From Chloroflexota bacterium (GTDB lineage: Bacteria > Chloroflexota > Dehalococcoidia > Lucifugimonadales > JADFKI01): a stretch of DNA of 64,000 nt. The number at the start of each line of letters is the position of its first letter. The stretch's first letter is position 1. The DNA lies in NCBI GenBank assembly GCA_027623195.1, contig JAQBUT010000005.1, positions 31,464 to 95,463 of the forward strand, written 5' to 3'. The notes beneath the pieces are model-generated. The model was not told the origin of the DNA. It worked only from the letters and a program-made list of their open reading frames with translations, and did no database searches. This document shows, piece by piece, positions 1 through 64,000 of this stretch. The translations under genes and the position numbers were made by a program.

Positions 1-282
1 GTTCCTCCGAATCAACAGGGGGTACTCAAAATGTCGGCATATCTGAGCTTCGAACTGCCCCAATTAAATGGGCACAGACATGGCTCAGCTGCCGAATAAT
101 TCAGTTTCGTTAACAAATGTATCAACGTAGCTATCCAACCCCAAGAGTGGCGACTCGCAACGGACTGTGGCGAAATCCACTGATGTCTATTGCGGATATG
201 GCGTAATGCCCAAACAGTACTCTGCTTATGCGAAGCTCTTCGGGGCCAATTCCAAAGTAACCCGACTGGCGGTATTAGGAAC

Positions 283-313
283 AAAAAAAGGGACGGACCA
301 ATGATCCGTCCCT
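283..313 (-). terminator. Rho-independent terminator after the ABC permease operon
   Basis: Stem AGGGACGGA / TCCGTCCCT (289-297 / 305-313) with 7-nt loop. A7 run at 283-289 becomes a U-tract on the minus strand, about 40 nt downstream of the permease stop. Confidence 0.6.
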
Positions 314-354
314 TAGAAATATGTTATCCGTTCTATCGTAGTGCGCTAAGTGGT

Positions 355-1320
355 CTACCTTGTTCGAGGGTTCAAAACATCATTTAAGGCGTCGCCAAGT
401 AAATTCCATGCGAATACCAGCAGCAGAGCGACGATGCCGGGCGCTAGCAACATCCATGGCACCTCTCGAAGGGCGCTGAGGCTGCCTCCTTCTAAAAGCA
501 TCCTGCCCAGACTTGGCCGAGGCGGCTGAATGCCCAGTCCCAGCCAGCTAAGGATGATTTCCACGCCAATGAGAACGCCCATGCCCATTGTCACCGTCAC
601 GACAATAGGGCTTATGGCGTTGGGCAGTAGGTGAAGAAAGAGTATGCGCGGCGTAGACGCCCCCACAGCCTTAGCCGCCTCGACGTGCTGAGTCTCTCTC
701 AAGGTCAGGACCTGGGCCCGCACCAGCCGAGCCATACCCACCCAGTTGAACGCCACCAGCGCCAGGGAGATTACGAAATAGTCGGCTACCCCGGCTCGCA
801 CAAGTCCATCCAGGGAGGTATTGTCCTCCAATGCCCTCATCCAGTCCAAAACTCGCGGACGCAACGTAGCGGCCAGCAGAATAATCAAGAGAATGTCTGG
901 AAAGGACGCGAAAAGCTCGCCCGTACGCATGATCAAGGCATCTACACGTCTGCCGAAGTAACCTGAGACCAGGCCCAACGTGACGCCGATAACCAGCCCG
1001 CCCGTCGCCATGGACACAAACGTGATTATAGTTGTGTTCTGAATACCCCACAGAACCCTCGTGAATATGTCTCTGCCGGCGAAGTCCGTGCCGGCAATAT
1101 GCTCCATACTTGGGGCCTTTCGAATGGCGGTGTAGTCCTGCTCCGTGTAGTCGTACGGAGCAATTAGGGGAGCAAATATGCCCGCGCCGTAAACTACGAC
1201 CAGGATCACGATGGAGGCTACGGCTACTTTCTTACGAATTAGCCGGGAGCCGGCCCTGACCAAATGGCCCTTGCTCCCTTGCCTAGCCTCAAGATGCTCG
1301 ACAACCTCTGCTACAGCCAT
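355..1320 (-). CDS. ABC transporter permease, DppC/OppC-type (peptide/nickel family)
   Basis: 321-aa ORF with multiple hydrophobic spans. N-terminal IFAPLIAPYDY motif and binding-protein-dependent permease core (ALxxVGxSxxRILFxHLLPN) are typical of DppC/OppC. Confidence 0.85.
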   Translation of the reverse strand: MAVAEVVEHLEARQGSKGHLVRAGSRLIRKKVAVASIVILVVVYGAGIFAPLIAPYDYTEQDYTAIRKAPSMEHIAGTDFAGRDIFTRVLWGIQNTTIITFVSMATGGLVIGVTLGLVSGYFGRRVDALIMRTGELFASFPDILLIILLAATLRPRVLDWMRALEDNTSLDGLVRAGVADYFVISLALVAFNWVGMARLVRAQVLTLRETQHVEAAKAVGASTPRILFLHLLPNAISPIVVTVTMGMGVLIGVEIILSWLGLGIQPPRPSLGRMLLEGGSLSALREVPWMLLAPGIVALLLVFAWNLLGDALNDVLNPRTR

Positions 1321-1381
1321 GGAACGTCCCCCTGGCTCCAGGCAATTAATCGGGGCATGCCCAAGATCGCGATTACGTTCG

Positions 1382-2311
1382 TCACTGGTACCGTATCCTC
1401 GGGTCTATTACGGCGTAGGTGATATCCGCCAGGAGGTTAGCCAACACAAACGCTGCGGAGCCCAGAATAGTCATGGCCATTATTATGGGATAGTCTCTGG
1501 CGAAAACCGAGTCTATGGTGAACTGGCCCACACCAGGAATACCCAGAATGAACTCCACGATGAAGCTAGTGGTAAACATCCCTGCCAAGGCAAAGGAAAG
1601 AATCGTGACTATGGGAATCATGGCGTTTTTCAGAATGTGCCTGGAATCCACGGTGAAACTGGAGAGACCCTTGGCCTTTGCCGTCCGGATGAAGTCCTGA
1701 CCCATGACATCCAGAGTGCTGGCGCGCATTAAACGTGCCAGGCCAGCTATCCCTGGTACCCCCAGAGTTATGGCAGGTACGATGATCCTTAGGTCGAATA
1801 TCCCTCCCCATCCTGAACAAGGCACCACGCTCCATTTAAGGCAAAGCAGCCACAGCGCGGCAGGGATGGTCACCATTATGGGAATAGACATTAGAAACAA
1901 GATTAAGGCAACTGAAGCAGGATCCATCCATCGCCCCTGTTTATGAGCCACCCAAAATCCCAACGGCAGCCCGAATCCCAAGCTGACTATCATAGCTGCC
2001 AGGTTAACCTGAAATGAGATCAGGAACTTTGGAAAGAGGAGCGATGAGACGGAACGACCTCGATGGCGGTAGCTCTCTCCGAAATCGCCTTGCACTACGC
2101 CCCACATATACTCGCGATACTGAACGTCGAAGCGCTTATCCAGCCCTAGCTGGGTCCTGATATTCTTGGCGGCCAACTCGTCGTAGCGCACGCCTAGAAT
2201 AACCTCGACCGGGTCGCCGGGACCAAACCGGCCAAGGGTGAAGGTGATTAGCGATGCCGCTATCATTATCACCGGCAGCCAAAGCAGCCTACGAGTTATG
2301 TAAATCCACAT
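1382..2311 (-). CDS. ABC transporter permease, DppB/OppB-type
   Basis: 309-aa ORF. N-terminus MWIYITRRLLWLPVIM...GPGDPV and C-terminus DPRIRYQ are hallmark DppB/OppB features. Adjacent to and co-oriented with the DppC-like gene. Confidence 0.85.
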   Translation of the reverse strand: MWIYITRRLLWLPVIMIAASLITFTLGRFGPGDPVEVILGVRYDELAAKNIRTQLGLDKRFDVQYREYMWGVVQGDFGESYRHRGRSVSSLLFPKFLISFQVNLAAMIVSLGFGLPLGFWVAHKQGRWMDPASVALILFLMSIPIMVTIPAALWLLCLKWSVVPCSGWGGIFDLRIIVPAITLGVPGIAGLARLMRASTLDVMGQDFIRTAKAKGLSSFTVDSRHILKNAMIPIVTILSFALAGMFTTSFIVEFILGIPGVGQFTIDSVFARDYPIIMAMTILGSAAFVLANLLADITYAVIDPRIRYQ

Positions 2312-2503
2312 TTCGCGTCCCCATGCCGGATGGCTTGCGTTAGCTGAAGAATTCGGTCATCCACGCAGCCCCTCCATGCATCCTGTTTGCTATGTTTGCA
2401 CGAGGTCTGATTCGCTTTCAAGGGCATTGTCCCGCTTCATATGTGCCATCAGCGAGTTGAAAATGCTCTCCCTCATTTCACTGGGGGAGAGCATTTCTGG
2501 ATT

Positions 2504-4213
2504 CTAGTTGCCTTCGATGTAGATATGCCGCAGCTTCGGCACCGTCATGGGAGTTAGAGCGTAGCCCTTTACGTAGGATTTTAGGAGCAGGTGGCGCTCT
2601 CCCGTATACCAGAGCGGAACCCAGGCTGCATCTTGTACGATTATCTCTTCCGCCTGGTTGTAAAGCCGAACGCGCTTGCCGGGGTCAATTTCCACACGCG
2701 CCTGCTCCAGTAGGGTATCCACCGCAGGGTTGGAATACCCTCCGTGGTTCGTCTCGCTTTCAGAGTGGAATAGAATGTCTAAGAAGTCCTGTGGGTCCGG
2801 GTAGTCGGCCTGCCATGCAAGTCCGGCAAAACCCTGGAATTTTTTACGGTTCAGGTCCTGCAAGTAGGTAGCCCACTCGACTTGCTGAATCTCAACCTCC
2901 ACACCCAGCGTCTGCCGCCACATCTCAAGTATCACCTCAAGATCGAGGCCTATGTTTCCGCCGCTACCAGGGACCGTGATTACGATACGGGGCCGGGTAT
3001 CTGGATCCGCATATGCAGACTCCGCGAGGAGCTGCTTTGCCCGCGCTTCATCGAATTCTAGCCCAACAAGATTGGGGTTATAACCAGGGAATCCAGGAGG
3101 CAATATGCCATATGCTGGCACCCGCAGGCCCGCCAGGACCTCCTCGGCTATTAATTCCTTGTCTATGGCGTAGTTAAGAGCTTGCCGGAATTTAATATCA
3201 TCAAAGGGAGCTTCCAGTGGATTCAGGCCTATGTAGGAGACGCTGAAGCCCGGGGGTGAAACATGCAGGTCCTTGCTAAGAGGCTCATTAGGGTCGCGCA
3301 GCCGCTCCAGGTCGAACAGGCCAACGCCTGTAAAATCGATCTCGTCGTTTTCATACATGGCCATGGCCTGTCCGCCAGCCAAGTTCATATCCACCCTGTC
3401 GAGCTTGGCAGGCTCCAGGTAGAAATCCGCAAATCTGTCCAGGATAATTCGCTCGCCTACCTTGTACTCCCTAAGAATGAATGGCCCTGTTCCATTGGGA
3501 GCGTCTGTCCAGCTAGGATCAGACTCCGTCTGGTTCTTGTCCACTACGAAGGCGGTAGGGTAGGTAAGCTTTGCCAGGAAGTACGCTTTAGGCGCATCAA
3601 TTGTAATCTGAAGGGTCTTCTCATCTATGGCCTTTACCCCGGTTACCCGCTCGGCTTTGCCTTCCAGCACATCGCGGACGCCCACTATATCGCCAATGTA
3701 TGTATCCGCGGTTGGTGACGCCGTACTGGGGCTTGCAGCCCTATTAATGGAGTAAACGAAGTCCTCTGCTGTAACAGACCGACCATCATGGAATTTGGCC
3801 TTCGGCCTTATATGAAACGTGTAAACGGTACCATCTCCATTGATGTCCCAGCTTTCGGCGATGTCCGGAGCCAGGCGAAGGTCAGTGTCTATGGTGATCA
3901 GGCCACTGAAAACCTCAACCACAACTCCGGCAGAGGTTGTATCTGATGTCAGGTGTGGGTCCAGAGTGGGAGGGTCCGACCAGAGCCTTCTGAACACGCC
4001 TCCGGAGTTCCCAGTATTAGCGGACGTCGTTCCCTGAGAAGACGACGTAGGCGCGACTGGCACCGATGATTCAATCGATTCAGGTGTGGCGGTCTCGCTT
4101 GTCTGGGCCGCAGCAGAAGCATCCACATCGGTATCACCCGGCGCAATTGCTTCGCCGCATGCCACCGCCAAAAGTACAACCACGAACAGTGGAAGTAGGA
4201 AAAGCTTACGCAT
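2504..4213 (-). CDS. ABC transporter substrate-binding protein, family 5 (peptide/nickel), probable lipoprotein
   Basis: Signal peptide ending LLAVAC-G, then a Ser/Thr/Ala-rich linker and a family-5 SBP body. ATG at 4213 has AGGTGA 8 nt upstream. The ORF track starts at a GTG at 4225. Confidence 0.85.
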   Translation of the reverse strand: MRKLFLLPLFVVVLLAVACGEAIAPGDTDVDASAAAQTSETATPESIESSVPVAPTSSSQGTTSANTGNSGGVFRRLWSDPPTLDPHLTSDTTSAGVVVEVFSGLITIDTDLRLAPDIAESWDINGDGTVYTFHIRPKAKFHDGRSVTAEDFVYSINRAASPSTASPTADTYIGDIVGVRDVLEGKAERVTGVKAIDEKTLQITIDAPKAYFLAKLTYPTAFVVDKNQTESDPSWTDAPNGTGPFILREYKVGERIILDRFADFYLEPAKLDRVDMNLAGGQAMAMYENDEIDFTGVGLFDLERLRDPNEPLSKDLHVSPPGFSVSYIGLNPLEAPFDDIKFRQALNYAIDKELIAEEVLAGLRVPAYGILPPGFPGYNPNLVGLEFDEARAKQLLAESAYADPDTRPRIVITVPGSGGNIGLDLEVILEMWRQTLGVEVEIQQVEWATYLQDLNRKKFQGFAGLAWQADYPDPQDFLDILFHSESETNHGGYSNPAVDTLLEQARVEIDPGKRVRLYNQAEEIIVQDAAWVPLWYTGERHLLLKSYVKGYALTPMTVPKLRHIYIEGN

Positions 4214-4411
4214 GATAAGAGTCACCTACGTTTCCAGTTTTTGCTTTAGGCAAATTACGTCTCCCTTTTGATGCCCATATACCCCTACGAGATGGCACCA
4301 AACATTTTTGTAATTTCAGGCAAAGATTCAACCGGGCAAATTCATCGCAACTACAAGCCATTCTAGATGTCTGGTCGAATGTACGACATATTGATTCTCT
4401 TCTTAACTAAA

Positions 4412-5513
4412 CTAATCAGAGCCCACCGTAGACGTAAGGTAGGCCCTCATGAAGTCATCCAGGTCGCCATCCAGGACGCCATCAGCGTCTGAAGTCTCAA
4501 AGTTAGTGCGGTGGTCCTTGACCATCCTGTAGGGCTGAAGCACGTAACTCCGTATCTGGTTGCCCCACTCAGGCGAAATGTGGTCGCCCTTGATCTTCGC
4601 CATAGCCTTGGCCTTTTCTGCCAACTCCCTCTCCACCAGTCTGCCCATAAGGATCCGCATAGCGAATTCCTTATTCTGGTGCTGGGAGCGTTCATTCTGG
4701 CAGCTAACCTTGATGCCCGTGGGCAGGTGAGTTATACGCACGGCAGTAGAGTTCTTCTGAACGCTCTGCCCTCCGGCGCCGCCCGCCCTGAATACATCTA
4801 TCTTCAGGTCGTCGGAGTTAATAACGAGGTCCGTTCCCTCCTCCACCTCAGGCATCACCTCTATCAAGGCAAATGAGGTATGGCGGGCATGATCAGAGTC
4901 GAAGGGGGACAGCCTTACCAGGCGGTGAACTCCCCTTTCGGCCTGCAGATATCCATAGGCGAACTGGCCTGATATTTGAACGATAGCGCTCTTGATCCCA
5001 GCCTCTTCACCTACTGAGACTTCCAGTAATTCGCCCTTGAAGCCACGTCTCTCAGCCCAACGCATGTACATCCTCACCAACATGCTGGCCCAGTCTTGAG
5101 ATTCGACACCGCCAGCTCCCGCGTGAATGGCCATAATGACATTCCGCTCGTCGTAGGGACCAGAAAGCACCAGCTTGAACTCAAGCTCAGCCAGTCTTTC
5201 TTGTACCTCCACCAACTCTTGAGAAAAGCTTTCCAGAAGGGAGTTATCCTTCTCTTCGATGGATAGAGTTAGCAACTCATGCAGGGAAGAGGCTTTATCA
5301 TCCAGGCTCCTCCAGGATTCCACCTCTTCCTTTAACCCCGAGAGCCTTCTCATCTTGTGCTGTGCCTTCGCTGACAATTCCCAGAATGAGGGCTCAGAGG
5401 CCTCTTTTTCCAGAGCCTCTATCTCTTTTTCCTTAGAAGGAAGGTCAAAGACGCACCATAAAACCGGCTATCTGGTCTCTGACTTCAGATGTCGGCCCCT
5501 TTATCTCCTGCAT
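4412..5513 (-). CDS. prfB: Peptide chain release factor 2, with programmed +1 frameshift
   Basis: SPF tripeptide (RLSPFD) and GGQ (GGAGGQ) are present. A 22-codon frame-0 leader (MQEIKGPTSEVRDQIAGFMVRL) ends at CTT TGA C (5450-5444). The +1 frame continues DLPSKEKEIEALEKE... into the 321-aa ORF, about 366 aa in total. GAGGGGG SD lies upstream of the ATG at 5513. Confidence 0.9.
5444..5450 (-). promoter_or_regulatory. RF2 autoregulatory +1 frameshift site CTT TGA C
   Basis: The minus strand reads ...ATG GTG CGT CTT TGA CCT TCC... The in-frame TGA is followed by C, and the +1 frame is open down to 4412. Confidence 0.85.
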
Positions 5514-5811
5514 GTGTATACGGCCCCCTCGTTAATGCGGATTTGATCAGATCAAAAAAAAGTTCGCTGGTTGTTGTAGAACGGACAGTCAGCGAAGTAC
5601 GAAACAGTGTACCTTACAGCCAATAATTTTCAGAAAAAACCGCCCTTTGGCTCTACTGACCAACAACATATAAAATTATAGCAAGGAGGGCGTTCGTCTG
5701 ATAGTCGGTTGTCACCCATATTGAGTGTATTTGGCGTGTTGGCGCACAGCGTTCGACGGTGTACAATCGGAGCCGAATTCACGCGGTTTAGGCGGTTGTG
5801 GCGGTACCCAT

Positions 5812-6669
5812 ATGACAGACATCCCAGACATTAAAATCGACTTACTCATCCAGCGTTATAGCGTACTTTTATTCGACTCATACGGCGTGCTCGCGGGCTC
5901 CACAGGAACATTCCCAGGCGCAGTAGAGTTAATAAGTCATCTCAACGAAATAAATAAGCCCTATTTCATCCTTACAAATGACGCCTCGGCGCTGCCGGAT
6001 ACCCGTTCTCAAAAATACGGGGCATTCGGCCTAATGGTTAACCCGGACAGAATCATAACCTCGGGGTCACTTCTGAAGAGCTATTTCAAGGTGGCTGGTC
6101 TAGAAGGTTCCAGATGCGTCGTGCTGGGTACGGAGGACAGCGCCAGGTACGCCGAAGAAGCAGGCGCCGTTGTTGTTGGTCCCCAGGATCAGTTCGATAC
6201 GGTGGTCATAGGCGATCAGGCAGGGTTTCCTTTCGTTGAAACGGTGGATACCGTAATGACCTCGCTGTTCAGAAGGCTGGATAAGAACGAGCACACCAAC
6301 CTCGTCATGCCCAACCCTGATCTTATTTACCCAGAGGGCGACGGCTTTGGCATGGCCAGCGCCAGCGTCGCGCTGATATTGGAGGCCGCCCTGAATCTGC
6401 GATATCCCGACAGGCCGGAGCTAAGATTCACGCGGTTAGGCAAGCCACACCCCGCCATATATGAAGAGGCCCATCGCCGCGCTGGCGCACCAAACAATGA
6501 GAGCATGGTCATGGTAGGCGATCAGTTGGAGACGGATATTAAGGGTGCTATCGATTTTGGAATCGACTCGGTGCTGGTTAACACGGGCATCACAAACGTG
6601 GAGGCCCGAAACATACCAGACGCGCTGAGGCCGACTTATCGAATGCAAAGTCTTACGCCTGGCACTTGA
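5812..6669 (+). CDS. HAD-superfamily hydrolase, subfamily IIA (NagD/CECR5-like)
   Basis: LLFDSYGVL (DxxGV motif I), ILTND and C-terminal MVGDQLETDI motifs. ATG at 5812 is preferred over the GTG at 5725, whose extension is Gly/Cys-rich and implausible. Confidence 0.7.
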   Translation: MTDIPDIKIDLLIQRYSVLLFDSYGVLAGSTGTFPGAVELISHLNEINKPYFILTNDASALPDTRSQKYGAFGLMVNPDRIITSGSLLKSYFKVAGLEGSRCVVLGTEDSARYAEEAGAVVVGPQDQFDTVVIGDQAGFPFVETVDTVMTSLFRRLDKNEHTNLVMPNPDLIYPEGDGFGMASASVALILEAALNLRYPDRPELRFTRLGKPHPAIYEEAHRRAGAPNNESMVMVGDQLETDIKGAIDFGIDSVLVNTGITNVEARNIPDALRPTYRMQSLTPGT

Positions 6670-6744
6670 GCCCGCCCACAGCACGCTTATTTCAAAAAAC
6701 CATCCAATCGTATTTGCCATGGACGCCACGGAGGAGTCTAAAAA

Positions 6745-8313
6745 ATGTTGGATATTCTTATCAAGAACGGCCTGATAATCGACGGCACCGGCAATCCGGG
6801 TTACTACGGCGCGGTGGGGGTCCAGGACAACGTGGTGAGCGTAATTCGTGGCTCGCTGGACAGCGTTGAGGCAAGTCGAGTTATTGATGCCACAGACCAT
6901 GTGGTCTGCCCAGGCTTCATAGACATGCACTCCCACGCAGGGCTGGTCATCTTGTCCGAGCCGGAGCATCACCCCAAGGTGCGACAGGGCATCACGACAG
7001 AGCTTATCGGCGTTGACGGCAACTCCTACGCACCATTCCGCTCCCACGACGATTTTCTGGCCTTCGTTGAGGTAAATTCGGGTCTGGATGGGAACCCGCC
7101 GCTGCCCGGACAGTGGTCCACGGTGGAGCAGTACCTGGAGATGTTCGACCGCAAGACGGCTGTGAATATCGCATACATCCTGGGCAACTCGCCTGTGCGC
7201 ATTAACGCCATGGGATGGGAAGACAAGTCGGCCACGGCATCAGACCTGGCCAACATGAAGGCGATAATCAGAGAGGCCATGGAGGAGGGCGCATTCGGTC
7301 TCTCCACGGGCCTGGAGTACCCGCCGGGCAACTACGCCGACACCGACGAACTGGTAGAGCTATCCAAATACGTCGCCGACCTGGGCGGTTTTTACCACAC
7401 CCACGTGCGCTACAAGGATGGCGACCGCTTCCTGGACCCATTCAATGAGGCCCTTGAGATCGGGACGCGGAGCGGCATACCTGTGCATATCACGCACTTC
7501 TTCCAGTCGGTCCCTATCCGCGGCGGAGGACGCCGGATGCTTCAGCTAGTGGAGGACGCGTCAGCCTCCGGTCAGGACGTTACCTTCGACAGCTACCCAT
7601 ACATCCTGGGAAGCACCCGCATCACCATTGTGTTCCCTGACTGGACCCACGACGGCGGCCCGGCCAAGCTTAAAGCGGTCATGCGCTCCGAAGACGGACG
7701 AGCCCGCCTCCGCCAAGAGGTCGTAGCTCGGGCGGCGTCGTGGAGCGACATGTGGCTAACGTACTTTAAACAGCCGCAGAACCACCAGTACGAGGGCCTG
7801 TCCGTTGCCGAGATATCCAGCATGCGCAACCAGCACCCGGTCGACGCCCTTTGCGATTTGCTGCTGGAGGAGGACTTGCAGACCTGTTACGTAGCGGCAG
7901 GGTCCAACGGCAACACCCTACCCGCCTTTGTAACCCACCCGCTTTCTATGGTTGGCAGCGACGCCGTGCTGGTTGGCGACTTTCCAAGTCCCCGTACCTA
8001 CGGCTGCTTCCCAGTGATCCTGGCGGAGTACGTGAGAGAAGAGCAGCAGATGTCCCTGCCCAACGCCATTCGCAAGATGACGTCGTTTCCGGCGCAGCGC
8101 CTGGGAATCCACGACCGTGGGATCTTGCGGAACGGCATGAAGGCCGACATAACGGTTTTCCACCCCAAGAACGTGCATACCCCGGCCACGCGAGCCAACC
8201 CCAAGCAGTTCCCCATCGGCATAGAGTACGTTATCGTAAACGGCACCATTGTCATCGACGGCGGCGAGCACACGGGGGTGCTACCAGGCCACGCGCTGAA
8301 GCATCGGGCGTAG
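6745..8313 (+). CDS. N-acyl-D-amino-acid deacylase family amidohydrolase
   Basis: 522 aa. N-terminus MLDILIKNGLIIDGTGNP, metal-binding DMHSHAG, and overall D-aminoacylase-like length and organisation. Confidence 0.8.
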   Translation: MLDILIKNGLIIDGTGNPGYYGAVGVQDNVVSVIRGSLDSVEASRVIDATDHVVCPGFIDMHSHAGLVILSEPEHHPKVRQGITTELIGVDGNSYAPFRSHDDFLAFVEVNSGLDGNPPLPGQWSTVEQYLEMFDRKTAVNIAYILGNSPVRINAMGWEDKSATASDLANMKAIIREAMEEGAFGLSTGLEYPPGNYADTDELVELSKYVADLGGFYHTHVRYKDGDRFLDPFNEALEIGTRSGIPVHITHFFQSVPIRGGGRRMLQLVEDASASGQDVTFDSYPYILGSTRITIVFPDWTHDGGPAKLKAVMRSEDGRARLRQEVVARAASWSDMWLTYFKQPQNHQYEGLSVAEISSMRNQHPVDALCDLLLEEDLQTCYVAAGSNGNTLPAFVTHPLSMVGSDAVLVGDFPSPRTYGCFPVILAEYVREEQQMSLPNAIRKMTSFPAQRLGIHDRGILRNGMKADITVFHPKNVHTPATRANPKQFPIGIEYVIVNGTIVIDGGEHTGVLPGHALKHRA

Positions 8314-8319
8314 GTTAAG

Positions 8320-9450
8320 TCACGTTTGAATATTTAGAAAACTTCGAAACTCGGGACTTGCGACATAATCATTGAAACCATATGGGTACAGTTCGTGGAA
8401 TGGCGGAGGCACTCCAACTCCAATGGATCGAACTCCTCGTTGAAACCGCGAATACGCATCGCCGGTCGCACTTTCGCCTTTGCCAACTACCCGTACGAAG
8501 GACACTGCTGTCGGATGCAAAGTGGAATCAAGAAGCCCTAACAGGTCGTCATCCATCCCACTTGTACCCACTATATGAAATTTATGGCAGCTCTTCAAAA
8601 ACGAAGTCGCTGATGCCACGTGGGCGTCAGGTGCCACAATATCCGTTAAGCCTTTGCCCGCCAGCGGAGCCGTCAGCACAGGATAATACCTGCTGCCGTG
8701 TTGCAATAATCCTGCGACGGATTCGACGTTGTTTTGGATCAAAATGTTTTCTACAGACGTCCTGACTAATGGGTCGAAATCCATTACGACGTCGTTCCAG
8801 GTTCTCTTGTCTCCATTTATCATCTTTTTGAACCAGTTTACCGACCCATGCAGTTTGAGTATCGTCGCTCCACGAATCGGATTGATATAAGCATCCATTG
8901 AATTGAATACGAGATCGGCGTTACGGTCGTAATTGGTAAGTGCCGTTTCTAACAACGTGTCGTAATTAAGTACCAGGAATAGAACATCATGGGGAACTTC
9001 GGCCATCAATTCAGAGATCAGAACCTCGTAATTGCTTGGGGAATGAACGTAACTCGTGCTCGCGAGATGAATAAGGTCTCTTTGGTAACCAGGTACCTAC
9101 TTGAAGTTCTCGCGTGTTTGCGGGTTGCTGTGCTCGGACAATCTTCGTAATTCACTTTCCAGGCTAAATTCGCCTGACGACGATAATTTGAAAGCTAGAC
9201 CTTGGGCGATAAATGCGGCCCCTGGGTACCTCTATAGTACGTCCCAGTAATGACTTTTAAGGTGGATGTCTTGAAAGAGATCACGTGCCAATGGTGGCTG
9301 AAAGTTGTTGCTTCTCAGCGGCGCACCCGGCCCTGCCACGTCATGAGATGCGCCAGCTCCCAATATCACACATATCTTCGGTAAATCAGGCGTTTCAACA
9401 ACCATATGGTATTCCCCCCCTGCATGAAGGCAGTCTCCAATTCGTCCCAT
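8320..9450 (-). pseudogene. SIR2-like (SIR2_2 family) protein gene interrupted by two in-frame TAG codons
   Basis: One reading frame runs from 9450 to 8320 (9450, 9099 and 9009 are all congruent mod 3). It holds ILGAGAS, NYDTLLE, KLHGSVNW and VGTSGMDDD motifs. In-frame TAG at 9232-9234 and 9097-9099, with an open and plausible intervening 44-codon segment. Confidence 0.65.
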
Positions 9451-9578
9451 GGTGGGTTATAGGTAATTCTTGTTGAAGGAGCAATTTTAGTCAATCCGGC
9501 CGTTGACCACTCCCAAGGCATGCCTTAATCTGAAAACAGGTTAAGTCTGGCATATGAAGCTTCGGGAGGCAGGCCAAG

Positions 9579-11012
9579 TTGGCAAATAATCAGGGATCAC
9601 ATCCTCCAAGGCTCCCGCTTCGAGAGACGCTTGACGGTCTGCCACCAGAGTGGCCTCACGACCCTCTGCCGGATATCAGAGCCCTCATCAGCCAATCGGG
9701 CAAGAAGATTGTTGTGTTCGATGACGACCCCACTGGCACGCAGACGGTGCACGACGTGCCGGTGCTTACCGATTACAGCGTGGACGCCCTATGCCGGGAG
9801 ATGGCCGAGGACTTCCCTATATTCTACGTGCTCACGAACTCCCGGGGGCTGCCTGAAATCCCCGCCCGAAAGCTAAACGCCGCCATCGCCATGAACGTAG
9901 CCCAGGCTTCCCAACGCGCGCGCAAGGACTTCATTCTGGTAAGCCGCAGCGACTCAACGCTGCGGGGCCACTTCCCCGCCGAAACAGACTCCATAACTCA
10001 AGCCCTTGACCTGAAATACGACGGACTGGTTTTCACGCCGTTCTTCCTGGAGGGGGGCCGCTACACCATTAATAACGTCCACTACGTGGCAGAAGACGAA
10101 TGGCTGACGCCTGCTGGACAGACCGAGTTCGCACGGGACCCGGCGTTCTCCTTCCAGTCGTCGGACGTCCCCGGCTACATCCAGGAAAAGACCGGCGGAG
10201 CTATCAAAGCGGACGCAGTGACTATGATTTCCTTGGAAGACGTGCGGACCGGAGGACCGGACAGAGTTTCGGAAATACTGTCGCGTGTGAAAGGCCGGGC
10301 AGTCGTAGGCGTTAACGCTGTCAGCATGCGGGACATCGAGGTCTTCATGCTGGGCCTGCTGAAAACAGAGGGGAAGAAATTCATCTTTCGTACAGCAGCC
10401 TCCTTACTTAGGGCCATGCTGGGACAGGAAGGCAGGCCCCTTCTGACGGCATCGGAGATGGACGTCGGCAACGCGGGCGGCGGCCTGACCATCGTAGGCT
10501 CGTACGTTCCCAGGACTACCGGCCAGCTCAACCATCTGCTAGGCAACGGCGAGGTGAAGGGCGTCGAGATAAAAGTCGAGAGATTGCTGGAAGAATCGTG
10601 CCGTTCGGACGAGATTAGGCGGGTACGAGAGGAAATAAACGACCTGTTGCGCGATGGCAAGGATACGGTGGCCTTCACCAGCCGCGAACTGGTAAGCGGA
10701 AACTCTGCCGACGAAAGCCTGCATATTGGCAACACCGTATCGCAGGCGCTGGTGAAGATCGCCAGTTCGCTGGAGGCGCGTCCCAGATACCTTATTGCCA
10801 AGGGGGGCAATACCTGCAGCCAGATAGCCACCGAGGCCTTAGGCGTTCGTCGGGCATGGGCGCTAGGTCAGGTGTACCCCGGCGTACCCGTCTGGCGGCT
10901 AGGAGAAGAGTCTAAGTATCAGGACATGGCTTACGTGGTCTTCCCAGGCAACGTGGGTGGCGACGACGCCCTCACGAACGTCGTGAAAACATTGAGGTCC
11001 CCCCAGTGCTGA
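9579..11012 (+). CDS. Four-carbon acid sugar kinase family protein (DUF1537; OtnK/DtnK-like)
   Basis: N-terminal VVFDDDPTGTQTVHDVPVLT and FYVLTNSRGL motifs typical of DUF1537 kinases, 477 aa. TTG start with GGGAGG upstream. Confidence 0.8.
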   Translation: MANNQGSHPPRLPLRETLDGLPPEWPHDPLPDIRALISQSGKKIVVFDDDPTGTQTVHDVPVLTDYSVDALCREMAEDFPIFYVLTNSRGLPEIPARKLNAAIAMNVAQASQRARKDFILVSRSDSTLRGHFPAETDSITQALDLKYDGLVFTPFFLEGGRYTINNVHYVAEDEWLTPAGQTEFARDPAFSFQSSDVPGYIQEKTGGAIKADAVTMISLEDVRTGGPDRVSEILSRVKGRAVVGVNAVSMRDIEVFMLGLLKTEGKKFIFRTAASLLRAMLGQEGRPLLTASEMDVGNAGGGLTIVGSYVPRTTGQLNHLLGNGEVKGVEIKVERLLEESCRSDEIRRVREEINDLLRDGKDTVAFTSRELVSGNSADESLHIGNTVSQALVKIASSLEARPRYLIAKGGNTCSQIATEALGVRRAWALGQVYPGVPVWRLGEESKYQDMAYVVFPGNVGGDDALTNVVKTLRSPQC

Positions 11013-11851
11013 CGTCCACAAAGACCATGCTGAATATGGCCCGGGAAGGCGACTACGCCGTGGGCGCCTTCAACATTTACAACCTGGAAGGCGTGTTGGC
11101 CGTTGTAGCCGCAGCCGAAGAGGAGTTCAGTCCGGCAATCCTGCAGCTTCATCCGGCCTCTCTGCGGCACGGGGGCAAAACCCTGGTGGAGATGTGCCTT
11201 GCCGCTGTCAGGAGTACGTTCATACCCATGTCAGTACACCTGGACCACAGCGCTTCGGACGAGGATATTCGGCTGGCCCTAGACGCTGGCCTGGTCTCCA
11301 TCATGGCGGACGGGTCCAGCCTGCCCTACGACGACAACATAGCCTTCACCGGCGGCGTTACGGCGTTGGTTCACAGTAAAGACGGCACCGTAGAGGCCGA
11401 GCTGGGTCGCCTCACAGGCACTGAAGACGACCTTACCGTGCCCGAGAATCTCGCCAAGTTCACTGATCCTGACCAGGCAGCGGATTTCGTGGATCGAACA
11501 GGCATAGATGCACTGGCCGTTTGCATTGGCAATGTCCACGGGACGTATCGCGGTGCGCCTAGCCTTGATTTCCATAGGCTGCAGGCCATCGAGGCGAATA
11601 TAAGCATCCCGCTAGTGCTGCATGGCGCATCCGGCCTGCCAGAAGATATGATCAGCCGTTCCATTGCCTTTGGCGTCCGTAAATTCAACGTGAACACAGA
11701 AGTCCGGCAGGCCTACATTTCCAGCCTCACAGACAGGCTTGGCGAGACCCCCCAGCCCGACCTCACCAGCGTCATGAGCAGCGCGGTCGACGCCATGAAA
11801 TCGGTCGTCGCATCCAAGATTCGCCTGTTCGGCTCCAACGGCAGAGGCTAG
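11006..11851 (+). CDS. Class II ketose/fructose-bisphosphate aldolase family protein
   Basis: YAVGAFNIYNLEG, VHLDHS, MADGS, VEAELG, AVCIGNVHG and PLVLHGASG motifs of the PF01116-type aldolase. Overlaps the kinase stop by 7 nt at the GTG start (alternative ATG at 11027). Confidence 0.8.
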   Translation: MLTSTKTMLNMAREGDYAVGAFNIYNLEGVLAVVAAAEEEFSPAILQLHPASLRHGGKTLVEMCLAAVRSTFIPMSVHLDHSASDEDIRLALDAGLVSIMADGSSLPYDDNIAFTGGVTALVHSKDGTVEAELGRLTGTEDDLTVPENLAKFTDPDQAADFVDRTGIDALAVCIGNVHGTYRGAPSLDFHRLQAIEANISIPLVLHGASGLPEDMISRSIAFGVRKFNVNTEVRQAYISSLTDRLGETPQPDLTSVMSSAVDAMKSVVASKIRLFGSNGRG

Positions 11852-11946
11852 TCGCCCCTACCCAACGTACTGCCCACGCTCTATAATTCGCTCAGGGTTA
11901 TAATTCCCTGAGAACACCCCTTTTTAGATTTCATAGGCGTGGCAAC

Positions 11947-13224
11947 ATGAAACAGCTTGTCCTGCAACCCATTCACCATACGCAAGGGACGGTCCACCTG
12001 CCCGGCTCCAAGAGCATGACGAACCGCGTCCTGCTATTAGCATCGTTAGCGGAAGGCGTTACTGACGTTCGCAACATGTTGCAGAGCGAAGACACCACCC
12101 ACATGCTCAATGCGCTGCGAACGCTAGGGGTGAGCATTTCCGTAGACGAGGGCGGCACCGACTGCCGAGTGCAGGGCATCGGAGGTCCCTTCCCTGCGTC
12201 CGATGCTGAGCTATTTCTAGGCAACTCCGGCACGACCATGCGCTCACTGTGCGCCGCTATATGCCTGGCCAATGGCGACTTCACTCTGACCGGCGAGCCT
12301 CGAATGTGGGAGAGGCCTATCAAGGACCTGGTGGACGCCCTTCGCGCGCTGGGTGCCGACATTCAATACCTGAAGGCGGATGGGTACCCACCGCTTCGTA
12401 TACAAGCCAACGGACTGCCGGGCGGCAATGTGAAGATCAGGGGCAACATATCCAGCCAGTACCTGACAGGACTCCTCCTCGCGGCCCCTCTGTGCGAGGG
12501 CGACATGACCATCGAGGTAGAAGGCGAGCTGGTGTCCAAGCCCTACATAACCATGACCTTAGACGTCATGAGGAGGTTCGGGGTCTCGGTGGTGAACGAG
12601 GATTTCCAAACCTTCAAGGTATCTGGAGGGCAGCCATACGTATCCCCGGGACAGGCGCACGTGGAGGGCGACGCATCATCTGCGACCTACTTCCTCTCCG
12701 CAGGGGCCATCTCAGGCAAGGTCCGGGTGGACGGCGTGGGCAGCGACAGCGTGCAGGGCGACATCGCGCACGCAGACGTGCTGAAGCAGATGGGCGCTTC
12801 CGTATCCATGGGACCGGACTGGATCGAGGTGGAGCATGGCGACCTGCACGGCGTGGACCTGGACCTGAACCACATGCCCGACGCGGCTATGACTGTGGCG
12901 GTCACAGCCCTGTTCGCCAAGGGAAAGACTACCATTCGCAACATCTACAACTGGCGGGTAAAAGAGACTGATCGCCTTAGCGCCATGGCTACCGAGCTTC
13001 GCAAAGTGGGCGCGGACGTCGTGGAGGGCAACGATTACCTAGAGATAACCCCTCCTGAGCAGATACGAGCTGCAGTCATTGACACTTACAATGACCACCG
13101 AATGGCCATGTGCTTCTCGCTTGCAGCCCTGGGCGACGCCACAATCACCATCAACGACCCGGACTGTGTCTCCAAAACCTTTCCAGACTACTTCGATAGG
13201 CTACGGGAAATTACCAGCGACTAG
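11947..13224 (+). CDS. aroA: 3-phosphoshikimate 1-carboxyvinyltransferase (EPSP synthase)
   Basis: [45 protein letters not shown] and 425-aa length are diagnostic of class I EPSPS. Confidence 0.92.
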
Positions 13225-13739
13225 TTTACGAAGTAAGGGAAAGGTTCTTGGCCCGACGCCGTGGCTATCATAGCTAAGAATGACGCCGGGCCTGGTTCCT
13301 TAGTAGATATATATAAGGTGGGGGCCATATTTCCAGAGTCGCCCTCGAACAAAAAGTGCCGAATACTTTTTGGGCGGGGCTTCCTGAGCCTCATTTCATG
13401 TAATTACCTTAACGCCCGTATTGATTGCCTCTCCACATCTCCGTGCCAACCCTCTCAATTTTCTGGGTGCCTGCACGCGCTTTTTAAACCGAGTTTTAGA
13501 CAACTCAGTGACGGGCGGATTGCAGCTAGCACGGGCCTACCATTTAACGGACCGCCGTCCTTGCACCTATCCCCTTTGGTGGGCGACTACGACGATGGAA
13601 TCCGCAAACGCTGTGACAATGAATAGCACACCGGAAGCACACCGGAAGTCGTGTAGCCCATGTGGACACGCAGTGAGAGTTAAGACCTGAATTTATCAAA
13701 AAGCTCAATTATCGAGTTGCGAGGCAGGGAGGAATTGGT

Positions 13740-14135
13740 ATGAGCCCCAAAGTGGTGGTAGTGGATGATCAGGACATGATAAGGGAAGTCTTGGTCGAAA
13801 CCTTGCAACTCAGTGGATATGAAGCATTTCAGGCCTCAAACGGTGATGAAGGCCTGAGACTTGTTGAAGAGCACTGTCCCGAACTGGTAATTACCGACAT
13901 TCGAATGCCCGGAATGGATGGTTTCGAATTCAGCCGAAAGATCAGGGAAACCAGTGAGGCCCGAATCATAATGCTTAGCGGGCTGGACGAACAGTCCCAC
14001 AACGATGATCCCACCGGCCTTATTGATGCCTACATGATGAAGCCAATAATGCTACAGGAATTTCTTTCCGTCGTGGAAGCCGTGATCGCGGGCGATGGTA
14101 TGGCATCCACAGAAAACATCGGAGCGGTCGCTTAA
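13740..14135 (+). CDS. Single-domain response regulator (CheY-like receiver)
   Basis: VVVVDDQ...ITDIRMPGMDGFEF...KP receiver signature, 131 aa, no output domain. GGGAGG SD upstream. Confidence 0.85.
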   Translation: MSPKVVVVDDQDMIREVLVETLQLSGYEAFQASNGDEGLRLVEEHCPELVITDIRMPGMDGFEFSRKIRETSEARIIMLSGLDEQSHNDDPTGLIDAYMMKPIMLQEFLSVVEAVIAGDGMASTENIGAVA

Positions 14136-14182
14136 CGAACGAGGGACCTGCTCACGAGCCTAATTTAGTCCTCCGAATCTGG

Positions 14183-14218
14183 AAATACGCCTTCCTTGAA
14201 ATATAGGGAGGCGTATTT
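14183..14218. terminator. Hairpin between convergent genes (probable bidirectional terminator)
   Basis: About 13-bp stem AAATACGCCTTCC / GGGAGGCGTATTT with a 10-nt loop and flanking T-rich ends. It lies between the + strand response regulator and the - strand amidohydrolase. Confidence 0.45.
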
Positions 14219-14256
14219 TCGTGTGGGCAATTTGTAATTTACTCAGAGCACCCACA

Positions 14257-15054
14257 TCACTTATCGAGCCTGAAGACCTCCACCGCCGTTTTTCCCATTA
14301 CCCATTCCTTGTCTATGTCACTGGAAAACGCAGGATGGTCCATGATGCCCTGAAGCGCGTTGCGATAACCCTCGCGACCGCTAACGGGCGGGTAGTCGCT
14401 TCCCCACATCATGCGACGCGGCCCGAAAGCGTCGTAGGCCATCTCTATAAGGGGCGGCGTGTCGTCGAAGCGAAATTTCGGCAAGAGCGCCGGCGGCCTC
14501 GTGCTAATCTCTCCAAGTCCTCCGACCTTCAAGTAGGTGTTGGGATAATTGGCCAGAGCCATCGCCTTCTTGAACTGTACGTACGGCGGCTGGGCGCCTG
14601 ACCCAACGCCGGCCAGATGCTCAACAATTATTGGCATGTCGGGGAATTTGCTTACCAACGTATTAAACTCGTCCGACGCGAATCCGTTCGTGCTCTCCAA
14701 CGCCCCAAGGCTGCTGACGACCAACCCTAACTCCGACGCCTTACGCCAGATGGCCAGCGGATCATCGCCTGGTGAGCGTGCCCCTGGCGGCAACCGCACC
14801 CCAACGATACCCTTGGTGGCCCACTTCTCCAACGTTTGCGGCGCATCTGGTTGGGTGTAGTCAACAATGGCCACTACGGAGAATCTGTCCATAAATCGGT
14901 TGGCGCACTCCAGCAGGTAGGTGTTGTCGTAGGTTCCGCCGTGCTGTATGAGCACCGCTTTATCAACGGAGTTCGTGTTCATCTGGTGCAGAAGCAGCTC
15001 AACCGGCTCAAACCAGCTTTGCCCCGCGTGGCAGTGTGTATCAACTATAAGCAT
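14257..15054 (-). CDS. Amidohydrolase family protein (Amidohydro_2 / TIM-barrel metal-dependent hydrolase)
   Basis: N-terminal MLIVDTHCH metal-binding motif and C-terminal MWGSDYP motif, 265 aa. Confidence 0.7.
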   Translation of the reverse strand: MLIVDTHCHAGQSWFEPVELLLHQMNTNSVDKAVLIQHGGTYDNTYLLECANRFMDRFSVVAIVDYTQPDAPQTLEKWATKGIVGVRLPPGARSPGDDPLAIWRKASELGLVVSSLGALESTNGFASDEFNTLVSKFPDMPIIVEHLAGVGSGAQPPYVQFKKAMALANYPNTYLKVGGLGEISTRPPALLPKFRFDDTPPLIEMAYDAFGPRRMMWGSDYPPVSGREGYRNALQGIMDHPAFSSDIDKEWVMGKTAVEVFRLDK

Positions 15055-15306
15055 CTCAAGCCTCTCAGGTGCCTATTTGGCGGGCAGGCCATCCGCTGCC
15101 CAATAGTAAACTAATCAAATAAGGCAAAGTCCATTTTTCAACTAGAGGCAAATGATACACCAAGACCTGGGCCTTTACCCCTCCCAAACATACTCCTTGG
15201 ACGCGGAGCAGGAGGGCGCGGCCAGGTATGGCACAACATTATCCAATCCCGGCTCCAACGTGAGAAATGCAGTGTCAACAATTGGAAATCCGTTTAACTC
15301 AATAGA

Positions 15307-15855
15307 ATGAAAAGTACAAGTTGCTTGAATGCCGGTCTGAAAACGGTAGCCCTTCTGGTTATGCTCGCGGGGCTCCTGTTAGTTGCCTGTGTGCGAGAAG
15401 AGGTGCAGGCGGGATCAGAAGTGCCGACAATCGACGTTGCAATAAGCGATTTCACGAACACTGATATTGGCTGGGGTGTTACCGCCCTACCATCCTTAAT
15501 TTCCCTACCATCCTCACCTTCGGCAAGAAGAGTTATCTTTAATATCACGAACATCAATGCCGCCAGCACGTTGGCAGACACGCCGGACATCGCTCACACC
15601 CTTTGGGTGATAAAGTCTGACCTGCCGCCAGATAACCTACCAACAAAAGGGCCCGGTCTTGGAGTTGATATCTCCAAATTGGATGTGTGGGGTGCGGTGC
15701 CTGCCTTAAATTCAGGAGAAAAATCCGCTCTTCATCTCGACCTAGAGCCTGGCAAGTACGTATTGATATGCAACATCGTTCCCAACAACGTTGAGTTCCC
15801 GTCACATTATGAACAGGGCAGCTTTACAGGTTTCACTGTGAAAGAAGAACGTTAA
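15307..15855 (+). CDS. Putative cupredoxin-like lipoprotein
   Basis: Lipobox LLLVAC. C-terminal LEPGKYVLICNIV...PSHYEQGSFTGFTV resembles a cupredoxin C...H...(Q/M) copper-site loop, with an upstream His (IAHTLWV). Assignment is tentative. Confidence 0.4.
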   Translation: MKSTSCLNAGLKTVALLVMLAGLLLVACVREEVQAGSEVPTIDVAISDFTNTDIGWGVTALPSLISLPSSPSARRVIFNITNINAASTLADTPDIAHTLWVIKSDLPPDNLPTKGPGLGVDISKLDVWGAVPALNSGEKSALHLDLEPGKYVLICNIVPNNVEFPSHYEQGSFTGFTVKEER

Positions 15856-15930
15856 GTCGCTTCGTTCAGCCCAGCCCTCTCACTTTCCTCTGTCCGGCAA
15901 TCCAATTCTCTTTAGTCTGGAAACCATCCT

Positions 15931-16797
15931 CTAAGACTGCGAATCGTACCAGTCCAGAATCTCCCCACCGGTCATCAGCAGCACGCCTTCGTGAGAGGTG
16001 ATGTACTCCAGCAGCTTTTCGAAATAGCCAATTCGATGCGGCACGCCCGTCACATAGGGATGCAGCGCTATACACATAATACGAGCAGACTCAGACCCTT
16101 CGCTGTAGAGCCTGTCGAACTGGTCCTTGCCCCTATCGAATATTTCTGACGACTTGTGGTGCTGTACGACATACATAGGAATGTCGTTCATTTCTACAGT
16201 GTAAGGAATGGAGACCATTCGCCCGGTCTTCACTTTCATTGGGACGGGCTGGTCATCCATAACCCAGTCGCAGATGTACTCGATGCCCGCTGCGGCCAAC
16301 AGGTCTGGCGTATCCGATGTCTCTGCAAGGCCGGGCCCCATCCATCCCCTGGGGGCTGTGCCTCCCGTTGCCTCCGTTATTGTGTCAACGGTCTTCCGTA
16401 TCACTGCCTCTTCGTCGTCCTCTAAAGGCAGGGCTCGCTGCAAGAAGCCATGGCCCATCATCTCCCAATTGGCGTCCAACATAGCCTTGAAGACCTCAGG
16501 ATAAGACAGGCAGACGGATGCGTTAAGGCTGACCGTGGCCCGCATGCGAATCCTGTCCAAAGCGGCCTTGATACGCCAGAAGCCCACGCGCATGCCGTAC
16601 TCATGCCAGCTATAGTTGGGAATGTCCGGCACAACGGACGCCCCTTGAGGCGTGGGAAGCACCTGACGCGCCATCTTGTCGTTGATGTTCCATTCCTCTA
16701 CGTTTACCACCACCCACAGCGCCAACCTGGCGCCGTTGGGCAGCTTCAGAGGCTTCCTGTCGTTAATTGCAGAGTAGTCTGCTCGAGGGTTGCTCAA
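15931..16797 (-). CDS. Polysaccharide deacetylase family protein (PuuE/allantoinase-like)
   Basis: 288 aa. LALWVVVNVEEW, HEYGMRVGFWR and MGHGF motifs resemble the NodB-fold PuuE-like subgroup. Confidence 0.65.
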   Translation of the reverse strand: MSNPRADYSAINDRKPLKLPNGARLALWVVVNVEEWNINDKMARQVLPTPQGASVVPDIPNYSWHEYGMRVGFWRIKAALDRIRMRATVSLNASVCLSYPEVFKAMLDANWEMMGHGFLQRALPLEDDEEAVIRKTVDTITEATGGTAPRGWMGPGLAETSDTPDLLAAAGIEYICDWVMDDQPVPMKVKTGRMVSIPYTVEMNDIPMYVVQHHKSSEIFDRGKDQFDRLYSEGSESARIMCIALHPYVTGVPHRIGYFEKLLEYITSHEGVLLMTGGEILDWYDSQS

Positions 16798-16815
16798 ATT
16801 AAATCTCCTGGCAGT

Positions 16816-17265
16816 TTAAGGCCTTTTTTGAGGCTCTATTCTCTCCCAAACCAGGGACAACGTCCACGTTACATCTCGGAATTGGGTGGGCAGGGACTCC
16901 AGCTTTAACTGGTTCCCGTCGAAGGTGAATATTCGAACCTGGTCCGAGTTTTCCCAATTGGGAAAGGAGCTAGCCTCCAACTGGTGGGTCACTATCTGCT
17001 TTTCATTATCTATGGCGTAGGTGCCGCAGTAGGCCATCATCTTATCCATGGCCCCCTTAGCCTCATCCGGGGTGCTCCGGGCCGGGTTATCGGAAGCGAA
17101 CTTTTCCCTGTCGGAAGCCGTGAGCAGGACGCCCAGGTTGCCGTCCGCGTCGTAAATGATCTTGCCGTAGGGTGCATCGCCGTAGGGCTGGGTAACGCGG
17201 CCGTCAGAGCATATGGCTTCGTATGATTTCAGGCTCCATCCCCCTATGAATCGTTCGTCCGTCAT
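16816..17265 (-). CDS. Lipocalin-like domain protein
   Basis: FIGGWSLKSYE...PYGDAPYGKIIYDADGNLGV...MAYCGTY pattern typical of Lipocalin_5-type domains, 149 aa. Confidence 0.5.
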   Translation of the reverse strand: MTDERFIGGWSLKSYEAICSDGRVTQPYGDAPYGKIIYDADGNLGVLLTASDREKFASDNPARSTPDEAKGAMDKMMAYCGTYAIDNEKQIVTHQLEASSFPNWENSDQVRIFTFDGNQLKLESLPTQFRDVTWTLSLVWERIEPQKRP

Positions 17266-17615
17266 GTTGAAAAATCATCCCCTTAGGTTGTTGCCGAGGC
17301 CGCTGACGATGCAGCGCTTCTGTTAGGTAGTTTGCGGGTGAACCTTACCAGAAATTGGCCTTCTAAGAAAGTGTCTCCATGGGATGAATGGGCAACGGAG
17401 CTACCCTTTGAGTGACCGCACCCACCCAATTTGAGAACAGGCTCGGGGAACTCACAATGAAAACACCCATGACCTATACGCGGTAATAAAGGGAGTATAG
17501 TCGGAACACACCAAACGCACACGCCGCGCTAGGAGAAAACGATTAACGCAGCGTCATGCCAGGGGATGGGTGGAAGATGATCGGAGACATGATGCCAAAT
17601 CAATTTGTCGCAAGC

Positions 17616-18764
17616 ATGAAAAAGTGGTACGCAGTGGGCGCAACGGGAACTTTGCTTCTTGCCGCCGCCTGCGGACCAATCAGCGCCCAGGACGCTCAGG
17701 GTGTGCTGGACACTGGACGCGAAATTCAAAGGCTTCAGCAGGAAGAGATAACCCCCAGGCTGGATGCCATTACCGAGCTCCAGCAGGAAATTGAGCCTCT
17801 TGAGACCCGACTCCGGGAGATCAAGAAAGAGTTCCGCGGGATTGAACGAGATTCAATCGGTCCTATGAAAGAGGATTTCAAGGAATCCAATTTCGGACCT
17901 GACCATGAGTTGATTCGCGAGCTTGAAGAAGAGATGCAGGCGCGTATGCACGCAATCGACGAAGAACAGCGCGAGTTGGATGGCCAACGACGTGATATAG
18001 AAACAGCCCTTCATAACGAGACCAGGGGCTTTGAGGAACAGTTCAAAGACGTTGAAAAAGATAAGTCTGATCGTATGAGGGAGATCGACGAAGAGCTTCG
18101 TTACCTGCACCAGGGAACAGAAGACGAAGTCCAGGATCTTTATTAGGACGCTGCGAAAATAGAAAACAAGATAAGCCGCACTGATTGGAACGATCCCGAC
18201 GACGCTCAGAAGGCAGAAGAGCTTGAAGACGAGTTGAAGGATATTCACGACCGTATTCAGGACATGGAAGACGAGAACCGTCGGAGAATCGAAGGGCTTG
18301 AGAATGAACACTACGCCTTGGATGAAAAGTCCTGGGACATGCAAAATAAAATGCAGTCCTTCTACGATGATCTAGAAGAACGAACGAGAGACGAGTTCGA
18401 CGCCATCGAAACCCGGCGAATGGAACTGGATGAGGAGCGCTGGGCCCTAGACGATGAGATGCGGCAGAAATTCGAAGAGGCCGAAGCGACCTTCAGGGAT
18501 CAAAAGCAAGAGCACAGGGAGCTTATAACGGCGGTTGTGGATGACCAACTGGGGCCTCTGGAGGAGGAAGCCCTGGACCTGGAGATGCAGCTCGAAGATC
18601 TTTACACTCGTGAGCATGCACTACAGCGTGAGCTGGCCGCTTTCAGCCAGGAGATTGCTCCGCTACGCCAGACCATGGAGTCATCTATGCTTGATCTGCT
18701 TGATTCGGCCATTCAGGCAGCGGAGAGCAACCCTATGATCTTCGCAGACGACTCAACCGATTAG
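17616..18764 (+). pseudogene. Highly charged coiled-coil lipoprotein gene with one in-frame TAG
   Basis: MKKWYAVGATGTLLLAAAC lipoprotein signal, then about 360 aa of E/D/R/K-rich heptad-like sequence. TAG at 18144-18146 is in frame (17556 and 18234 are congruent mod 3). The frame stays open across 18147-18233 (DAAKIENKISRTDWNDPDDAQKAEELEDE...). Confidence 0.55.
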
Positions 18765-18787
18765 ATTCCAACCAAGTCATCTTCTGT

Positions 18788-18821
18788 AAAAAAGGCCTCC
18801 CCAGTGGGGAGGCCTTTTTTT
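18788..18821. terminator. Bidirectional rho-independent terminator
   Basis: A6-GGCCTCCCC-AGT-GGGGAGGCC-T7, placed between convergent genes. Confidence 0.75.
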
Positions 18822-18885
18822 GATCTATGTTCATTATGCTACCCGAAGCCCGCACGGGGGCCTCTGCTTCCGGTTAGCCAAGTGC

Positions 18886-19809
18886 CTAACCTAGACTAAT
18901 GCCATGCCCGCTGTAGTACCGGACTGAGCCCGAATGAATTGGCCCTCGTGGATTGGTAGCGGCGTTTGCGGGGTCAAAACCGTTGGCAGCAGGGTGAATG
19001 GCTGCAACGAGGTCTGGATTATCGCAAACAACACTGGTTATGGCGTGCGCCAGGTCCTCTGGCACCCCCGAATGAAATCCCAACGTCGTCCCCATGGAAA
19101 TAGTCGGCACTGGTTCCCGGACAATACCGTATGCTCCGGTGGTTATCTGGTCGGCGGCCCAGCCAAGAGTTTCCAGGTGTTGGACAAGGGTTTGTGGCAT
19201 ACCTAGCAGCTTGAGAGGCCTGGCGTCATTCGCCGCAGCCACAGACGGCGACGGCACCCCCATAAACTGCCAGAGCGCGTTCACCTCACCACTGCGGTAG
19301 AGTTCCAACTGCTGATCGTAGTTTGCCGCAGACACCAGCCGACATCCCCAGGACTCTACGTCCTCCTCGGACGCGCCCAAGTGCGCCAGCGCCAGCCGAA
19401 AGACTAGCCGATCCACCGTGCCTACGCGATCCACGGGGATACTCAGAACAGCCTTTTGAGTTATCCAGTCGTCCATGTATTGGAGAGACGAACCGGACTC
19501 CACCAACAGGTGCAGATAGTTCACCGTCAGGTTCGCGACGCCAGCGCGCAACTCGGGATATGGCCTGTCATAAGGGTCTCTGCCCTGCACCGCTGCGGCC
19601 GTCATAGGTGGGTTCAGAATGCCCATGGCGATCTCGCCGGAACCCACCAGGGCGTGGTTCATGACGCCGCCGCCCTCGACCACTTCGATTGTGATTTCAG
19701 GGTACATCTCGCCAACGAGCCGGGCGATGCCCTCCATGAGCACAAACCAACTCCCGCCCCTGCCGCCTGCAACCGCCTGCAATCTGACGATGCTTTTTGA
19801 TGTAGCCAA
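18886..19809 (-). CDS. TAXI/NMT1-like solute-binding-fold protein lacking a signal peptide
   Basis: GGRGGSWFVLMEGIARLV...GGGVMNHALVGSGEIAMG resembles TAXI-family TRAP receptors, but there is no N-terminal signal. TTG start directly abuts the upstream stop (TAG TTG). Confidence 0.5.
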   Translation of the reverse strand: MATSKSIVRLQAVAGGRGGSWFVLMEGIARLVGEMYPEITIEVVEGGGVMNHALVGSGEIAMGILNPPMTAAAVQGRDPYDRPYPELRAGVANLTVNYLHLLVESGSSLQYMDDWITQKAVLSIPVDRVGTVDRLVFRLALAHLGASEEDVESWGCRLVSAANYDQQLELYRSGEVNALWQFMGVPSPSVAAANDARPLKLLGMPQTLVQHLETLGWAADQITTGAYGIVREPVPTISMGTTLGFHSGVPEDLAHAITSVVCDNPDLVAAIHPAANGFDPANAATNPRGPIHSGSVRYYSGHGISLG

Positions 19810-20259
19810 CTAGGGACGAGGTCCGAAAGTGCGCGGAGGCGTGTCCGGGTACAGCGAGAGGTGGGTATGCACTGCCAGCCAACGACCATCGCGCTTTTCA
19901 AGGGCCACGGTGGCGCGGCCAGGCCTGTAGAAGGGTTCATGGGCGCCGTCGAACCCTATGGAGGTCCAGGTAACAATGCCCCAGGCGTGGTGTTCGTCAC
20001 CTCTGGCGTGCACGTTATCCAGGTCCATTTTGAAGTTCTTAATGTTGCCCCAGATGCCTTCCCACTGGTTTTTCCGAAGGTTATCGAGACCAGAGACGAG
20101 GTCCATCTTCGTGCCGAAGGACACCACGTCATCAGCAAATATGCTCTCCGCCGAGTCGTAGTCCACCGTTGAACAGCACTTCTCCAGGCTCGCGAACCAC
20201 TGTTCGGCGGCCTCCTGCGGGTTGTCCGTGGTTATGGGCTCAACGTTGGATTGCGTCAT
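19810..20259 (-). CDS. SnoaL-like / NTF2-fold protein
   Basis: 149-aa core from the ATG at 20259 (MTQSNVEPI...). The W/F/D pattern and length are typical of DUF4440/SnoaL-like proteins. The longer ORF to 20442 overlaps the upstream gene and is Arg/Ser/Thr-rich junk. Confidence 0.5.
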   Translation of the reverse strand: MTQSNVEPITTDNPQEAAEQWFASLEKCCSTVDYDSAESIFADDVVSFGTKMDLVSGLDNLRKNQWEGIWGNIKNFKMDLDNVHARGDEHHAWGIVTWTSIGFDGAHEPFYRPGRATVALEKRDGRWLAVHTHLSLYPDTPPRTFGPRP

Positions 20260-20296
20260 GTCGGTCTTGCTCCTGACGATAAATGGCGAATAACGC

Positions 20297-21976
20297 TTAT
20301 CTGCCGCGTGGCGTAGGAGCGGCCTCCGGGAAGTGCTCCTGCACAGGTATCTCGATGACGCTGGGGCCGTTGTGGGCCAACGCCTCGCTGACGGCGTCGC
20401 CGATGTCTGAAGCGTTCTCGACGTAGTAGCCCTTTGCGCCATAGACCTCCGCCAGCTTGTCGAACCGAGGGTTAATCAGATCTACGCCAACGTAATGCTC
20501 ATCGTGCAAACGCTTCTGCTGGGCCTTCTCTGCTCCGTGGCAGCCGTTGTTAAGAACAATGCTCACGAGAGGTATGTTCCAGCGCACGGCCGTGTTGATC
20601 TCCTGCGAGGTGTACAGGAATCCGCCGTCGCCCTGGATGCTGATGGCGGGACGATCAGGACGACCCAGTTTGGTGCCAAGACCGACGCCGTAGCCCATAC
20701 CCAACGCGCCCTGCCCTGCGTAATTGAACATCGTGCGCGGCAGGTCGAAGCTAAGCCGGTCATAGGCCAGGCCCGGCGACACACCAGCGTCGATGGTCAC
20801 CATGCAATCCCTGGGCAATACCCGGTTCAGCTCGGGGTAGACCTGTTGAGGCATCATAGGGTTCTCGGAGATGCTTTTCTCCGCGTCCAACCTGGCACGA
20901 CGGCTCCGCGCGAGGCCCTGGTATTCGGACTTCCATTCAGGTCGGGCCTTTCCTTCCGGAAGCTGGCTCCGCAGGGCGTCAAGGAGTTGCTGCCCAACGG
21001 CTTTAGCGTCTCCAACGATTCCTCCAGCCACAGGGTAGTTTCGTCCTATCTCAATAGGATCAATATCTATCTGAATTATCTTGGTATCCGGATTGATGAT
21101 GCTATAGTTCCACGACGTTGATGCCTGGTTAATGCGAGTCCCAAAGGCCAGAATAACGTCTGCGCGATTCATGGCCAGATGGGCCTCTCCCGAACCCCTG
21201 CCACCGGGAGGTCCTACGTAATTGGGGTGGCTGTTGGGCACGGCATCGTGATGGCCGTAAGACGGCACCATCGCCATATCCAGAAGCTCAGATAGCGCAA
21301 CCGCCTCGTCGCTAGCCTCAGAGTCCACTACGCCGCCGCCTGCCAGCAGCAAGGGCCGTTCAGCATCCATGAGAAGCCGCACAGCCTGCCTAACTGCCTC
21401 GGCATCGCCTTGAGCCCTGGCTGCTACCGGTCTATAGGCATCTGGCCTCAAGAAATCGTCAGAGATGGTCTTGTTGTCGACAAGGTCTCTCGGGAAGTCC
21501 AGCATCACCGGACCCTGCTTGCCCGAAAGCGCCGTTCGGAAGGCCTCTCTTATGAGGTGCGGCAAGCGCTCCGTCTTGTTTGCCTGCACCGCCATCTTGG
21601 TGACGGGTTTGAAGATGTTCACCAGTTCGAAGGCCTGTGCGCCGTCCCGCCCGATGTACTCCTCCGCCGTGTCCCCTGCGATGACGATGATGGGGGCCCT
21701 GCCCTTGTATGCCAGCGAGATGCCGGTAAGGAGGTTGATGGTACCCGGTCCAGACGTGGTCATGCACGCCACCGGCTTACCTGACGCCTTGGCGTAGCCG
21801 TATGCCATTAACGCCGCACCCTCTTCATGACGGGAGTCGATAAACTTGATGTCCTCGCGACCGTAGGTCTCCGTTACCATGCTGTTGGTGGTCAGGCCCG
21901 TCACACCAAAGATGTACTCGACACCCTCGGCTCTGAGCAACTCAAGTACGGCCTTCCCGGCTTTCATCTCTGCCAT
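20297..21976 (-). CDS. Thiamine pyrophosphate-dependent enzyme (acetolactate synthase large-subunit-like)
   Basis: 559 aa. N-terminal TPP-PYR domain (GVEYIFGVTG...), central domain, and C-terminal TPP-binding GDGGFLY...NN motif. Confidence 0.85.
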   Translation of the reverse strand: MAEMKAGKAVLELLRAEGVEYIFGVTGLTTNSMVTETYGREDIKFIDSRHEEGAALMAYGYAKASGKPVACMTTSGPGTINLLTGISLAYKGRAPIIVIAGDTAEEYIGRDGAQAFELVNIFKPVTKMAVQANKTERLPHLIREAFRTALSGKQGPVMLDFPRDLVDNKTISDDFLRPDAYRPVAARAQGDAEAVRQAVRLLMDAERPLLLAGGGVVDSEASDEAVALSELLDMAMVPSYGHHDAVPNSHPNYVGPPGGRGSGEAHLAMNRADVILAFGTRINQASTSWNYSIINPDTKIIQIDIDPIEIGRNYPVAGGIVGDAKAVGQQLLDALRSQLPEGKARPEWKSEYQGLARSRRARLDAEKSISENPMMPQQVYPELNRVLPRDCMVTIDAGVSPGLAYDRLSFDLPRTMFNYAGQGALGMGYGVGLGTKLGRPDRPAISIQGDGGFLYTSQEINTAVRWNIPLVSIVLNNGCHGAEKAQQKRLHDEHYVGVDLINPRFDKLAEVYGAKGYYVENASDIGDAVSEALAHNGPSVIEIPVQEHFPEAAPTPRGR

Positions 21977-22202
21977 AATTCCTCACTTGTTCAGTACTGT
22001 AATTGGGGAAATGTTACCACAAGCCCAGGCCATTCCAAAAATCAAAGTCAGACCCTCCTAGCAGGTAGCCGGGCTGCCCGCGCATTGCCCCTGCATGAAA
22101 ATACGCAGCCAAGCCGATAATGCAAAATATTTGGTGTTGAGGGGAAATCTGCCCTATAATGCCGCCAACATCGGACTGACTTAAATATCGGAGGCAGAAC
22201 AC

Positions 22203-22991
22203 ATGAGACCTAACCTACTTAGAGAGAAGCTAAATGCTGGCAAGCCCACCGTAAGCACCCACATCCACACCACATGGCCATCGGTGGTTGAGGTTCTAGG
22301 GCACACAGGGTTATACGATTACGTAGAGTTCGTGGCAGAGTACGGGCCCTCGGACCTGCACGACCTGGACAATCTATGTCGTGCGGCCGAGCTTTACAAC
22401 CTGGGAAGCATGATAAAGATAGACCAGAGCGCCCAGGCCTTCCTTGCCCAACGAGGCGTGGGCTCAGGCTTCAACAGCGTCCTGTTCACAGACGCCCGCA
22501 GCGCCGAAGACGTTCGCGGGTGTATCCGCGACGTCATGCCGGACACGCCCGAGGACCAGGGTATGTATGGAGTCGCCACGCGACGAAACTCCTATATGGG
22601 TTACGGCGGTTCAAAAGAGTACGTCAAGTCTCTTCAGGAAACCGTAATCGCCTTGATGATCGAGAAGAGGGGCGCGGTAGAGAACCTTGATGAGATTCTT
22701 GAGATTCCCGGCATCGATATGGTGCAGTGGGGCGGCGCAGACTACTCCGTTAGCATCGGCAAGGCCGGGGAGCGCAATCACCCGGACGTCGTGGCAGCTA
22801 GAGACAAGGTTTTCAAAGCCTGTATCGCCAAAGGAATAGCGGCCAGGGCCGAAATAGGTTCTGCCGACGAAGCAAAGATGTACCTGGACATGGGTGTACG
22901 CCACTTCTCCATTGGAACTGACGTAACCATCCTGTACAACTTCTGGAAGAAGGAAGCCGACGCCATGTGGAAGGCCTTAGACGGCGCGTAG
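22203..22991 (+). CDS. HpcH/HpaI aldolase family protein
   Basis: 262 aa. DYVEFVAEYGP..., MIEKRGAVENLDEILEIPGIDMVQWGGADYS pattern of the PF03328 aldolase/citrate-lyase family. Confidence 0.8.
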   Translation: MRPNLLREKLNAGKPTVSTHIHTTWPSVVEVLGHTGLYDYVEFVAEYGPSDLHDLDNLCRAAELYNLGSMIKIDQSAQAFLAQRGVGSGFNSVLFTDARSAEDVRGCIRDVMPDTPEDQGMYGVATRRNSYMGYGGSKEYVKSLQETVIALMIEKRGAVENLDEILEIPGIDMVQWGGADYSVSIGKAGERNHPDVVAARDKVFKACIAKGIAARAEIGSADEAKMYLDMGVRHFSIGTDVTILYNFWKKEADAMWKALDGA

Positions 22992-23211
22992 GCTAATCTG
23001 GAAACCACTATGAATTGCAGCGAGCTAGCGACCAGTTCCGATCTCTTGCCCACCTAAAAATGTGTTCCGGAGTTCGATGGACTGGTCGCAGCGTAACTTT
23101 TTTGCGGATTCGCATCTCATTTAGTTATGAGCTAATTTGCATCGGATAGGAGAACTTCATGCTGAGAATAAATAGGTTAAGGATCTTCCTTCTGTTGATG
23201 ACATTGTTGGC

Positions 23212-24312
23212 GTGGCCATTCCGGCGGTTATATCGGCGAAAACTAACCAGCCACCTGTTGATGTCTCGCGGGTCACCGTGTGCCATCAACCAGGGAGCAG
23301 TGATCAGGAAACGTTGTCCATGTCAATGGACAGTGCCCATCCTCATTTCCAACATGGCGACGCGCTAGGACAGTGCACTGCGCCGGTTCCATCCAGCGTA
23401 TTCGATCCTTCGGTTGACCTGTCGAACGGATATCACGTTGCCGAGATTAACGACGGTATCTATTGGGTCACCGACGGAACCTACCAGATGATGTTCGCCA
23501 CCACAGGTGTTGGAGTCATCGTGGTAGACGCTCCCCCGTCAATTGGCGGCAACATCCTTAACGCTATCAGCGATGTCACTAGCGAGCCTATTACACACGT
23601 TATTTACACCCATTCGCACGCCGACCACATTGCAGGGGCAGGCGTTCTCCCCACGAGCGCGACTTTCATTTCGCACCAGTCGGTTGCCGAGACCCTTACC
23701 CGAAATGGTGCAGACGATACTATCAAGTTTCCGCCATTCGGATTATTCATAGGTGGTGGTCCGGTACCCCTGCCGACTTTAACCTTCACGGGTACATATA
23801 CGCTGACAGTGGGCGACAAAACCCTCGAACTAATGGAAATAACACCGAACCATGAAGAGGGGAACATAGTCGTTTTTGCCCCGGATCAAAAAGTGGCAAT
23901 GCTGGTCGACGTAATTTTCCCCGGCTGGTCGCCATTCAAGAGCCTGGCCCTAGCCAAGGACGTTCCTGGATTCATCCAGGCTCACGACGATCTCTTGGCG
24001 CTGGATTGGGACACGCTGGTTGGAGGACACGTCACGCGCCTTGGCACAAAGGCTGACGTAATTACTCAACGCGACTACGTCATGGACATTCGAGGGAATG
24101 CAATCACTGCGCTGGCAACCACAGACTTCCTCGGAATTGCGCAGCAGACCGGTTTCACTAATCAGTGGCTACTCTTTGACACATATCTAAATTCGGTGGC
24201 GCAGAAGTGCGCAGACCTGACCGAACCGGCATGGGTAGACCGCCTCGGAGGCGTGGACGTATTTACAATAAGCCACTGCCATGCCATGGCGGAAAGCCTT
24301 CGAATAGACTAA
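23212..24312 (+). CDS. MBL-fold metallo-hydrolase
   Basis: HxHxDH motif (YTHSHADHIAG) and downstream His/Asp ligands. GTG start at 23212. A signal-peptide-like ORF in another frame starts at 23159 (see findings). Confidence 0.75.
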   Translation: MAIPAVISAKTNQPPVDVSRVTVCHQPGSSDQETLSMSMDSAHPHFQHGDALGQCTAPVPSSVFDPSVDLSNGYHVAEINDGIYWVTDGTYQMMFATTGVGVIVVDAPPSIGGNILNAISDVTSEPITHVIYTHSHADHIAGAGVLPTSATFISHQSVAETLTRNGADDTIKFPPFGLFIGGGPVPLPTLTFTGTYTLTVGDKTLELMEITPNHEEGNIVVFAPDQKVAMLVDVIFPGWSPFKSLALAKDVPGFIQAHDDLLALDWDTLVGGHVTRLGTKADVITQRDYVMDIRGNAITALATTDFLGIAQQTGFTNQWLLFDTYLNSVAQKCADLTEPAWVDRLGGVDVFTISHCHAMAESLRID

Positions 24313-24343
24313 TCGCTGGTTCTTATATTCGAGCTATATCACG

Positions 24344-24383
24344 CCACGAGATGGTGAGACCACTTTGTCTCACCATCTCGTGG
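24344..24383 (+). terminator. 17-bp perfect hairpin downstream of the MBL hydrolase gene
   Basis: CCACGAGATGGTGAGAC-CACTTT-GTCTCACCATCTCGTGG. No clear U-tract follows, so intrinsic termination is uncertain. Confidence 0.4.
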
Positions 24384-24446
24384 CCTAACAACCACAGAAC
24401 TTCGGACAAATGACTTGGGTCTCAGGGCCCGCATAGAGGACTGAGT

Positions 24447-25337
24447 TTGAAGCTAGGCCTTACGATACCCAACAATTGGGGTCTTGAAGACCCGCAGGAC
24501 GTACTTAACATCGCGGTAAAGGCTGAGGAGCAGGGGTTCGACTCGGTGTGGGTCAACCACCACGTCTTCAACGCAGGCTACATATATGAGCGCCTGGGCC
24601 ACAAGCCATATTACGACGCGCTGATGACGCTGGCATACGCAGGCGCCATGACCAAGAAGGTACGGCTGGGCACAACCATCCTGGTGCTGCCCTACCTTAA
24701 CCCAATGGTGCTGGCCAAAGAGTTGGCCACGCTGGACGTATATTCAGGCGGGCGGGTCATCGTTGGCGTGGGCGTTGGAGCGCTGAAGCCCGAATCCGAC
24801 GCGCTGGGCAGCGACTACAGCACGCGAGGCCGGTACGCCGACGAGGGTCTGGCCGTGATGAAGGAGCTTTGGACTCAGGAGGAGCCTAGCTTCAACGGTA
24901 GGTTCTTCCAGTTCTCCGGCGCAGTATTCTCGCCCAAGCCGCTGCAGAAACCACACCCTCCATTGTGGATTGGCGGCACCAGCGACGCGGCGCTAAAGAG
25001 GGTGGCCCGTCTGGGCGACGGCTGGCACCCGAACCGCATGTCGGCGGACAAGATGCGCGAGAGCCTGGCCAAGCTCCAAGTACACCTCGACGAGCAGGAC
25101 CGCAGCATGGACGAAATAACCTTATCTGTCCGTGCCGAGCTTAGCGTCCTGTCAGATGCCTCGACTAACACGGAAGAGCCGCTGGTCGGAACGCCACAGC
25201 AGATTGCGGACGCCATGAAGGGCTTTGAAGAGCTAGGCGTAAAAGAGGTCGTCATGCAGATAGGTTCTTTGGACGCTGCCCACATTAACAAGGTAATGGA
25301 CGATTTTGCCGATAAAGTGATGCCTCTGGTCCGATAA
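24447..25337 (+). CDS. LLM-class (luciferase-like) flavin/F420-dependent oxidoreductase
   Basis: MKLGLTIPN..., FDSVWVNHH, LATLDVYSGGRVIVGVG, PPLWIGG motifs. TTG start. Confidence 0.8.
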   Translation: MKLGLTIPNNWGLEDPQDVLNIAVKAEEQGFDSVWVNHHVFNAGYIYERLGHKPYYDALMTLAYAGAMTKKVRLGTTILVLPYLNPMVLAKELATLDVYSGGRVIVGVGVGALKPESDALGSDYSTRGRYADEGLAVMKELWTQEEPSFNGRFFQFSGAVFSPKPLQKPHPPLWIGGTSDAALKRVARLGDGWHPNRMSADKMRESLAKLQVHLDEQDRSMDEITLSVRAELSVLSDASTNTEEPLVGTPQQIADAMKGFEELGVKEVVMQIGSLDAAHINKVMDDFADKVMPLVR

Positions 25338-25364
25338 ATCTATCCCAAAAGACTGACGTGTTAA

Positions 25365-26021
25365 ATGAACGATTCAAACCTTTCGGATGACGCCCCGGGA
25401 ACCATTCTTTTCCCCCAGTTCGAAGACCTGATATACGACATGATTGCTGTAGAGGTCAGCGGGCTTGCAGACCAACATTTGGATTTCGAATCCGACAGGT
25501 GGGGCTGGAGCGCATGGAGCATCCGGCGCAACGTCAGTCACATGGCGTCGGGCGACTTCCGATGGCTGTTGCAGCGTTGGGGAAAGCGCCTGTTTACCAA
25601 GGGCGTGCCGCAAGTGGACGACCTGGACCGCATCCTTTCAACAGAGTTCGACCGGCGGCTGGACGAGAACGTTTACTGGCAAATCGAGGACATCACAGGA
25701 GTGCTGCGGCGTAGCCTGGATCTGGCGTGGTCGGTGCTGTCGCAGGAGACAGTTGCTTCCCTGCGGAGCAAGGAGCTTCGGGTCAACATCGGCGGCCTGC
25801 CCTGGGCCGAAGTGCATCCCAACGGCGTACGGGTAGACCCTGCCGACCCTACGCAGGCAGACGTTACGCTTGAGGCGACCTTCCGCCACCGCTACTTCGA
25901 GTACATAACCCATCTGTACAACATCCAGCGACTAAAAAGGGCGCAGGGTTTGACAACCAGCGTTAACATACCCTTTGAAGGTTACTGGGCCGCCAAAGGC
26001 TGGGACCGCAGCGAACCCTAA
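25365..26021 (+). CDS. Hypothetical protein (possibly DinB/YfiT-like)
   Basis: 218-aa ORF with coding-like composition between two LLM genes. Weak resemblance to DinB-type helical bundle proteins (W/H-rich N-terminal half). Function not supported. Confidence 0.35.
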   Translation: MNDSNLSDDAPGTILFPQFEDLIYDMIAVEVSGLADQHLDFESDRWGWSAWSIRRNVSHMASGDFRWLLQRWGKRLFTKGVPQVDDLDRILSTEFDRRLDENVYWQIEDITGVLRRSLDLAWSVLSQETVASLRSKELRVNIGGLPWAEVHPNGVRVDPADPTQADVTLEATFRHRYFEYITHLYNIQRLKRAQGLTTSVNIPFEGYWAAKGWDRSEP

Positions 26022-26118
26022 CGCCCACCAACGAATATTTGGTTGAGCAAAACAAGCAACCTTCGGGCATCAACTTTGAATTCCAACACCAACCCAATAT
26101 CCAAATGAGGCCAGAATA

Positions 26119-27054
26119 ATGAAGATTGGGATGTCGCTCACGAGCAGTTACCCCGGTACCGGCAACACCAAGACCATCATGGACAACCTGATTGAAGAGG
26201 TTGAGTTGATGGCCAAGCTGGGTTTCGACTCCCTGTCGCTGGGTGATCACCACGTCACCACCAACGACTACATTCAGGTCCTGCCAGCCATGTCTCGGCT
26301 TTCAGCGTACAGCGGGGACATGCAGCTACTGCCGCTCTTCCTCCTGCCATTTTACAATCCCATACTCCTGGCGGAGCAGCTAGGAACTCTGGACGTAATG
26401 TCTGGCGGAAAAACGACGATAATCTGCGCGTTGGGGCACCAGCCCGAGGCCCACGTGGCATACCAGACACCCCAGCGAGTCCGTGTATGCCGCTTCGTGG
26501 AGACCTTTGAAATCCTCAAACTGCTGTCGTCGCAAGACAACGTCTCCTACCAGGGCAAACATTACGCCTTCGAGAACGTCTCCATCAGTCCCAAGCCGTT
26601 GAACCGACGCCTGCCCATGTGGATGGGGTGCAGCGCCGACCTGGCGGTGCGGCGTGCGGCCCGACTGGCGGACGCCTGGGTTATCGAACCCGGGTGGCCC
26701 CCAGACACTATCGACCGCAAGCTGGGCGTTTACAGAAGCGAGTTGGGAGAGTTGGGTCGCACCGACGAAGTAAGCGAAACGATTTTGCGACGGGACATCC
26801 ATCTGGCTGCCACCAATGACGCAGCCCGTAGCCAGGCTCGGGGCCTTTTCGAAAAAGGATATCGAGGCTACGGCGCCCAGCAGATGGCCGAGTCTCTGAT
26901 CGTCGGCGGACCGGACGAGTGCGTGAGCTACATTCAGAGGATGGAGGAGATGGGGATTAATCACCTGCTGTTCCGCTGCGCGCTGGACGACAGGGCGAAT
27001 GCGATGCAGACCATCCAGATGCTGGGCGAAGAGGTCATCCCCAGATTTCGATAA
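26119..27054 (+). CDS. LLM-class flavin-dependent oxidoreductase
   Basis: MKIGMSLTS..., FDSLSLGDHH, LGTLDVMSGGK, LPMWMG motifs, 311 aa. Confidence 0.8.
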   Translation: MKIGMSLTSSYPGTGNTKTIMDNLIEEVELMAKLGFDSLSLGDHHVTTNDYIQVLPAMSRLSAYSGDMQLLPLFLLPFYNPILLAEQLGTLDVMSGGKTTIICALGHQPEAHVAYQTPQRVRVCRFVETFEILKLLSSQDNVSYQGKHYAFENVSISPKPLNRRLPMWMGCSADLAVRRAARLADAWVIEPGWPPDTIDRKLGVYRSELGELGRTDEVSETILRRDIHLAATNDAARSQARGLFEKGYRGYGAQQMAESLIVGGPDECVSYIQRMEEMGINHLLFRCALDDRANAMQTIQMLGEEVIPRFR

Positions 27055-27181
27055 TGCCTTACCATCAGGGCACGGTGGCATCCAATAATCATGGTTCTTA
27101 TATTTCAGGCATGACAGATGCTAATTGTATCGCCACGACGGGTCATTCCCAGTGGAGCGAAGTGAAAAGGACGAAAACATC

Positions 27182-29473
27182 ATGACGAGCACCGCAGACA
27201 AACCCCGAAAATTCAACGTGTTGGGCACTCGCCCGATTAGGCCCGACGGCCTGGACAAGGTAACCGGACGCGCCATGTTCGGGGCCGATTTCAATATATC
27301 GGGACTGTTGCACGGAAAAATTCTTCGGAGCCCTCACGCCCACGCCAAAATCCTCTCCATAGACACCAGCAGAGCCATGGCGCTCCCTGGTGTGAAGGCG
27401 GTAGTTACGGCCATAGACCTCCCCATAGTCCGCACGACGACCCGCGATCTTTCCCAGGCACGTTCCGATGCCAGAACGGTGGCGGAAAACGATCTAGCCT
27501 ATGACAAGGCGCTTTACAAGGGCCACGCCATAGCGGCTGTGGCAGCTACCAGCCCGCACGTGGCGGAGGAGGCTTTAAAGCTTATAGACGTGGAGTACGA
27601 GGTGCTTCCGGCGGTGGTCAATGTACTGGACGCCATGAAGGACGGCGCTCCCATTCTTCACGAAGACCTGACGACGATGTACCGCACTGCCAACTTCGCC
27701 AGGGGAGAAGACACGGGCGTTAAGGGCAACATTGCCGGCCATATCCAGATCAAGCACGGCGACGTGGAGCAGGGCTTCCGTGAGGCCGACGTTATCGTCG
27801 AGCGGGAGCTGAACACGTCCATGGTGCATCAGGGCTACATCGAGCCATTCGCATCCACGGCCCACTGGACTCTGGACGGACGGGTTACCATCTGGACCAG
27901 CACACAGAACGCCTTCGGAATGCGGGCCACCGTCTCCGAGATTATCGACGTGCCCGAGTCCATGATTAAGGTTGTACCTCTTGAGGTCGGCGGCGGGTTC
28001 GGGGGTAAAGGCACCGGCTATTTCGAGCCGGTCATCGCCGTGCTTTCCCAAAAGTCAGGTCAGCCAGTAAAGGTGGTCATGTCTCGGCAAGAAGTCTTCG
28101 AGGGCACAGGCCCCACGTCCGGCGCGTCCATGCGTTGCAAGATAGGCGCGGACAGCTCGGGCCGAATCACGGCAGCTGAGCTCTGGATGGCCTACGAGGC
28201 AGGGGCGTTCCCAGGATCACCCGTGAGCGGCGGTGCATTCCCCGCATTTGGAGCTTACAAGATCGAAAACCTGCTGGTGGACGGCTACGACGTAGTCTGC
28301 AACCGACCCAAGACACAGTCATACCGCGCTCCCGGCCAGCCTCAGTCCGCCTTTGCCGTGGAGACCGTTATGGACGAAGTTGCCGAGAAGCTAGGCATGG
28401 ACCCAATAGAACTCCGGTTGATAAACGCTGTGGATGAGGGTGACCGCGCACCCACCGGCCTGCGCCACACCCGGTTCGGATGCAAAGAGGTCGAGGAGGC
28501 CATGAAGACGCATCCACACTACAACGCTCCTTTGACTGGACCGAACCAGGGCCGAGGTGTCGCTGTGGGATATCGCATGCACGCTGGCGGCAACGGGTCC
28601 TCGGCAACCATTCACGTAAACGATAATGGAACCATAAATCTGGTTACCGGGTCGGCCGACCTCTCCGGAAGCCGAATCTCGCTGGCTATGCAGGCAGCGG
28701 AGGCGCTGGGGCTGAATCACGACGACGTAAAGCCGTCGGTGGTGGACACAGACTCAGTTGGCTTCACCGCAGGCTCATACGGCAGCCGCATCACCTTCGA
28801 CACAGGACGCGCCGCCATCAAAGCGGCGGACGAGGTTGTCAGGCAGATGAAAGAGCGGGCCGCCCTTCTATGGGAGGTGCCGGCGGAGGATGTGGAGTTC
28901 TCAGATGGCAAGTTCATCTGCTCGAAGAACAGCGAAGACCGGTTCACGTTCAAGGAATTGGCCCGGCGCCTGATGGAAACCGGCGGGCCTATCACCTGCT
29001 CCGCCTCCGACAGACAGGGCGGCGTGGGCCCACAACTTGCCGGCAACATAGTCGACGTTGAGGTGGACCCCGACACCGGCAAGGTCACCATATTGCGGTA
29101 CACTACGTTCTTGGACGTCGGCCAGATCGTGCACAAGAGCAACGTGGAGGGCCAGATGCAGGGCGGCGTGCTTCAAGGCGTAGGCTGGGCGCTTAACGAG
29201 GAGTACTACTACAACGACGATGGAGCGATGCTGAATACGTCGCTATTGGACTATCGCATGCCCACTACCGTGGACCTGCCGATGATAGACACCGTTATCA
29301 TAGAAGTACCCAACCCGCGTCACCCATTCGGTCTGCGAGGCGTCGGGGAGTCCCCGATAGTGCCACCGCTTGCTGCGCTGGCAAATGCGGTTCACGCGGC
29401 AACGGGCGTTCGCATGACCAGATTGCCAATGTCGCCGGGCGCAATTTTAGAGGCGATTAACAACCAAGACTAG
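27182..29473 (+). CDS. Xanthine dehydrogenase/aldehyde oxidase family molybdopterin-binding (large) subunit
   Basis: About 763 aa from the ATG at 27182. N-terminal a/b hammerhead region (GRAMFGADF...LHGKILRSPHAHAKI), GGGFGGK motif and C-terminal Mo-cofactor-binding domains. The ORF-track start at 27125 is a TTG. Confidence 0.85.
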   Translation: MTSTADKPRKFNVLGTRPIRPDGLDKVTGRAMFGADFNISGLLHGKILRSPHAHAKILSIDTSRAMALPGVKAVVTAIDLPIVRTTTRDLSQARSDARTVAENDLAYDKALYKGHAIAAVAATSPHVAEEALKLIDVEYEVLPAVVNVLDAMKDGAPILHEDLTTMYRTANFARGEDTGVKGNIAGHIQIKHGDVEQGFREADVIVERELNTSMVHQGYIEPFASTAHWTLDGRVTIWTSTQNAFGMRATVSEIIDVPESMIKVVPLEVGGGFGGKGTGYFEPVIAVLSQKSGQPVKVVMSRQEVFEGTGPTSGASMRCKIGADSSGRITAAELWMAYEAGAFPGSPVSGGAFPAFGAYKIENLLVDGYDVVCNRPKTQSYRAPGQPQSAFAVETVMDEVAEKLGMDPIELRLINAVDEGDRAPTGLRHTRFGCKEVEEAMKTHPHYNAPLTGPNQGRGVAVGYRMHAGGNGSSATIHVNDNGTINLVTGSADLSGSRISLAMQAAEALGLNHDDVKPSVVDTDSVGFTAGSYGSRITFDTGRAAIKAADEVVRQMKERAALLWEVPAEDVEFSDGKFICSKNSEDRFTFKELARRLMETGGPITCSASDRQGGVGPQLAGNIVDVEVDPDTGKVTILRYTTFLDVGQIVHKSNVEGQMQGGVLQGVGWALNEEYYYNDDGAMLNTSLLDYRMPTTVDLPMIDTVIIEVPNPRHPFGLRGVGESPIVPPLAALANAVHAATGVRMTRLPMSPGAILEAINNQD

Positions 29474-29611
29474 TACGCCGTATAGCCGAAGCTATCCTAT
29501 GAATTGACGCTTTGGGTGGTGCGGCGATAAAATCACGCCCAACCCCCCGCTTATATACCAGGTAATCAACAGGGCTGGGGCAACGCCTCAGGTAAGGAAA
29601 AGGGTGAGATC

Positions 29612-30604
29612 ATGGGACAGATTGTTATTGGCATGGGTTCGTCTCACAGTCCGCAGTTAAGCACGCCGTCAGAGTTGTGGCTAAACCACGGCGAGGGTGA
29701 CAAGCATAATCCCGCCCTGCTAGATAACAGGGGTGTGCATCGCACCTTTGAGGAGTTGCTGGAGATTGCCCCTGCCAACATCGCACAGCAGTTGGCTCCT
29801 GAAAAGATGGAAGAACGCCATCAGGCTAACCAGCGCGGAATTGCCCGACTGGCAGAGGCCTACGTCAACGCTAATCTCGACGCATTAGTAATCATTGGCG
29901 ACGACCAGGAAGAGATGTTCCGGAACGATCATCGGCCAGCAATAGCCGTCTATTGGGGCGAGACATTCGTCAATGGCGCGGTGCATATTACGCCGGACAT
30001 GTCTGAGGCTCGAAAGGCTTCCGCGTGGGGCTGGCGAGAGCCGGACGGTGAGAGGTCCTTCCCGGTGGCTGCAGACATAGGCCTGCATTTAATCGAACAC
30101 CTGCGAGAACAGGACTTTGATATCGCCCATATTAAGCAGGTCCCTGATTGGCACACCCAGATGGGACATGCCTTCGCCTTCGTCTACCGTCGCATTATGC
30201 AGGAGAATATCATTCCCACCATTCCCATCATGGTGAATACCTATTATCCGCCCAACCAGCCAACGCTAAACCGCTGTTACCAGTTGGGGCGCGAGATCAG
30301 GGCCGCCGTGGAATCCTGGCCCGCTGGCATACGCGTTGGAGTCATCGCCTCCGGAGGTCTGAGCCACTTCGTAATCGACGAGGACATGGACCAGCAGGTG
30401 ATGAAGGCGCTTCGCGAAGGTGACAAGGACGCGCTGGTCTCTCTGCCCAGGGAGCGGATGGACTCGGGCACATCGGAGATACGAAACTGGATTGCCATGT
30501 CTGGCGCCTCTGAGGGGCTCAGCCACCAGTGGTCGGATTACGTACCCAGCTACAGAACAATGGCAGGCACAGGATGCGCCATGGGTTTCGGCATCTGGGC
30601 ATAG
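29612..30604 (+). CDS. Class III extradiol ring-cleavage dioxygenase (LigB family)
   Basis: 330 aa. N-terminal GMGSSHSPQL, internal HxF and GGLSHF motifs typical of LigB/protocatechuate 4,5-dioxygenase-type enzymes. Confidence 0.7.
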   Translation: MGQIVIGMGSSHSPQLSTPSELWLNHGEGDKHNPALLDNRGVHRTFEELLEIAPANIAQQLAPEKMEERHQANQRGIARLAEAYVNANLDALVIIGDDQEEMFRNDHRPAIAVYWGETFVNGAVHITPDMSEARKASAWGWREPDGERSFPVAADIGLHLIEHLREQDFDIAHIKQVPDWHTQMGHAFAFVYRRIMQENIIPTIPIMVNTYYPPNQPTLNRCYQLGREIRAAVESWPAGIRVGVIASGGLSHFVIDEDMDQQVMKALREGDKDALVSLPRERMDSGTSEIRNWIAMSGASEGLSHQWSDYVPSYRTMAGTGCAMGFGIWA

Positions 30605-30689
30605 CGTATTATCAGGCAATCAACGAAAGGCCATATTCGCAGGAGGTCAATATCGGAAGTCACAACATCTGGTTGCGAGGGGGTAAAGC

Positions 30690-31799
30690 TTGGAAGGAGC
30701 ATACAGGGCAGACCATATAGGTAGCCTGCTCAGGCCAATCGAAGTGAAGGAAGCTCGGGCGGCATTCCGTAGCGGTGCCATAAACCGCAGGCAACTGACG
30801 GCAGTGGAGGATCGCGCCATACAGGTAGCCCTGGAACGCCAACGCCAGACCGGAATCGACGTTTTCTCCGATGGCGAGTTCCGTCGCTCCAGCTTTCAAA
30901 ACGACCTCGCGGAATCAGTGGATGGTTACGTGGCCTCTGAGGTACCTTCAGTCGTCCGCATGTGGCAAGGTCCCGGCGGCGAACCCCAAGAACAGGGTAC
31001 GAACCTGGTAGTCGGAGGAAAGCTACGTCCCCGGCGCCGCCTTACCAGGCAGCAAACCGCCTTTCTGAACGACCATGCCCCCGGCCCATTCAAGATTACG
31101 CTGCCCAGTGCCAATCAGTTCCCCACTATTAGCTACCAGGAAGGCCTCACCGACAAATTCTACCCTACCCGCTCGGACCTGCTTTGGGAGATCGTAGGAA
31201 TCCTGAAGAACGAAGTGCAGGCGCTGGTGAACGACGGCGTGTCCTACATTCAAATAGATGCGCCAAGGTACAGCTACTTTGTCGATCCCAAGTGGCGGCA
31301 GCACCTTAAGGACATGGGACAGGACCCAGACAAGCTTTTTGAGGAAGCGGTGCAGGCAGACAACGCCTGTCTTGAGGGTGTGGAGCGGGACGGCACCACG
31401 CTGGCTATGCACATCTGCCGAGGCAACAACCAGAGCAAATGGTACGCCCAGGGCGGATATGAGCCCATCGCCGAAAAGCTGTTCGGTTCGCTGAATGTGG
31501 ATAGGTTCCTGCTGGAATACGACACGGAGCGCGCAGGGACTTTCGAGCCACTAAGATTCATACCCAGTAACAAGATGGTAGTGCTTGGGCTTGTCAGCAC
31601 CAAGGACCCTACCCTGGAAACTGAAGACGAAATACTGCGCCGTATCGACGAGGCATCGAAGTTCGTAGCTCTGGAACGGCTAGCCCTGAGCCCGCAGTGC
31701 GGATTTGCATCTACGGAGGCTGGCAACCTTCTCACAGAAGACCAGCAGTGGCGCAAGATGCAGCTAGTGGTAGAGGTTGCCCGCAAGGTCTGGGGCTGA
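30690..31799 (+). CDS. Cobalamin-independent methionine synthase-like (MetE C-terminal/UROD-fold) protein
   Basis: YRADHIGSLLRP start, IQIDAP, HICRGN and SPQCGF motifs (Zn-binding His/Cys pattern). TTG start. Confidence 0.7.
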   Translation: MEGAYRADHIGSLLRPIEVKEARAAFRSGAINRRQLTAVEDRAIQVALERQRQTGIDVFSDGEFRRSSFQNDLAESVDGYVASEVPSVVRMWQGPGGEPQEQGTNLVVGGKLRPRRRLTRQQTAFLNDHAPGPFKITLPSANQFPTISYQEGLTDKFYPTRSDLLWEIVGILKNEVQALVNDGVSYIQIDAPRYSYFVDPKWRQHLKDMGQDPDKLFEEAVQADNACLEGVERDGTTLAMHICRGNNQSKWYAQGGYEPIAEKLFGSLNVDRFLLEYDTERAGTFEPLRFIPSNKMVVLGLVSTKDPTLETEDEILRRIDEASKFVALERLALSPQCGFASTEAGNLLTEDQQWRKMQLVVEVARKVWG

Positions 31800-31883
31800 T
31801 AGGTCGCGAGTCTGGCTGACCTTCAGCTTCCCCTCTCAATCACCCTGGGCCGGCTCCTCTAGCCGGTAGGAAAGGCTTGTGAA

Positions 31884-33029
31884 GTGAAATGTAGCACCGA
31901 CCGAATACTTACCACCCATACGGGCAGCCTACCGCGCCCACCTGAACTGGTGGCGATGATGCAGGCGAAGGAAGACGGCAACCCCTTCGACCAGAAGGCC
32001 TTCGATGAGCGGGTTCGCACAGCCGTTGCCGATATCGTCAGGCTTCAGGTAGAGGCAGGCATCGATATAATCAGCGACGGGGTGCAGGGCAAACCCAACT
32101 TTGCCACGTACGTGAAGGACCGGATTGCCGGGTTTGATGGTGTGAATCCCGAACCTCGAGTGTTTGGTGACCGCAGGGCCTTCCCTGAGTGGAACGCCAC
32201 AACCACCTCCAGCAAGCTGATGAACGGGGTTCGACTACTGTGTACCAACGAGCTAAGCTGGAAAAACCAGTCAGCAGTTGGAATCGACATTGATAACTTT
32301 CGAGCGGCGCTGACCGACAACTCTGCGGAAGACGCATTTATTCCGTCAGCATCGCTGGGCATCATTGCGGAGATAATTCGCAACACGCACTACCCAAGCG
32401 AAAAGGCGTACCTGTACGCGCTAGCCGACGCCATGAAGGTGGAGTACGAGGCAATAGCGAACGCAGGTTTCGTATTGCAAATCGACGCTCCGGATGCCGC
32501 CCTCGGCAGGCACGCGCAGTTCTGGGACAAGAGTCTGGACGACTTCAGGTCTTCCCTGGCGCTACGAATAGAGGCTCAAAACCACGCTCTGGCCAACATC
32601 CCAGAGGAGCAGGTGCGGTTCCACCTGTGCTGGGGCAACTACGAAGGCCCGCATACTGAAGACGTGCCCCTAAAAGACATCGTAGACATAATTCTGAAGG
32701 TAAACGCCGGTGCATACTCTGTGGAGGCGTCCAACCCCCGTCATGCCCATGAATGGCAAGTGTGGCAGGATGTGAAGCTGCCGGACGGCAAGACCCTAAT
32801 CCCAGGCGTTATAGACAGCACTACCAATTTCGTGGAGCACCCGGAGGTGGTGGCAGAGCGCCTCACCCGTTACGCAAACCTGGTGGGCAAAGAAAACGTC
32901 ATTGCCGGGACGGACTGTGGCTATGGCACCACTGCCGAGTTGGCCAGAGTACACCCCACGGTCATGTGGGCGAAGTTCCGCTCGCAGGCGGAAGGCGCAC
33001 GCCTGGCCAGCGAACGGCTGTGGGGCTAA
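31884..33029 (+). CDS. Cobalamin-independent methionine synthase-like protein, second paralog
   Basis: ILTTHTGSLPRP, LQIDAPD, HLCWGN and GTDCGYG motifs. GTG start with GGAAAGG upstream. Confidence 0.7.
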   Translation: MKCSTDRILTTHTGSLPRPPELVAMMQAKEDGNPFDQKAFDERVRTAVADIVRLQVEAGIDIISDGVQGKPNFATYVKDRIAGFDGVNPEPRVFGDRRAFPEWNATTTSSKLMNGVRLLCTNELSWKNQSAVGIDIDNFRAALTDNSAEDAFIPSASLGIIAEIIRNTHYPSEKAYLYALADAMKVEYEAIANAGFVLQIDAPDAALGRHAQFWDKSLDDFRSSLALRIEAQNHALANIPEEQVRFHLCWGNYEGPHTEDVPLKDIVDIILKVNAGAYSVEASNPRHAHEWQVWQDVKLPDGKTLIPGVIDSTTNFVEHPEVVAERLTRYANLVGKENVIAGTDCGYGTTAELARVHPTVMWAKFRSQAEGARLASERLWG

Positions 33030-33133
33030 AAGGCTTTTTCATATATCGGGCGTTGGTGATTCAAGACAGACAGGAAATCTCGGTAGTCCAAAAAAGCTGA
33101 TCGACCCCAGCCATGTGCTGTAACTGCCAGATT

Positions 33134-33168
33134 AAAAAAAGGGCCCTGGCCGCATTTGGCCAGGGCCC
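33134..33168 (-). terminator. Rho-independent terminator after the MCP gene
   Basis: GGGCCCTGGCC-GCATTT-GGCCAGGGCCC, an 11-bp stem. The A7 run at 33134-33140 gives a U-tract on the minus strand. Confidence 0.6.
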
Positions 33169-33217
33169 CATTTCCGCTTTGCACGATTAGACTGCGCTAA
33201 GCTTAAGAGTCGTCCTG

Positions 33218-35245
33218 CTAATTAGAGTCGGAGGCCAGGACCGCCAGCCTGTCGGTCGTCTGCCCGGAAGCGACATCGCTATCCAGACGGAATGCTGCCA
33301 CTGCCCCTTGGAGAACTCGCGTCATAGCGTCCAGCTCCTGAGTCGATGCCACTACTTCTTCGACCTGGGCGCTCATCTCCTCAGCAGATGCGCTCATCTC
33401 TTCGGTAGCAGCGCTGTTTTCCTCTGAAACTGCAGTGATGCTCTCGATGGCCTTGGAGACTTCAGTGCTATTGGCGGCCATTTCTTCGCTTGCCGCGCTG
33501 TTTTCTTCAGTTATGGCGCTTACTTCGCCCATGGTCTTCACCATGTCGGCGCTGGAGGCAGTGACCTGCTCGGCTGATGCGGAGATCTGCTCGATCTGAT
33601 TTCCGACACCCTCAACAGATTCCATGATATTGGCCAGAGCCTTGCCTGCCTCTTCGGCAAGCTTGACGCCCTCGGCCACTTCCTGGGTTCCGTCCTCAGC
33701 TGCCTTTATGGACTCCGCTACGCCCTTCTGGATGTTATCTATGAGGCCAGCGATTTCCTTGGTTGCGTCGGTGACTCGCTCTGCCAGGCCCCTAACTTCG
33801 TCGGCCACAACCGCGAATCCTCGACCCTGCTCACCCGCTCGCGCCGCCTCGATTGCTGCGTTTAAGGCCAGAAGGTTGGTCTGAGCCGCAATGTCGTCGA
33901 TGACGGCGACGATCTTGCCTATCTCCTCGGACTGTGCGCCCAACTGGGTGATCTGATTAGAAGCCTCAGCCATTGCCGAGCTGATCTTGCCCATGCCGAC
34001 GATGGTCTGATTTACCATTTCGCCGCCGTTCCGGGCCGCTTCGCTGGTCTGGCGTGAACCAATTGCAGCCTCCTGCGCACTTCGAGCAACTTCACTGATG
34101 GCCGTGGACACCTGGTCTACGACGCTGGAGGCTTGCTCTACGCCCTGGGCTTGCTCCTGGCTACCCTTGGCTATCTGTTCTATTGCGGCAGAGAGCTGCT
34201 GCATGGACTGGGTAGTCGCCTGGATGCTCTCGGTCTGCTGACTGGTTCCCATGGCCACCTGCTGACTCACCTGGGTAATACCTGTGGTGGCCTGACCTGC
34301 CTGGTCGGCAGCACTGGCTAACTGTGAGCTCGCCGCTGCCAAACCAGTGGCAGTGCTCCTTACCTGACCGATAATCTCCATAAGGTTGTCGACCATCTGA
34401 TTGGTGTTGCCGCCCATGTCCACCACCTCGTCAATCATCTTGTTAAAGGCAGTGGCCATGTCACCTATTTCGTCTTTGGATTTAACTTGCACATGTTCCA
34501 TTTGGACGTCGGCTTTCACAGTTAGGTTGCCATCGGCCACTTCCCTTGTTACCCGTGACAGGGCTGGCAACAGTCGTTCTGCCAGTTCAGTGGCAGCATC
34601 GCCGACACTACGCACGCCATTGGATATGCTCCGAGACAGCAGGAATCCCATAACCATGGCGACGACTGCAGCGAGTACCGAAATGACGATTATGAGTGTG
34701 ATTGCTGTCTGCTCGGTGGACTCAGCAGCGGCGAAGGATTCTTCCATTTCCAGCTCTATGAGGTGGACGAGCTCTGCAAGCTCCACCTCCATCTCCTCTT
34801 CCTCAGCGACCATGATGTGAAGGGAGTTCAGTCCGCCTGCCGCGTCGCCTGCCCTATACAAGCTTGCGAGGAGTTCACCCGCTATAATGAACTCTTCGTA
34901 CTGGTCCTCAACTAGGAAGAGCAAATCCAGAGCTTCGTCGTTGCCTCGCAACTGGTCCTCCAGCTGTGCGGACTCTTCATGAATCAGGTCCGTCTGATGC
35001 CTGGCTTGTTCAAGGACGGCCTCGTCCAGGGTCAGGGCGTACTCGAAGTAAAACTCGGTCTGGAGGGCAAGCTGCAATTCCAGATCCTTAGCCTCCTCGA
35101 CTTGGGGCAGCGACTCGTGCACTATGTGGTCTGCGGCGGCTCCCATAGAATTAAGGCCGTTCCAGCTTACGCCGAAGACCACCAGCAGCATGGCAACTAC
35201 TACTAAGAAGCCGCCAATCAATTTCGCTCTAATATTCAACTTCAT
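33218..35245 (-). CDS. Methyl-accepting chemotaxis protein (TM - helical periplasmic sensor - TM - HAMP - MA domain)
   Basis: Highly conserved signalling hairpin [34 protein letters not shown]. Two TM segments flank an acidic ~150-aa sensor region. AGGAGGAG SD upstream. Confidence 0.9.
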
Positions 35246-35281
35246 GACTCGGTCACTCCTCCTATTTGTGTGGGTGTATTT

Positions 35282-37042
35282 TTAGAATTCCCCAATGGTC
35301 CGGCTATTCAACGGCTGAACTGGCCGTGCGTTGCCTCCGAATATCGACATGAACTTATCCATCTGGGCCTTGGAGGCCTGTACCGGCTCCTGTACTACGA
35401 ACCACTTAACGCCTTCCGAACACGGGGGGGTGGTAAGCGAACCATCGAACGCGAAGTATTGAGCCTCGCTAGGGAGGATGTCCGTAATGCTGATTCTAAG
35501 GTCCGAAGCTACGTTGCCCTCTTCTCTGGGAAGGAAGTCCCAGAACTTGGCGAAGAGAGGGTTCTCCTCGCCGCTTTCGAATAGCACGCCGATGACGCCA
35601 AGACCGCCCCCGGCGTTCTTGTGGACCAGGTGCATTTCCATGGGGTACCTGCCGCCGTCCACGGAGTTTTCGCTAGGTGTATGGAAATGGAACTGCAGAA
35701 GGTCGTACTCTCCACCGTCCAGGTAGGCCACGCTGCCTGAATCGTAGTTAATCTGGATTGTGTGGCCGTTGTTAAGAATTGTTACGACCGTATCGCCGTA
35801 GTTAGTGAAGACGGAATTATCGGCGCCGACTGTAAATCTCGAGTCGATGTCAATTGGAGATTGCTCCACCCCGGTCTTGCAGGCGATGTAGTCGTCGGCC
35901 AGGTCTCCCCAGTAATTCGGGCCCGAATTGCCCTCGTAGGTCCAGTGAGGAGGGCCATCACCATGATCACCATTGCTAACCGTGGTGTCTCCGTGGTCAG
36001 GAGCGACCCCATGGGCATCGCCAGTGCTCCCGCCGGAAATGAGTCTTGCATGCAGAGGCTGCACCGGGCGATTGTTGTGCCCCAATATTCCGTTGAAAGC
36101 CGAGATCTGATCCCCGGACATCTCGATTGGGGTGCTCATGACGTTCCAGTTCACGCCTTCGCTGCATGGCGGCGTGGTGAGGGAACCGGAGTATGTATAG
36201 ATCTCCCTGTCGTGAGGTAGCATGGACTCGACGTTTACGTTGACGCCATGAACCTCTTTTACCTCACCTGCGCCGTGAGGCAGGTTTGCAACAAGCGACT
36301 GGAAGAAGGGGTTGGAATGACCCTCTTCGATGAATACGCCAACTACGGCCAGTTCGCCGCTCGCGCTCTTATGTACCAGGTGTCCCTCCATAGGGTAGTT
36401 CTGGGAGCTAACCTGATGCTCAGAAGGCGTATGGAAGTGGAACTGAAGCAGCTCGTACTGCTCGTGGTCGATGACTATCGAGCTGCCGGGCGCGTAATTC
36501 ACCTGCAAAGTGTGGCCGTTGTTCAGGATGCTCAACGGCACGTCGTTGTAGTTGAATTGAATGCTCGCTGGCTGGGCAAAGGCCGAGCCGGCAATGTCAA
36601 TTGGCGACTGGCTGGTGCCCGCCTTGCAGGCGATGAACTCGTCTGCCAGGTCTCCCCATTTGCTCGGACCGAGGTCTCCCTCGTAGGCCCAGTGGGGCGC
36701 GGCGCTGCCATGATCCGTGCTGGCAGGAGCGGCATGGCCCGTAGCAGGTGCTGCATGGTCTGTACTGGCTGGTGCAGCATGGCCCGTAGCGGGAGCGGCA
36801 TGGCTGTCGGCGGGAGCAGCGTGATCCGTGCTGGCAGGTGCAGCATGTGTATCTGAGGTCGCGACGCGCGACACCCTGGTCCTAGTCCTGGCACCGCTTT
36901 CCGCATCGCTGCTATCGGCAGCAGAAGCGGAAGTGCCACAGCCCGAAAGGACTAACAAAAGGGCAAATGCCAGCGCCGATAAAGCGATGGCATACCCTTT
37001 GCCCTTAAAAAGGGCCGTTCTAAGGTTTTGATCACTGATCAT
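35282..37042 (-). CDS. Lipoprotein with two tandem alpha-class carbonic anhydrase domains
   Basis: Lipobox VLSGC. Two copies of the alpha-CA signature set: HW(A/T)YEG, QSPIDI, LLQFHFHTPSE, HLVH and GSLTTPPCSEGV. All three Zn-ligand His residues are conserved in both domains. Confidence 0.85.
   Translation of the reverse strand: MISDQNLRTALFKGKGYAIALSALAFALLLVLSGCGTSASAADSSDAESGARTRTRVSRVATSDTHAAPASTDHAAPADSHAAPATGHAAPASTDHAAPATGHAAPASTDHGSAAPHWAYEGDLGPSKWGDLADEFIACKAGTSQSPIDIAGSAFAQPASIQFNYNDVPLSILNNGHTLQVNYAPGSSIVIDHEQYELLQFHFHTPSEHQVSSQNYPMEGHLVHKSASGELAVVGVFIEEGHSNPFFQSLVANLPHGAGEVKEVHGVNVNVESMLPHDREIYTYSGSLTTPPCSEGVNWNVMSTPIEMSGDQISAFNGILGHNNRPVQPLHARLISGGSTGDAHGVAPDHGDTTVSNGDHGDGPPHWTYEGNSGPNYWGDLADDYIACKTGVEQSPIDIDSRFTVGADNSVFTNYGDTVVTILNNGHTIQINYDSGSVAYLDGGEYDLLQFHFHTPSENSVDGGRYPMEMHLVHKNAGGGLGVIGVLFESGEENPLFAKFWDFLPREEGNVASDLRISITDILPSEAQYFAFDGSLTTPPCSEGVKWFVVQEPVQASKAQMDKFMSIFGGNARPVQPLNSRTIGEF
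36710..36847 (-). repeat. Coding tandem repeat HAAPA(S/T/D)(T/G/S)(D) x6 in the CA N-terminal linker
   Basis: Protein reads THAAPASTDHAAPADSHAAPATGHAAPASTDHAAPATGHAAPASTDHGSAAPHW. The DNA shows the reiterated unit GTGATCCGTGCTGGCAGG.GC.GCATG. Confidence 0.8.
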
Positions 37043-37630
37043 GATTCACCTCTAGCATAGTTTTGTTCTTCAAAGGTCGGATTCTGCTCGACACTCAGAA
37101 TCAGGTAAAAGCTATATTTAAGGTCCCTCGGCTTATCCGAAGGCCACGAACATGCCAACTAATTTCAATCGCTATGAAAAGTCGTTGCATTTTTTTGACG
37201 ATGTAGTCTCATATAAACGACAGAAACCGTCATAAACGTGATATCTGTACTTGTATGGGAGACTAACGGCTGAGGCTATTACCTATTTCTGCGCGAGGGG
37301 ACGGCGGCGGTGACATTTCCCGCCGGGCACCGACTCAAGGGTCCTGGGCATAGGCTGGAGGCACTTAATGGGTTTCACTGAGTGCGCGACAAGGCCTTTT
37401 CCCATCCGAATCTCAGTCTGGCCTGAAGGGGCTGTGGGCGCGACTTAAATCCGTTGAGCAATTCACAAATGCTTCCTACACGGAGGAAGTCGTTCTCGGA
37501 TTTACCAGACCTAGAACGTCTCGTCAGGAAATTGACACCAGTCCAGAGCGGGTGCTACGGTCTCCGCATCCTACACGTGCTTTCAGACGTCAGAACAATG
37601 CACATGGAATATCGATCAGAGGGAGAGTTC

Positions 37631-38443
37631 ATGGTTTCACAAGGCAAGCGGTTGCAGGGAAAGGTCGCCATAGTGACCGGCGCAGGTTCAAGGGGACCGG
37701 GAGTTGGGACCGGCAAGGCCACGGCTACGCTTTTCGCGCGGGAGGGGGCCAAGGTACTCCTGGTAGACAACGTAATCGCACGAGCCGAAGAAACTCTTGC
37801 TTCCATACTTTCCGAAGGGGGCGAGGCATCAGTCATAGAGGCCAACGTAACCGTCGAGGCGGAGTGCGAGCAGATCGTTCTCCAGGCTGTGGAGCGCTAC
37901 GGCGGACTTAACATCCTCTTCAACAACGTTGGCATTGGCGCGCCAGGCACGGTGCTGGACGTGACGGAGGAGGATTTCACGCGAGTCATCGATACGAACC
38001 TCAAGAGCATGATAATGCTGAGCAAATACGCTGTGCCCAAGATGATAGAGGCGGGGTCCGGCTCGGTTATCAATATGTCGTCAATTGCCGGCATAAGAGC
38101 GGGAAGCAGCGGGGCCAGCATTTCCTACGCCGTTTCCAAAGGTGGCGTAATAGCGCTCACAACTCAGATGGCTGTGCACCACGGACGACAGAACGTTCGC
38201 GTGAATTGCATAGCGCCAGGACCGCTTTACACACCCATGGTGGCACATCGGTTGTCCGAAGAGGCACGGGAGCTGAGACGAAAGAGCAATCCCCTGGGAT
38301 TAGAGGGGACAGCCTGGGACATCGCGTGGACGGCGCTATTCCTGGCCAGCGACGAGGCTCGATGGATTACGGGCGTTACCCTGCCCGTAGACGGAGGCGT
38401 GCTGGCAACAACACCTCTCTCAATGCTGGAACACCTGCGGTAG
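37631..38443 (+). CDS. SDR-family oxidoreductase
   Basis: TGAGSRGPGVG cofactor motif, NNVG, and a YxxxK-region (YAVSKGG). The ATG at 37631 is preceded by GAGGGAGAG. The ORF-track start at 37454 adds an implausible 59-aa extension. Confidence 0.85.
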   Translation: MVSQGKRLQGKVAIVTGAGSRGPGVGTGKATATLFAREGAKVLLVDNVIARAEETLASILSEGGEASVIEANVTVEAECEQIVLQAVERYGGLNILFNNVGIGAPGTVLDVTEEDFTRVIDTNLKSMIMLSKYAVPKMIEAGSGSVINMSSIAGIRAGSSGASISYAVSKGGVIALTTQMAVHHGRQNVRVNCIAPGPLYTPMVAHRLSEEARELRRKSNPLGLEGTAWDIAWTALFLASDEARWITGVTLPVDGGVLATTPLSMLEHLR

Positions 38444-38641
38444 AGAAGACGTACAACTAGCCTTGGAACGCCACAATTTCCCGCACTAGTTGCGTCCCGT
38501 ATTCGCTGACGTCTGACATATGCATGTTGTTGCCATCGCGCAACCAGCCTGAGTAAGATGTCACCTGCATATACGAGAAATCGCCATTACTATGTTCGCC
38601 GTTTGACTTAGCGGCGCCCTATTTTCAACAGGAGGATTCGC

Positions 38642-39199
38642 ATGGCAAGAACACCTATAGTCACCCGGGATCAGGTGCCTGCGCAGTTTAAAGATGCCTT
38701 CGACAGGGAAACCGCCGACAGCGGCGGAGTGGTGGATGCCGGTCCGGGATCGGTAATGATCAATAGCCCCGATATGCGAGAGCGTGCCAACAATCTGGTC
38801 AAGTATTTCAGGGAAGTGTCGGATCTCCCTCAGAGGATTCAGGAACTGGCGATGGTGCTAACTGCCCGGCATATGGACTGCCAGTACATCTGGTATGCCC
38901 ATTCCGCCCGCGCACGCCAACATGGATTGAGTGACGAATTGGTGGATGCTTTGCGGGACAGCAAGCCGTTGCCAGCACTACCTGCCGATGAGGATGCCGT
39001 AGTAAAATATGCGACCGAGTTGTTCACCAATCACAAGGTCAGTCAGGCAACATTCGACACGGCTCTGGAACTTTTCGGCGCGCAACGATTGACCGAGTTG
39101 ACCACTATGATGGGTTACTACACTCTGCTGGCGTTCAACGCCAACGCCTTTGAAATCGATCTGCCCAGCGGCGGCACCGAGCCATTGCTTCCCATCTGA
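38642..39199 (+). CDS. Carboxymuconolactone decarboxylase (AhpD-like) family protein
   Basis: 185 aa. LTARHMDCQYIWYAHSARARQHGLSDELVDAL resembles the CMD-domain core. AGGAGG SD upstream. Confidence 0.65.
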   Translation: MARTPIVTRDQVPAQFKDAFDRETADSGGVVDAGPGSVMINSPDMRERANNLVKYFREVSDLPQRIQELAMVLTARHMDCQYIWYAHSARARQHGLSDELVDALRDSKPLPALPADEDAVVKYATELFTNHKVSQATFDTALELFGAQRLTELTTMMGYYTLLAFNANAFEIDLPSGGTEPLLPI

Positions 39200-39303
39200 A
39201 TAGCCAGGGCGTCCAGGATAGGCGATGTACCTATCCAACCTGCTCCTCAATTTAAGATGTAAGGGGGCTGGCAATAAGCGCCTAAACCGTGTGCATCACG
39301 CCG

Positions 39304-39987
39304 TCAATCGCGCGTAGCCGTCCATACGATGTGTTGTCCGCCGCCTTTACCCAGACCTTTCCCTCGCGCCGACACCCTGACTTCGTTCAACTCGAAGCCA
39401 GCATGGCGCAACCGCTGGGAAAACGCTCCATCAGGACCAGGGGACCATATGGCCAATACCCCCTTCGGTCGTAATGCATTGAAGGCTGCGTTCAACCCCT
39501 GAAGGCCATAAAGCCAGTCGTTGCCCTTTCGGGTCAGCGCCTGTGGGCCGTTGTCAACGTCGAGGAGGATAGCATTGTAGTCACCCTTGGCCACCCTTAT
39601 CATTTGGGCAACGTCGGCTTCATGGATTGTGACCCGGTTGTCATCCAGAGGACTGTCAGCCAGATGGGCCAGGAATCTCCGGTTCCAACTGACCACGGCA
39701 GGCACCAGTTCGGCCACGACTACCTCGGCCTCAGCTTCAAGTCCATTTAGGGCCGACCTCAAGGTGTATCCCATACCCAGGCCGCCAATGAGAACGCGAG
39801 CTTGCGGTTCTTTTGTGATTTCTCGACATGCAAGATTGGCCAAAGCATCTTCGGACCCATGAATACGACTGTTCATGAGTTCATAATTGCCCGCCTTAAT
39901 TGAAAACTCAGTGTCACGCTGATGCAAACTAAGTTCTTCCCCATTCCCAGGCGTTTGCGCCGTGTCGAGTAACTTCCAGGGAATCAT
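39304..39987 (-). CDS. Spermidine synthase-like class I methyltransferase-fold protein
   Basis: VLIGGLGMGYTLRSAL (GxGxG), ILLDVDNGP and the N-terminal beta-hairpin region (LSLHQRDTEFSIKAGNYELMNS) are typical of this family. Confidence 0.6.
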   Translation of the reverse strand: MIPWKLLDTAQTPGNGEELSLHQRDTEFSIKAGNYELMNSRIHGSEDALANLACREITKEPQARVLIGGLGMGYTLRSALNGLEAEAEVVVAELVPAVVSWNRRFLAHLADSPLDDNRVTIHEADVAQMIRVAKGDYNAILLDVDNGPQALTRKGNDWLYGLQGLNAAFNALRPKGVLAIWSPGPDGAFSQRLRHAGFELNEVRVSARGKGLGKGGGQHIVWTATRD

Positions 39988-40200
39988 GGGGTCCTCTCGT
40001 GATACATTTTCGCTTTCACTGGGCTCATTTCAGGTCGAGTATTCAACGAGGTCGACCTTCGGGGAAGTGGGCTGGCAAGGCGTGGAGTTGATTGATTTCC
40101 GGTGGCATTCTCGGCTACGAGCGTTTAGCGACCAGTAGAGTATCAGGGGTCGAAGGGGATTTCCATTTCAGGACTTAACGGTGCGGTTTGGAGGATGTTT

Positions 40201-40249
40201 TGGTCGGGGAGACTGGATTTGAACCAGCGGCCCCTTGCACCCCATGCAG
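40201..40249 (-). repeat. Partial tRNA-Pro copy (3' 49 nt including CCA, T-arm and anticodon loop): att-like direct repeat
   Basis: 48 of 49 nt identical to 49325-49373, the 3' part of the intact tRNA-Pro, in the same orientation. Identity stops abruptly at 40250 and no 5' tRNA half is present. Confidence 0.8.
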
Positions 40250-40496
40250 TTTAACGCCCCAAAAAGCTAAGTGCCTGTTTAGACTGCTTCACGGGCCATG
40301 GAAACGCCTGCCATTTAACATATGCAGGCAGGGATTCGGCTTGCCACGTACTCCCGTATTTGCTGGCCTAATTCTACACCATGGCCTGCCAGACATCCAA
40401 GGGAATCAAATTAGTTAGGATGAACCCTAACAGATGATCTGCTGATACCGATTCTCCCCATTAACAATCTGCCCCACTTTCGCTGAAGGTCTACAG

Positions 40497-40985
40497 TCAG
40501 AGTGATTCCCCTCTCGCGATCCTGTCTGCTTCCTTCAAGAACAGTTCCTTTCGGGACTCAGACAGTCCTTGGAAAGTACGCACCAGACGCCGTTCGTCAT
40601 CCAGAGGGTGTTCCTGGGGGTTTTGCCGTTTCTCTATCAGAGCCTCGATTCGCTCGAGGAAATTTTCCACATCGAAGGGCTTAATCAGAAAATCGTCGGC
40701 ATCGATCTGTTTACTCTGGAGTACTGAAAATTCACTTGATACACCGGACATCATCAAGATCGAAGCGTCCGAGACACCGCGAGCCGCTCGGCAAAATTCA
40801 TGTCCGTCCATTCCAGGCATCCAGACATCAGAGACTATTATGTCAGGGCTGTAGTTCTCCAATATCTCAAGCGCCCGTTCCGCTGATTCGGCAACCTCAG
40901 TCTTGTAGCCGGCATCCTCCAACACGTCCTTGAGTATTTCGCGCAAAGCCTGCTCATCGTCAACGATAAGGATATTATTTGGCAT
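40497..40985 (-). CDS. Response regulator receiver protein with short C-terminal extension
   Basis: ILIVDDEQ...VSDVWMPGMDGHEF...IKPF receiver signature, plus a ~40-aa charged tail with no recognisable output domain. Confidence 0.8.
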   Translation of the reverse strand: MPNNILIVDDEQALREILKDVLEDAGYKTEVAESAERALEILENYSPDIIVSDVWMPGMDGHEFCRAARGVSDASILMMSGVSSEFSVLQSKQIDADDFLIKPFDVENFLERIEALIEKRQNPQEHPLDDERRLVRTFQGLSESRKELFLKEADRIARGESL

Positions 40986-41249
40986 GATTTTACCTCTCCC
41001 AATTGCACTGCTATGGACAATCTGTAGATTGGCAATATTGAGTCGGATAAAACCACATGGACGCCAGGGGTTTCAAATGACGGGAACGTCGCATCTTCTC
41101 AGATCCCGTGTTTCCTTCGCTGGTTCGTGGATAGTCTTGCGCGCGACCGTTAGGGACACCCCTTATTCCATCAAAGCCAGCAGGTACAGCGTGCGTTGCA
41201 AAATATAGTTAATGTCGCTGTTTCTCCGTAACAGACTCCGCAATTCTTA

Positions 41250-42404
41250 TTACTGCAGAATCTCCAGAAGCAGCTTGATTACCTGCTCTGGCTGTTCCTG
41301 TTGGACCCAGTGTCCGGCCCCTTCAAGCAGGTGAACGCCCTTCATCTGTGTGCAGGCTGTAGTCTTCATTTTCTCCAAAGCGCCTGGCCTCTGGAAGCTT
41401 CCCCAGTCACTGGCCCCGGCGATGAAATACGAAGGCACATCAATCGTTGATCCAGAGAACATCCGCAGGTCGTGATTGTACCTGGGGTCGGTACCGCAGC
41501 GGTATGAGTTCAGTCCGCCCTGGAATCCGTTTCGGGAGTATTCGTTGCTGTAAACGGCTAATTCGTCGTCTGTGAGCCAACTGCACGCTACCACTTCGGA
41601 TGCCGATGGCATCTCGGGCGCGACTGTTTCCGCCATACCCTTTTCCAGGTCCATAACGTAATAAGTGGGAAGCTTGGCTAGTTCGGATGCGCTCCACGAC
41701 TCCAGAGGGAAAGGTTTGTTCTGCATCCAGTCTGCACTTTTGAAATGATAATAAGCGCGAAGGAAGTCGTGAACGCCCTGAGGGCAGCTGCGCATGTTCT
41801 CATCGGCCTCGCGTGTCGAGTAGTACCACTGGTAATGCTTGCGAGGTGGAAGTAGGTTGGCGAGATCAGCATGAATGTCGGGCTCGGCGATTATCCCGGT
41901 TGCAGGCTCGTCATTTGCAGAATTGAAGGGCATTGGCGGTAGCCCCGCAAAGGGAGCGCTCATCATCACCACCGAGCGGAACACATCTGGCCGAATGAGG
42001 GAACACCATGCGGCGACGGGCGAACCGTAGTCATGGCCTACCACCGCGGCCACCGAGCGGTATCCCATAGCGAATACTAGTCCCAAGGCATCCTTAACAA
42101 TATTGGGCATGCGAAAGGAACTTACGTCGCCGTCGTAGCTGCTATCCCATCCCGTGGTTCGGCCGTAACCTCTCTGGTCGGGAGCGACAACGTGGAACCC
42201 CGCTTGGGAGAGTGGCAGCATCAGCTTTCTCCAACTGTACGCTAGCTCTGGAAAGCCGTGCAGCAGCAAGACACAGGGACGGCCATCCGTCTCGAACCCC
42301 GCCTCGAGAACATGTACGGTGAGACCATTATTGTTCTCCACGAACCGCGATCTTATCCCTGGAGGAAGCGTAGTTTCGCCGTAGGCTACATTCTTGTTAA
42401 TCAT
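41250..42404 (-). CDS. Alpha/beta hydrolase (epoxide hydrolase-like)
   Basis: VLLLHGFPELAYSWRKL...APDQRGYGRT, nucleophile elbow VVGHDYG, and C-terminal GAGHWVQQEQP. Confidence 0.8.
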   Translation of the reverse strand: MINKNVAYGETTLPPGIRSRFVENNNGLTVHVLEAGFETDGRPCVLLLHGFPELAYSWRKLMLPLSQAGFHVVAPDQRGYGRTTGWDSSYDGDVSSFRMPNIVKDALGLVFAMGYRSVAAVVGHDYGSPVAAWCSLIRPDVFRSVVMMSAPFAGLPPMPFNSANDEPATGIIAEPDIHADLANLLPPRKHYQWYYSTREADENMRSCPQGVHDFLRAYYHFKSADWMQNKPFPLESWSASELAKLPTYYVMDLEKGMAETVAPEMPSASEVVACSWLTDDELAVYSNEYSRNGFQGGLNSYRCGTDPRYNHDLRMFSGSTIDVPSYFIAGASDWGSFQRPGALEKMKTTACTQMKGVHLLEGAGHWVQQEQPEQVIKLLLEILQ

Positions 42405-42473
42405 GTTTCTTCAATTTGGATAACCCCATGTCCCAAACTCTCGATTCAGAATCTCGATGATTCACTGCGAGCC

Positions 42474-43454
42474 TTAATACCACTTCGACTTGTCTACTAC
42501 GTTGGCCATGGGTTCGTCATTTAGGAATCGCCTGGCGTTGTCGATTAATATCTCGTAGCGTCGCTCAGGGATGTTGCCGGCGTCGCGCACAGCCACGTGA
42601 GGCGTCAGCAGTACATTGGGCAGCCCCCAAAGTTTGTGCTCGGATGGCAGCGGCTCCTCTTCGAAAACGTCGAGCCCACATCCTGCGATCTGACCAGACT
42701 CGATTGCATCCGCTAGATCGTTGACCTTGCACACTTTGCCTCGCCCCACGTTAATGAAGTAGGAGGAGTTCTTCATGAGCTGGAAGCGCTTTGCATCGAA
42801 CATACCCTCAGTCTCTGGCGTATGAGGCACCGTGGTTATCACGAAGTCGGCCCGTCCTATCACGCTGTCAAGTTCGTCAGGCGTGTGGAATTCGACGTAC
42901 GGCAGTTCGAACTCCCGGCGCGGCTCGATACCTATAACCTCCATACCTAGCTCGTGGCAGATCCTGGCCGTCTCGTGACCTATGCCGCCCACGCCATTAA
43001 TGAGCGCCGTTGACTCCGACAGGTTAAGGTATGGGGACTTGCGGGCGTCCTTATCCCACTTGCGCTGGCGCTGAGCGTCTACGTACCAGGGAAGGCCTCG
43101 TGACAGCGCAAACACGAACATCATGATGTGATGGGAAATATGGTCGAAATAAATGCCTCGAGGATTGGTTATCGTTAACGGGTGCTCGACCAACTCAGGG
43201 TAGTAGTAGCCGAAGAAAGGCCCCGCGTCGGGGTTGTGCAGCCATTTCAGCTTGCCGGCGACCTCAAGGGCGGCGGGCGGCACCCATCCGAAGGCGCCGT
43301 CTGCGTCGCGGATTGCCTCGATGGCTTCCTGGTCGGTTTCAGGTGAGGCAACGTCGAGTTCGGACAGCGTGTCGCTCAGCCTGGCCGCAAATGAGCGTTT
43401 TAATTCATCCTGGGGCGGCATGAAAACAAACTTGGGAATAGGATCACCTCTCAA
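42474..43454 (-). CDS. D-isomer-specific 2-hydroxyacid dehydrogenase family protein
   Basis: NAD-binding INGVGGIGHETAR, FINVGRG, LDVFEEEPLP and TPHVA catalytic-region motifs. Confidence 0.85.
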   Translation of the reverse strand: MRGDPIPKFVFMPPQDELKRSFAARLSDTLSELDVASPETDQEAIEAIRDADGAFGWVPPAALEVAGKLKWLHNPDAGPFFGYYYPELVEHPLTITNPRGIYFDHISHHIMMFVFALSRGLPWYVDAQRQRKWDKDARKSPYLNLSESTALINGVGGIGHETARICHELGMEVIGIEPRREFELPYVEFHTPDELDSVIGRADFVITTVPHTPETEGMFDAKRFQLMKNSSYFINVGRGKVCKVNDLADAIESGQIAGCGLDVFEEEPLPSEHKLWGLPNVLLTPHVAVRDAGNIPERRYEILIDNARRFLNDEPMANVVDKSKWY

Positions 43455-44056
43455 TGTAAGACGAATGTATCGTCTGGTTCTCGTAACTTAAGCAGATCGG
43501 CATCGCTTTAGGAATCTGCCTTATCGGCCCGCATTATATCGGCATACCGTGCCGCTTTCCATTCCCACCAACTTTCGCTCTTTGGCATTAGCTACTAAAG
43601 GCAGCAGTACGCCTTCAGGGGCAGCACGAGGTTGGCACATGGGATGGATAGCTAAGGCTTTAAGTAGATGGGGTTCTGAATGCATATTCCCTTCCAGCCG
43701 CGACGCCAGTGCCGTCGAATATGTGTCCTTTCAACAAAAGGTAAGGCTGGCTTTCTGCAATGGCAACCTCCCCATGCCAAGGGGCGGTAGGACAGGCAAG
43801 AAAATGGGCACCAGCCTTAACGCTTTGCAAGTCCGGTGACAGCATGCACCGATCCACCACTCGGTAACGCCACGGTCAATACGAGATGGGCGTTAGCTCG
43901 AATTTGACAGCCTTCTGAGGCGTAAATATAATTCCCCCAACACAAAGTGCTCCCTCCTGCTGTGATATAGGCCGTTCGGCAGGAGGTGTTTTGAAGGAGC
44001 TTTTACCAGAATCGAAGAGGTATATCTGGATGGCTATATTCGGCAGTGGCGATCAT

Positions 44057-45031
44057 ATGTACGAGGTGGTGGAGGGTTTCTTCAAGCGCCCACGGGGGTG
44101 GCCTTTCGTGGAATGTGCCGATGTAGCCGTGGACAAGGATGATAACGTCTACGTCTTCAATCGTGGTCCCTATGCCGCCGTCATGATTTTCGACAAGGAT
44201 GGGAACTACCTCGATGGCTGGGGAAGGATCGGTGGAAGGCCGGAAACTGGCTTCGACTTCCAGGTCCCCCACGGCATAAGCGTGGGGCCTGACGGCTCCG
44301 TGTACACCAGCGACACGGGAGACCATACAGTGCGACGGTGGAGCAAGGAGGGGAAACTCCTTCTCACGATTGGGACGCCCATGAGCAGCGCGCCTGCGCA
44401 GAGTGGAACGCCATTCAACCGGCCCACCCACCTGACGGTCGCCTCCAACGGGGACTTTTACGCCTCCGACGGCTATGGTAACTCACACATTCACTGCTTC
44501 GACCCCTATGGCAAGCTCCGGTTCTCCTGGGGTGGCCACGGCAGCGGGCCCGGACAGTTCGATACCGTACATAGCGTCTTTATCGACGTGGAAGACGGCG
44601 ACAAAGTGTACGCAACCGACCGCTACAACAATCGCGTGCAGTTTTTCACACCGAAGGGCGAATTCCTCGGCGAGTGGACTGGGCTTAACCTGGCGAACGC
44701 GGTCCGTAAGGGGCCCGATGGGAATTTCTACGTTGCTGAATTGGACCACCGCGTCAGCATCCTGAGCCCAGAGGGCCAGTTGTTAGCCCGCTGGGGCGAG
44801 ACAGGTGCCGAGCTAGACGACAGCGAAACCGGCGGCGGGCTGCCCACCTCTCCCAGCCGCAATCCTATGATTAAAGGGAAGGTGATGCACGAGCCGGGGC
44901 CCGGACTCTTCGGTGCGCCCCACGGGATAGCGGTGGATTCGCAAGGGAGCTTCTACATCGCCGAGGTCAGCGAGACCTTCCTGGGCTTCGACCGGGGGGA
45001 CCGGAGTGTGCAGAAGTTCGTCCGCGTCTGA
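44057..45031 (+). CDS. NHL-repeat beta-propeller protein (peptidyl-alpha-hydroxyglycine lyase-like)
   Basis: Repeated PHG(I/V)xVDxxGxxYxxD-type units (PHGISVGPDGSVYTSD, FYASDGYGNSHIHCF, VYATDRYNNRVQFF, FYVAELDHRVS, PHGIAVDSQGSFYIAE). The ORF-track start at 43991 is a TTG. ATG at 44057. Confidence 0.7.
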   Translation: MYEVVEGFFKRPRGWPFVECADVAVDKDDNVYVFNRGPYAAVMIFDKDGNYLDGWGRIGGRPETGFDFQVPHGISVGPDGSVYTSDTGDHTVRRWSKEGKLLLTIGTPMSSAPAQSGTPFNRPTHLTVASNGDFYASDGYGNSHIHCFDPYGKLRFSWGGHGSGPGQFDTVHSVFIDVEDGDKVYATDRYNNRVQFFTPKGEFLGEWTGLNLANAVRKGPDGNFYVAELDHRVSILSPEGQLLARWGETGAELDDSETGGGLPTSPSRNPMIKGKVMHEPGPGLFGAPHGIAVDSQGSFYIAEVSETFLGFDRGDRSVQKFVRV

Positions 45032-45188
45032 GAGAGGATACGCTACTTCTTCGGTCAAGGCCCTCTCAGCCTCTCTTTGCCGGGCGCGTCGGGCAGGCAT
45101 GGCTGGCCTCCGAGGGGGTTAGTGGCACCATTAGCGTGAACCGCTCCCGCAGGTTAACGTCGCGTTGCTCTTCAAAGTTCATATTGCA

Positions 45189-46424
45189 TCACCTTTCTAT
45201 CTCGATGTCGAACTCCCCGGCCTCGATGACAGCCGCATCTTCCAGCCCGATGTCAAACCGTCGCCGCCAGCGCATCAGGGCGGCCAGGAACTCCAGCCAT
45301 CTCCTCTCTAGCTCGGAGGCTTCTCCGGCCCGCAGCGTTTCCTCCACCCATGCCAGGTCTTCGACAGTAGTCTGCCCGATGGGCAGGAAACTCAGGCGCG
45401 ATAGTTCCGACGTCCACAGCCGCACTGTCCCGTCACCGCCTCCGCTGGCCAGCACTCGCCCATCAGGGCTGACCGCCAGACAATTGACCCAACGCCCGTG
45501 TCCTTCCAGCGTCCTCAGGTGCTCCCCATCAGGCAGGCTCCATAGCCGCACCGTCTTGTCATCGCTTCCGCTGGCCAGCACTCGCCCATCAGGGCTGACC
45601 GCCAGACAGGTGACCGAATTCTCGTGTCCTTCCAGAACAGCTTTGAGGCCCGCTAGCTTACCCAGAAGAGGCCTGTCCACCTCCAGTCCCTCCGCCAGAC
45701 TAGCCAACTCCCCATAGCCCTCTAGCTCATCATCGCCTGCAGCCCATCCTACACTGCCAAGCCTTCCAAGCAGCCGTGCACTCCACATCGGCGGCGCTTC
45801 CTGCGCAAGTCGCCACATCTCACTCCACCGCCTGCTACCCTACAGCACAGCCACCACCGCCTCCCACTCCATCTCGCCCATCTCACCCAGCCGACGGCTC
45901 TTCCTCCCACCTACGGCGGCGCCTATCCACTCCACCCGCCCATGCTGCCTGGCCTTGTCTGCGACGCGTCTGCGCAGGCTCTCATCTGCTGCCATGTACA
46001 CGGCTTCGAGGAGCGAGTGGTCGAAGTCGAGGGAGTCGTAGCTGTCCCACTGCTCGCTCAGGAACAGGAACAGCGCACGCTGATGCTCATCTCTGGGTGC
46101 GTAGTGAGCGGCGACAGCGGTTTCGAGGGCGCCTGCATGGGCATACTCAATCACGAGGCGGCATAGCGACTCCTGCGCGCCAGTGTGGCCCTGCTCGGCG
46201 AGTTTTCGCAATGCCTCGAGCGACGCGGCTCCTTCTCGTCCATCATCGCTGTGCGATGCGGCCTCTTCCAAAACGGCCAACGCCTCAGGCGAGCCGTCTC
46301 TTGCCAGCGCCTGCGATGCTCTCAGCCCGCGCCAGCCCCCTATCAGCGGCATCCGGCTGTAAAGCCGTTGTCGCAGCTTTTCCACTCGCCTCGTGTCGCC
46401 TTGCGATACAGCGATTTGCTTCAT
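45189..46424 (-). pseudogene. HEAT-repeat / WD40-repeat protein gene with one in-frame TAG and only two WD40 units
   Basis: The HEAT-like N-terminal ORF (46424-45843) and the WD40 ORF (45818-45189) share one frame. They are separated only by TAG at 45840-45842 plus 7 open codons (GSRRWSE). WD40 units read GHxxxVxCLAVSPDGRVLASGxxDxTVRLW. Confidence 0.6.
45441..45608 (-). repeat. Near-identical 126-nt-period WD40 coding repeat
   Basis: A 42-nt block TCCGCTGGCCAGCACTCGCCCATCAGGGCTGACCGCCAGACA occurs perfectly at 45441-45482 and 45567-45608, exactly one WD40 unit apart. Confidence 0.85.
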
Positions 46425-46427
46425 TTA

Positions 46428-47089
46428 TCACCATCTCAGGGGGTCAATGCCGCTTATCATGACCTCACCTTCTGGGGTGATGATGGCTTCTGCAAGCGGC
46501 AGGTTCAGAGCACCCGCCCGTTCCACGGAGCCGGGATTCCCGCCCACCGCAATCCAAACAGGCAAAGGGTCTTGGACGGGCCTAGGGTACACGCCCTGGT
46601 CATTCAGGGAGGCCCGAAACTTGCCACTCCAGCTAATCCGCTCATTCTTGCGAATCTGTAGCAGCAGTTCAAATTTTTCCGCAAATAGCTCGTCATAGTC
46701 CCTCAGGTCGAACCCGAAAAGAGGGAAGGACTCTGTGAAGGAGCCGCGCCCAGCCATGATCTCCGCGCGACCTTCTGAAATAAGGTCAAGACTGGCGAAG
46801 TCCTGAAAGACACGCACGGGGTCGTCAGAACTAAGCACTGTCACCGCGCTGCTAAGACGAATAGACTTGGTATTCCTAGCTGCGGCTGCCAGGATAACGG
46901 CGGGTGACGGGGACAGGAAGTCCGGACGGTGATGCTCTCCCAACGCAAAGACGTCGAGTCCCACCTGCTCCGCAATTTAACTGACTCGATCAGATTACGC
47001 ATGCGATCCACCGGGCCAATTATCGTGCCTGTAACGGGATCTTGCGTTAGTTCGACAAAGGAGTACAGGCCTATTTCAAAGTGGCTCGT
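46428..47089 (-). pseudogene. LLM-class oxidoreductase pseudogene (start lost, 1-nt frameshift, 3' truncation)
   Basis: N-terminal HFEIGLYSFVELTQDP...NLIESVKL is in one frame and (A)[14 protein letters not shown]... in another, with an apparent missing G near 46970-46975. ACG sits where ATG is expected (47087-47089). Only about 200 of the ~330 expected aa are present. The ORF stops 3 nt before the HEAT-WD40 start. Confidence 0.6.
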
Positions 47090-47692
47090 CGAAGGGGATG
47101 ATTCTGCATCCTTAATCTCATCCACTTTGAGGGGCGAATTATCTGTCAATCTGGTACTCTCCCTTGACTGAAACGATCGGTCCAACTCGCAGGCCTATTA
47201 GTCAGGTATATGCTGCGCAACGCTTGATACAAAACTTCGACATTAGTTTCGTCAGGGTGACGTGTGAATATGTCTTCCATCTTGCGAAGGATCAGACTGC
47301 CAGATAGTTCGCCAGGTCTCCCCTTGACATACCGCGGTCGGACTTGTCGTTCATATGCACGGGCACATCAAACCATTCTAAAGGCTTCAATGGGTCGCTG
47401 CCCATACAGCTGTGGTCTCAATATCCGAGCAGGAAAATTGTGTTTCTAATGAAAACGTTTGTTGATGGCCCACTAAAAGTGTACCGGCGAGGCGGCATTC
47501 GCCTTTGGCATAAAACGGCATATTAGCTACTCCATATTTAGTGGTGCGTCCACAGTAAATGTGAACCTCGGCGTCACAGCATATTCCTACTTGGGGCAGG
47601 GCGCAGGTGGTTTTGCGAGACACCCTGCACCAAGAGGCCAGGCGTGTCATTACGAGCTTCCACCATAGTTATTCCGTTGCTAAATCAGCAGA

Positions 47693-48586
47693 TTACCAAG
47701 GCATAGTTCTTCCCATTTCTTTTCTCAAGGTGTCTGCCACCGCTGAATCGGGAACATGAAGAATCCTCGCACCGACCTCAAACAAAGCGTGACGCGCACG
47801 CTCCTCGATTGTCATGCTAGGATCTTGCCAACTGCAGAGGAAAGTAAGCCCAGCTTTGTCGCATGCACTTTTCACTATATGCCGTGCGTTGTCCATTTCC
47901 GGAAGGTAAGGAGGGTCGTGTTGTTCAGGGTCGCCAAACGACATGCCCATGTCCCCCGGACCCCATTCAGCGAAGGAGAGACCTGGGACCGCCGCGATAT
48001 TATCGGCGTCAGGTAGGCAGAATCTATCCTCTATCTTAAGTCCCAGCATTAACTCCCCGTCTGGATTCAACGGCCAGGGATCGGCTTTCCGCATATAATC
48101 GACCGGGTCCAGCCCCCAAATAGCGGCCGGTTCTTTTTGGCCTCCTCCGCCTCGGAGACCCTCAGGAATGCCCTTGTCTCGGCCGATCGTCTGGAAAACG
48201 TATCGAGACGCAGCCACGAACGTAGCAACTGCGTCAGCCCTTCGCGTATGAGTGTGAAGGATGCCGTGCACGCCGGTTGACAGGACGTGTCTGGCCTGCC
48301 AAGCGTTGTATATCATTTCTTCGGGCGTCATACAGTTTGAAGGCAGCGTGGTTATGACTGTTGGTGTGCGGTGTCCGCTCGGAGTGGGGCCCCCATCTCG
48401 TAGCCCCTTCATAAACTGCGACAGTCCAACCGTATCGAACGGACTATGCTCGAAATCAAATTGAATCATGTCGGCCCATGTCTGCGACATCTCTTTGCCG
48501 GATTCGTAGGTCAGTTCCGGGGCTGAGATTGAAAAGATTGCCTGATCTTGCTCTATAAGGTCTATGCATTTGTTGATTCTAGCCAT
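47693..48586 (-). CDS. HpcH/HpaI aldolase/citrate-lyase family protein (divergent)
   Basis: DMIQFDFEHSPFD, LGLKIEDR and AVPGLSFAEWGPGDMGMSFG motifs. The ATG at 48586 is preceded by GGAAGGAA. Confidence 0.6.
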   Translation of the reverse strand: MARINKCIDLIEQDQAIFSISAPELTYESGKEMSQTWADMIQFDFEHSPFDTVGLSQFMKGLRDGGPTPSGHRTPTVITTLPSNCMTPEEMIYNAWQARHVLSTGVHGILHTHTRRADAVATFVAASRYVFQTIGRDKGIPEGLRGGGGQKEPAAIWGLDPVDYMRKADPWPLNPDGELMLGLKIEDRFCLPDADNIAAVPGLSFAEWGPGDMGMSFGDPEQHDPPYLPEMDNARHIVKSACDKAGLTFLCSWQDPSMTIEERARHALFEVGARILHVPDSAVADTLRKEMGRTMPW

Positions 48587-48789
48587 TGAGTTCCTTCCGA
48601 TCCAAAACGAATTTAGGACGTATTTAATCAACAATTAACGCTGTAATCAAGAACGCAATTCGGTTAAGACATAATGCGCCTTTGTGCCGACTAGAACAGA
48701 TTCATGATGAAAAATAAGAGGTGGTGGCAATTATCTTCCCGGACTACCTAATCGATTAGACCAGACGACAAGACGGTCTCGCATGCAAC

Positions 48790-49150
48790 ACACTAAAGTT
48801 TGCTCAATTCGAAACGCCGAACCCAGAACGTTGATGTCGTCTGTGTATCTAATACGCCTACTCCTCTTCGCCTTCTACGTGCTTATAGCAGATTTTTACC
48901 GAGTGCCATACCTGCTGTAATACGCAATGAACTGCCTTATCACCATCTCGTCCAAGTTTTTAAAAGACGTCGACGTCTGTCCGTCTTCCAACCAAACTTA
49001 GAGCATCCCGAGGACTTCGTTTTACCACTTTACGGTTCTAGGGGACTTGCCTTCGGTCTTGTTGTGAACCTCAAAGTGTTTTATGAATATGGAGAGGTCA
49101 GAGTTACCCTTATCAATCGCTTCCCACCCTGCGTATCGGCCATCTCCCAT
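48790..49150 (-). pseudogene. Tyrosine recombinase (phage integrase) N-terminal remnant
   Basis: The minus-strand frame reads MGDGRYAGWEAIDKGNSDLSIFIKHFEVHNKTEGKSPRTVKW*NEVLGML*VWLEDGQTSTSFKNLDEMVIRQFIAYYSRYGTR*. This resembles the SAM-like core-binding domain pattern (F..h......S..T...Y...L..F..WL). It has in-frame TAA stops and no catalytic domain. GGAGGA SD upstream. It sits next to the tRNA. Confidence 0.4.
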
Positions 49151-49260
49151 GATAGATACTATCCTCCGTTCCGGTAATAGTCTGTCAGGCGAGCAACCGG
49201 GTCGGAAACAGAAAACTACGCATATGCCGGAGGTCGGATTAGGATATTTGGACAGAAATC

Positions 49261-49290
49261 AAAAGAAAAAGACCGCCTCAATAGGCGGTC
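49261..49290 (-). terminator. Rho-independent terminator immediately 3' of tRNA-Pro
   Basis: The minus strand reads GACCGCC-TATTGA-GGCGGTC followed by TTTTTCTTTT. Confidence 0.6.
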
Positions 49291-49324
49291 TCTACGAGTT
49301 CATTAAGGGGTGCAATTCATTTTT

Positions 49325-49401
49325 TGGTCGGGGAGACTGGATTTGAACCAGCGGCCCCCTGCACCCCATGCAGGTGCGCTACCATGCTGCGCCACTCCCC
49401 G
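49325..49401 (-). tRNA. tRNA-Pro(GGG): tRNA-Pro (anticodon GGG), CCA encoded
   Basis: Manual fold of the 77-nt minus-strand sequence. Acceptor CGGGGAG/CTCCCCG, D-arm GCGC/GCGC, anticodon stem CCTGC/GCAGG with loop AU-GGG-GU, T-arm GCTGG-TTCAAAT-CCAGT, discriminator A, then CCA. Confidence 0.9.
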
Positions 49402-49533
49402 ACCTTGGACACCGCTAGGATAGCACAGGCATATCAGCCGTTCAAGATTTCCAGAGTGTGGAAGGTATGAGTATTTGGAACGTCAGGCCGTTACCTTTTC
49501 ACGCTAAACCGTCTATCCCCACATGGGTGTAGC

Positions 49534-50385
49534 CTAGCCTTTGTCCTGTAGCCGTCTGCCGTGGAAGAGGTACTGATTGGCGTAGCCGGCGTAGGTCCCA
49601 AAGAACTCCTGAGCCCACGGACGCATGGCCTTGCGCGTCAGCTTCTGCTCGACGACCTCTGGGTACCACTCTTTCAAGGCCCGGTCAATCCAGACATCGA
49701 CGGGAAAGGCTTGCGGCTTATCCAGCGAGAAGAGCAGGACGCAGTTGGCCACCTTATCCCCAATACCCGGTAACTCTATCAGGGCTTCCAGCGCCTCGTC
49801 GTAGGAGGCTTCCCGCAATGAATATAAGTCCACATCACCGCGCGCAATACGTTGGGCGGCCCCGGCGACGTACTTGGCGCGAAATCCCAGGCCCAGGTCT
49901 CTAAGCTTCTGCTCACCCGCGTCAGCCAGAGCACTGGGAGAGGGGAAAATGCTTCGTACCTGCCCATTCATCTCAAGAGCCTGACCGAAGCTCCTGGCCA
50001 TGTCCTCCACGTTGGTTGAGATACGCGGGATGTTGGAGTTGGCGGAACATATGAAGGAAACCATGCACTCCCACGGCTCCTGCCGAAGAATGCGAAGCCC
50101 CTTATACTTGTCAACGGCTGCGCTGATCTGCTCGCCTTTGCCTATGGAATCACCAATGGCGTCGAGGTCGTCGTCCAGCCGCAGGTAATCACGGAACAGT
50201 GGCGCGATGACCGCCTCATCATCTGGGGCGCAGAGGAACTCAACGCCCTGGGCCAGTTGTCTGGTTCGAATGATGTTATTGAACAGTACACCGTTGAACC
50301 AGCCATCCTCAAGACGCCATCGAAAAGCCTGCCCGCCAAGGAGCATGCTTTCTAGGTCCAGTATTCCATCAAAGGGTATTAACAT
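49534..50385 (-). CDS. ogg: 8-oxoguanine DNA glycosylase / AP lyase (OGG1-type, OGG_N + HhH-GPD)
   Basis: The N-terminal GGQAFRWR region and LPGIGDKVANCVLLFSLDKPQAFPVDVW closely mirror the OGG1 HhH-GPD active-site segment (catalytic Lys in LDKP, Asp in PVDV). Confidence 0.8.
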   Translation of the reverse strand: MLIPFDGILDLESMLLGGQAFRWRLEDGWFNGVLFNNIIRTRQLAQGVEFLCAPDDEAVIAPLFRDYLRLDDDLDAIGDSIGKGEQISAAVDKYKGLRILRQEPWECMVSFICSANSNIPRISTNVEDMARSFGQALEMNGQVRSIFPSPSALADAGEQKLRDLGLGFRAKYVAGAAQRIARGDVDLYSLREASYDEALEALIELPGIGDKVANCVLLFSLDKPQAFPVDVWIDRALKEWYPEVVEQKLTRKAMRPWAQEFFGTYAGYANQYLFHGRRLQDKG

Positions 50386-50461
50386 AATTTTTTAGACCGG
50401 GCCAAGCACTACTTAAATTATTAATGCCAATTTGCCCGAATTTCCTGCCTTCAATATGGTA

Positions 50462-53317
50462 TTACCTGTTCATCCAGTCCCTGATAACCGTATCCAACTC
50501 GTGCAAATCGCATGAGGTGAACTTGGCCGGGGGCAACGATTTCAGGAAAGACTGGCCATATCGCCGGGACACAAGACGCTTGTCCAGTAGAATGGCCACG
50601 CCTCGATCACTCTTGGTACGGATAAGCCGACCGAAGCCCTGCCGTAGTCGCAGAATGGCCTGTGGCACCGCGTATTCCATAAATGAGTTCTCGTATAACT
50701 CCGAACGAGCGGCGAACACAGGGTCCGAGGGTACGCTAAAGGGAAGTCGGGTAACGAGCAAAACCTTCAACGCGTCACCCGGCAAGTCCACACCTTCCCA
50801 GAAGCTGGCGGTGCCAATAAGCACCGACTTCGGGTTATCCATGAAGCGTTGGACTAGCTGCCTGGGCGAGCCGTCTGTGCCTTGGGCTAGCACGGTTATT
50901 CCTCTGGACTGAAGGTCCTCCCGCACAGCGGAGGCTGTGGCCTGAAGGCCTGCATAAGAGGTGAAAAGAGCCATAGTACGCCCGTCCACGGCTATGGCAG
51001 CATCTTTCACGGCCTGTTCGACGGCCTCCTGGTACGCATAGGAGTTGGGCTCGGGCATGTCCTGAGGCACGCAGATTAGCGCCGAATTCGGGTAATCGAA
51101 AGGTGAGCCCAGCAAAAGCTCCTCTGCATCGGTAAAACCGGTGCGCTCCACCACGTGACTAAAGCTGTCATTGGTGCTTAAGGTCGCGCTGGTGAGCACC
51201 ACGCAGTCTTTTGTGGAGAACAGGATCTCCTCCAGTGTGTCGCCTACGTGAAGCGGTGCGGAGTAGAGGACCAGCTCCTGATTTCTGCCGAGGCGCCGCG
51301 CCCAATAAATACCGTCGCTCTTCGGATTTGGCACGAACTCCTTCAGCTTGTCTCGCAGCTCCGTGTTGGTCTGAAGGTTGTTGTATATCTCCATAAGGAG
51401 ACCGTCGTAATTGAGAAGGTTTGCATCTTCTAGGCCTTCCAGCGAAACATTAAGGCGACGAATCTCCGTGCCAAGCTCGGACAGCATAACGTCGGCGTTC
51501 TGCCACTGAATCTCCAAGTCGGACCAACCCGGCTGCGAACGCGTGCCCGCCGTGACCCGCACCTCCTGACCTTTGCCGTTATCGGAGGCCGAGTCCATGA
51601 CCGAGCCAATGCCTGCGAAAAGCTGTGCCACGTTATCTCGGACCCTGGGCAGAAGCTCCGTTATCTTGGCCGCCTGCTTTTCTACGGAATCTTTACGGCC
51701 AGCGGAGGCTGTTGCGGTCCTGAAGGCGTTTATCGACTCGTTCAGCAGCCCACGCTCTCCGCTCAGAGACTGCGTATGGTCATCGAAACGGGCCTGGCTC
51801 AACTCAAATCCGAGGTGACGCGTGGCCTCCTCTTCGAGGTGATGAGCCTCGTCAATAATCAAAAGGTCGTATTCCGGGATGAGCGTGCCGCCAGCCGTGA
51901 GGTCCGAAAGAAGCAGGGCATGATTCACGACAACGAGATGGGACGCCGCCGCCTTCTCCCTGGATGCACGTAAAAAACACGGACCGCCTGAACTCAGGCA
52001 GTCCGTGGCGCCCTGAGCGGAGAGCCTGTCCCACGGCGCGGCGGTGTTGCGGCTACCCAGATTCAACTCGCTACGGTCGCCGGTTTCCGTAGTCTGCAGC
52101 CATACCATTATCTTGGCCAACATACGGGCTTCGTCTTCGTCGATGCTATCGTTCGAACGCAGGTGGTTCCATCGGCGCAAACAAAGGTAATTTGCCCTGC
52201 CCTTGAGCTGTGTGAATTTCAGTTCCTCAGCGTTTAGCCCCTCAATGGCCGACAGCGCCTGCACCAGGATAGGCACGTCCTTGCCCACAAGTTGTTCCTG
52301 CAACGCGATGGTGTTGGTAGAAACCACAACACGCTTGTTGTTTGCCAGGGCATAAAGAGCGGCAGGCAGCAGGTAGGCCAGCGATTTACCTACACCGGTT
52401 CCCGCCTCGACCAGCAGACGCTGGCCCTCGTTAATGGCCTTGGTTACGGCCTTTGCCATCTCCGCCTGTTCGGGTCTGTGGTCAAAACCAGGCAATGCCT
52501 GGGCCAGAGGGCTTCCCTCACTAAACAGGCTCGTCACCAGGTCTTCATCGACCTTGGTGACATCCCTGCTCGGGCGCAACGACCGTTCTCGTTGTAGCCT
52601 CTTCTCCAGGTCGCCGGTATCCAGGCCGCTGATGTCCACACTGGTTCTGAACTTAGGGGGAAGAGCCGCCATACCAGGCATTCCAGAGCCGTTCCCTGAT
52701 GGGTTCGCTCCCAGGCCACGCAGCAGGTAGCCCAGAACCCACGACGACCTGTCAGCCAGGCGCTGCATCTCCGCCACAGAATTGACATCTAGTTTCGCAG
52801 CGTCCTTGAGAAGCTCGACGAAAAGCTCTTTAGTAGCCAGGGCGTCATCGATTGCTCTGTGGGGTCGGTCGTGCGTCAGCCCCATACGGTCCGTCAAGCG
52901 GGAGAGGGAATACTCAGGCATACCAGGGTGCAGCACGTAGACCATATCCCAGGTGTCGCAACGTGGGTTGCTGAGCTTGAGGCCCGCCTTCTCCAGAAAG
53001 CCGACGTCGAAGGCAACGTTGTGACCGATAATTGGCGCGTTGCCTAGAAAGGCGGCCAGGCGGCCCACCACCAGTTCAAAGGGCGGCGCTTCATCCACCT
53101 GCTCCTGGGAAATGCTGGTGAAACGCTTGATAAAGGACGATAGCTTTCGACTGGGGTTAACAAAGGTCTGGAACGTATCCAGGACCTGTTCGCCCTGAAA
53201 CTTGACCGCGCCAATCTCTATGATGGCTTCCTTATCAACGTTCAGGCCGGTGGTCTCGAGGTCGATGGCTACCCACACGTCTTCAAAGGGCGAAGTGTGG
53301 AGAGGGAAAAGAGTCAT
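50462..53317 (-). CDS. dinG: Bifunctional DnaQ-like 3'-5' exonuclease / DinG-family ATP-dependent DNA helicase
   Basis: N-terminal DEDDh exonuclease motifs (VAIDLETTG, GHNVAFD, HRAIDDA). Then helicase motif I (AGTGVGKS), DEAH box (IIDEAHHLE) and C-terminal helicase motifs (SATL, VLIGTASFWEGVD, QGFGRLIR). 951 aa. Confidence 0.88.
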   Translation of the reverse strand: MTLFPLHTSPFEDVWVAIDLETTGLNVDKEAIIEIGAVKFQGEQVLDTFQTFVNPSRKLSSFIKRFTSISQEQVDEAPPFELVVGRLAAFLGNAPIIGHNVAFDVGFLEKAGLKLSNPRCDTWDMVYVLHPGMPEYSLSRLTDRMGLTHDRPHRAIDDALATKELFVELLKDAAKLDVNSVAEMQRLADRSSWVLGYLLRGLGANPSGNGSGMPGMAALPPKFRTSVDISGLDTGDLEKRLQRERSLRPSRDVTKVDEDLVTSLFSEGSPLAQALPGFDHRPEQAEMAKAVTKAINEGQRLLVEAGTGVGKSLAYLLPAALYALANNKRVVVSTNTIALQEQLVGKDVPILVQALSAIEGLNAEELKFTQLKGRANYLCLRRWNHLRSNDSIDEDEARMLAKIMVWLQTTETGDRSELNLGSRNTAAPWDRLSAQGATDCLSSGGPCFLRASREKAAASHLVVVNHALLLSDLTAGGTLIPEYDLLIIDEAHHLEEEATRHLGFELSQARFDDHTQSLSGERGLLNESINAFRTATASAGRKDSVEKQAAKITELLPRVRDNVAQLFAGIGSVMDSASDNGKGQEVRVTAGTRSQPGWSDLEIQWQNADVMLSELGTEIRRLNVSLEGLEDANLLNYDGLLMEIYNNLQTNTELRDKLKEFVPNPKSDGIYWARRLGRNQELVLYSAPLHVGDTLEEILFSTKDCVVLTSATLSTNDSFSHVVERTGFTDAEELLLGSPFDYPNSALICVPQDMPEPNSYAYQEAVEQAVKDAAIAVDGRTMALFTSYAGLQATASAVREDLQSRGITVLAQGTDGSPRQLVQRFMDNPKSVLIGTASFWEGVDLPGDALKVLLVTRLPFSVPSDPVFAARSELYENSFMEYAVPQAILRLRQGFGRLIRTKSDRGVAILLDKRLVSRRYGQSFLKSLPPAKFTSCDLHELDTVIRDWMNR

Positions 53318-53601
53318 AGGTGACGCTCACTAGAATGGCGGATGAGTTGGCTTCTGTTCACGTAACCATGCTAGCAAATTCACGGGCCTAAAGTCTGCGA
53401 CGAGGGATGCGGATTTCATGCGTCGATGTGGTAATAAACAGGGCTACGCTCTTTGAAATCTTATCCGTGGAGTGTAGAAGAGATGAACTGGATTGAACCT
53501 ATGGCAGTCGGGACTAATGGAAGAAAAAGAGGAATTTCGCCGAGGAAATTTAATGGCCAAACGCCTTACCGGCTAATTGCCCGGATAGGTCAGGCAAATC
53601 A

Positions 53602-53706
53602 TTAGACTCCGAATGAACGCAAGGCGCCCATAATCAACACCAGTCCCAGGAAACCCAAAAGGCCAAAAGCCAATGAGAGCACAAGGAAAGAGATAGTAAG
53701 CTCCAT
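53602..53706 (-). CDS. Possible 34-aa hydrophobic peptide
   Basis: The minus strand reads MELTISFLVLSLAFGLLGFLGLVLIMGALRSFGV*, a single predicted TM helix. It is below the ORF-track length cut-off. There is no homology support. Confidence 0.25.
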   Translation of the reverse strand: MELTISFLVLSLAFGLLGFLGLVLIMGALRSFGV

Positions 53707-53804
53707 GCTGAACCTGATACCCCTACTCAACACTGTTTGCAACATCGCTTACCCCCCCCGAGTTTGATCACGTTTATAGTCCTGCCCAACACTAAGTGAA
53801 GTTA

Positions 53805-54065
53805 CTAGGTTGCGTAGGCCCTAACCACTCGATAGGTCGTCCAGCCCAACATACACAGCAGGGGCATAATCATGACCAAGATGCCGTAGGCCATCCAGCG
53901 CTCAAAATAGTAAATCCAATTTGGACTGACCACACCAAACCGAAAGGCATTGCTCTTGGATGTCCAAACGCCCAGAAACAGCAGCAGGGACCATAAGAGA
54001 CCGGTCCACTGTATCTCCTTGAGAGAGTAGCCTGACGATCCAATTCCTATTGCGCTAAGACACAT
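53805..54065 (-). CDS. Hypothetical small membrane protein
   Basis: 86-aa ORF with two or three hydrophobic segments (LLWSLLLFLGVW, YGILVMIMPLLCMLGW). No recognisable family. Confidence 0.35.
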   Translation of the reverse strand: MCLSAIGIGSSGYSLKEIQWTGLLWSLLLFLGVWTSKSNAFRFGVVSPNWIYYFERWMAYGILVMIMPLLCMLGWTTYRVVRAYAT

Positions 54066-54264
54066 TTACAAGTTTCCAATTTGTTTGGCCTGATAAAAGG
54101 CATGCGAAAACTCACCCACAAAACACACAGCGTCATCGTCCCACTAAGCCTTCGCATACCCGGGATGAAATTCTTACGTTCAAGCATCGGGTATTGGATT
54201 GAATATCTTGGGGGCTGGCAGGTCGCTATGCGGTTAATTTCAAGTGAACTAATGGGGACATCAT

Positions 54265-54870
54265 GTGACCGTAACGTTAGGGAAGGATCAAACGTCCGAA
54301 CGAGCGGAGAAGGCCGTAGTCTTTGGTCCTTCCTACGGAGGCTTCGTGGCGCAGGAGTTTGCCCTTCGCCATTCTCATAAGGTCGCTCTTCTAATCCTAT
54401 GCGACACCGCCCCTGGACAGGTCGGGCGGAACCAGACTGCTGAGGAGGCTTTTGGGCCGCCGCCACCGCCCGAATATCTGGAGATGCTGGCCAACCCGCC
54501 CCAAACGGACGAGGAGTTGTCCACAGTTATGAACGGCATGATGCCCTTGTACCTCCACAAGGCCAAAGCCTCCGATCACCCCCCGGCTCTAGAGGGAACG
54601 ATATTCAGCATTGCTGCGATGAATCGAAGTTTCGAGGTCACTTCTATTTGGAGCGCCCTGGACCGTCTGTCGACCATAACGGCCCCAACGTTGCTTTTGG
54701 TGGGCAAACACGATACATTCACATCGCCTTCGCAGACCTACCGAATCGCTCGGCAGTTACCCCATGCCGAAATGGTGGATTTCGACGAAAGCGGATATAT
54801 GCCCTGGATGGGTGAGCCGAATAGGTCTTTCCAAGTGGTGGGCGACTGGCTCCAAAAATGTGAGCTTTAA
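54265..54870 (+). CDS. Alpha/beta hydrolase, N-terminally truncated or degraded
   Basis: Nucleophile elbow VVFGPSYGGFVAQEFALRH and a C-terminal catalytic-His region (ESGYMPWMGEP), but only ~200 aa. Residual N-terminal-like sequence lies in another frame (54081-54264). Confidence 0.55.
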   Translation: MTVTLGKDQTSERAEKAVVFGPSYGGFVAQEFALRHSHKVALLILCDTAPGQVGRNQTAEEAFGPPPPPEYLEMLANPPQTDEELSTVMNGMMPLYLHKAKASDHPPALEGTIFSIAAMNRSFEVTSIWSALDRLSTITAPTLLLVGKHDTFTSPSQTYRIARQLPHAEMVDFDESGYMPWMGEPNRSFQVVGDWLQKCEL

Positions 54871-54935
54871 TTTCTTGGGTATCTATTAATAACATTGCGC
54901 GGTCCCGCGCCGTAAATGATTGAATTGAGAGGTAA

Positions 54936-56015
54936 ATGATGAGTCTAGATTTCGTCACAAATGAAGAGGTGATTCAGGCAGCGAGAGCGAGGCTGCCCCA
55001 GAGCGCCTGGGATTATCTTTCCGGCGCATCCGAGTCGGAAACGACCATGCGACGCAACCGACTGGCATTCGACAAGGTAGCGTTTCGTCCCAGGGTGCTG
55101 GTAGATGTCTCCAGCGTAGACCCCTCAACGACCTTCCTGGGCCACAAGCTCCGCATTCCCGTCATGCCTGCACCTGTGGGTTCATTGCAGGAATTCACGC
55201 CGGAAGGCGGAGCCGCCACCACAAAGGCGTGTGCCGAGTTCGGAACCATGCACGTTGTCAGCTCCGTCACTGAGCCTAGCCTGGAAGCCATCGCTGAGAG
55301 CGGCGATAATCCCAAAGTATTCCAACTCTACGTCCACGGCGACTGGGAGTGGACAAAAGACCTGATAGACCGGGCAAAGGCGGCTGGCTACGTGGGACTG
55401 TGCACAACTGTGGATACCGCCCATTACAGCCGCAGAGAAAGGCCTCTGCGCGGCCGCTGGGAACCACCTACGCGCAGGGTAACCAGAGACCCGTTCTGGT
55501 CAGCGTCGGTTACGTGGGACTCCATTGACAAGTACAAGGCTCATTCCGGGTTGCCGTACATGCTTAAAGGCATCGCCACCGCCGAGGACGCCAAAATCGC
55601 GGTGGACCATGGCGTGGATGTCATATGGGTGTCGAACCACGGTGGCCGCCAGCTAGACCACGGACTGGGCACCATGGACATGCTCCCCGAAATCGTCGAG
55701 GCCGTGGACGGGCGTGCCGAGATCGTTCTGGACGGTGGCATTCAGCGAGGAAGTGATGTGGTCAAGGCCGCAGCCATGGGAGTTAAAGCTGTCGCAATCG
55801 GCAAACTCCAGTGCTGGGGACTGGGCGCCGCAGGCAAGGACGGCTTGGTTCGCGTGTTGGAAATCCTGGAAGAGGAGATGATCGTCGCCATGGCCCTGAT
55901 GGGCGTCACCTCCCTTGACCAGTTAAATTCGAACTACGTCACAAAAGCAGATCTCGTAACCATGCCTCATGAGATGAGCACATGGGTGAACAAGCCTGTG
56001 GACAGGATTCTTTAG
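54936..56015 (+). CDS. FMN-dependent alpha-hydroxy-acid dehydrogenase/oxidase (LldD/glycolate oxidase family)
   Basis: Family motifs PxxxAP(V/I)G, KGI, VSNHGGRQLD and DGGIQRGSDV. 359 aa. Confidence 0.85.
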   Translation: MMSLDFVTNEEVIQAARARLPQSAWDYLSGASESETTMRRNRLAFDKVAFRPRVLVDVSSVDPSTTFLGHKLRIPVMPAPVGSLQEFTPEGGAATTKACAEFGTMHVVSSVTEPSLEAIAESGDNPKVFQLYVHGDWEWTKDLIDRAKAAGYVGLCTTVDTAHYSRRERPLRGRWEPPTRRVTRDPFWSASVTWDSIDKYKAHSGLPYMLKGIATAEDAKIAVDHGVDVIWVSNHGGRQLDHGLGTMDMLPEIVEAVDGRAEIVLDGGIQRGSDVVKAAAMGVKAVAIGKLQCWGLGAAGKDGLVRVLEILEEEMIVAMALMGVTSLDQLNSNYVTKADLVTMPHEMSTWVNKPVDRIL

Positions 56016-56076
56016 GCAACTAAATCAGGCCGCTTGGACAGCCATGTTCAGGCGGCCTGAACGACCCTTAACCTGT

Positions 56077-57102
56077 CTACAACGCCGCTCGTACCTTGGG
56101 AATCACCTCTTCAGCGATAAGATGCAGCGTTTCCAGTATCAGGCCCTGCGGCATGCCACCCCACTCGATGCTCATAATCAGATGGTTGATGCCTATGCTC
56201 TCGCGTATGCCCAGAATCTGCTCCGCCACCTCGTCGGGCGACCCAATGAGAAACCGGTCCCCGAAAAGCTCCTCGAACTCTCCGCCCAGGTCGTTGTCGC
56301 CCTCGGGCATCTGACGGTCCTGGCCCCAGCTGTGATAGGCCGCGTACTTCTTCTCGATGAAGGGACCGCAGACCCGCATGGCCTCTTCCCGAGTTCGCGC
56401 CACGAATAGCTCGCGGCGCATGGGCAACTCTTCCGGAAATGGCTTGCCTACTCTGTCCAGGGCCTGGCAGTAAATCTCCATCTGCCGCTTTATGGTGCCT
56501 ATGCGGTTGTGAGGATTGATGTACCAGCAGTCGCCCAACCGGGCCGTGCGATCAATGGCTGCGTCGGCGTTGGCTCCAATCCAGATTGGCGGATGGGGGT
56601 CCTGCAAAGGCTTTGGCAGGCAAGACGCACCAATCAGTTCGAAGTGGTCCGCCTTCATGTCCACCGACTCCTCGGTCCAGAGCCGCTTGATGGCGATAAG
56701 GTTTTCCTCGAAGCGCTTGCCCCGCTGACTCATAGGCACGCCGAACGCCTTGAACTCGACATCGCGATAACCCAGCGCGGCGCCGAATATGATGCGCCCT
56801 CCGGACATGATGTCTAACGTCGCGAACTGCTCGGCGATCTCCAGGGGGGTGTACAGCGACAGCAACACGATGCCTGCGTTCAGTCGGACATTGGGGGCCT
56901 CCGCGCTGAGCCTGGCCAGCATAGGTATCTGCTGAAAGGACTGGAATGGCGGCGTGCTGAAGTGGGACGTGGCGGTCAAAGAGTCAAAGCCTAAGGCATC
57001 AGCAGTCCTGGCCTGCTCCAGTATCTCCTCGAAGCGCACGCCGATATCGTCGCCCATGGGGTACTGCCCACGCAGCACCAACCCAAATTCAAAATCTTTC
57101 AC
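56077..57102 (-). CDS. LLM-class flavin/F420-dependent oxidoreductase
   Basis: FEFGLVLRGQYP, FDSLTATSHF, FATLDIMSGGRIIFG, PPIWIGA motifs. 341 aa. Confidence 0.8.
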   Translation of the reverse strand: MKDFEFGLVLRGQYPMGDDIGVRFEEILEQARTADALGFDSLTATSHFSTPPFQSFQQIPMLARLSAEAPNVRLNAGIVLLSLYTPLEIAEQFATLDIMSGGRIIFGAALGYRDVEFKAFGVPMSQRGKRFEENLIAIKRLWTEESVDMKADHFELIGASCLPKPLQDPHPPIWIGANADAAIDRTARLGDCWYINPHNRIGTIKRQMEIYCQALDRVGKPFPEELPMRRELFVARTREEAMRVCGPFIEKKYAAYHSWGQDRQMPEGDNDLGGEFEELFGDRFLIGSPDEVAEQILGIRESIGINHLIMSIEWGGMPQGLILETLHLIAEEVIPKVRAAL

Positions 57103-57278
57103 TTTTTGAAATTACTCCCCTTCGCGGTCGCTGAAGTTCTTGTAGGCTATGGGACCTCGCGCGAAAAGTGCCAAATCCGAATGTCCTGTCATGGGTAAAC
57201 TCAGGCAAATTCGAGTCCCAACTAACGCGTCCAAAACCCATCGCTACCTAATCCTCTTGTGAAATTGGTAAAGCTAGC

Positions 57279-59189
57279 CTAGCCGCCACCCAGGCTGGCC
57301 TTCATAGCCTGCCAGGCCTGACGGGCCTCCTCCACAGAGCCTTCGTCTTCGATGGTCGTTATGTCACCGGGATCCTGGTCCAGGACGACGGCCTTGAACA
57401 CGCGACGCATTATCTTGCCGCTACGAGTTTTCGGCAGCATATCCACGAAATTCAGCTCACCAATAACCGCGATCGGGCCTAGCTCTCGGCGCACCGCCTG
57501 TAGCAGTTCGCCCTTCAACTCATCAGAGGCGGTGTAGTCGTTCTTCAACACCACGAAGGCGGAGATAACCTCCCCACGAAGCTGGTCAGGACGGCCTGTT
57601 ACGCCTGCCTCGGCCACGGCGGTATGAGTCAGCAGTGCAGACTCCACTTCAATGGTGCCAAGCCGGTGCGCGGCGATCTTGATGACCTCGTCGGCGCGCC
57701 CGGCGAACCAGACGTAGCCGTCCTCATCGATGTGCGCCGAGTCTCCGGTGAAGTACACCTGCGCCCCTGGAATCTTGCCCCAATAATCAGAAGCGTAGCG
57801 TTCCTCTTCGCCCCACAGCGTTGGCGTAAGGCTAGGGAAGGGCCGCGTGATTACCAGGATGCCCTTTTCGCCCGTCTCGCATGGCTGGCCCTCGGGCGTC
57901 ATGACGGCGGCCTCTATCCCCGGCATGGGAACGCCCGACGACCCCGGTTTTATGGGTAGCATGGACAGTCCGTAGGGATTTCCTACCATCGGCCCGCCGG
58001 TCTCCGTCTGCCAGTAATGATCGATTACCGGAATGCGATCATCCAGGATGTCCTTCTGAAGCCACTCCCACGCAGGAGGATTCAAGACCTCGCCCGCGCA
58101 GAATATTTTAGTCAGGGAATGCATTGGCGTCTTGGGCCGGGCAACATCGCCGTAGCGCATCAGCAGCCGGACTGCCGTGGGTGACGTAAAGATGCCGGTG
58201 ACCGCGAACTCCTCCGCTATCTGCCAGATGAGATCGGGGGCGGGATGATCCACCGCTCCCTCGAAGGCGATGGTGGTGCATCCGGCCAGCAGGGGCCCGT
58301 ACACAATGTAGCTGTGCCCGACGATCCACCCAATGTCCGAGGTGGCCCACCAGACGTCATCGGGTTTGAGATCAAAGGTCCATTTACCCATGCTGTGCAC
58401 GCCAACCTGGTAGCCGCCGTGAGTGTGGACTGCCAGCTTGGGCTTTGCCGTGGTGCCCGAGGTAGCCAGTATGAAGGCCGGCTCGTTGGACTCCATAACC
58501 TCATGGCTGTCGTCCTGTCCCTGTCCGCGACTCAGGAAATCGTCCCAGGTGATGTCCCGGTCCGGGGTCATGGGCACATCGTCGCGCCGATTCAGGACCA
58601 CGACGTGCTCCACCGTTTCGCCAGCTATCTCCATGGAAGCGTCGATGATGCCCTTCAGGGGAATGTCCTTACCCTTGCGGTAGGTGATGTCCGTGGTGAA
58701 GACCAGCTTTGAGCCGCTGGCCTGGATGCGGTCCCCTAACGCGCCCGAGCCAAATCCGGCAAACACGACAGAGTGTATCGCTCCGATTCTCAAGGTAGCC
58801 AGCATGAGCATAATGGCTTCAGGACACACCGGCATGTAGATAGTCAGGCGGTCGCCTTTCTTTATGCCCATTCCCCGAAGAGCGGCGGCCACCTGCTTGA
58901 CGCCGTGCAGAAGCTGAGCGTAGGTCAGCACTCGCCTCTCGCCGCGTTCCGTGACGTACGCTATCGCAGCGTGCCCTCCCCGACCATTCTCGACGTGCCG
59001 GTCTACGCAGTTGTAAGCCAGGTTGGTCTGCGCCCCCAGAAACCATCGAAACTTTGGAAAGTCCCATTGAAAAACCTTGTCCCATTTGCGGAACCAGGGA
59101 AGCTGGTCGGCTGCTCTTGCCCAAAAACCTTCTGGATCAGCGGTCGCCTCTGCGCGCCATCGTCGTGCGATAGGGTTAACCGTTTCCAT
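57279..59189 (-). CDS. acs: Acetate/propionate--CoA ligase (AMP-forming acyl-CoA synthetase)
   Basis: ILATSGTTAKPK AMP-binding motif, WWATSDIGWIVGHSYIVYGPL, YWQTETGG, and the C-terminal PKTRSGKIMRR signature of the Acs/PrpE clade. The ATG at 59189 has AGGAGG 6 nt upstream. Confidence 0.85.
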   Translation of the reverse strand: METVNPIARRWRAEATADPEGFWARAADQLPWFRKWDKVFQWDFPKFRWFLGAQTNLAYNCVDRHVENGRGGHAAIAYVTERGERRVLTYAQLLHGVKQVAAALRGMGIKKGDRLTIYMPVCPEAIMLMLATLRIGAIHSVVFAGFGSGALGDRIQASGSKLVFTTDITYRKGKDIPLKGIIDASMEIAGETVEHVVVLNRRDDVPMTPDRDITWDDFLSRGQGQDDSHEVMESNEPAFILATSGTTAKPKLAVHTHGGYQVGVHSMGKWTFDLKPDDVWWATSDIGWIVGHSYIVYGPLLAGCTTIAFEGAVDHPAPDLIWQIAEEFAVTGIFTSPTAVRLLMRYGDVARPKTPMHSLTKIFCAGEVLNPPAWEWLQKDILDDRIPVIDHYWQTETGGPMVGNPYGLSMLPIKPGSSGVPMPGIEAAVMTPEGQPCETGEKGILVITRPFPSLTPTLWGEEERYASDYWGKIPGAQVYFTGDSAHIDEDGYVWFAGRADEVIKIAAHRLGTIEVESALLTHTAVAEAGVTGRPDQLRGEVISAFVVLKNDYTASDELKGELLQAVRRELGPIAVIGELNFVDMLPKTRSGKIMRRVFKAVVLDQDPGDITTIEDEGSVEEARQAWQAMKASLGGG

Positions 59190-59331
59190 GCTGCGCCTCC
59201 TGTGAAAATTCCGAGGGTTATTTACCAAGCCACCAATATGGCGAAAGGATATCGCCGTACGTCAGGGATAGCAAATATTTCTGGGTTGTTGGCGACACTG
59301 GGGGTCGTGCCACAAGCAATACAGAGGGGAA

Positions 59332-60021
59332 CTACAGGCGGAAGGGCTGGATGTCGCCTATGTGCAGGTTTTGCGCAGGAGTGAAGGCTTTGGCCTTGAG
59401 AGCCTCGATGAGGTCCGACTCGCCGCTGATGTCGCCGTCGAACATAGTGACGCACTTGCCCAGGCCGTGCGTCGAATGAACATCGCTGCCCCCTGTGCCG
59501 CCCAGGCCAAGCCTGGCTGCGACGTCCAGCGTGAACAGGTTTTCCTGGTCTGTGTTGGAACCGTTGGCCACCTCGATATCGTCTACCAACTGAAACAACG
59601 GATGCCCGGATGCCTCCTCGGCCGTCTCAGGTTGCACGGCGGAGCCCTTGAAAAGAAGGTTCACGTTGTACGGAGGTTTGTTGAAGAGGTTCCGGAAAGG
59701 GTGTGCGGAAACCATGACTCCCCCTGCCCTGTTGACCGCCTTACGAAGCTCGTTGGCCTTGTGCATGCCGCTGGTGTAGCGGTGAAGGCCAAAAACAAGG
59801 ATGTGCCCCATGTCTGTGTCGACTTCCAAGGCCCGTATTACGGTAAGGCCCGCACCACGAAACGTAGACACCAGTTCGGGTGTTTCCCAGCCACCTCCAT
59901 GTTCAGTGAGACACACGCCGTCCAGACCTATCCTTTGGGCTTCCGCTATTAGCTGATCGGGCGTGAGGCTGCTGTCGCTGCTGCCTCGGACGGTATGTAC
60001 ATGTAGGTCAAATACTGCCAA
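59332..60021 (-). CDS. PHP-domain metal-dependent phosphoesterase
   Basis: DLHVHTVRGSSDS...CLTEHGG...SAHPF...GGSDVHS His/Asp ligand pattern of the PHP family. TTG start. Confidence 0.75.
   Translation of the reverse strand: MAVFDLHVHTVRGSSDSSLTPDQLIAEAQRIGLDGVCLTEHGGGWETPELVSTFRGAGLTVIRALEVDTDMGHILVFGLHRYTSGMHKANELRKAVNRAGGVMVSAHPFRNLFNKPPYNVNLLFKGSAVQPETAEEASGHPLFQLVDDIEVANGSNTDQENLFTLDVAARLGLGGTGGSDVHSTHGLGKCVTMFDGDISGESDLIEALKAKAFTPAQNLHIGDIQPFRL

Positions 60022-64000: not shown

Follow-up and report, generated by a model that had tools for sequence, protein, structure and literature searches.

Results

Organisation of the locus

In the window, i.e., the whole stretch of 64 kb from a Chloroflexota bacterium that was analysed, a SIR2-like gene lies on the minus strand between two genes of the plus strand. 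The features of the locus are listed below; L001-L005 are contigs of a sister strain, L015-L018 are loci of relatives that lack the insertion and P0001 is the closest intact homolog.

6745..8313, plus strand: left flank, D-aminoacylase gene (Amidohydro_3); its TAG end lies six bases from the stop of the SIR2 gene, and its last codons were altered by the insertion
8305..9487, no strand: inserted low-GC segment of about 1.18 kb, 47.8% GC; empty site in L015-L018; boundaries placed within about 8 bp
8320..9405, minus strand: probable pseudogene of the SIR2_2 family, 361 codons from ATG 9405-9403 to TGA 8322-8320, as indicated by the translation, PF13289 and collinear homologs
8320..9009, minus strand: residual C-terminal ORF, 229 aa from TTG or 228 aa from ATG, without the GAGAS NAD-binding loop
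9097..9099, minus strand: premature amber 2; CAG (Gln) in the closest intact homolog, column mostly His/Tyr/Gln in the family; present in L001-L005
9232..9234, minus strand: premature amber 1; TCG (Ser) in the closest intact homolog, column variable in the family; present in L001-L005
9414..9420, minus strand: G7 homopolymer upstream of the likely start; G6 in the sister strain
9579..11012, plus strand: right flank, sugar-acid kinase-type gene (SBD_N/NBD_C), 96 bp after the aminoacylase in the insert-free relatives

According to the translation of the window, the SIR2-like gene is read in a single minus-strand frame that runs from 9450 to the terminal TGA at 8322-8320. The original prediction held that this frame is broken only by the two TAG codons, without any frameshift, and that the three resulting segments form one protein. 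Both statements were confirmed: in an alignment of 22 sequences the three segments were collinear with intact homologs of approximately 350 aa, and the best homolog (E 2.3e-160, coverage 96%) extended across all three of them. The 44 codons between the stops, which had been described as still resembling a coding sequence, aligned as well as the remainder of the gene. The motifs GAGAS, NYD..LE, KLHGS and GTSG.DDD that had been pointed out are present and occupy columns that are invariant or nearly so in the alignments of 22 and 50 sequences; GAG.S, N-Y-D and H-G-S are invariant in the 50 family members. The assignment to the SIR2_2 type was also upheld by a match of the stop-masked protein to PF13289 (30.4 bits against a gathering score of 24.5, E 4.9e-7).

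The predicted length of 376 aa, which was counted from the ATG at 9450, could be retained only in part; the frame was correct but the start probably was not, as the homologs begin at M16 of that translation, which would give a protein of 361 aa. The most likely start is ATG 9405-9403, because it is there that the N-termini of the homologs align, and the gene of the closest homolog has its own start at the corresponding codon. The ATG at 9450 probably over-extends the protein; the G7 allele keeps it in frame, and the G6 of the sister strain puts it out of frame. Gene callers report the residual C-terminal ORF, which bears the name "SIR2 family protein" in GenBank (MDA1226993.1 / MDA0770213.1; P0141, P0142); in two NCBI MAGs, only the 228-aa C-terminal piece is annotated, under the same name.

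An inserted single gene

The comparison with relatives showed that the SIR2 gene is an insertion. In the alignment with the empty site, the homology with the window stops at about 8305 and resumes at 9488. The insert contains the SIR2 gene alone with about 80 bp upstream of it, and replaces about 18 bp, the last codons of the aminoacylase included. A D-aminoacylase of the same cluster (at least 90% identity) was found in 24 contigs that were read; the empty site is displayed in four places, with 20 similar ones collapsed, in which the kinase gene follows the aminoacylase after 96 bp, a SIR2 gene is missing and the gene order of the window is kept. The insert also differs from its neighbours in composition, with 47.8% GC and a GC3 of 49% against 59-60% GC and a GC3 of 71-77%. 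The best explanation for the locus appears to be that the insertion is recent and that the gene was acquired horizontally.

The view that this is an orphan gene between unrelated metabolic genes agrees with the identity of its neighbours, the D-aminoacylase and the sugar-acid kinase. No integrase or transposase adjoins the insert, and a scan for promoters and terminators produced hits that were no more numerous than in shuffled sequence. A perfect 10-nt direct repeat, AGGTTAAGTC, at 8312-8321 and 9538-9547 was considered as a target-site duplication and was not accepted, because chance alone would produce about 0.8 repeats of this kind and the right copy falls about 50 bp within the stretch that is homologous to the empty site.

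Distribution of the premature stops

Both TAG codons were found in five of five contigs (L001-L005), each of which had been assembled separately from its own sequencing run. Over 2.1-3.9 kb, these contigs share 99.3% identity with the window, and their flanking genes are the same; fixed differences mark them as a distinguishable sister strain, with 22-35 differences each when the flanks are counted. Population variants, which the original prediction had proposed as a check on the stops, are provided by these sister-strain contigs and share both TAGs with the window. A further locus, L039, was rejected as an independent allele because it matches the window with 100% identity over 20.5 kb.

No intact allele of the SIR2 insertion occurred among the sampled copies, and no full-length protein more than 71% identical to the gene was detected in a collection of 5.8 billion proteins. 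This collection does contain the C-terminal ORF itself, both in its exact form and as a variant with 98% identity (P0002), the latter being the one that L001-L005 carry. When the metagenome and genome collections were scanned for an exact 29-mer from between the two stops, no match was returned, and a protein-based scan of the metagenome contigs returned neither a relative nor further alleles.

Origin of the stops and the adjacent GGTACC sites

A codon-level alignment was made against the gene of P0001 (71% identity, locus L006). It answered the question of which residues occupy the stop positions in homologs, as this gene has TCG (Ser) at the first position and CAG (Gln) at the second, and each TAG is a single base change from the respective codon. 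Most simply, TCG and CAG would also have been the ancestral codons, as judged from a homolog that is only 71% identical. Each amber codon is accompanied by a GGTACC hexamer:

9225..9230, no strand: GGTACC after amber 1, in the codons AGG TAC CCA (Arg-Tyr-Pro); AGG TAT CCG in P0001, which has no site
9092..9097, no strand: GGTACC overlapping amber 2, in TAG GTA CCT (stop-Val-Pro); CAG GTG CCT in P0001, which has no site

The presence of GGTACC beside both ambers (9230-9225 and 9097-9092), to which the original prediction had drawn attention, was thus correctly reported, but its significance was not sustained, as there is no enrichment and the two sites sit in different codon phases. The window contains 15 GGTACC sites compared with about 19 expected per strand, and a TAG that is followed by GGTACC within 0-2 nt occurs twice on both strands compared with 2.2 expected from the composition. 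A role of GGTACC as a signal or a mutational hotspot was rejected on account of this lack of enrichment, the different phases and the missing sites in P0001; a hotspot is further contradicted by the mutations that are inferred, C to A and C to T, which lie at different distances from the hexamer. We treat the shared context as a coincidence that is probably a by-product of codon choice. As a curiosity, the only two occurrences of TAG with GGTACC in the window are the two ambers themselves. The local string TAG(A)GGTACC(C)WGG, which the two ambers have in common, comes without a mechanistic explanation and was counted against the pseudogene account given in the Discussion.

Selective constraint on the interrupted gene

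The window and the sister strain were compared in the SIR2 gene and in four flanking genes:

SIR2 gene: 7 non-synonymous and 1 synonymous codons; dN 0.0097, dS 0.0077; dN/dS 1.27
Four flanking genes: 10 non-synonymous and 12 synonymous codons; dN 0.0028, dS 0.0099; dN/dS 0.28

While dS was similar in the SIR2 gene and in the flanks, dN was approximately 3.5-fold higher in the SIR2 gene. The probability of at least seven non-synonymous changes among eight was 0.019 at the proportion of the flanks and 0.39 under neutrality, and a two-sided Fisher test of the gene against the flanks gave p = 0.09, these statistics resting on eight changed codons. The comparison shows that purifying selection is relaxed in the SIR2 gene. 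The replacements in the sister strain include Phe to Ser at a Phe that is invariant in 50 family members, Leu to Arg within KLHGS and Ile to Met in the CVILGAGAS strand; the window allele has Leu to Gln in the conserved YLRDL motif. Because the replacements in each lineage are not benign, both lineages thus appear to be decaying independently after the two stops had been acquired in common. The window copy violates 3 of the 79 columns that are conserved at 90% or more, and the intact members violate between 0 and 10 of them; the inactivation would therefore be recent. This aligns well with the recent inactivation that was originally proposed, as no sampled copy lacks either stop, one substitution suffices to turn the corresponding codon of the nearest homolog into TAG and the gene has behaved as neutral since.

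Use of TAG in the window and a further interrupted gene

The 86 long stop-to-stop ORFs of the window end in TAG in 35 cases, in TGA in 26 and in TAA in 25. Among the genes that are terminated by TAG are those for the D-aminoacylase, an aldolase, EPSP synthase, a solute-binding protein and RF2. Neither a tRNA-CUA nor another suppressor tRNA was found in the 64-kb window, the sole tRNA of which is a tRNA-Pro(GGG). These data show that TAG works as a normal stop within the window; genome-wide recoding of TAG was rejected on the stop-codon usage of the window.

An in-frame TAG was also found in one other gene:

17556-18764: gene for a coiled-coil protein, probably a lipoprotein; in-frame TAG at 18144-18146

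Only two homologs of this gene were found; both are uninterrupted, have 390-395 aa, share 65-66% identity with it and carry Asp or Glu at the column of the TAG. One of them, P0144, has a syntenic context, and the other, P0143, comes from a 1.3-kb contig. Genes split by TGA or TAA were looked for in the window and none was detected. Three further ORF pairs were considered as candidates for split genes, namely 19813-20475 / 18889-19809 (TAG), 16819-17274 / 15934-16815 (TAA) and 35285-37045 / 33221-35281 (TAA); all were rejected as separate genes with complete, unrelated Pfam domains.

The SIR2_2 family and its predicted fold

In the collection of 5.8 billion proteins, 371 relatives were found at E <= 0.001, and most of the best 120 of these 371 have about 350 aa and cover more than 90% of the query. 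Among the matches listed, most homologs carry a precomputed PF13289 match, and the relatives come mainly from Dehalococcoidia/Chloroflexota MAGs, with a few from Gammaproteobacteria and Patescibacteria and one from a Bathyarchaeota MAG. In long contigs, the genes of the family lie among unrelated housekeeping genes, in one case beside an IS element. An all-against-all comparison of the neighbours at 19 loci revealed no conserved partner gene, yielding only generic families and duplicate genomes.

The family was also surveyed for damage at 20 loci of species-representative genomes. An in-frame deletion of about 75 aa was found in L030, a frameshift in L031, the loss of the 3' third of the gene in L032 and a remnant with a stop in L037; the family is thus disrupted in at least four other genomes and is prone to loss. 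Another frameshift, in L033, may be an assembly error, as its protein (P0115) occurs in intact form in other assemblies.

The AlphaFold2 model of P0001 had a pLDDT of 92.9 and a pTM of 0.92, and its best matches in the PDB were the SIR2 subunits of SIR2-HerA (Nezha), followed by classical sirtuins. The profile matches to the sequences of solved structures, to the PADLOC models and to the NCBIfam Dsr2 model were weak and limited to the NYD...HGS catalytic stretch; those of ThsA, DSR1/DSR2 and pAgo-SIR2 took in 50-100 residues around this core. It is established that SIR2 proteins can act as NADases, and it is on this knowledge that the predicted NAD+ consumption of the family draws; by analogy in fold and in the conserved Asn/Asp/His residues, the family members are predicted to be NAD+-consuming enzymes.

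Discussion

In this study, we analysed an interrupted SIR2-like gene, which we consider, with high confidence, to be a young unitary pseudogene of a horizontally acquired stand-alone SIR2_2 gene that was inactivated by two point mutations and has been neutral since. According to this account, a single-gene cassette for a stand-alone SIR2_2 protein of about 360 aa would have been acquired horizontally and, in one sublineage of an uncultured population of Chloroflexota, inserted between the D-aminoacylase and the sugar-acid kinase genes. The common ancestor of the sampled carriers would have undergone two independent nonsense mutations of one base each, in the simplest case TCG to TAG and CAG to TAG, and the SIR2 gene would have evolved neutrally since its inactivation. 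Two nonsense mutations that are accompanied by few other damaging changes somewhat exceed what simple drift predicts, and we count this against the account.

Several alternatives have to be weighed against it. The stops could be an artefact of sequencing, assembly or consensus building and be absent from the real genome, a suspicion that is nourished by the source being a metagenome-assembled genome and by L039, whose identity with the window means that it adds no independent observation. However, both TAGs occur in five contigs of a distinguishable sister strain, each from a run of its own, and it is implausible that substitution errors would yield the same two codons in independent assemblies. 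Because both TAGs are carried by five independently assembled contigs, an assembly or consensus error can be excluded and both stops are real; the probability that we leave to an artefact is negligible. A gene with genuine stops might still be functional if both UAGs were read through by a suppressor tRNA, by pyrrolysine or by context-dependent readthrough, which would throttle a putative toxic NADase. It fits this idea that each of the three premature stops detected in the window, two in the SIR2 gene and one at 18144-18146, is a TAG and that split genes with TAA or TGA at the break were not detected. However, three of three ambers is statistically unremarkable because 43 of the 125 single-base changes that give a stop in the repaired SIR2 gene lead to TAG, and TAG is the commonest ordinary terminator in the window, the adjacent convergent gene included, while a suppressor tRNA is absent from it. 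Similarly, the SIR2 frame is otherwise intact and the window allele keeps all family-invariant residues, which speaks for a maintained function, but the dN/dS of about 1.3 speaks against it, as do the replacements that both lineages have undergone since the stops at invariant residues and in motifs. A similar downstream string is common to both ambers, yet no special residue is implied at either of them, the first column being variable and the second H/Y/Q. Conditional expression through suppression, which the original prediction regarded as conceivable, is not supported by these observations, and we regard readthrough of the gene as highly improbable. It would be equally surprising if the lineage as such tolerated or exploited low-level amber suppression, with the SIR2 gene and the gene at 17556-18764 being expressed at a reduced or conditional level. 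If this were true, it would explain why every premature stop in the 64-kb window is TAG, and in the SIR2 gene amber suppression would hold down the translation of a potentially toxic NADase.

The remaining alternative concerns the cause of the loss. The putative NADase may have been harmful in a host that lacked its restraint, so that the first stop was selected and the second possibly ended leaky readthrough; such an adaptive loss is a variant of the pseudogene account and differs from it only in cause. Two stops in a gene in which 3 of 79 conserved columns are violated, a number inside the intact range, hint at selection for a knock-out, given that a stop results from only about 3.8% of the single-base changes that are possible in the repaired gene. 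The repeated breakage of the family in other genomes and the fold of P0001, which is nearest to abortive-infection SIR2 NADases, point in the same direction. On the other hand, most of the sampled family members are intact, single and partner-less, so that an unaccompanied copy is evidently tolerated, and small numbers cannot separate selection from drift. We consider an adaptive loss possible but rather doubtful.

With the unitary pseudogene as the preferred reading, the C-terminal ORF of 228/229 aa that is named "SIR2 family protein" should rather be annotated as what is left of a pseudogene of 361 codons. The locus is also a clean, datable example of a gain that was followed by a loss, as the samples comprise the site without the insert, the allele with it and two dead alleles that are diverging. 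The main interest lies with the intact family of several hundred members, which is uncharacterised; it may merit a test as a candidate for a single-gene NADase or defence system because of its partner-less members of about 350 aa, a confident fold that is nearest to the SIR2-HerA effector and its frequent decay.

Comparison with known systems

The closest counterparts of the gene are the stand-alone PF13289 proteins of Dehalococcoidia/Chloroflexota; it aligns collinearly with them along about 350 aa, with an identity of 37-71%, and shares the invariant motifs GAG.S, NYD, HGS, TAPL..K and G.SG.D.D. These proteins are annotated as "SIR2 family protein" or "hypothetical protein" and are encoded by single genes with no conserved neighbour. 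Unlike these intact relatives, the window copy has two premature TAGs and lineage-specific replacements at conserved residues.

The original prediction also placed the gene among the defence-type SIR2 proteins, for which an HMM search of the conceptually repaired protein had been proposed; PF13289 was recovered above its gathering score, whereas the PADLOC models gave only weak, partial matches. The label "defence-type" is therefore a weak one that is suggested by a fold-level resemblance of the model and by such partial HMM matches. The resemblance is greatest to SIR2-HerA (Nezha; PDB 8wld, 8sub, 8w9l and 8j4u), to which the P0001 model matched with a Foldseek E of 1e-7 to 1e-5 and a probability of 1.0. 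The likeness to these chains is modest, with a TM of 0.44-0.54 and 14-18% identity, and the best profile-sequence match, to 8w9l (E 0.0011), covers the catalytic stretch; a gene for a HerA ATPase was found neither beside the window gene nor at any of the 19 homolog loci. For Thoeris, the ThsA models matched over only about 50 residues (E 8e-5), and the window protein has no SLOG/STALD domain and no neighbour encoding a TIR-domain ThsB. DSR1 and DSR2 have approximately 1000-1200 aa with a C-terminal sensor region compared with the 361 aa of the window protein, which scored 12.6 bits with NF041819 against a cut-off of 1400 and matched the PADLOC Dsr2 model over 51 residues. The matches to Aga_SIR2 of pAgo-SIR2 (SPARSA) were weak and partial (E 7e-5 to 8e-9, about 80 residues), and there is no Argonaute or APAZ neighbour. 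The family thus has a defence-type SIR2 fold and lacks the features by which Thoeris, DSR1/2, SIR2-HerA and pAgo-SIR2 are defined.

The locus also differs from known cases of pyrrolysine or amber recoding. Such a system would avoid TAG as a terminator, whereas in the window TAG ends more ORFs than any other stop codon, and pylTSBCD and a tRNA-CUA would be expected, of which the tRNA-CUA is absent from the window. A further close counterpart is provided by the unitary pseudogenes of horizontally acquired accessory or defence genes of bacteria. They show the same low-GC, single-gene insertion that is absent from close relatives, the same inactivation by point mutations, a dN/dS of about 1 and homology that is still recognisable. 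Nothing substantive distinguishes the SIR2 copy from them, and its sole peculiarities are that both of its lesions are amber codons and that both precede GGTACC.

Recurrent decay of the SIR2_2 family

The decay of the SIR2_2 family is recurrent across genomes, and damaged copies were found at the following loci from other assemblies.

Damaged SIR2_2-family copies in other genomes
L030:4010-4813, in-frame deletion of ~75 aa
L031:4010-5061, frameshift
L032:4001-4654, 3' truncation
L037:4001-4375, short remnant with a stop

The copy in L033 also carries a frameshift, but this may be an assembly error because other assemblies have this protein in intact form.

Surroundings of the SIR2 pseudogene and of its intact homologs

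Directly 5' of the likely start of the SIR2 pseudogene, at the position of a ribosome-binding site, lies a homopolymer (9414-9420) that is G7 in the window vs G6 in all five independently assembled contigs of the sister strain. The gene is bracketed by a perfect 10-nt direct repeat, AGGTTAAGTC (8312-8321 and 9538-9547), for which the chance expectation is about one. Its right copy lies ~50 bp within the sequence that is common to the empty site, i.e., the junction without the SIR2 gene in close relatives, where the corresponding stretch reads AGGATCAGTC.

In a Dehalococcoidales MAG, a baeRF_family10/eRF1-like (acVLRF1) gene is convergent with an intact SIR2 homolog and is followed by MutS2-Smr (L013:7195-7941, L014:1928-2674). 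This pairing is probably coincidental, since it was found in none of the other loci that were compared. In the case of the Dehalococcoidia homolog P0007, the SIR2 gene is followed on the same strand by a hypothetical gene of 194-205 aa in two independent contigs (L007:7122-7706, L008:1294-1911). A Pfam search of this gene gave no match and it was not found adjoining other members of the SIR2_2 family; it could be a lineage-specific partner.

Other genes in the window

Three further genes of the window show notable features.

Further features of the window
17556-18764, + strand, coiled-coil, probably lipoprotein, gene with an in-frame TAG at 18144-18146, annotated as two ORFs
35285-37045, - strand, 587-aa ORF with two stretches matching eukaryotic-type (alpha) carbonic anhydrase
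4412-5513, - strand, release-factor gene with PCRF and RF-1 domains and a frameshift site at 5450-5444

The only homologs of the coiled-coil gene, P0143 and P0144 (390-395 aa, 65-66% identity), are uninterrupted and have Asp/Glu in the stop column, and P0144 is syntenic in the contig L040. Either this second gene of the window with an in-frame amber is a further pseudogene, or it hints that the lineage tolerates such codons.

The 587-aa ORF may encode a tandem-domain carbonic anhydrase; a methyl-accepting chemotaxis protein gene (33221-35281) lies directly downstream and in frame with it.

The N-terminus of the release factor is encoded in a short upstream ORF that ends in ...CGT CTT TGA C. 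This sequence, at 5450-5444, is the site of programmed +1 frameshifting that is classical for prfB (RF2), a known and expected feature.

Follow-up and report, generated by a model that had tools for sequence, protein, structure and literature searches.

Carbon dioxide is a universal product of respiration, and its perception by free-living bacteria is poorly understood. In the window analyzed here, a 64-kb stretch of DNA from a marine Chloroflexota bacterium, a gene for an exported carbonic anhydrase (CA) lies directly ahead of a gene for a chemoreceptor (MCP), which raises the question of whether the two form a sensor for CO2. An earlier note, made from the sequence alone, had proposed that the enzyme could convert CO2 into a bicarbonate or proton signal read by the receptor. 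The locus is laid out as follows:

31884-33029, plus strand: Meth_synt_2-like gene, downstream of the pair and converging on the terminator-like hairpin
33130-33169, minus strand: intrinsic-terminator-like hairpin with T-run (12 bp, 10 of them GC), closing the unit
33218-35245, minus strand: MCP gene, 675 amino acids (open reading frame list)
35246-35281, minus strand: CA-MCP spacer of 36 nt, with Shine-Dalgarno sequence AGGAGGAG and no hairpin-plus-T-run
35282-37042, minus strand: CA gene, 586 amino acids (open reading frame list)
37043-37630, no strand assigned: divergent intergenic region of 588 nt, from the CA start to the SDR start

This anatomy agrees with the earlier note throughout: the genes lie 36 nt apart on one strand at exactly the coordinates it gave; the strong Shine-Dalgarno sequence it saw before the MCP is AGGAGGAG at 35263-35256, with 10 nt from its end to the MCP ATG; the only terminator it placed, past the MCP, is the hairpin and T-run at 33169-33130 (minus strand), about 50 nt beyond the MCP stop and between convergent genes; and its gap of about 590 nt before the CA measures 588 nt by the public gene call. 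Neither a terminator-like nor a sigma-70-like site was predicted in the spacer and the CA 3' end. Upstream, an SDR gene (public start at 37631) lies on the opposite strand, divergent from the CA; with a neighbor encoded on the other strand at either end, CA and MCP stand as an isolated two-gene unit. From the shared strand, the short spacer, the missing internal terminator and the opposite-strand neighbors we infer that the pair is very probably a co-transcribed, bicistronic operon.

The 588-nt intergenic region, where GC falls to 0.49, is presumed to be the promoter and regulatory region of the unit. It holds no sigma-70 consensus match on the minus strand, in a scan that returned zero sites anywhere on that strand and is thus uninformative for this organism, and no Rfam family was found near the unit. 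Among relatives (L014, L018, L021, L024 and L027), about 400 nt upstream of the CA are 70-84% identical; a conserved regulatory leader was considered and rejected as ordinary relatedness, because those genomes are 83-92% identical in the adjacent coding DNA and, at the nucleotide level, the window's own upstream region resembles none of those at related loci. A possible promoter within the CA 3' end is a caveat on co-transcription.

The CA gene divides into five parts:

36938-37042, minus strand: signal peptide and lipobox L-S-G-C (Cys35), read from sequence
36695-36937, minus strand: low-complexity tether of 81 residues with His-rich repeats (DHAAPA/GHAAPA)
36008-36694, minus strand: alpha-CA domain 1, residues 117-345 (Pfam PF00194)
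35948-36007, minus strand: acidic, His/Gly-rich inter-domain linker, GDAHGVAPDHGDTTVSNGDHGDGPP, from sequence
35285-35947, minus strand: alpha-CA domain 2, residues 366-586, sharing 51% identity with domain 1

Pfam Carb_anhydrase (PF00194) matched in two stretches (E=2e-89, 300 bits versus a cut-off of 27). Aligned to human CA II, both domains keep His64, His94, His96, Glu106, His119 and Thr199 as well as the Cys of the extracytoplasmic disulfide, and domain 1 also shows Glu117 and Thr200; judged by their catalytic residues, both are intact. LLVLSGC, up to and including Cys35, fits the lipobox pattern [LVI][ASTG][GA]C behind a basic n-region and a hydrophobic h-region, and the CA is predicted to be a lipoprotein anchored to the cytoplasmic membrane from outside, in keeping with the tandem alpha-CA lipoprotein of the earlier note. 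All Chloroflexota CA homologues carry a lipobox-like motif ahead of a Cys. The tether comprises 7 His, 22 Ser/Thr and 38 Ala/Gly/Pro; its counterparts in homologues span 74-186 residues with 4-17 His, their composition kept and their sequence not. Relatives with a single-domain CA retain the domain 2 type (75% identical in L012/L022), and in a tree the single-domain enzymes of L015 and L021 fall together with domain 2 of L009/L014.

On the receptor side, the MCP is built as follows:

Residues about 9-28: TM1
Residues 29-180, window 34706-35161, minus strand: ectodomain, an acidic four-helix bundle
Residues about 181-203: TM2
Residues 229-274: HAMP domain
Residues 397-576: signaling domain

MCPsignal (PF00015; 1.5e-47, 162 bits) and HAMP (PF00672; 2.5e-10, 41 bits) matched clearly, and 4HB_MCP_1 (PF12729) reached 25.5 bits, below the gathering cut-off of 27; precomputed 4HB_MCP_1 matches exist for MCP homologues. 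The best solved match to the cytoplasmic part was T. maritima TM1143 (2CH7; E=1e-29, one 7-residue gap). An AlphaFold2 model (pLDDT 85-92 across the ectodomain) gave four ectodomain helices and spanned TM1 and TM2, with modeled helices at residues 5-42, 47-72, 75-98, 103-131 and 135-237 and a kink in helix 1 at the invariant His43-Glu44-x-Leu-Pro47. With a pI of 4.05, the sensor is as acidic and helical as the earlier note had described. Its 'periplasmic' label needs adjusting: Chloroflexota are monoderm (PMC12488501, PMC10444878), so that the term here means the outer face of the cytoplasmic membrane. Within the ectodomain His43, Glu44 and Pro47 are invariant, and His40, His143, His161, Glu164 and Glu168 nearly so. 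Searching Foldseek with the model returned only generic four-helix-bundle sensors (E>=8e-4) and no ligand-specific neighbor. Few proteins share this sensor: a search of 1.84 billion cluster representatives gave 35 at E<=1e-3, and 185,579 species genomes gave 8 loci, all in Chloroflexota/Dehalococcoidia. A metagenome scan with the sensor alignment found only two loci, both without a CA. A histidine-kinase-type neighbor in L012/L022 was considered as modular reuse of the sensor and rejected as a chimera, in which sensor residues 1-87 are joined to an MCP cytoplasmic fragment, new TM helices and HisKA_2.

The earlier note had proposed checking whether the adjacency is conserved across genomes, and it is. 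Each of the nine close relatives of the CA that were examined (54-77% identity; P0002/L005, P0008/L008, P0013/L009, P0015/L014, P0024/L012, P0022/L025-26, P0068/L027, L013 and L015) lies directly upstream of the same sensor family, and the pair is kept in at least seven flanking contexts (flanks include SDR, PAS-HAMP, GAF-HisKA, Fur, nitroreductase, DAHP synthase and IS elements) by proteins only 50-77% identical. In most relatives the spacer measures 22-120 nt; it is 228 nt long in L015 and 67 nt in L030. Adjacency across divergent genomes, changing flanks and independent recurrence, described below, mark CA-MCP as a conserved functional gene pair. By lineage, the Chloroflexota tally is 11 with and 4 without a CA. 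In the latter (L016, L018/L023, L019 and L024) the MCP and its conserved motif are apparently intact, and in L024 a frameshifted piece of the CA signal peptide is left. As these sequences read, the CA was lost in four lineages and, since they kept the MCP, is dispensable for keeping the receptor; L018, without a CA, and L027, with one, share about 89-92% identical flanking coding DNA. Decay is also visible: IS elements have inserted in L009 and L021, the L014 MCP is truncated, CA domain 1 of L014 lacks His94, and the CA of L012/L022 carries His64Asn plus Thr200Ala.

Outside the phylum, the pairing recurs in three cultured Skermanella species (CA-MCP, gap of 26-27 nt) and in a Gammaproteobacteria MAG, where the order is tandem CA-MCP-MCP-cheY-STAS-cheA. 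The sensor domains of these proteobacterial pairings are unrelated or only distantly similar to that of the window (for Skermanella not homologous, with an hhalign probability of 0.4%) and have no His/Glu motif, and their CAs are, by sequence, soluble and Sec- or Tat-exported rather than of the Chloroflexota lipoprotein form. MCP-linked CAs are polyphyletic in a CA tree, and on these comparisons the pairing is judged to have arisen independently in the two proteobacterial lineages. No MCP was found beside the CA at eight other alpha-CA loci used as controls, nor beside the multi-CA L028, which is 45% identical to the window CA; in the plasmid collection the pair was found only in Skermanella, and the 34% homologue of the Skermanella MCP in Azospirillum B510 has no CA.

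The earlier note had named a lack of adjacency in any relative, demonstrated separate promoters or terminators, or a lack of motility and chemotaxis genes as grounds for dropping the idea. No such ground emerged: adjacency recurs in relatives, and in some of them CA-MCP heads a che cluster. L008 and L013 share the order CA-MCP-cheW-cheA-cheX-cheD-cheY, both with cheB further downstream and L013 with cheR as well. A cheA/W/Y set with cheC/X/D/B/R occurs in these two loci and partly in L018, L019 and L023, and the window MCP is 62-71% identical to the che-linked receptors in its signaling domain; the 64-kb window itself holds no che or archaellum genes. Archaella occur in SAR202 and other Dehalococcoidia, and archaellum-bearing Chloroflexota have F1 Che systems (PMC10444878, PMC12488501, bioRxiv 10.64898/2026.05.11.724246), a class that we assigned here by gene content and the last of these sources, not by CheA phylogeny. 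The motility organelle in this phylum is probably an archaellum and not a flagellum (PMC12488501, PMC10444878).

Taken together, we favor a reading, at a probability of roughly 45%, in which the two-gene sensory unit is an enzyme-coupled CO2 receptor, probably steering the archaellum. Uncatalyzed CO2 hydration takes tens of seconds, and the memory over which chemotactic comparisons are made is about one second. A lipid-anchored CA, holding its two alpha-CA domains at the cell surface on a long, flexible, His-rich tether, would equilibrate CO2 + H2O <-> HCO3- + H+ there almost instantly. Through the conserved His/Glu cluster, the receptor would then read one of the reaction products, with H+ the likeliest; a cation bound in a pH- or carbonate-dependent way is the alternative. 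F1-type CheW/CheA/CheY with CheC/X, CheD, CheB and CheR would relay the signal, probably to the archaellum. As behavioral output we infer taxis in gradients of CO2 or acidity, which could lead cells toward or away from respiring particles. Regarding the signal, the earlier note had left bicarbonate and protons side by side. Sensor chemistry argues for proton or cation sensing and against direct bicarbonate: the ectodomain has about 38 acidic (D/E) versus 4 basic (K/R) residues, which makes an anion an unlikely ligand, and where that note had suggested looking for bicarbonate or anion sites, the conserved pocket positions are Glu, Gln, His and Tyr, not the Arg/Thr typical of anion or carboxylate binders. 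Direct bicarbonate binding by the ectodomain was accordingly judged unlikely, metal-mediated binding remaining conceivable. Other exported proteins of the organism are also acidic (SBP, pI 4.56; CA domain 2, pI 4.42), so the acidity of the ectodomain is extreme rather than unique and the charge argument is weakened. In well-buffered seawater, we estimate the local pH shift produced by a surface enzyme to be small.

Linkage without any sensory mechanism is the most probable of the alternatives: the CA would supply inorganic carbon or keep the surface pH steady, the MCP would bind an unrelated ligand, and the two would merely be co-expressed or co-inherited. The four lineages that lost the CA and kept the MCP, even between the close L018 and L027, fit this account, as do a tree in which all Chloroflexota cases could stem from one ancestral arrangement and the fact that most alpha-CAs elsewhere have no adjoining MCP. 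We nevertheless consider it unlikely, because the pair persists through at least seven contexts at 50-77% protein identity, its 22-120-nt spacers at most loci are operon-typical, and two proteobacterial lineages show it again, with CAs that are polyphyletic and sensors that are unrelated or only distantly similar; by our estimate, assuming one or two alpha-CA genes per genome, a chance upstream alpha-CA would be expected in about 1 in 1,500-3,000 cases.

Less probable again is a co-receptor arrangement, in which the CA, acting much like a binding protein, docks on the MCP ectodomain. Instead of a free product, the receptor would then sense the condition of its partner (whether substrate, an anion or metal is bound, or the tether protonated); the protonated, cationic His-rich tether could even be a pH-dependent ligand of the polyanionic bundle. 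The CA is indeed tethered in the receptor's membrane plane by a His-rich linker of 74-186 residues with conserved composition, the ectodomain has conserved surface-type polar faces, and structural neighbors have been solved with partners (LytS-XylFII, 5xsj; QseE-QseG, 9m08). Against docking, CA and receptor alike carry a strong negative charge at the pH of seawater (net charge -18 and -19 for the CA domains, about -35 for the ectodomain), the receptor outlives CA deletion with its motif intact, and the soluble CAs and different sensors of the proteobacterial pairs fit a diffusible product better than a co-evolved interface. Those pairs also bear on metal sensing, to which we give the smallest chance: here the His/Glu-rich bundle would sense Zn2+ or another divalent cation for metal taxis or economy instead of CO2, with the CA linked as a zinc client along with its His-rich tether. 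The conserved His-x-x-His-Glu in helix 1 and His-x-x-Glu-x-x-x-Glu in helix 4 are spaced much as in metal sites, Zn could be bound by the His-rich linkers, and the L012 pair adjoins a Fur-family regulator and a NicO-like transporter. That context, however, occurs in one lineage only, the one with the chimeric receptor; His40 gives way to Glu, Arg, Gln or Val within the family, leaving only His43-Glu44 invariant; and the Skermanella and gammaproteobacterial sensors are paired with a CA despite having no such motif, so that what the three pairings have in common is the CA reaction.

Returning to the enzyme-coupled CO2 receptor, we also entertain, more tentatively, its general form: that at least three separate lineages independently wired an exported alpha-CA to a chemoreceptor as such a sensor, which in marine SAR202-like Chloroflexota steers the archaellum via archaeal-type F1 Che. 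A CA-MCP module would supply a genetically testable mechanism of CO2 sensing, would explain why some bacteria without carbon-concentrating machinery export very fast CAs, and would give the abundant, barely culturable marine Chloroflexota a first candidate for the signal that their chemosensory and archaellum system follows. Slow-growing deep-water heterotrophs could, if this is true, locate or avoid respiration hot spots by their plume of CO2 or acidity. As the pairing exists in cultured Skermanella, the idea is testable without growing the source organism.

The earlier note knew of no CA-coupled chemoreceptor operon, and our full-text literature search likewise found no description of a CA-coupled chemoreceptor; its components nonetheless have known counterparts. 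With 4HB_MCP_1 sensors (Tar/Tsr, MCP2201, PcaY_PP and the NarQ/NarX type) the window receptor shares the order TM1-four helices-TM2-HAMP and the predicted fold, and it differs in its sub-threshold score, its tiny one-lineage family, its Glu/Gln/His/Tyr pocket and the kink in helix 1. Sensing through partner proteins is established for MBP-Tar and LuxP-LuxQ, and for the lipoprotein QseG acting on the sensor kinase QseE. These systems and XylFII-LytS likewise combine a helical-bundle transmembrane sensor with an exported or lipid-anchored specificity partner; their partners are non-catalytic binders or scaffolds, whereas the CA is a very fast enzyme that has two active sites and therefore likely produces the ligand rather than delivering it. 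Helicobacter pylori offers TlpA and other acid or bicarbonate chemoreceptors (PMC8406319, PMC5245789), and resembles the present case in its chemotaxis to bicarbonate or acid and in also exporting a periplasmic alpha-CA, although TlpA has a dCache_1 domain instead of a four-helix bundle. No report of an H. pylori CA gene paired with, or required for, a chemoreceptor was found in the literature searched.

Eukaryotic CO2 chemosensation offers a further counterpart. Mammalian sour-taste cells use the extracellular CA IV, and mouse olfactory neurons combine CA II with guanylyl cyclase-D. There, too, an alpha-CA beside the sensor turns CO2, which reacts slowly, into H+ and HCO3- quickly enough for the sensor to keep up, and the taste cell shares with our proposal a surface-tethered enzyme and a proton readout. 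A flagellar enzyme, CAH6 of Chlamydomonas, is the subject of PMC7595284. Receptors and cells differ entirely: the arrangement proposed here would couple the enzyme to an MCP/CheA array by means of a conserved gene pair instead of cell-type co-expression. If true, it would be a prokaryotic counterpart of the CA-dependent CO2 sensing of animal sensory cells.

An earlier note had placed a carbonic anhydrase (CA) gene directly upstream of a chemoreceptor (MCP) gene, and the observation was borne out in all particulars, that is, the open reading frames, the spacer with its Shine-Dalgarno sequence, the terminator and the upstream gap. The features of the pair and its neighbors are:

31884-33029, plus strand: Meth_synt_2-like gene, the convergent downstream neighbor
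33169-33130: terminator-like hairpin, 12 bp, GC-rich, with a T-run, 3' of MCP
33218-35245, minus strand: MCP, 675-aa ORF
35282-37042, minus strand: CA, 586-aa ORF
35948-36007: short inter-domain linker of CA, rich in His, Asp and Gly, with DHGD repeats
36695-36937: low-complexity CA tether, 81 residues of Ser/Thr/Ala/Pro, with seven His in DHAAPA/GHAAPA-like repeats
37631-38443, plus strand: SDR gene, the divergent upstream neighbor

Pfam assigned two Carb_anhydrase stretches to CA (E=2e-89), and MCPsignal and HAMP domains plus a 4HB_MCP_1 match just below threshold to MCP. The 36-nt spacer contains AGGAGGAG, ending 10 nt 5' of the MCP ATG, and no terminator-like hairpin was predicted between the two ORFs; upstream of CA lies a gap of 588 nt. 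Since convergent and divergent genes bracket the pair, it must form its own predicted transcription unit. An identical CA is recorded in the Chloroflexi MAG GCA_027619385.1 and in three metagenome assemblies. The remaining window genes belong to ordinary heterotrophic metabolism (LigB, luciferase-like monooxygenases, molybdenum hydroxylase, hydrolases, SBP), and no che or motility genes were found in the 64 kb. A stand-alone 162-aa response-regulator receiver (40497-40985(-)), located 3.5 kb upstream of CA, shares just 29% identity with the CheY of a related che cluster. Several paralogous luciferase-like monooxygenases are encoded at 19810-31799 and 56077-57102, along with two MetE-like genes, a molybdenum hydroxylase and a ring-cleavage dioxygenase of the LigB type. 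This catabolic set, rich in paralogues, is similar to what is described for SAR202-type Chloroflexota, and its many luciferase-like members may point to a SAR202-like organism.

The CA protein starts with a signal peptide ending in the lipobox LSGC, the lipobox-like Cys being common to all Chloroflexota CA homologues. Its two domains are 51% identical to one another; in alignment to human CA II, both retain His64, His94, His96, Glu106, Glu117, His119, Thr199 and Thr200, and both contain the Cys characteristic of bacterial alpha-CAs that act outside the cytoplasm. Tethers in Chloroflexota homologues span 74-186 residues with 4-17 His, their composition being kept and their sequence not. Chloroflexota are monoderm (PMC12488501, PMC10444878), so that 'periplasmic' here denotes the outer side of their only membrane.

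An AlphaFold2 model of MCP residues 1-282 reached pLDDT values of 85-92 across the ectodomain. In the predicted structure, TM1 continues into helix 1, which is kinked at residues 43-46 and followed by three more helices, and one unbroken helix passes through TM2. Foldseek returned only generic four-helix-bundle sensors for this model (NarQ, Vc1313, MCP2201, LytS and QseE, all E>=8e-4), and the best match of the cytoplasmic part was T. maritima TM1143. The ectodomain (residues 29-180) is markedly acidic, with 38 Asp/Glu against 4 Lys/Arg, a pI of 4.05 and a net charge of about -35. Across 18 members of its sensor family, His43, Glu44, Leu46 and Pro47 are invariant, and His40, His143, His161, Glu164 and Glu168 are kept in 17-18; many Glu, Gln and Tyr are among the further conserved positions on helices 1 and 4, while distant members retain just the core I-V-H-E-x-L-P-E. 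The family is very small: a 5.8-billion-protein index yielded eight matches, a set of 1.84 billion representatives 35 (E<=1e-3), 185,579 species genomes eight loci and the JGI metagenomes two. Around HAMP, the window MCP (34550-34630, about residues 205-228 and 240-262) carries roughly 22 extra residues shared with the homologues P0121, P0122 and P0123 and the related loci L009 and L025, and lacking in other family members; in loci L014 and L027, MCP has four to eight additional HAMP-like repeats.

All close CA relatives with readable context (54-77% identity; loci L005, L008, L009, L012, L013, L014, L015, L025/26 and L027) are followed by a sensor-family member on the same strand, with spacers of mostly 22-120 nt (228 nt in L015). 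Relatives are labeled as MAGs of Chloroflexota or Dehalococcoidia; the Chloroflexota loci are of MAG or metagenome origin throughout, and the examples are phylogenetically non-independent.

Genes flanking the CA-MCP pair in the window and in related loci
Window: SDR, Meth_synt_2
L005: response regulator, histidine kinase
L008: PAS-HAMP, che genes
L009: GAF-HisKA, IS element
L012: Fur
L013: nitroreductase, che genes
L014 and L027: DAHP synthase
L025: IS elements

Counted from the sensor, CA is present in 11 distinct lineages and absent in four (L016, L018/L023, L019, L024). Synteny links L018, L023 and L024 to L014 and L027, both of which have CA, and L019 to L013, and alignment to the CA-bearing relatives picks up again on both sides of each gap, which indicates that these losses are secondary. 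CA was deleted in place with the receptor kept at L024 4300-4583, L018 7012-7505 and L019 2542-3301. In L024, what is left of the CA signal peptide and lipobox, now frameshifted, lies about 100 nt upstream of the MCP start, and L018, the CA loss apart, is 89-92% identical to L027 in adjacent coding DNA. Two outgroups mark the limits of the association: a multi-domain CA at 45% identity (L028) has no MCP, and no CA accompanies L029, a sensor at 36-38% identity without the motif.

In loci L008 and L013, the gene order is CA-MCP-cheW-cheA-cheX-cheD-cheY, and cheB lies farther downstream in both loci, as does cheR in L013. Similarly, MCP is followed by cheW in L018, L019 and L023, and by cheA or cheY where the contig extends far enough. 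The ancestral arrangement was therefore likely a che operon headed by CA-MCP, from the rest of which the pair likely split off in the window lineage; the signaling domain of the window MCP shares 62-71% identity with those of its che-linked relatives. Such a che gene content is that of the F1 class, reported in archaellum-bearing Chloroflexota (2026 preprint, 10.64898/2026.05.11.724246). In cultivated SAR202 and many Dehalococcoidia, the genomes carry genes for archaella, not flagella (PMC10444878, PMC12488501). L008 additionally encodes two proteins in which a receiver domain is joined to a KaiC-like ATPase (PF06745; 1111-2265(-) and 16406-17581(+)), one upstream of CA-MCP and one among the che genes. 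ArlH, which regulates the archaellum, is KaiC-like as well. Chloroflexota reportedly lack the CheF adaptor (PMC12488501), and such fusion proteins could supply the connection that is missing between CheY signaling and the archaellum.

Several loci show genuine decay, by IS insertion, by truncation or by loss of a zinc ligand from a CA domain. An IS element separates CA from MCP and disrupts the MCP 5' end in L021, another cuts MCP short after HAMP in L009, and in L014 MCP stops short of the signaling domain and a 2-residue deletion has removed one Zn-ligand His from CA domain 1. Frameshifts in CA, MCP and cheA of several long-read assemblies (L013, L025-27) may be sequencing errors. DDE-family IS elements are frequent around CA-MCP loci (L021 8789-9989, L009 10668-11868, L025 2131-5705). 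A chimeric gene lies 3' of CA in L012 (9052-10455) and L022 (10001-11326), a locus near-identical on two long-read MAG contigs. It joins sensor residues 1-87 and a fragment sharing about 65% identity with MCP residues 477-533 to new TM helices and a HisKA_2/HATPase kinase, and is followed by a receiver-GAF protein and cheW; the CA there carries His64Asn and Thr200Ala.

The pairing recurs outside Chloroflexota. In a Gammaproteobacteria MAG (L030 5001-11542, also L031), a Sec-exported tandem alpha-CA is followed after 67 nt by a four-helix-type MCP and then by a soluble MCP, cheY, a STAS-domain gene and cheA. This second CA-MCP-che arrangement is independent of the Chloroflexota one. Its sensor is at best a remote relative of the Chloroflexota sensor (hhalign probability 68%). 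A plasmid-collection search revealed the pairing in three cultured Skermanella species, on megaplasmids of S. mucosa (strain KEMB 2255-438), S. rosea and Skermanella sp. TT6 (L032 3983-8399, L034 4004-6865, L042 2677-7088). Locus tags for a Skermanella CA and MCP are JL100_RS33515 and JL100_RS33510, respectively. Here, a Tat-signal alpha-CA precedes, by 26-27 nt, a 678-aa MCP whose helical sensor of roughly 265 residues is not homologous to that of the window (probability 0.4%); the unit adjoins an AI-2-type ABC transporter, and a PAS-MCP comes next in two of the three species. In a rough NJ tree, the Skermanella CA groups with rhizobial CAs not linked to MCPs and the two gammaproteobacterial CA domains are closest to each other, so that MCP-linked CAs are polyphyletic. 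No MCP was found within 3.5 kb of eight other alpha-CA loci (Sinorhizobium, Rhizobium, Mesorhizobium, Bacillus, three Vibrio and E. coli), and in Azospirillum the homologue of the Skermanella MCP stands without a CA.

The proposed mechanism builds on an enzyme predicted to be exported and membrane-proximal with two intact active sites, a transmembrane chemoreceptor, the conserved and convergent pairing, and the che linkage in relatives. Uncatalyzed CO2 hydration takes tens of seconds. CA would allow the CO2/HCO3-/H+ system at the surface to equilibrate on the sub-second timescale of chemotactic comparison, and the receptor would then read a product of the reaction. A rival explanation is that the two proteins are co-expressed without a sensory link; the strongest argument for the CA reaction as the link between the genes is their independent recurrence with different sensors.

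As to the signal, the conserved positions of the ectodomain hold His, Glu, Gln and Tyr instead of Arg or Lys, which, together with the net charge of about -35, favors protons or a pH- or carbonate-dependent cation over bicarbonate. Other exported proteins of the source organism are acidic as well, making the charge argument suggestive, not decisive; a competing view has the sensor reading a metal. CA and receptor might also form a physical co-receptor complex, and pH-dependent contact with the polyanionic sensor is one possible role of the His-rich tether and linker, besides Zn binding or action as a proton antenna or buffer. In the mechanism proposed here, CA would be an accessory making the response sharper or faster and not an obligatory subunit, in keeping with the lineages that repeatedly lost CA but kept the receptor.

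The CA-MCP pair is thus a real module, both conserved and the product of convergent evolution, and a putative role in CO2/pH-taxis is the best available explanation for it. The earlier note had proposed CO2/bicarbonate/pH-taxis; the pairing stands, whereas bicarbonate as the signal gives way to protons or cations, which the ectodomain charge makes likelier. The idea is directly testable in cultured Skermanella strains. Full-text searches, run largely on freely accessible papers, returned no description of a carbonic anhydrase that is functionally tied to a bacterial chemoreceptor or encoded alongside one. Among bacteria, H. pylori TlpA comes closest; it mediates bicarbonate and acid taxis and is a dCache receptor (PMC8406319), unlike the four-helix bundle of the window MCP. 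The closest mechanistic parallel is eukaryotic CA-dependent CO2 sensing. Chemoreceptors with an accessory extracytoplasmic protein are known; here, the accessory would be an enzyme.

Follow-up and report, generated by a model that had tools for sequence, protein, structure and literature searches.

A probable remnant of a genomic island at a tRNA-Pro(GGG) gene in an uncultured marine Dehalococcoidia bacterium

The DNA analyzed here (the window, 64,000 nucleotides in full) belongs to an uncultured marine Dehalococcoidia (SAR202-like) bacterium, and its positions 40201–49324 are very probably what is left of a genomic island inserted by site-specific recombination within the 3' portion of a tRNA-Pro(GGG) gene. 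The evidence consists of a direct repeat of the tRNA 3' end, an integrase remnant of a recognizable family, an empty site in relatives, and the linkage of that family to tRNA genes; all of it supports the original prediction of integration at a tRNA 3' end. The island is of an ordinary, well-understood mobile kind in a little-studied lineage, and it changes no concept. A full-text literature search found no description of such islands in the uncultured Dehalococcoidia/SAR202-like lineage.

The single tRNA gene of the 64-kb window, called alike by ARAGORN and Rfam (RF00005, 59 bits), is an intact tRNA-Pro(GGG) at 49325–49401 on the minus strand, 100% identical to the tRNA of the related locus L002. 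A copy of its 3' part lies at 40201–40249, also on the minus strand, and matches 49325–49373 at 48 of 49 positions, exactly as predicted. In a repeat search the match extended to 40195–40249 and 49319–49373 (53/55 identical), the extra 6 nt past the CCA being 40195–40200. The repeat spans the tRNA from position 29, in the 5' strand of the anticodon stem, to the CCA. Its edge at 40249 is as abrupt as first described: the adjoining bases bear no similarity to the tRNA 5' half, and no trace of a decayed 5' half was found. There is no third copy in the 64 kb, where the next best matches reach at most 12 nt; a near-perfect 49-nt match in a sequence of this length is not chance. The intact target gene thus stands at one end of the island, and the displaced fragment (attR core), in the same orientation, marks the far end; 49325–49373 is the attL core, presumably supplied by the element.

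Related genomes provided the empty site that the original prediction had proposed looking for. In L002, L085–L088 and L077, an intact tRNA-Pro is followed directly by a homologue of window 40200–40145 (the 'B flank', 40145–40200, minus strand), with alignment scores of 11–12 compared with −1 or less in all other loci and 7 or less in shuffles. The window's B flank lacks the native terminator that the relatives have. OGG proteins are 85% identical to the window's in L002 and L085–L088 and 65% in L077; these empty-site genomes, about 25% or more diverged, are not from the same population as the window, and left-flank homology to them covers only about 55 nt. Past the B flank the gene order differs, with MT, CMD and SDR genes in the window versus TPR and M28 peptidase genes in L085. 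DinG-OGG-tRNA-Pro synteny is kept in 28 genome loci, and none of the related loci contains island genes. Apart from a relic in L085, no second tRNA fragment was present in the 28 relatives' loci or in L168, L172–L175, L082 and L089, nor was any relative found that shares the window's gene order but lacks the repeat. Just one further contig, L001, has the island; it matches the window at 100% identity across 18.5 kb and so was set aside as non-independent. The searches yielded no intact relative of the element with both ends.

The integrase N-terminal remnant that had been predicted beside the tRNA is real. Integrase-derived sequence begins 174 nt from tRNA-Pro, and the tyrosine-integrase pseudogene (48899–49150, minus strand; homologues P0001–P0003) retains only the SAM-like/core-binding N-terminus, approximately residues 1–84. 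Two TAA stops interrupt it, at 49024–49022 and 49000–48998, where homologues have Tyr; the PF00589 catalytic domain with its R-H-R-Y residues is missing, nothing being kept past residue ~84. When full-length integrases were compared with the window by tblastn, the match was confined to the N-terminus at 49153–48920 (E values of 1e-12 to 9e-18). A profile of the remnant, aligned from exact fragments and searched against 1.8 billion representatives, matched 478 proteins, among them full-length PF00589 integrases (P0033, P0039, P0098 and P0145; Phage_integrase E values of 1e-28 to 1e-37), and it aligns to residues 1–79 of proteins whose SAM-like domains pass Pfam cut-offs. Direct Pfam matches are below threshold, both for the remnant itself (E 0.05) and for P0002 (E 0.001–0.02). 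The profile found nothing relevant among PDB sequences, and a search for a full-length close relative of the integrase returned truncated copies only. JGI annotates fragments of this family as 'site-specific recombinase XerD'. A deletion took away the C-terminus.

Between pseudogene and tRNA lies the int-proximal arm of the element (the 'A flank', 49151–49324, minus strand), which holds a GC-rich hairpin with a T-run terminator (approximately 49293–49260; −18 kcal/mol, z −2.8), a conserved box AATCCGACC, a box TGCTCGCCTGACAGAC, and an RBS. This arm is 74% identical to that of locus L089, where a related integrase remnant adjoins the same tRNA gene; L085, nearly identical to L089 up to that gene, is empty, a difference that supports integration here and points to a polymorphic hot spot. 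The arm's architecture recurs in elements at tRNA-Val, Gly, Arg, and Pro genes. Homologous integrases lie 155–208 nt downstream of these tRNA genes, on the same strand and behind the conserved arm; wherever the upstream DNA of a family locus holds a tRNA call (10 loci), the integrase is tRNA-linked (10/10). An intact family member, P0039, heads a different island in L166, where the family member carries BrxC/BrxD-like genes. L082 and L083 also have a repeat of 85 nt that includes the 5' half of tRNA-Val.

Pfam, NCBIfam and PDB searches bore out most of the cargo originally named: a response regulator, a hydrolase, a dehydrogenase, an NHL protein, a broken luciferase-like monooxygenase (LLM) gene and an HpcH-like aldolase. 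The divergent HpcH/HpaI-aldolase-like gene (47693–48634, minus strand) matches PF03328 at E 2e-6 and 27.6 bits (cut-off 25); its protein likely starts at 48586, as in the JGI gene call, and has no match among PDB sequences. The LLM pseudogene (46428–47185, minus strand; PF00296, E 6e-37 on the fragment) shows, by frame analysis, a frameshift near 46965 and a C-terminal truncation at profile position 188 of 314. Next to it, a single reading frame (45189–46424, minus strand) is split by a TAG at 45842–45840. Its downstream 209 aa form WD40 repeats, one unit of which corresponds to a 126-nt internal repeat, and its upstream 194 aa give only a weak HEAT_2 match (E 0.017, below cut-off), so that of the predicted 'amber-interrupted HEAT-WD40' gene the TAG and the WD40 part stand and the HEAT label is weakly supported. 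The NHL-repeat beta-propeller protein (43991–45031, plus strand; Pfam NHL, E 6e-24) has a distant ScyF-like match below cut-off. The D-isomer-specific 2-hydroxyacid dehydrogenase (42474–43454, minus strand) matches PF02826 at E 8e-54 and NF041369 at E 2.5e-57, the latter below the equivalog cut-off. The alpha/beta hydrolase (41250–42404, minus strand) is epoxide-hydrolase-like by Pfam and PDB searches: every one of its top PDB matches is an epoxide hydrolase (E 3e-44), it aligns over its full length to M. tuberculosis EphB, and homologues 70–82% identical occur in several phyla. Finally, a 162-aa receiver-only response regulator (40497–40985, minus strand; PF00072, E 4e-28) has no output domain in Pfam or NCBIfam. 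Elsewhere the cargo genes occur as single catabolic genes in unrelated contexts, and they were found neither beside the same integrase family nor in syntenic blocks.

No phage or conjugation genes were found among the cargo: Pfam, PHROGs and PADLOC revealed no capsid, tail, terminase, relaxase, coupling-protein or T4SS genes, and the window has no excisionase, intact integrase or other mobility gene. A prophage was rejected, as PHROGs identified no structural, packaging or lysis genes and gave generic domain matches only (receiver, hydrolase and propeller families). An integrative conjugative or mobilizable element was likewise rejected, as the island ORFs contain no Pfam families for relaxase, coupling protein or T4SS, and so was an anti-phage defense island, PADLOC having detected no known defense-system proteins and only weak domain-level matches (receiver, WD40, oxidoreductase).

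From the known behavior of tyrosine integrases and tDNA islands, we infer that an integrase encoded at the element's tRNA-proximal end recombined the element's attP with the chromosomal gene, the attP being a tRNA copy from anticodon stem to CCA followed by the element's own terminator. The element's copy would now complete the functional tRNA (attL), with the element hairpin terminating its transcript, and the host's original 3' end would have been moved 9.1 kb off (attR), still joined to its ~55 nt of native flank. The integrase would later have lost its catalytic domain by deletion and acquired the two nonsense mutations, leaving the island unable to mobilize on its own. Several genes of the cargo are broken as well. 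The present cargo probably came with the element, though perhaps not in a single piece.

The island had been predicted to be old, which the data do not support. Neutral flanks are 61–66% identical to the nearest relatives, a divergence at which about 7–9 substitutions would be expected in the displaced fragment, whereas only 1 is observed in 49 positions (Poisson P(≤1) ~0.007 at 7 expected). Integration therefore appears recent compared with the divergence of this lineage from its closest known relatives. Composition neither supports nor refutes integration: the island's tetranucleotide distance is 0.114, with same-size windows ranging from 0.089 to 0.138, and its GC content is 54.8% versus 55.6%. 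The donor was probably similar in composition, most likely another Dehalococcoidia/SAR202-like genome.

How much of the 9.1 kb arrived in that event is a separate matter. The repeat and the integrase remnant could record one event at a composite, accreted hot spot, with much of the intervening DNA arriving or being reshuffled later through tandem integrations with internal att loss, deletions, or replacement by recombination. We consider this possible, though clearly not the favored account. No two of the lineages compared (window, L085, L089 and L077) have the same region downstream of tRNA-Pro, L077 has a 9.4-kb IS630-containing insert after the B flank, the integrase lost its C-terminus to a deletion, and the cargo consists of single catabolic genes known from unrelated contexts. 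An extra tRNA-3' copy with an A-type terminator lies 8 kb downstream of the intact tRNA in L085, and this att-like relic indicates that the history of the locus is more complex than one insertion. However, the window holds only two att copies, its island contains no IS or second integrase, and the two repeat copies have diverged so little that there was limited time to remodel the region extensively.

Comparison with L089 bears on the age of the insertion. There, the tRNA is followed by an A arm and a 150-aa truncated integrase, and L089 and the window are colinear from DinG through tRNA and arm to the integrase N-terminus at 71–75% identity, close to that of flanking genes. With integrases truncated in both, an A-type element might have entered tRNA-Pro before the two split, L085 and L002 having since become empty by deletion between direct repeats and the 48/49 match having been kept by gene conversion. 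This scenario is unlikely, given the shortage of substitutions in the displaced fragment; moreover, L089 and the window carry unrelated cargo past the integrase, the truncation points differ (residue ~125 versus ~84), and L085 is empty although it is 93.6% identical to L089 as far as the end of the tRNA. Other partial tRNA copies, of uncertain origin, in L082, L083 and L085 invite yet another explanation, that the 49-nt copy is a decayed second tRNA-Pro gene or a segmental duplication unrelated to the integrase. That is very improbable: the copy covers exactly the canonical attB extent from anticodon stem to CCA, it is joined to native flank while the gene is joined to the integrase arm, and the integrase family is consistently tRNA-linked. 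A decayed second tRNA gene was accordingly rejected, the copy having no 5' half.

Site-specific integration, the preferred reading, places the window among known systems. The ends of tDNA islands are marked by a regenerated target and a displaced fragment (PMC4383910). Like the Islander tDNA islands described there, the window pairs a tRNA gene, presumably regenerated by element sequence, with a directly oriented, displaced 3' fragment at the far end. Beside the gene, where such islands usually have their integrase, it has the sequence of a former tyrosine integrase that is no longer functional, being cut to ~84 N-terminal codons with two stops; a further difference is that the island has no compositional deviation. 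One known sublocation class of attB stretches from the anticodon loop to CCA (bioRxiv 10.1101/2020.11.02.365908), and the window resembles it in its 49-nt block of identity from position 29 to CCA plus ~6 nt. Unlike P4-type integrases with their Arm-DNA-binding N-terminus, the integrase here is of a subfamily associated with Chloroflexota whose N-terminus is SAM-like (PF13495/PF02899). P0033, P0039, P0145 and P0098 share Phage_int_SAM and Phage_integrase domains with XerC/XerD-like recombinases, but in the genome the family, lying beside tRNA genes with variable cargo downstream, serves elements that target tRNAs and does not act as a chromosome-dimer resolvase, and the copy in the window has no catalytic domain. 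Prophages and ICEs at tRNA genes share the integration logic and att structure, whereas the window's cargo is metabolic and regulatory.

We suggest, tentatively, that the island is a decayed member of a family of tRNA-targeting elements specific to Dehalococcoidia/SAR202-like bacteria. The arm that defines this family may comprise a GATACGAAG box, a terminator hairpin, a AATCCGACCCCCTGC box, and a hairpin that covers the RBS of the integrase. The family may switch among at least four targets (Pro-GGG, Val-TAC, Gly-TCC and Arg-TCT) and may turn over rapidly, nearly all database copies being truncated. It may also carry catabolic genes one at a time (for LLM monooxygenases, aldolases, hydrolases and dehydrogenases) from one related genome to another.

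For annotators, several ORFs in this stretch are pseudogenes, small 'hypothetical proteins' beside tRNAs in such genomes are integrase stumps, and integration can be recent even where GC and k-mer composition show no deviation. More generally, the finding gives precise att boundaries and shows that the tRNA-Pro(GGG) gene following DinG-OGG is a hot spot of variation in a marine lineage that is abundant but uncultured. The integrase family with its conserved arm could help to locate islands, and with them catabolic genes acquired horizontally, in metagenome-assembled genomes of SAR202-like bacteria. SAR202 bacteria are known for expansions of enzyme paralogs; if the proposed family is real, such elements would contribute to them.

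ARAGORN and Rfam find a single tRNA gene in the window, a tRNA-Pro(GGG) on the minus strand (49325-49401), and a repeat search of the window returned a partial copy of it. The direct repeat (40195-40249 and 49319-49373) is identical at 53 of 55 positions, and its portion within the tRNA (40201-40249 versus 49325-49373) at 48 of 49. Read in the tRNA sense, the displaced copy starts at tRNA position 29, which belongs to the anticodon stem (5' strand), and extends through the anticodon and variable loops, the T arm and the 3' strand of the acceptor stem to the terminal CCA; no similarity to the tRNA 5' half was found upstream of it, and no third copy exists in the 64-kb window. Since the tRNA 3' end faces lower coordinates, the order is intact gene, 9.1 kb of other DNA, displaced 3' fragment, which is the canonical arrangement for islands in tRNA genes (PMC4383910). 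The original observation of a 49-nt repeat bracketing an island, with both copies in the same orientation, is thus borne out. The single mismatch (G in the gene, A in the fragment) falls in the 3' strand of the anticodon stem and reflects either heterology between the element and chromosomal attachment sites (attP and attB) or a change acquired later by the fragment, which no longer functions. The region belongs, in degraded form, with the tDNA-integrated genomic islands that Islander catalogues, and the extent of its attB is of the anticodon-loop-to-CCA class. A full-text literature search returned no description of such islands in SAR202.

The order DinG-like helicase, 8-oxoguanine glycosylase (OGG), tRNA-Pro(GGG) is kept in 28 genome loci and further metagenome loci, with no island gene within 10 kb in any of them; by its flanking OGG gene, the window falls among Dehalococcoidia/SAR202-cluster MAGs. 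We compared what follows the intact tRNA. In the window this is an integrase-proximal flank, A (49324-49151), shared with locus L089. A different flank, B, which in the window lies directly after the partial tRNA copy (40200-40145), follows the intact tRNA in loci L002, L085-L088 (OGG 85% identical) and L077 (OGG 65%). In global alignment, the A loci scored 33 and 22 and the B loci 11-12, the remaining loci scoring -1 or lower and shuffles at most 7. B continues to a terminator and then, directly in L085 and after an IS630-containing insert in L077, to the same TPR-like gene, so B is the native chromosomal flank. These B-type loci show the empty site that had been proposed as a check of the island, with the reservation that the homology spans about 55 nt and that, past that point, the window and L085 have different gene orders. 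L089 and L085 are 93.6% identical as far as the tRNA end, whereas beyond it L089 has the A arm, a 150-aa truncated integrase and then different genes, so the state of the site varies among close genomes, and related elements have used it. The sole other contig with the island, L001 (JGI 3300004369, Ga0065726_12859), is 100% identical to window 39534-57999 across all 18,466 nt and does not count as an independent observation.

Several neighbouring loci have features of their own. The insert in L077 (11107-20470, 9.4 kb) sits between B flank plus terminator and the TPR-like gene; it encodes a 909-aa P-loop ATPase, an IS630-type transposase in two ORFs, a 542-aa coiled-coil-like protein and a DnaJ-domain membrane protein, and no tRNA repeat bounds it. 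L085 (contig Ga0209089_10000085) carries at 19107-19223 a 46-nt copy of the tRNA-Pro(GGG) 3' part whose anticodon-stem boundary is that of the window repeat; an A-type terminator (GAGACCGCCAATTGAGGCGGTCTTTTT) comes next. The intact tRNA, whose own flank is native B, is 8 kb upstream of this copy; at 230 nt upstream, the opposite strand encodes a tRNA-Pro(CGG), and beyond the copy comes an SbcD-like gene. Such an attP-like junction in the chromosome hints at tandem or secondary-site integration. Orthologues of the window's SDR gene (37454-38443), 61-66% identical, occur downstream of OGG, at a distance of 0.5-8 kb, in four genomes that are more distant (L026:11336-12160, L030:13293-14102, L041:17626-18435 and L045:14892-15770), none with a tRNA-Pro at the OGG-SDR locus. 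This suggests that the left flank of the window is an old neighbour of OGG and that a tRNA-linked variable region may have been inserted between them. Two or three tandem OGG paralogues follow the DinG-like gene in three Dehalococcoidia loci that also lack tRNA-Pro (L053:10001-12687, L059:10001-11784, L017:10001-11924). Within the window, tandem 21/24-nt repeats (GCAGGAGCGGCATGGCCCGTA-like, four copies; 36723-36847) occupy the N-terminal part of a gene for a 586-aa eukaryotic-type (alpha) carbonic anhydrase (ORF 35282-37042).

An 84-codon reading frame (49150-48899, minus strand) begins 174 nt from the tRNA and contains two TAA codons (49024-49022 and 49000-48998), both at positions where homologues have Tyr. 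Because its direct Pfam matches to integrase SAM-like domains were below threshold, we combined the exact fragments with three homologues in a profile and ran it against 1.8 billion representative proteins. It matched 478 proteins, at the N-terminus in every case. Full-length matches (P0033, 361 aa; P0039, 357 aa; P0145, 340 aa; P0098, 416 aa) have SAM-like domains above Pfam cut-offs and a Phage_integrase catalytic domain (E 1e-28 to 1e-37). When these full-length integrases were searched against the window, they matched 49153-48920 only, through residues 1-79, and the window nowhere encodes the catalytic domain. Given the N-terminal profile matches and this reciprocal match, the frame is the core-binding N-terminus of a tyrosine integrase, in line with the remnant initially noticed beside the tRNA. 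The integrase that made the island had a two-domain architecture like that of XerC/D.

The spacers between tRNA and integrase in nine loci (L082, L083, L168, L167, L175, L172, L173, L174 and L089) share one architecture: a GC-rich hairpin with a T run, a AATCCGACCCCCTGC box and a TGCTTGCC...CAGAC...GGAGGCAAG element across the integrase ribosome-binding site, where it is able to pair. In the window the arm hairpin has a predicted energy of -18 kcal/mol (z -2.8). This common architecture at tRNA-linked integrases indicates that the element supplies the tRNA 3' part together with its terminator, and the A flank is accordingly assigned, on comparative grounds, as the element arm. The displaced fragment has lost its native terminator. 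By analogy with known tyrosine integrases, tDNA islands (PMC4383910) and attB sublocation classes, attP would have comprised a distal arm, a 49-nt tRNA-like core, the A arm and the integrase gene, and attB the tRNA-Pro plus the B flank. Recombination between them, presumably inside the anticodon-loop region, would have produced the present attL (49325-49373) and attR (40201-40249). Loss of the catalytic domain and two nonsense codons would then have immobilised the island, so that it could be removed only by a related integrase acting in trans or if the 49-nt repeats recombined homologously.

Pfam, NCBIfam and PDB searches with frame analysis recovered the cargo largely as originally listed: a receiver-only response regulator (40497-40985, minus), an epoxide-hydrolase-like alpha/beta hydrolase (41250-42404, minus; top PDB matches all epoxide hydrolases, E 3e-44), a D-2-hydroxyacid dehydrogenase (42474-43454, minus), an NHL propeller (43991-45031, plus), a single frame interrupted by TAG at 45842-45840 (45189-46424, minus), a luciferase-like monooxygenase (LLM; ~46428-47185, minus) that is frameshifted near 46965 and breaks off at profile position 188 of 314, and a weakly HpcH-like protein (47693-48634, minus). 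The HEAT label given to the interrupted gene is weakly supported: WD40 repeats lie downstream, and the upstream HEAT_2 hit is sub-threshold. PHROGs and PADLOC gave at most generic domain matches on the island. We rejected a prophage, an ICE or a recognised defence island since no phage, conjugation or recognised defence genes were found in it. The epoxide-hydrolase-like protein is unusually conserved, with more than 100 cluster representatives at 70-82% identity, some annotated from Kiritimatiellae, Planctomycetota, Lentisphaerae and Burkholderiales MAGs; such conservation would fit an enzyme that is widely exchanged or strongly constrained. Since these homologues span several phyla and the closest lie in unrelated catabolic neighbourhoods, the cargo resembles a patchwork of catabolic genes that move singly, not an operon. 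No intact two-ended relative of the element was found, and arrival of the present cargo in one piece is at most probable; its accretion is less likely than not, and such a history is compatible with integration at the tRNA.

Integration itself looks recent relative to the split from the nearest relatives. These match the window at 61-66% identity in non-coding DNA presumed to evolve almost freely (B flank, OGG-tRNA spacer), so a fragment drifting since that split should carry about 7-9 changes; a single change in 49 positions separates it from the gene (for an expected 7, the probability of at most one is about 0.007). Integration thus postdates by far the split from L085 and L089, unless the repeats were homogenised by gene conversion, and the insertions in the window and L089 are probably independent. 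For an element described at the outset as old and immobilised, the second attribute is supported and the first is not, its integrase having two stops and no catalytic domain. The k-mer and GC deviation proposed as a further check was absent from the island; given a young integration, a donor of similar composition is a likelier explanation than amelioration.

The remnant belongs to a wider family. Wherever the DNA upstream of a member has a tRNA call, the tRNA lies 155-208 nt upstream on the same strand: Pro(GGG) in L089, L173 and L174, Val(TAC) in L082, L083 and L168, Gly(TCC) in L167 (encoding the intact P0039) and L175, and Arg(TCT) in L172. No tRNA was found near the integrase of L165; L166 and L084, whose integrase genes begin less than 200 nt from a contig end, fall outside this tally. 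Two of the Val(TAC) loci also contain an 85-nt direct repeat, 74% identical (L082:7459-7543 and 8415-8499; also L083), made of the 48 nt upstream of the tRNA and its first 37 nt, with the copies 956 bp apart and an 83-aa ORF in between; here it is the tRNA 5' half that is doubled, in contrast to the 3'-fragment pattern. Close relatives of the integrase in a 5.8-billion-protein collection (P0273-P0304 among them) are all truncated, 36 of 36 at 241 aa or less, several on contigs of 0.1-2.9 Mb. Some copies are cut by IS256-type transposases, whose gene immediately follows the truncated ORF in L173 and L175, and in L172 the integrase N-terminus is fused to an LLM fragment. The most interesting by-product of the island analysis is this integrase family, linked to tRNA genes, with a conserved arm and at least four tRNA specificities, and known overwhelmingly from truncated copies.
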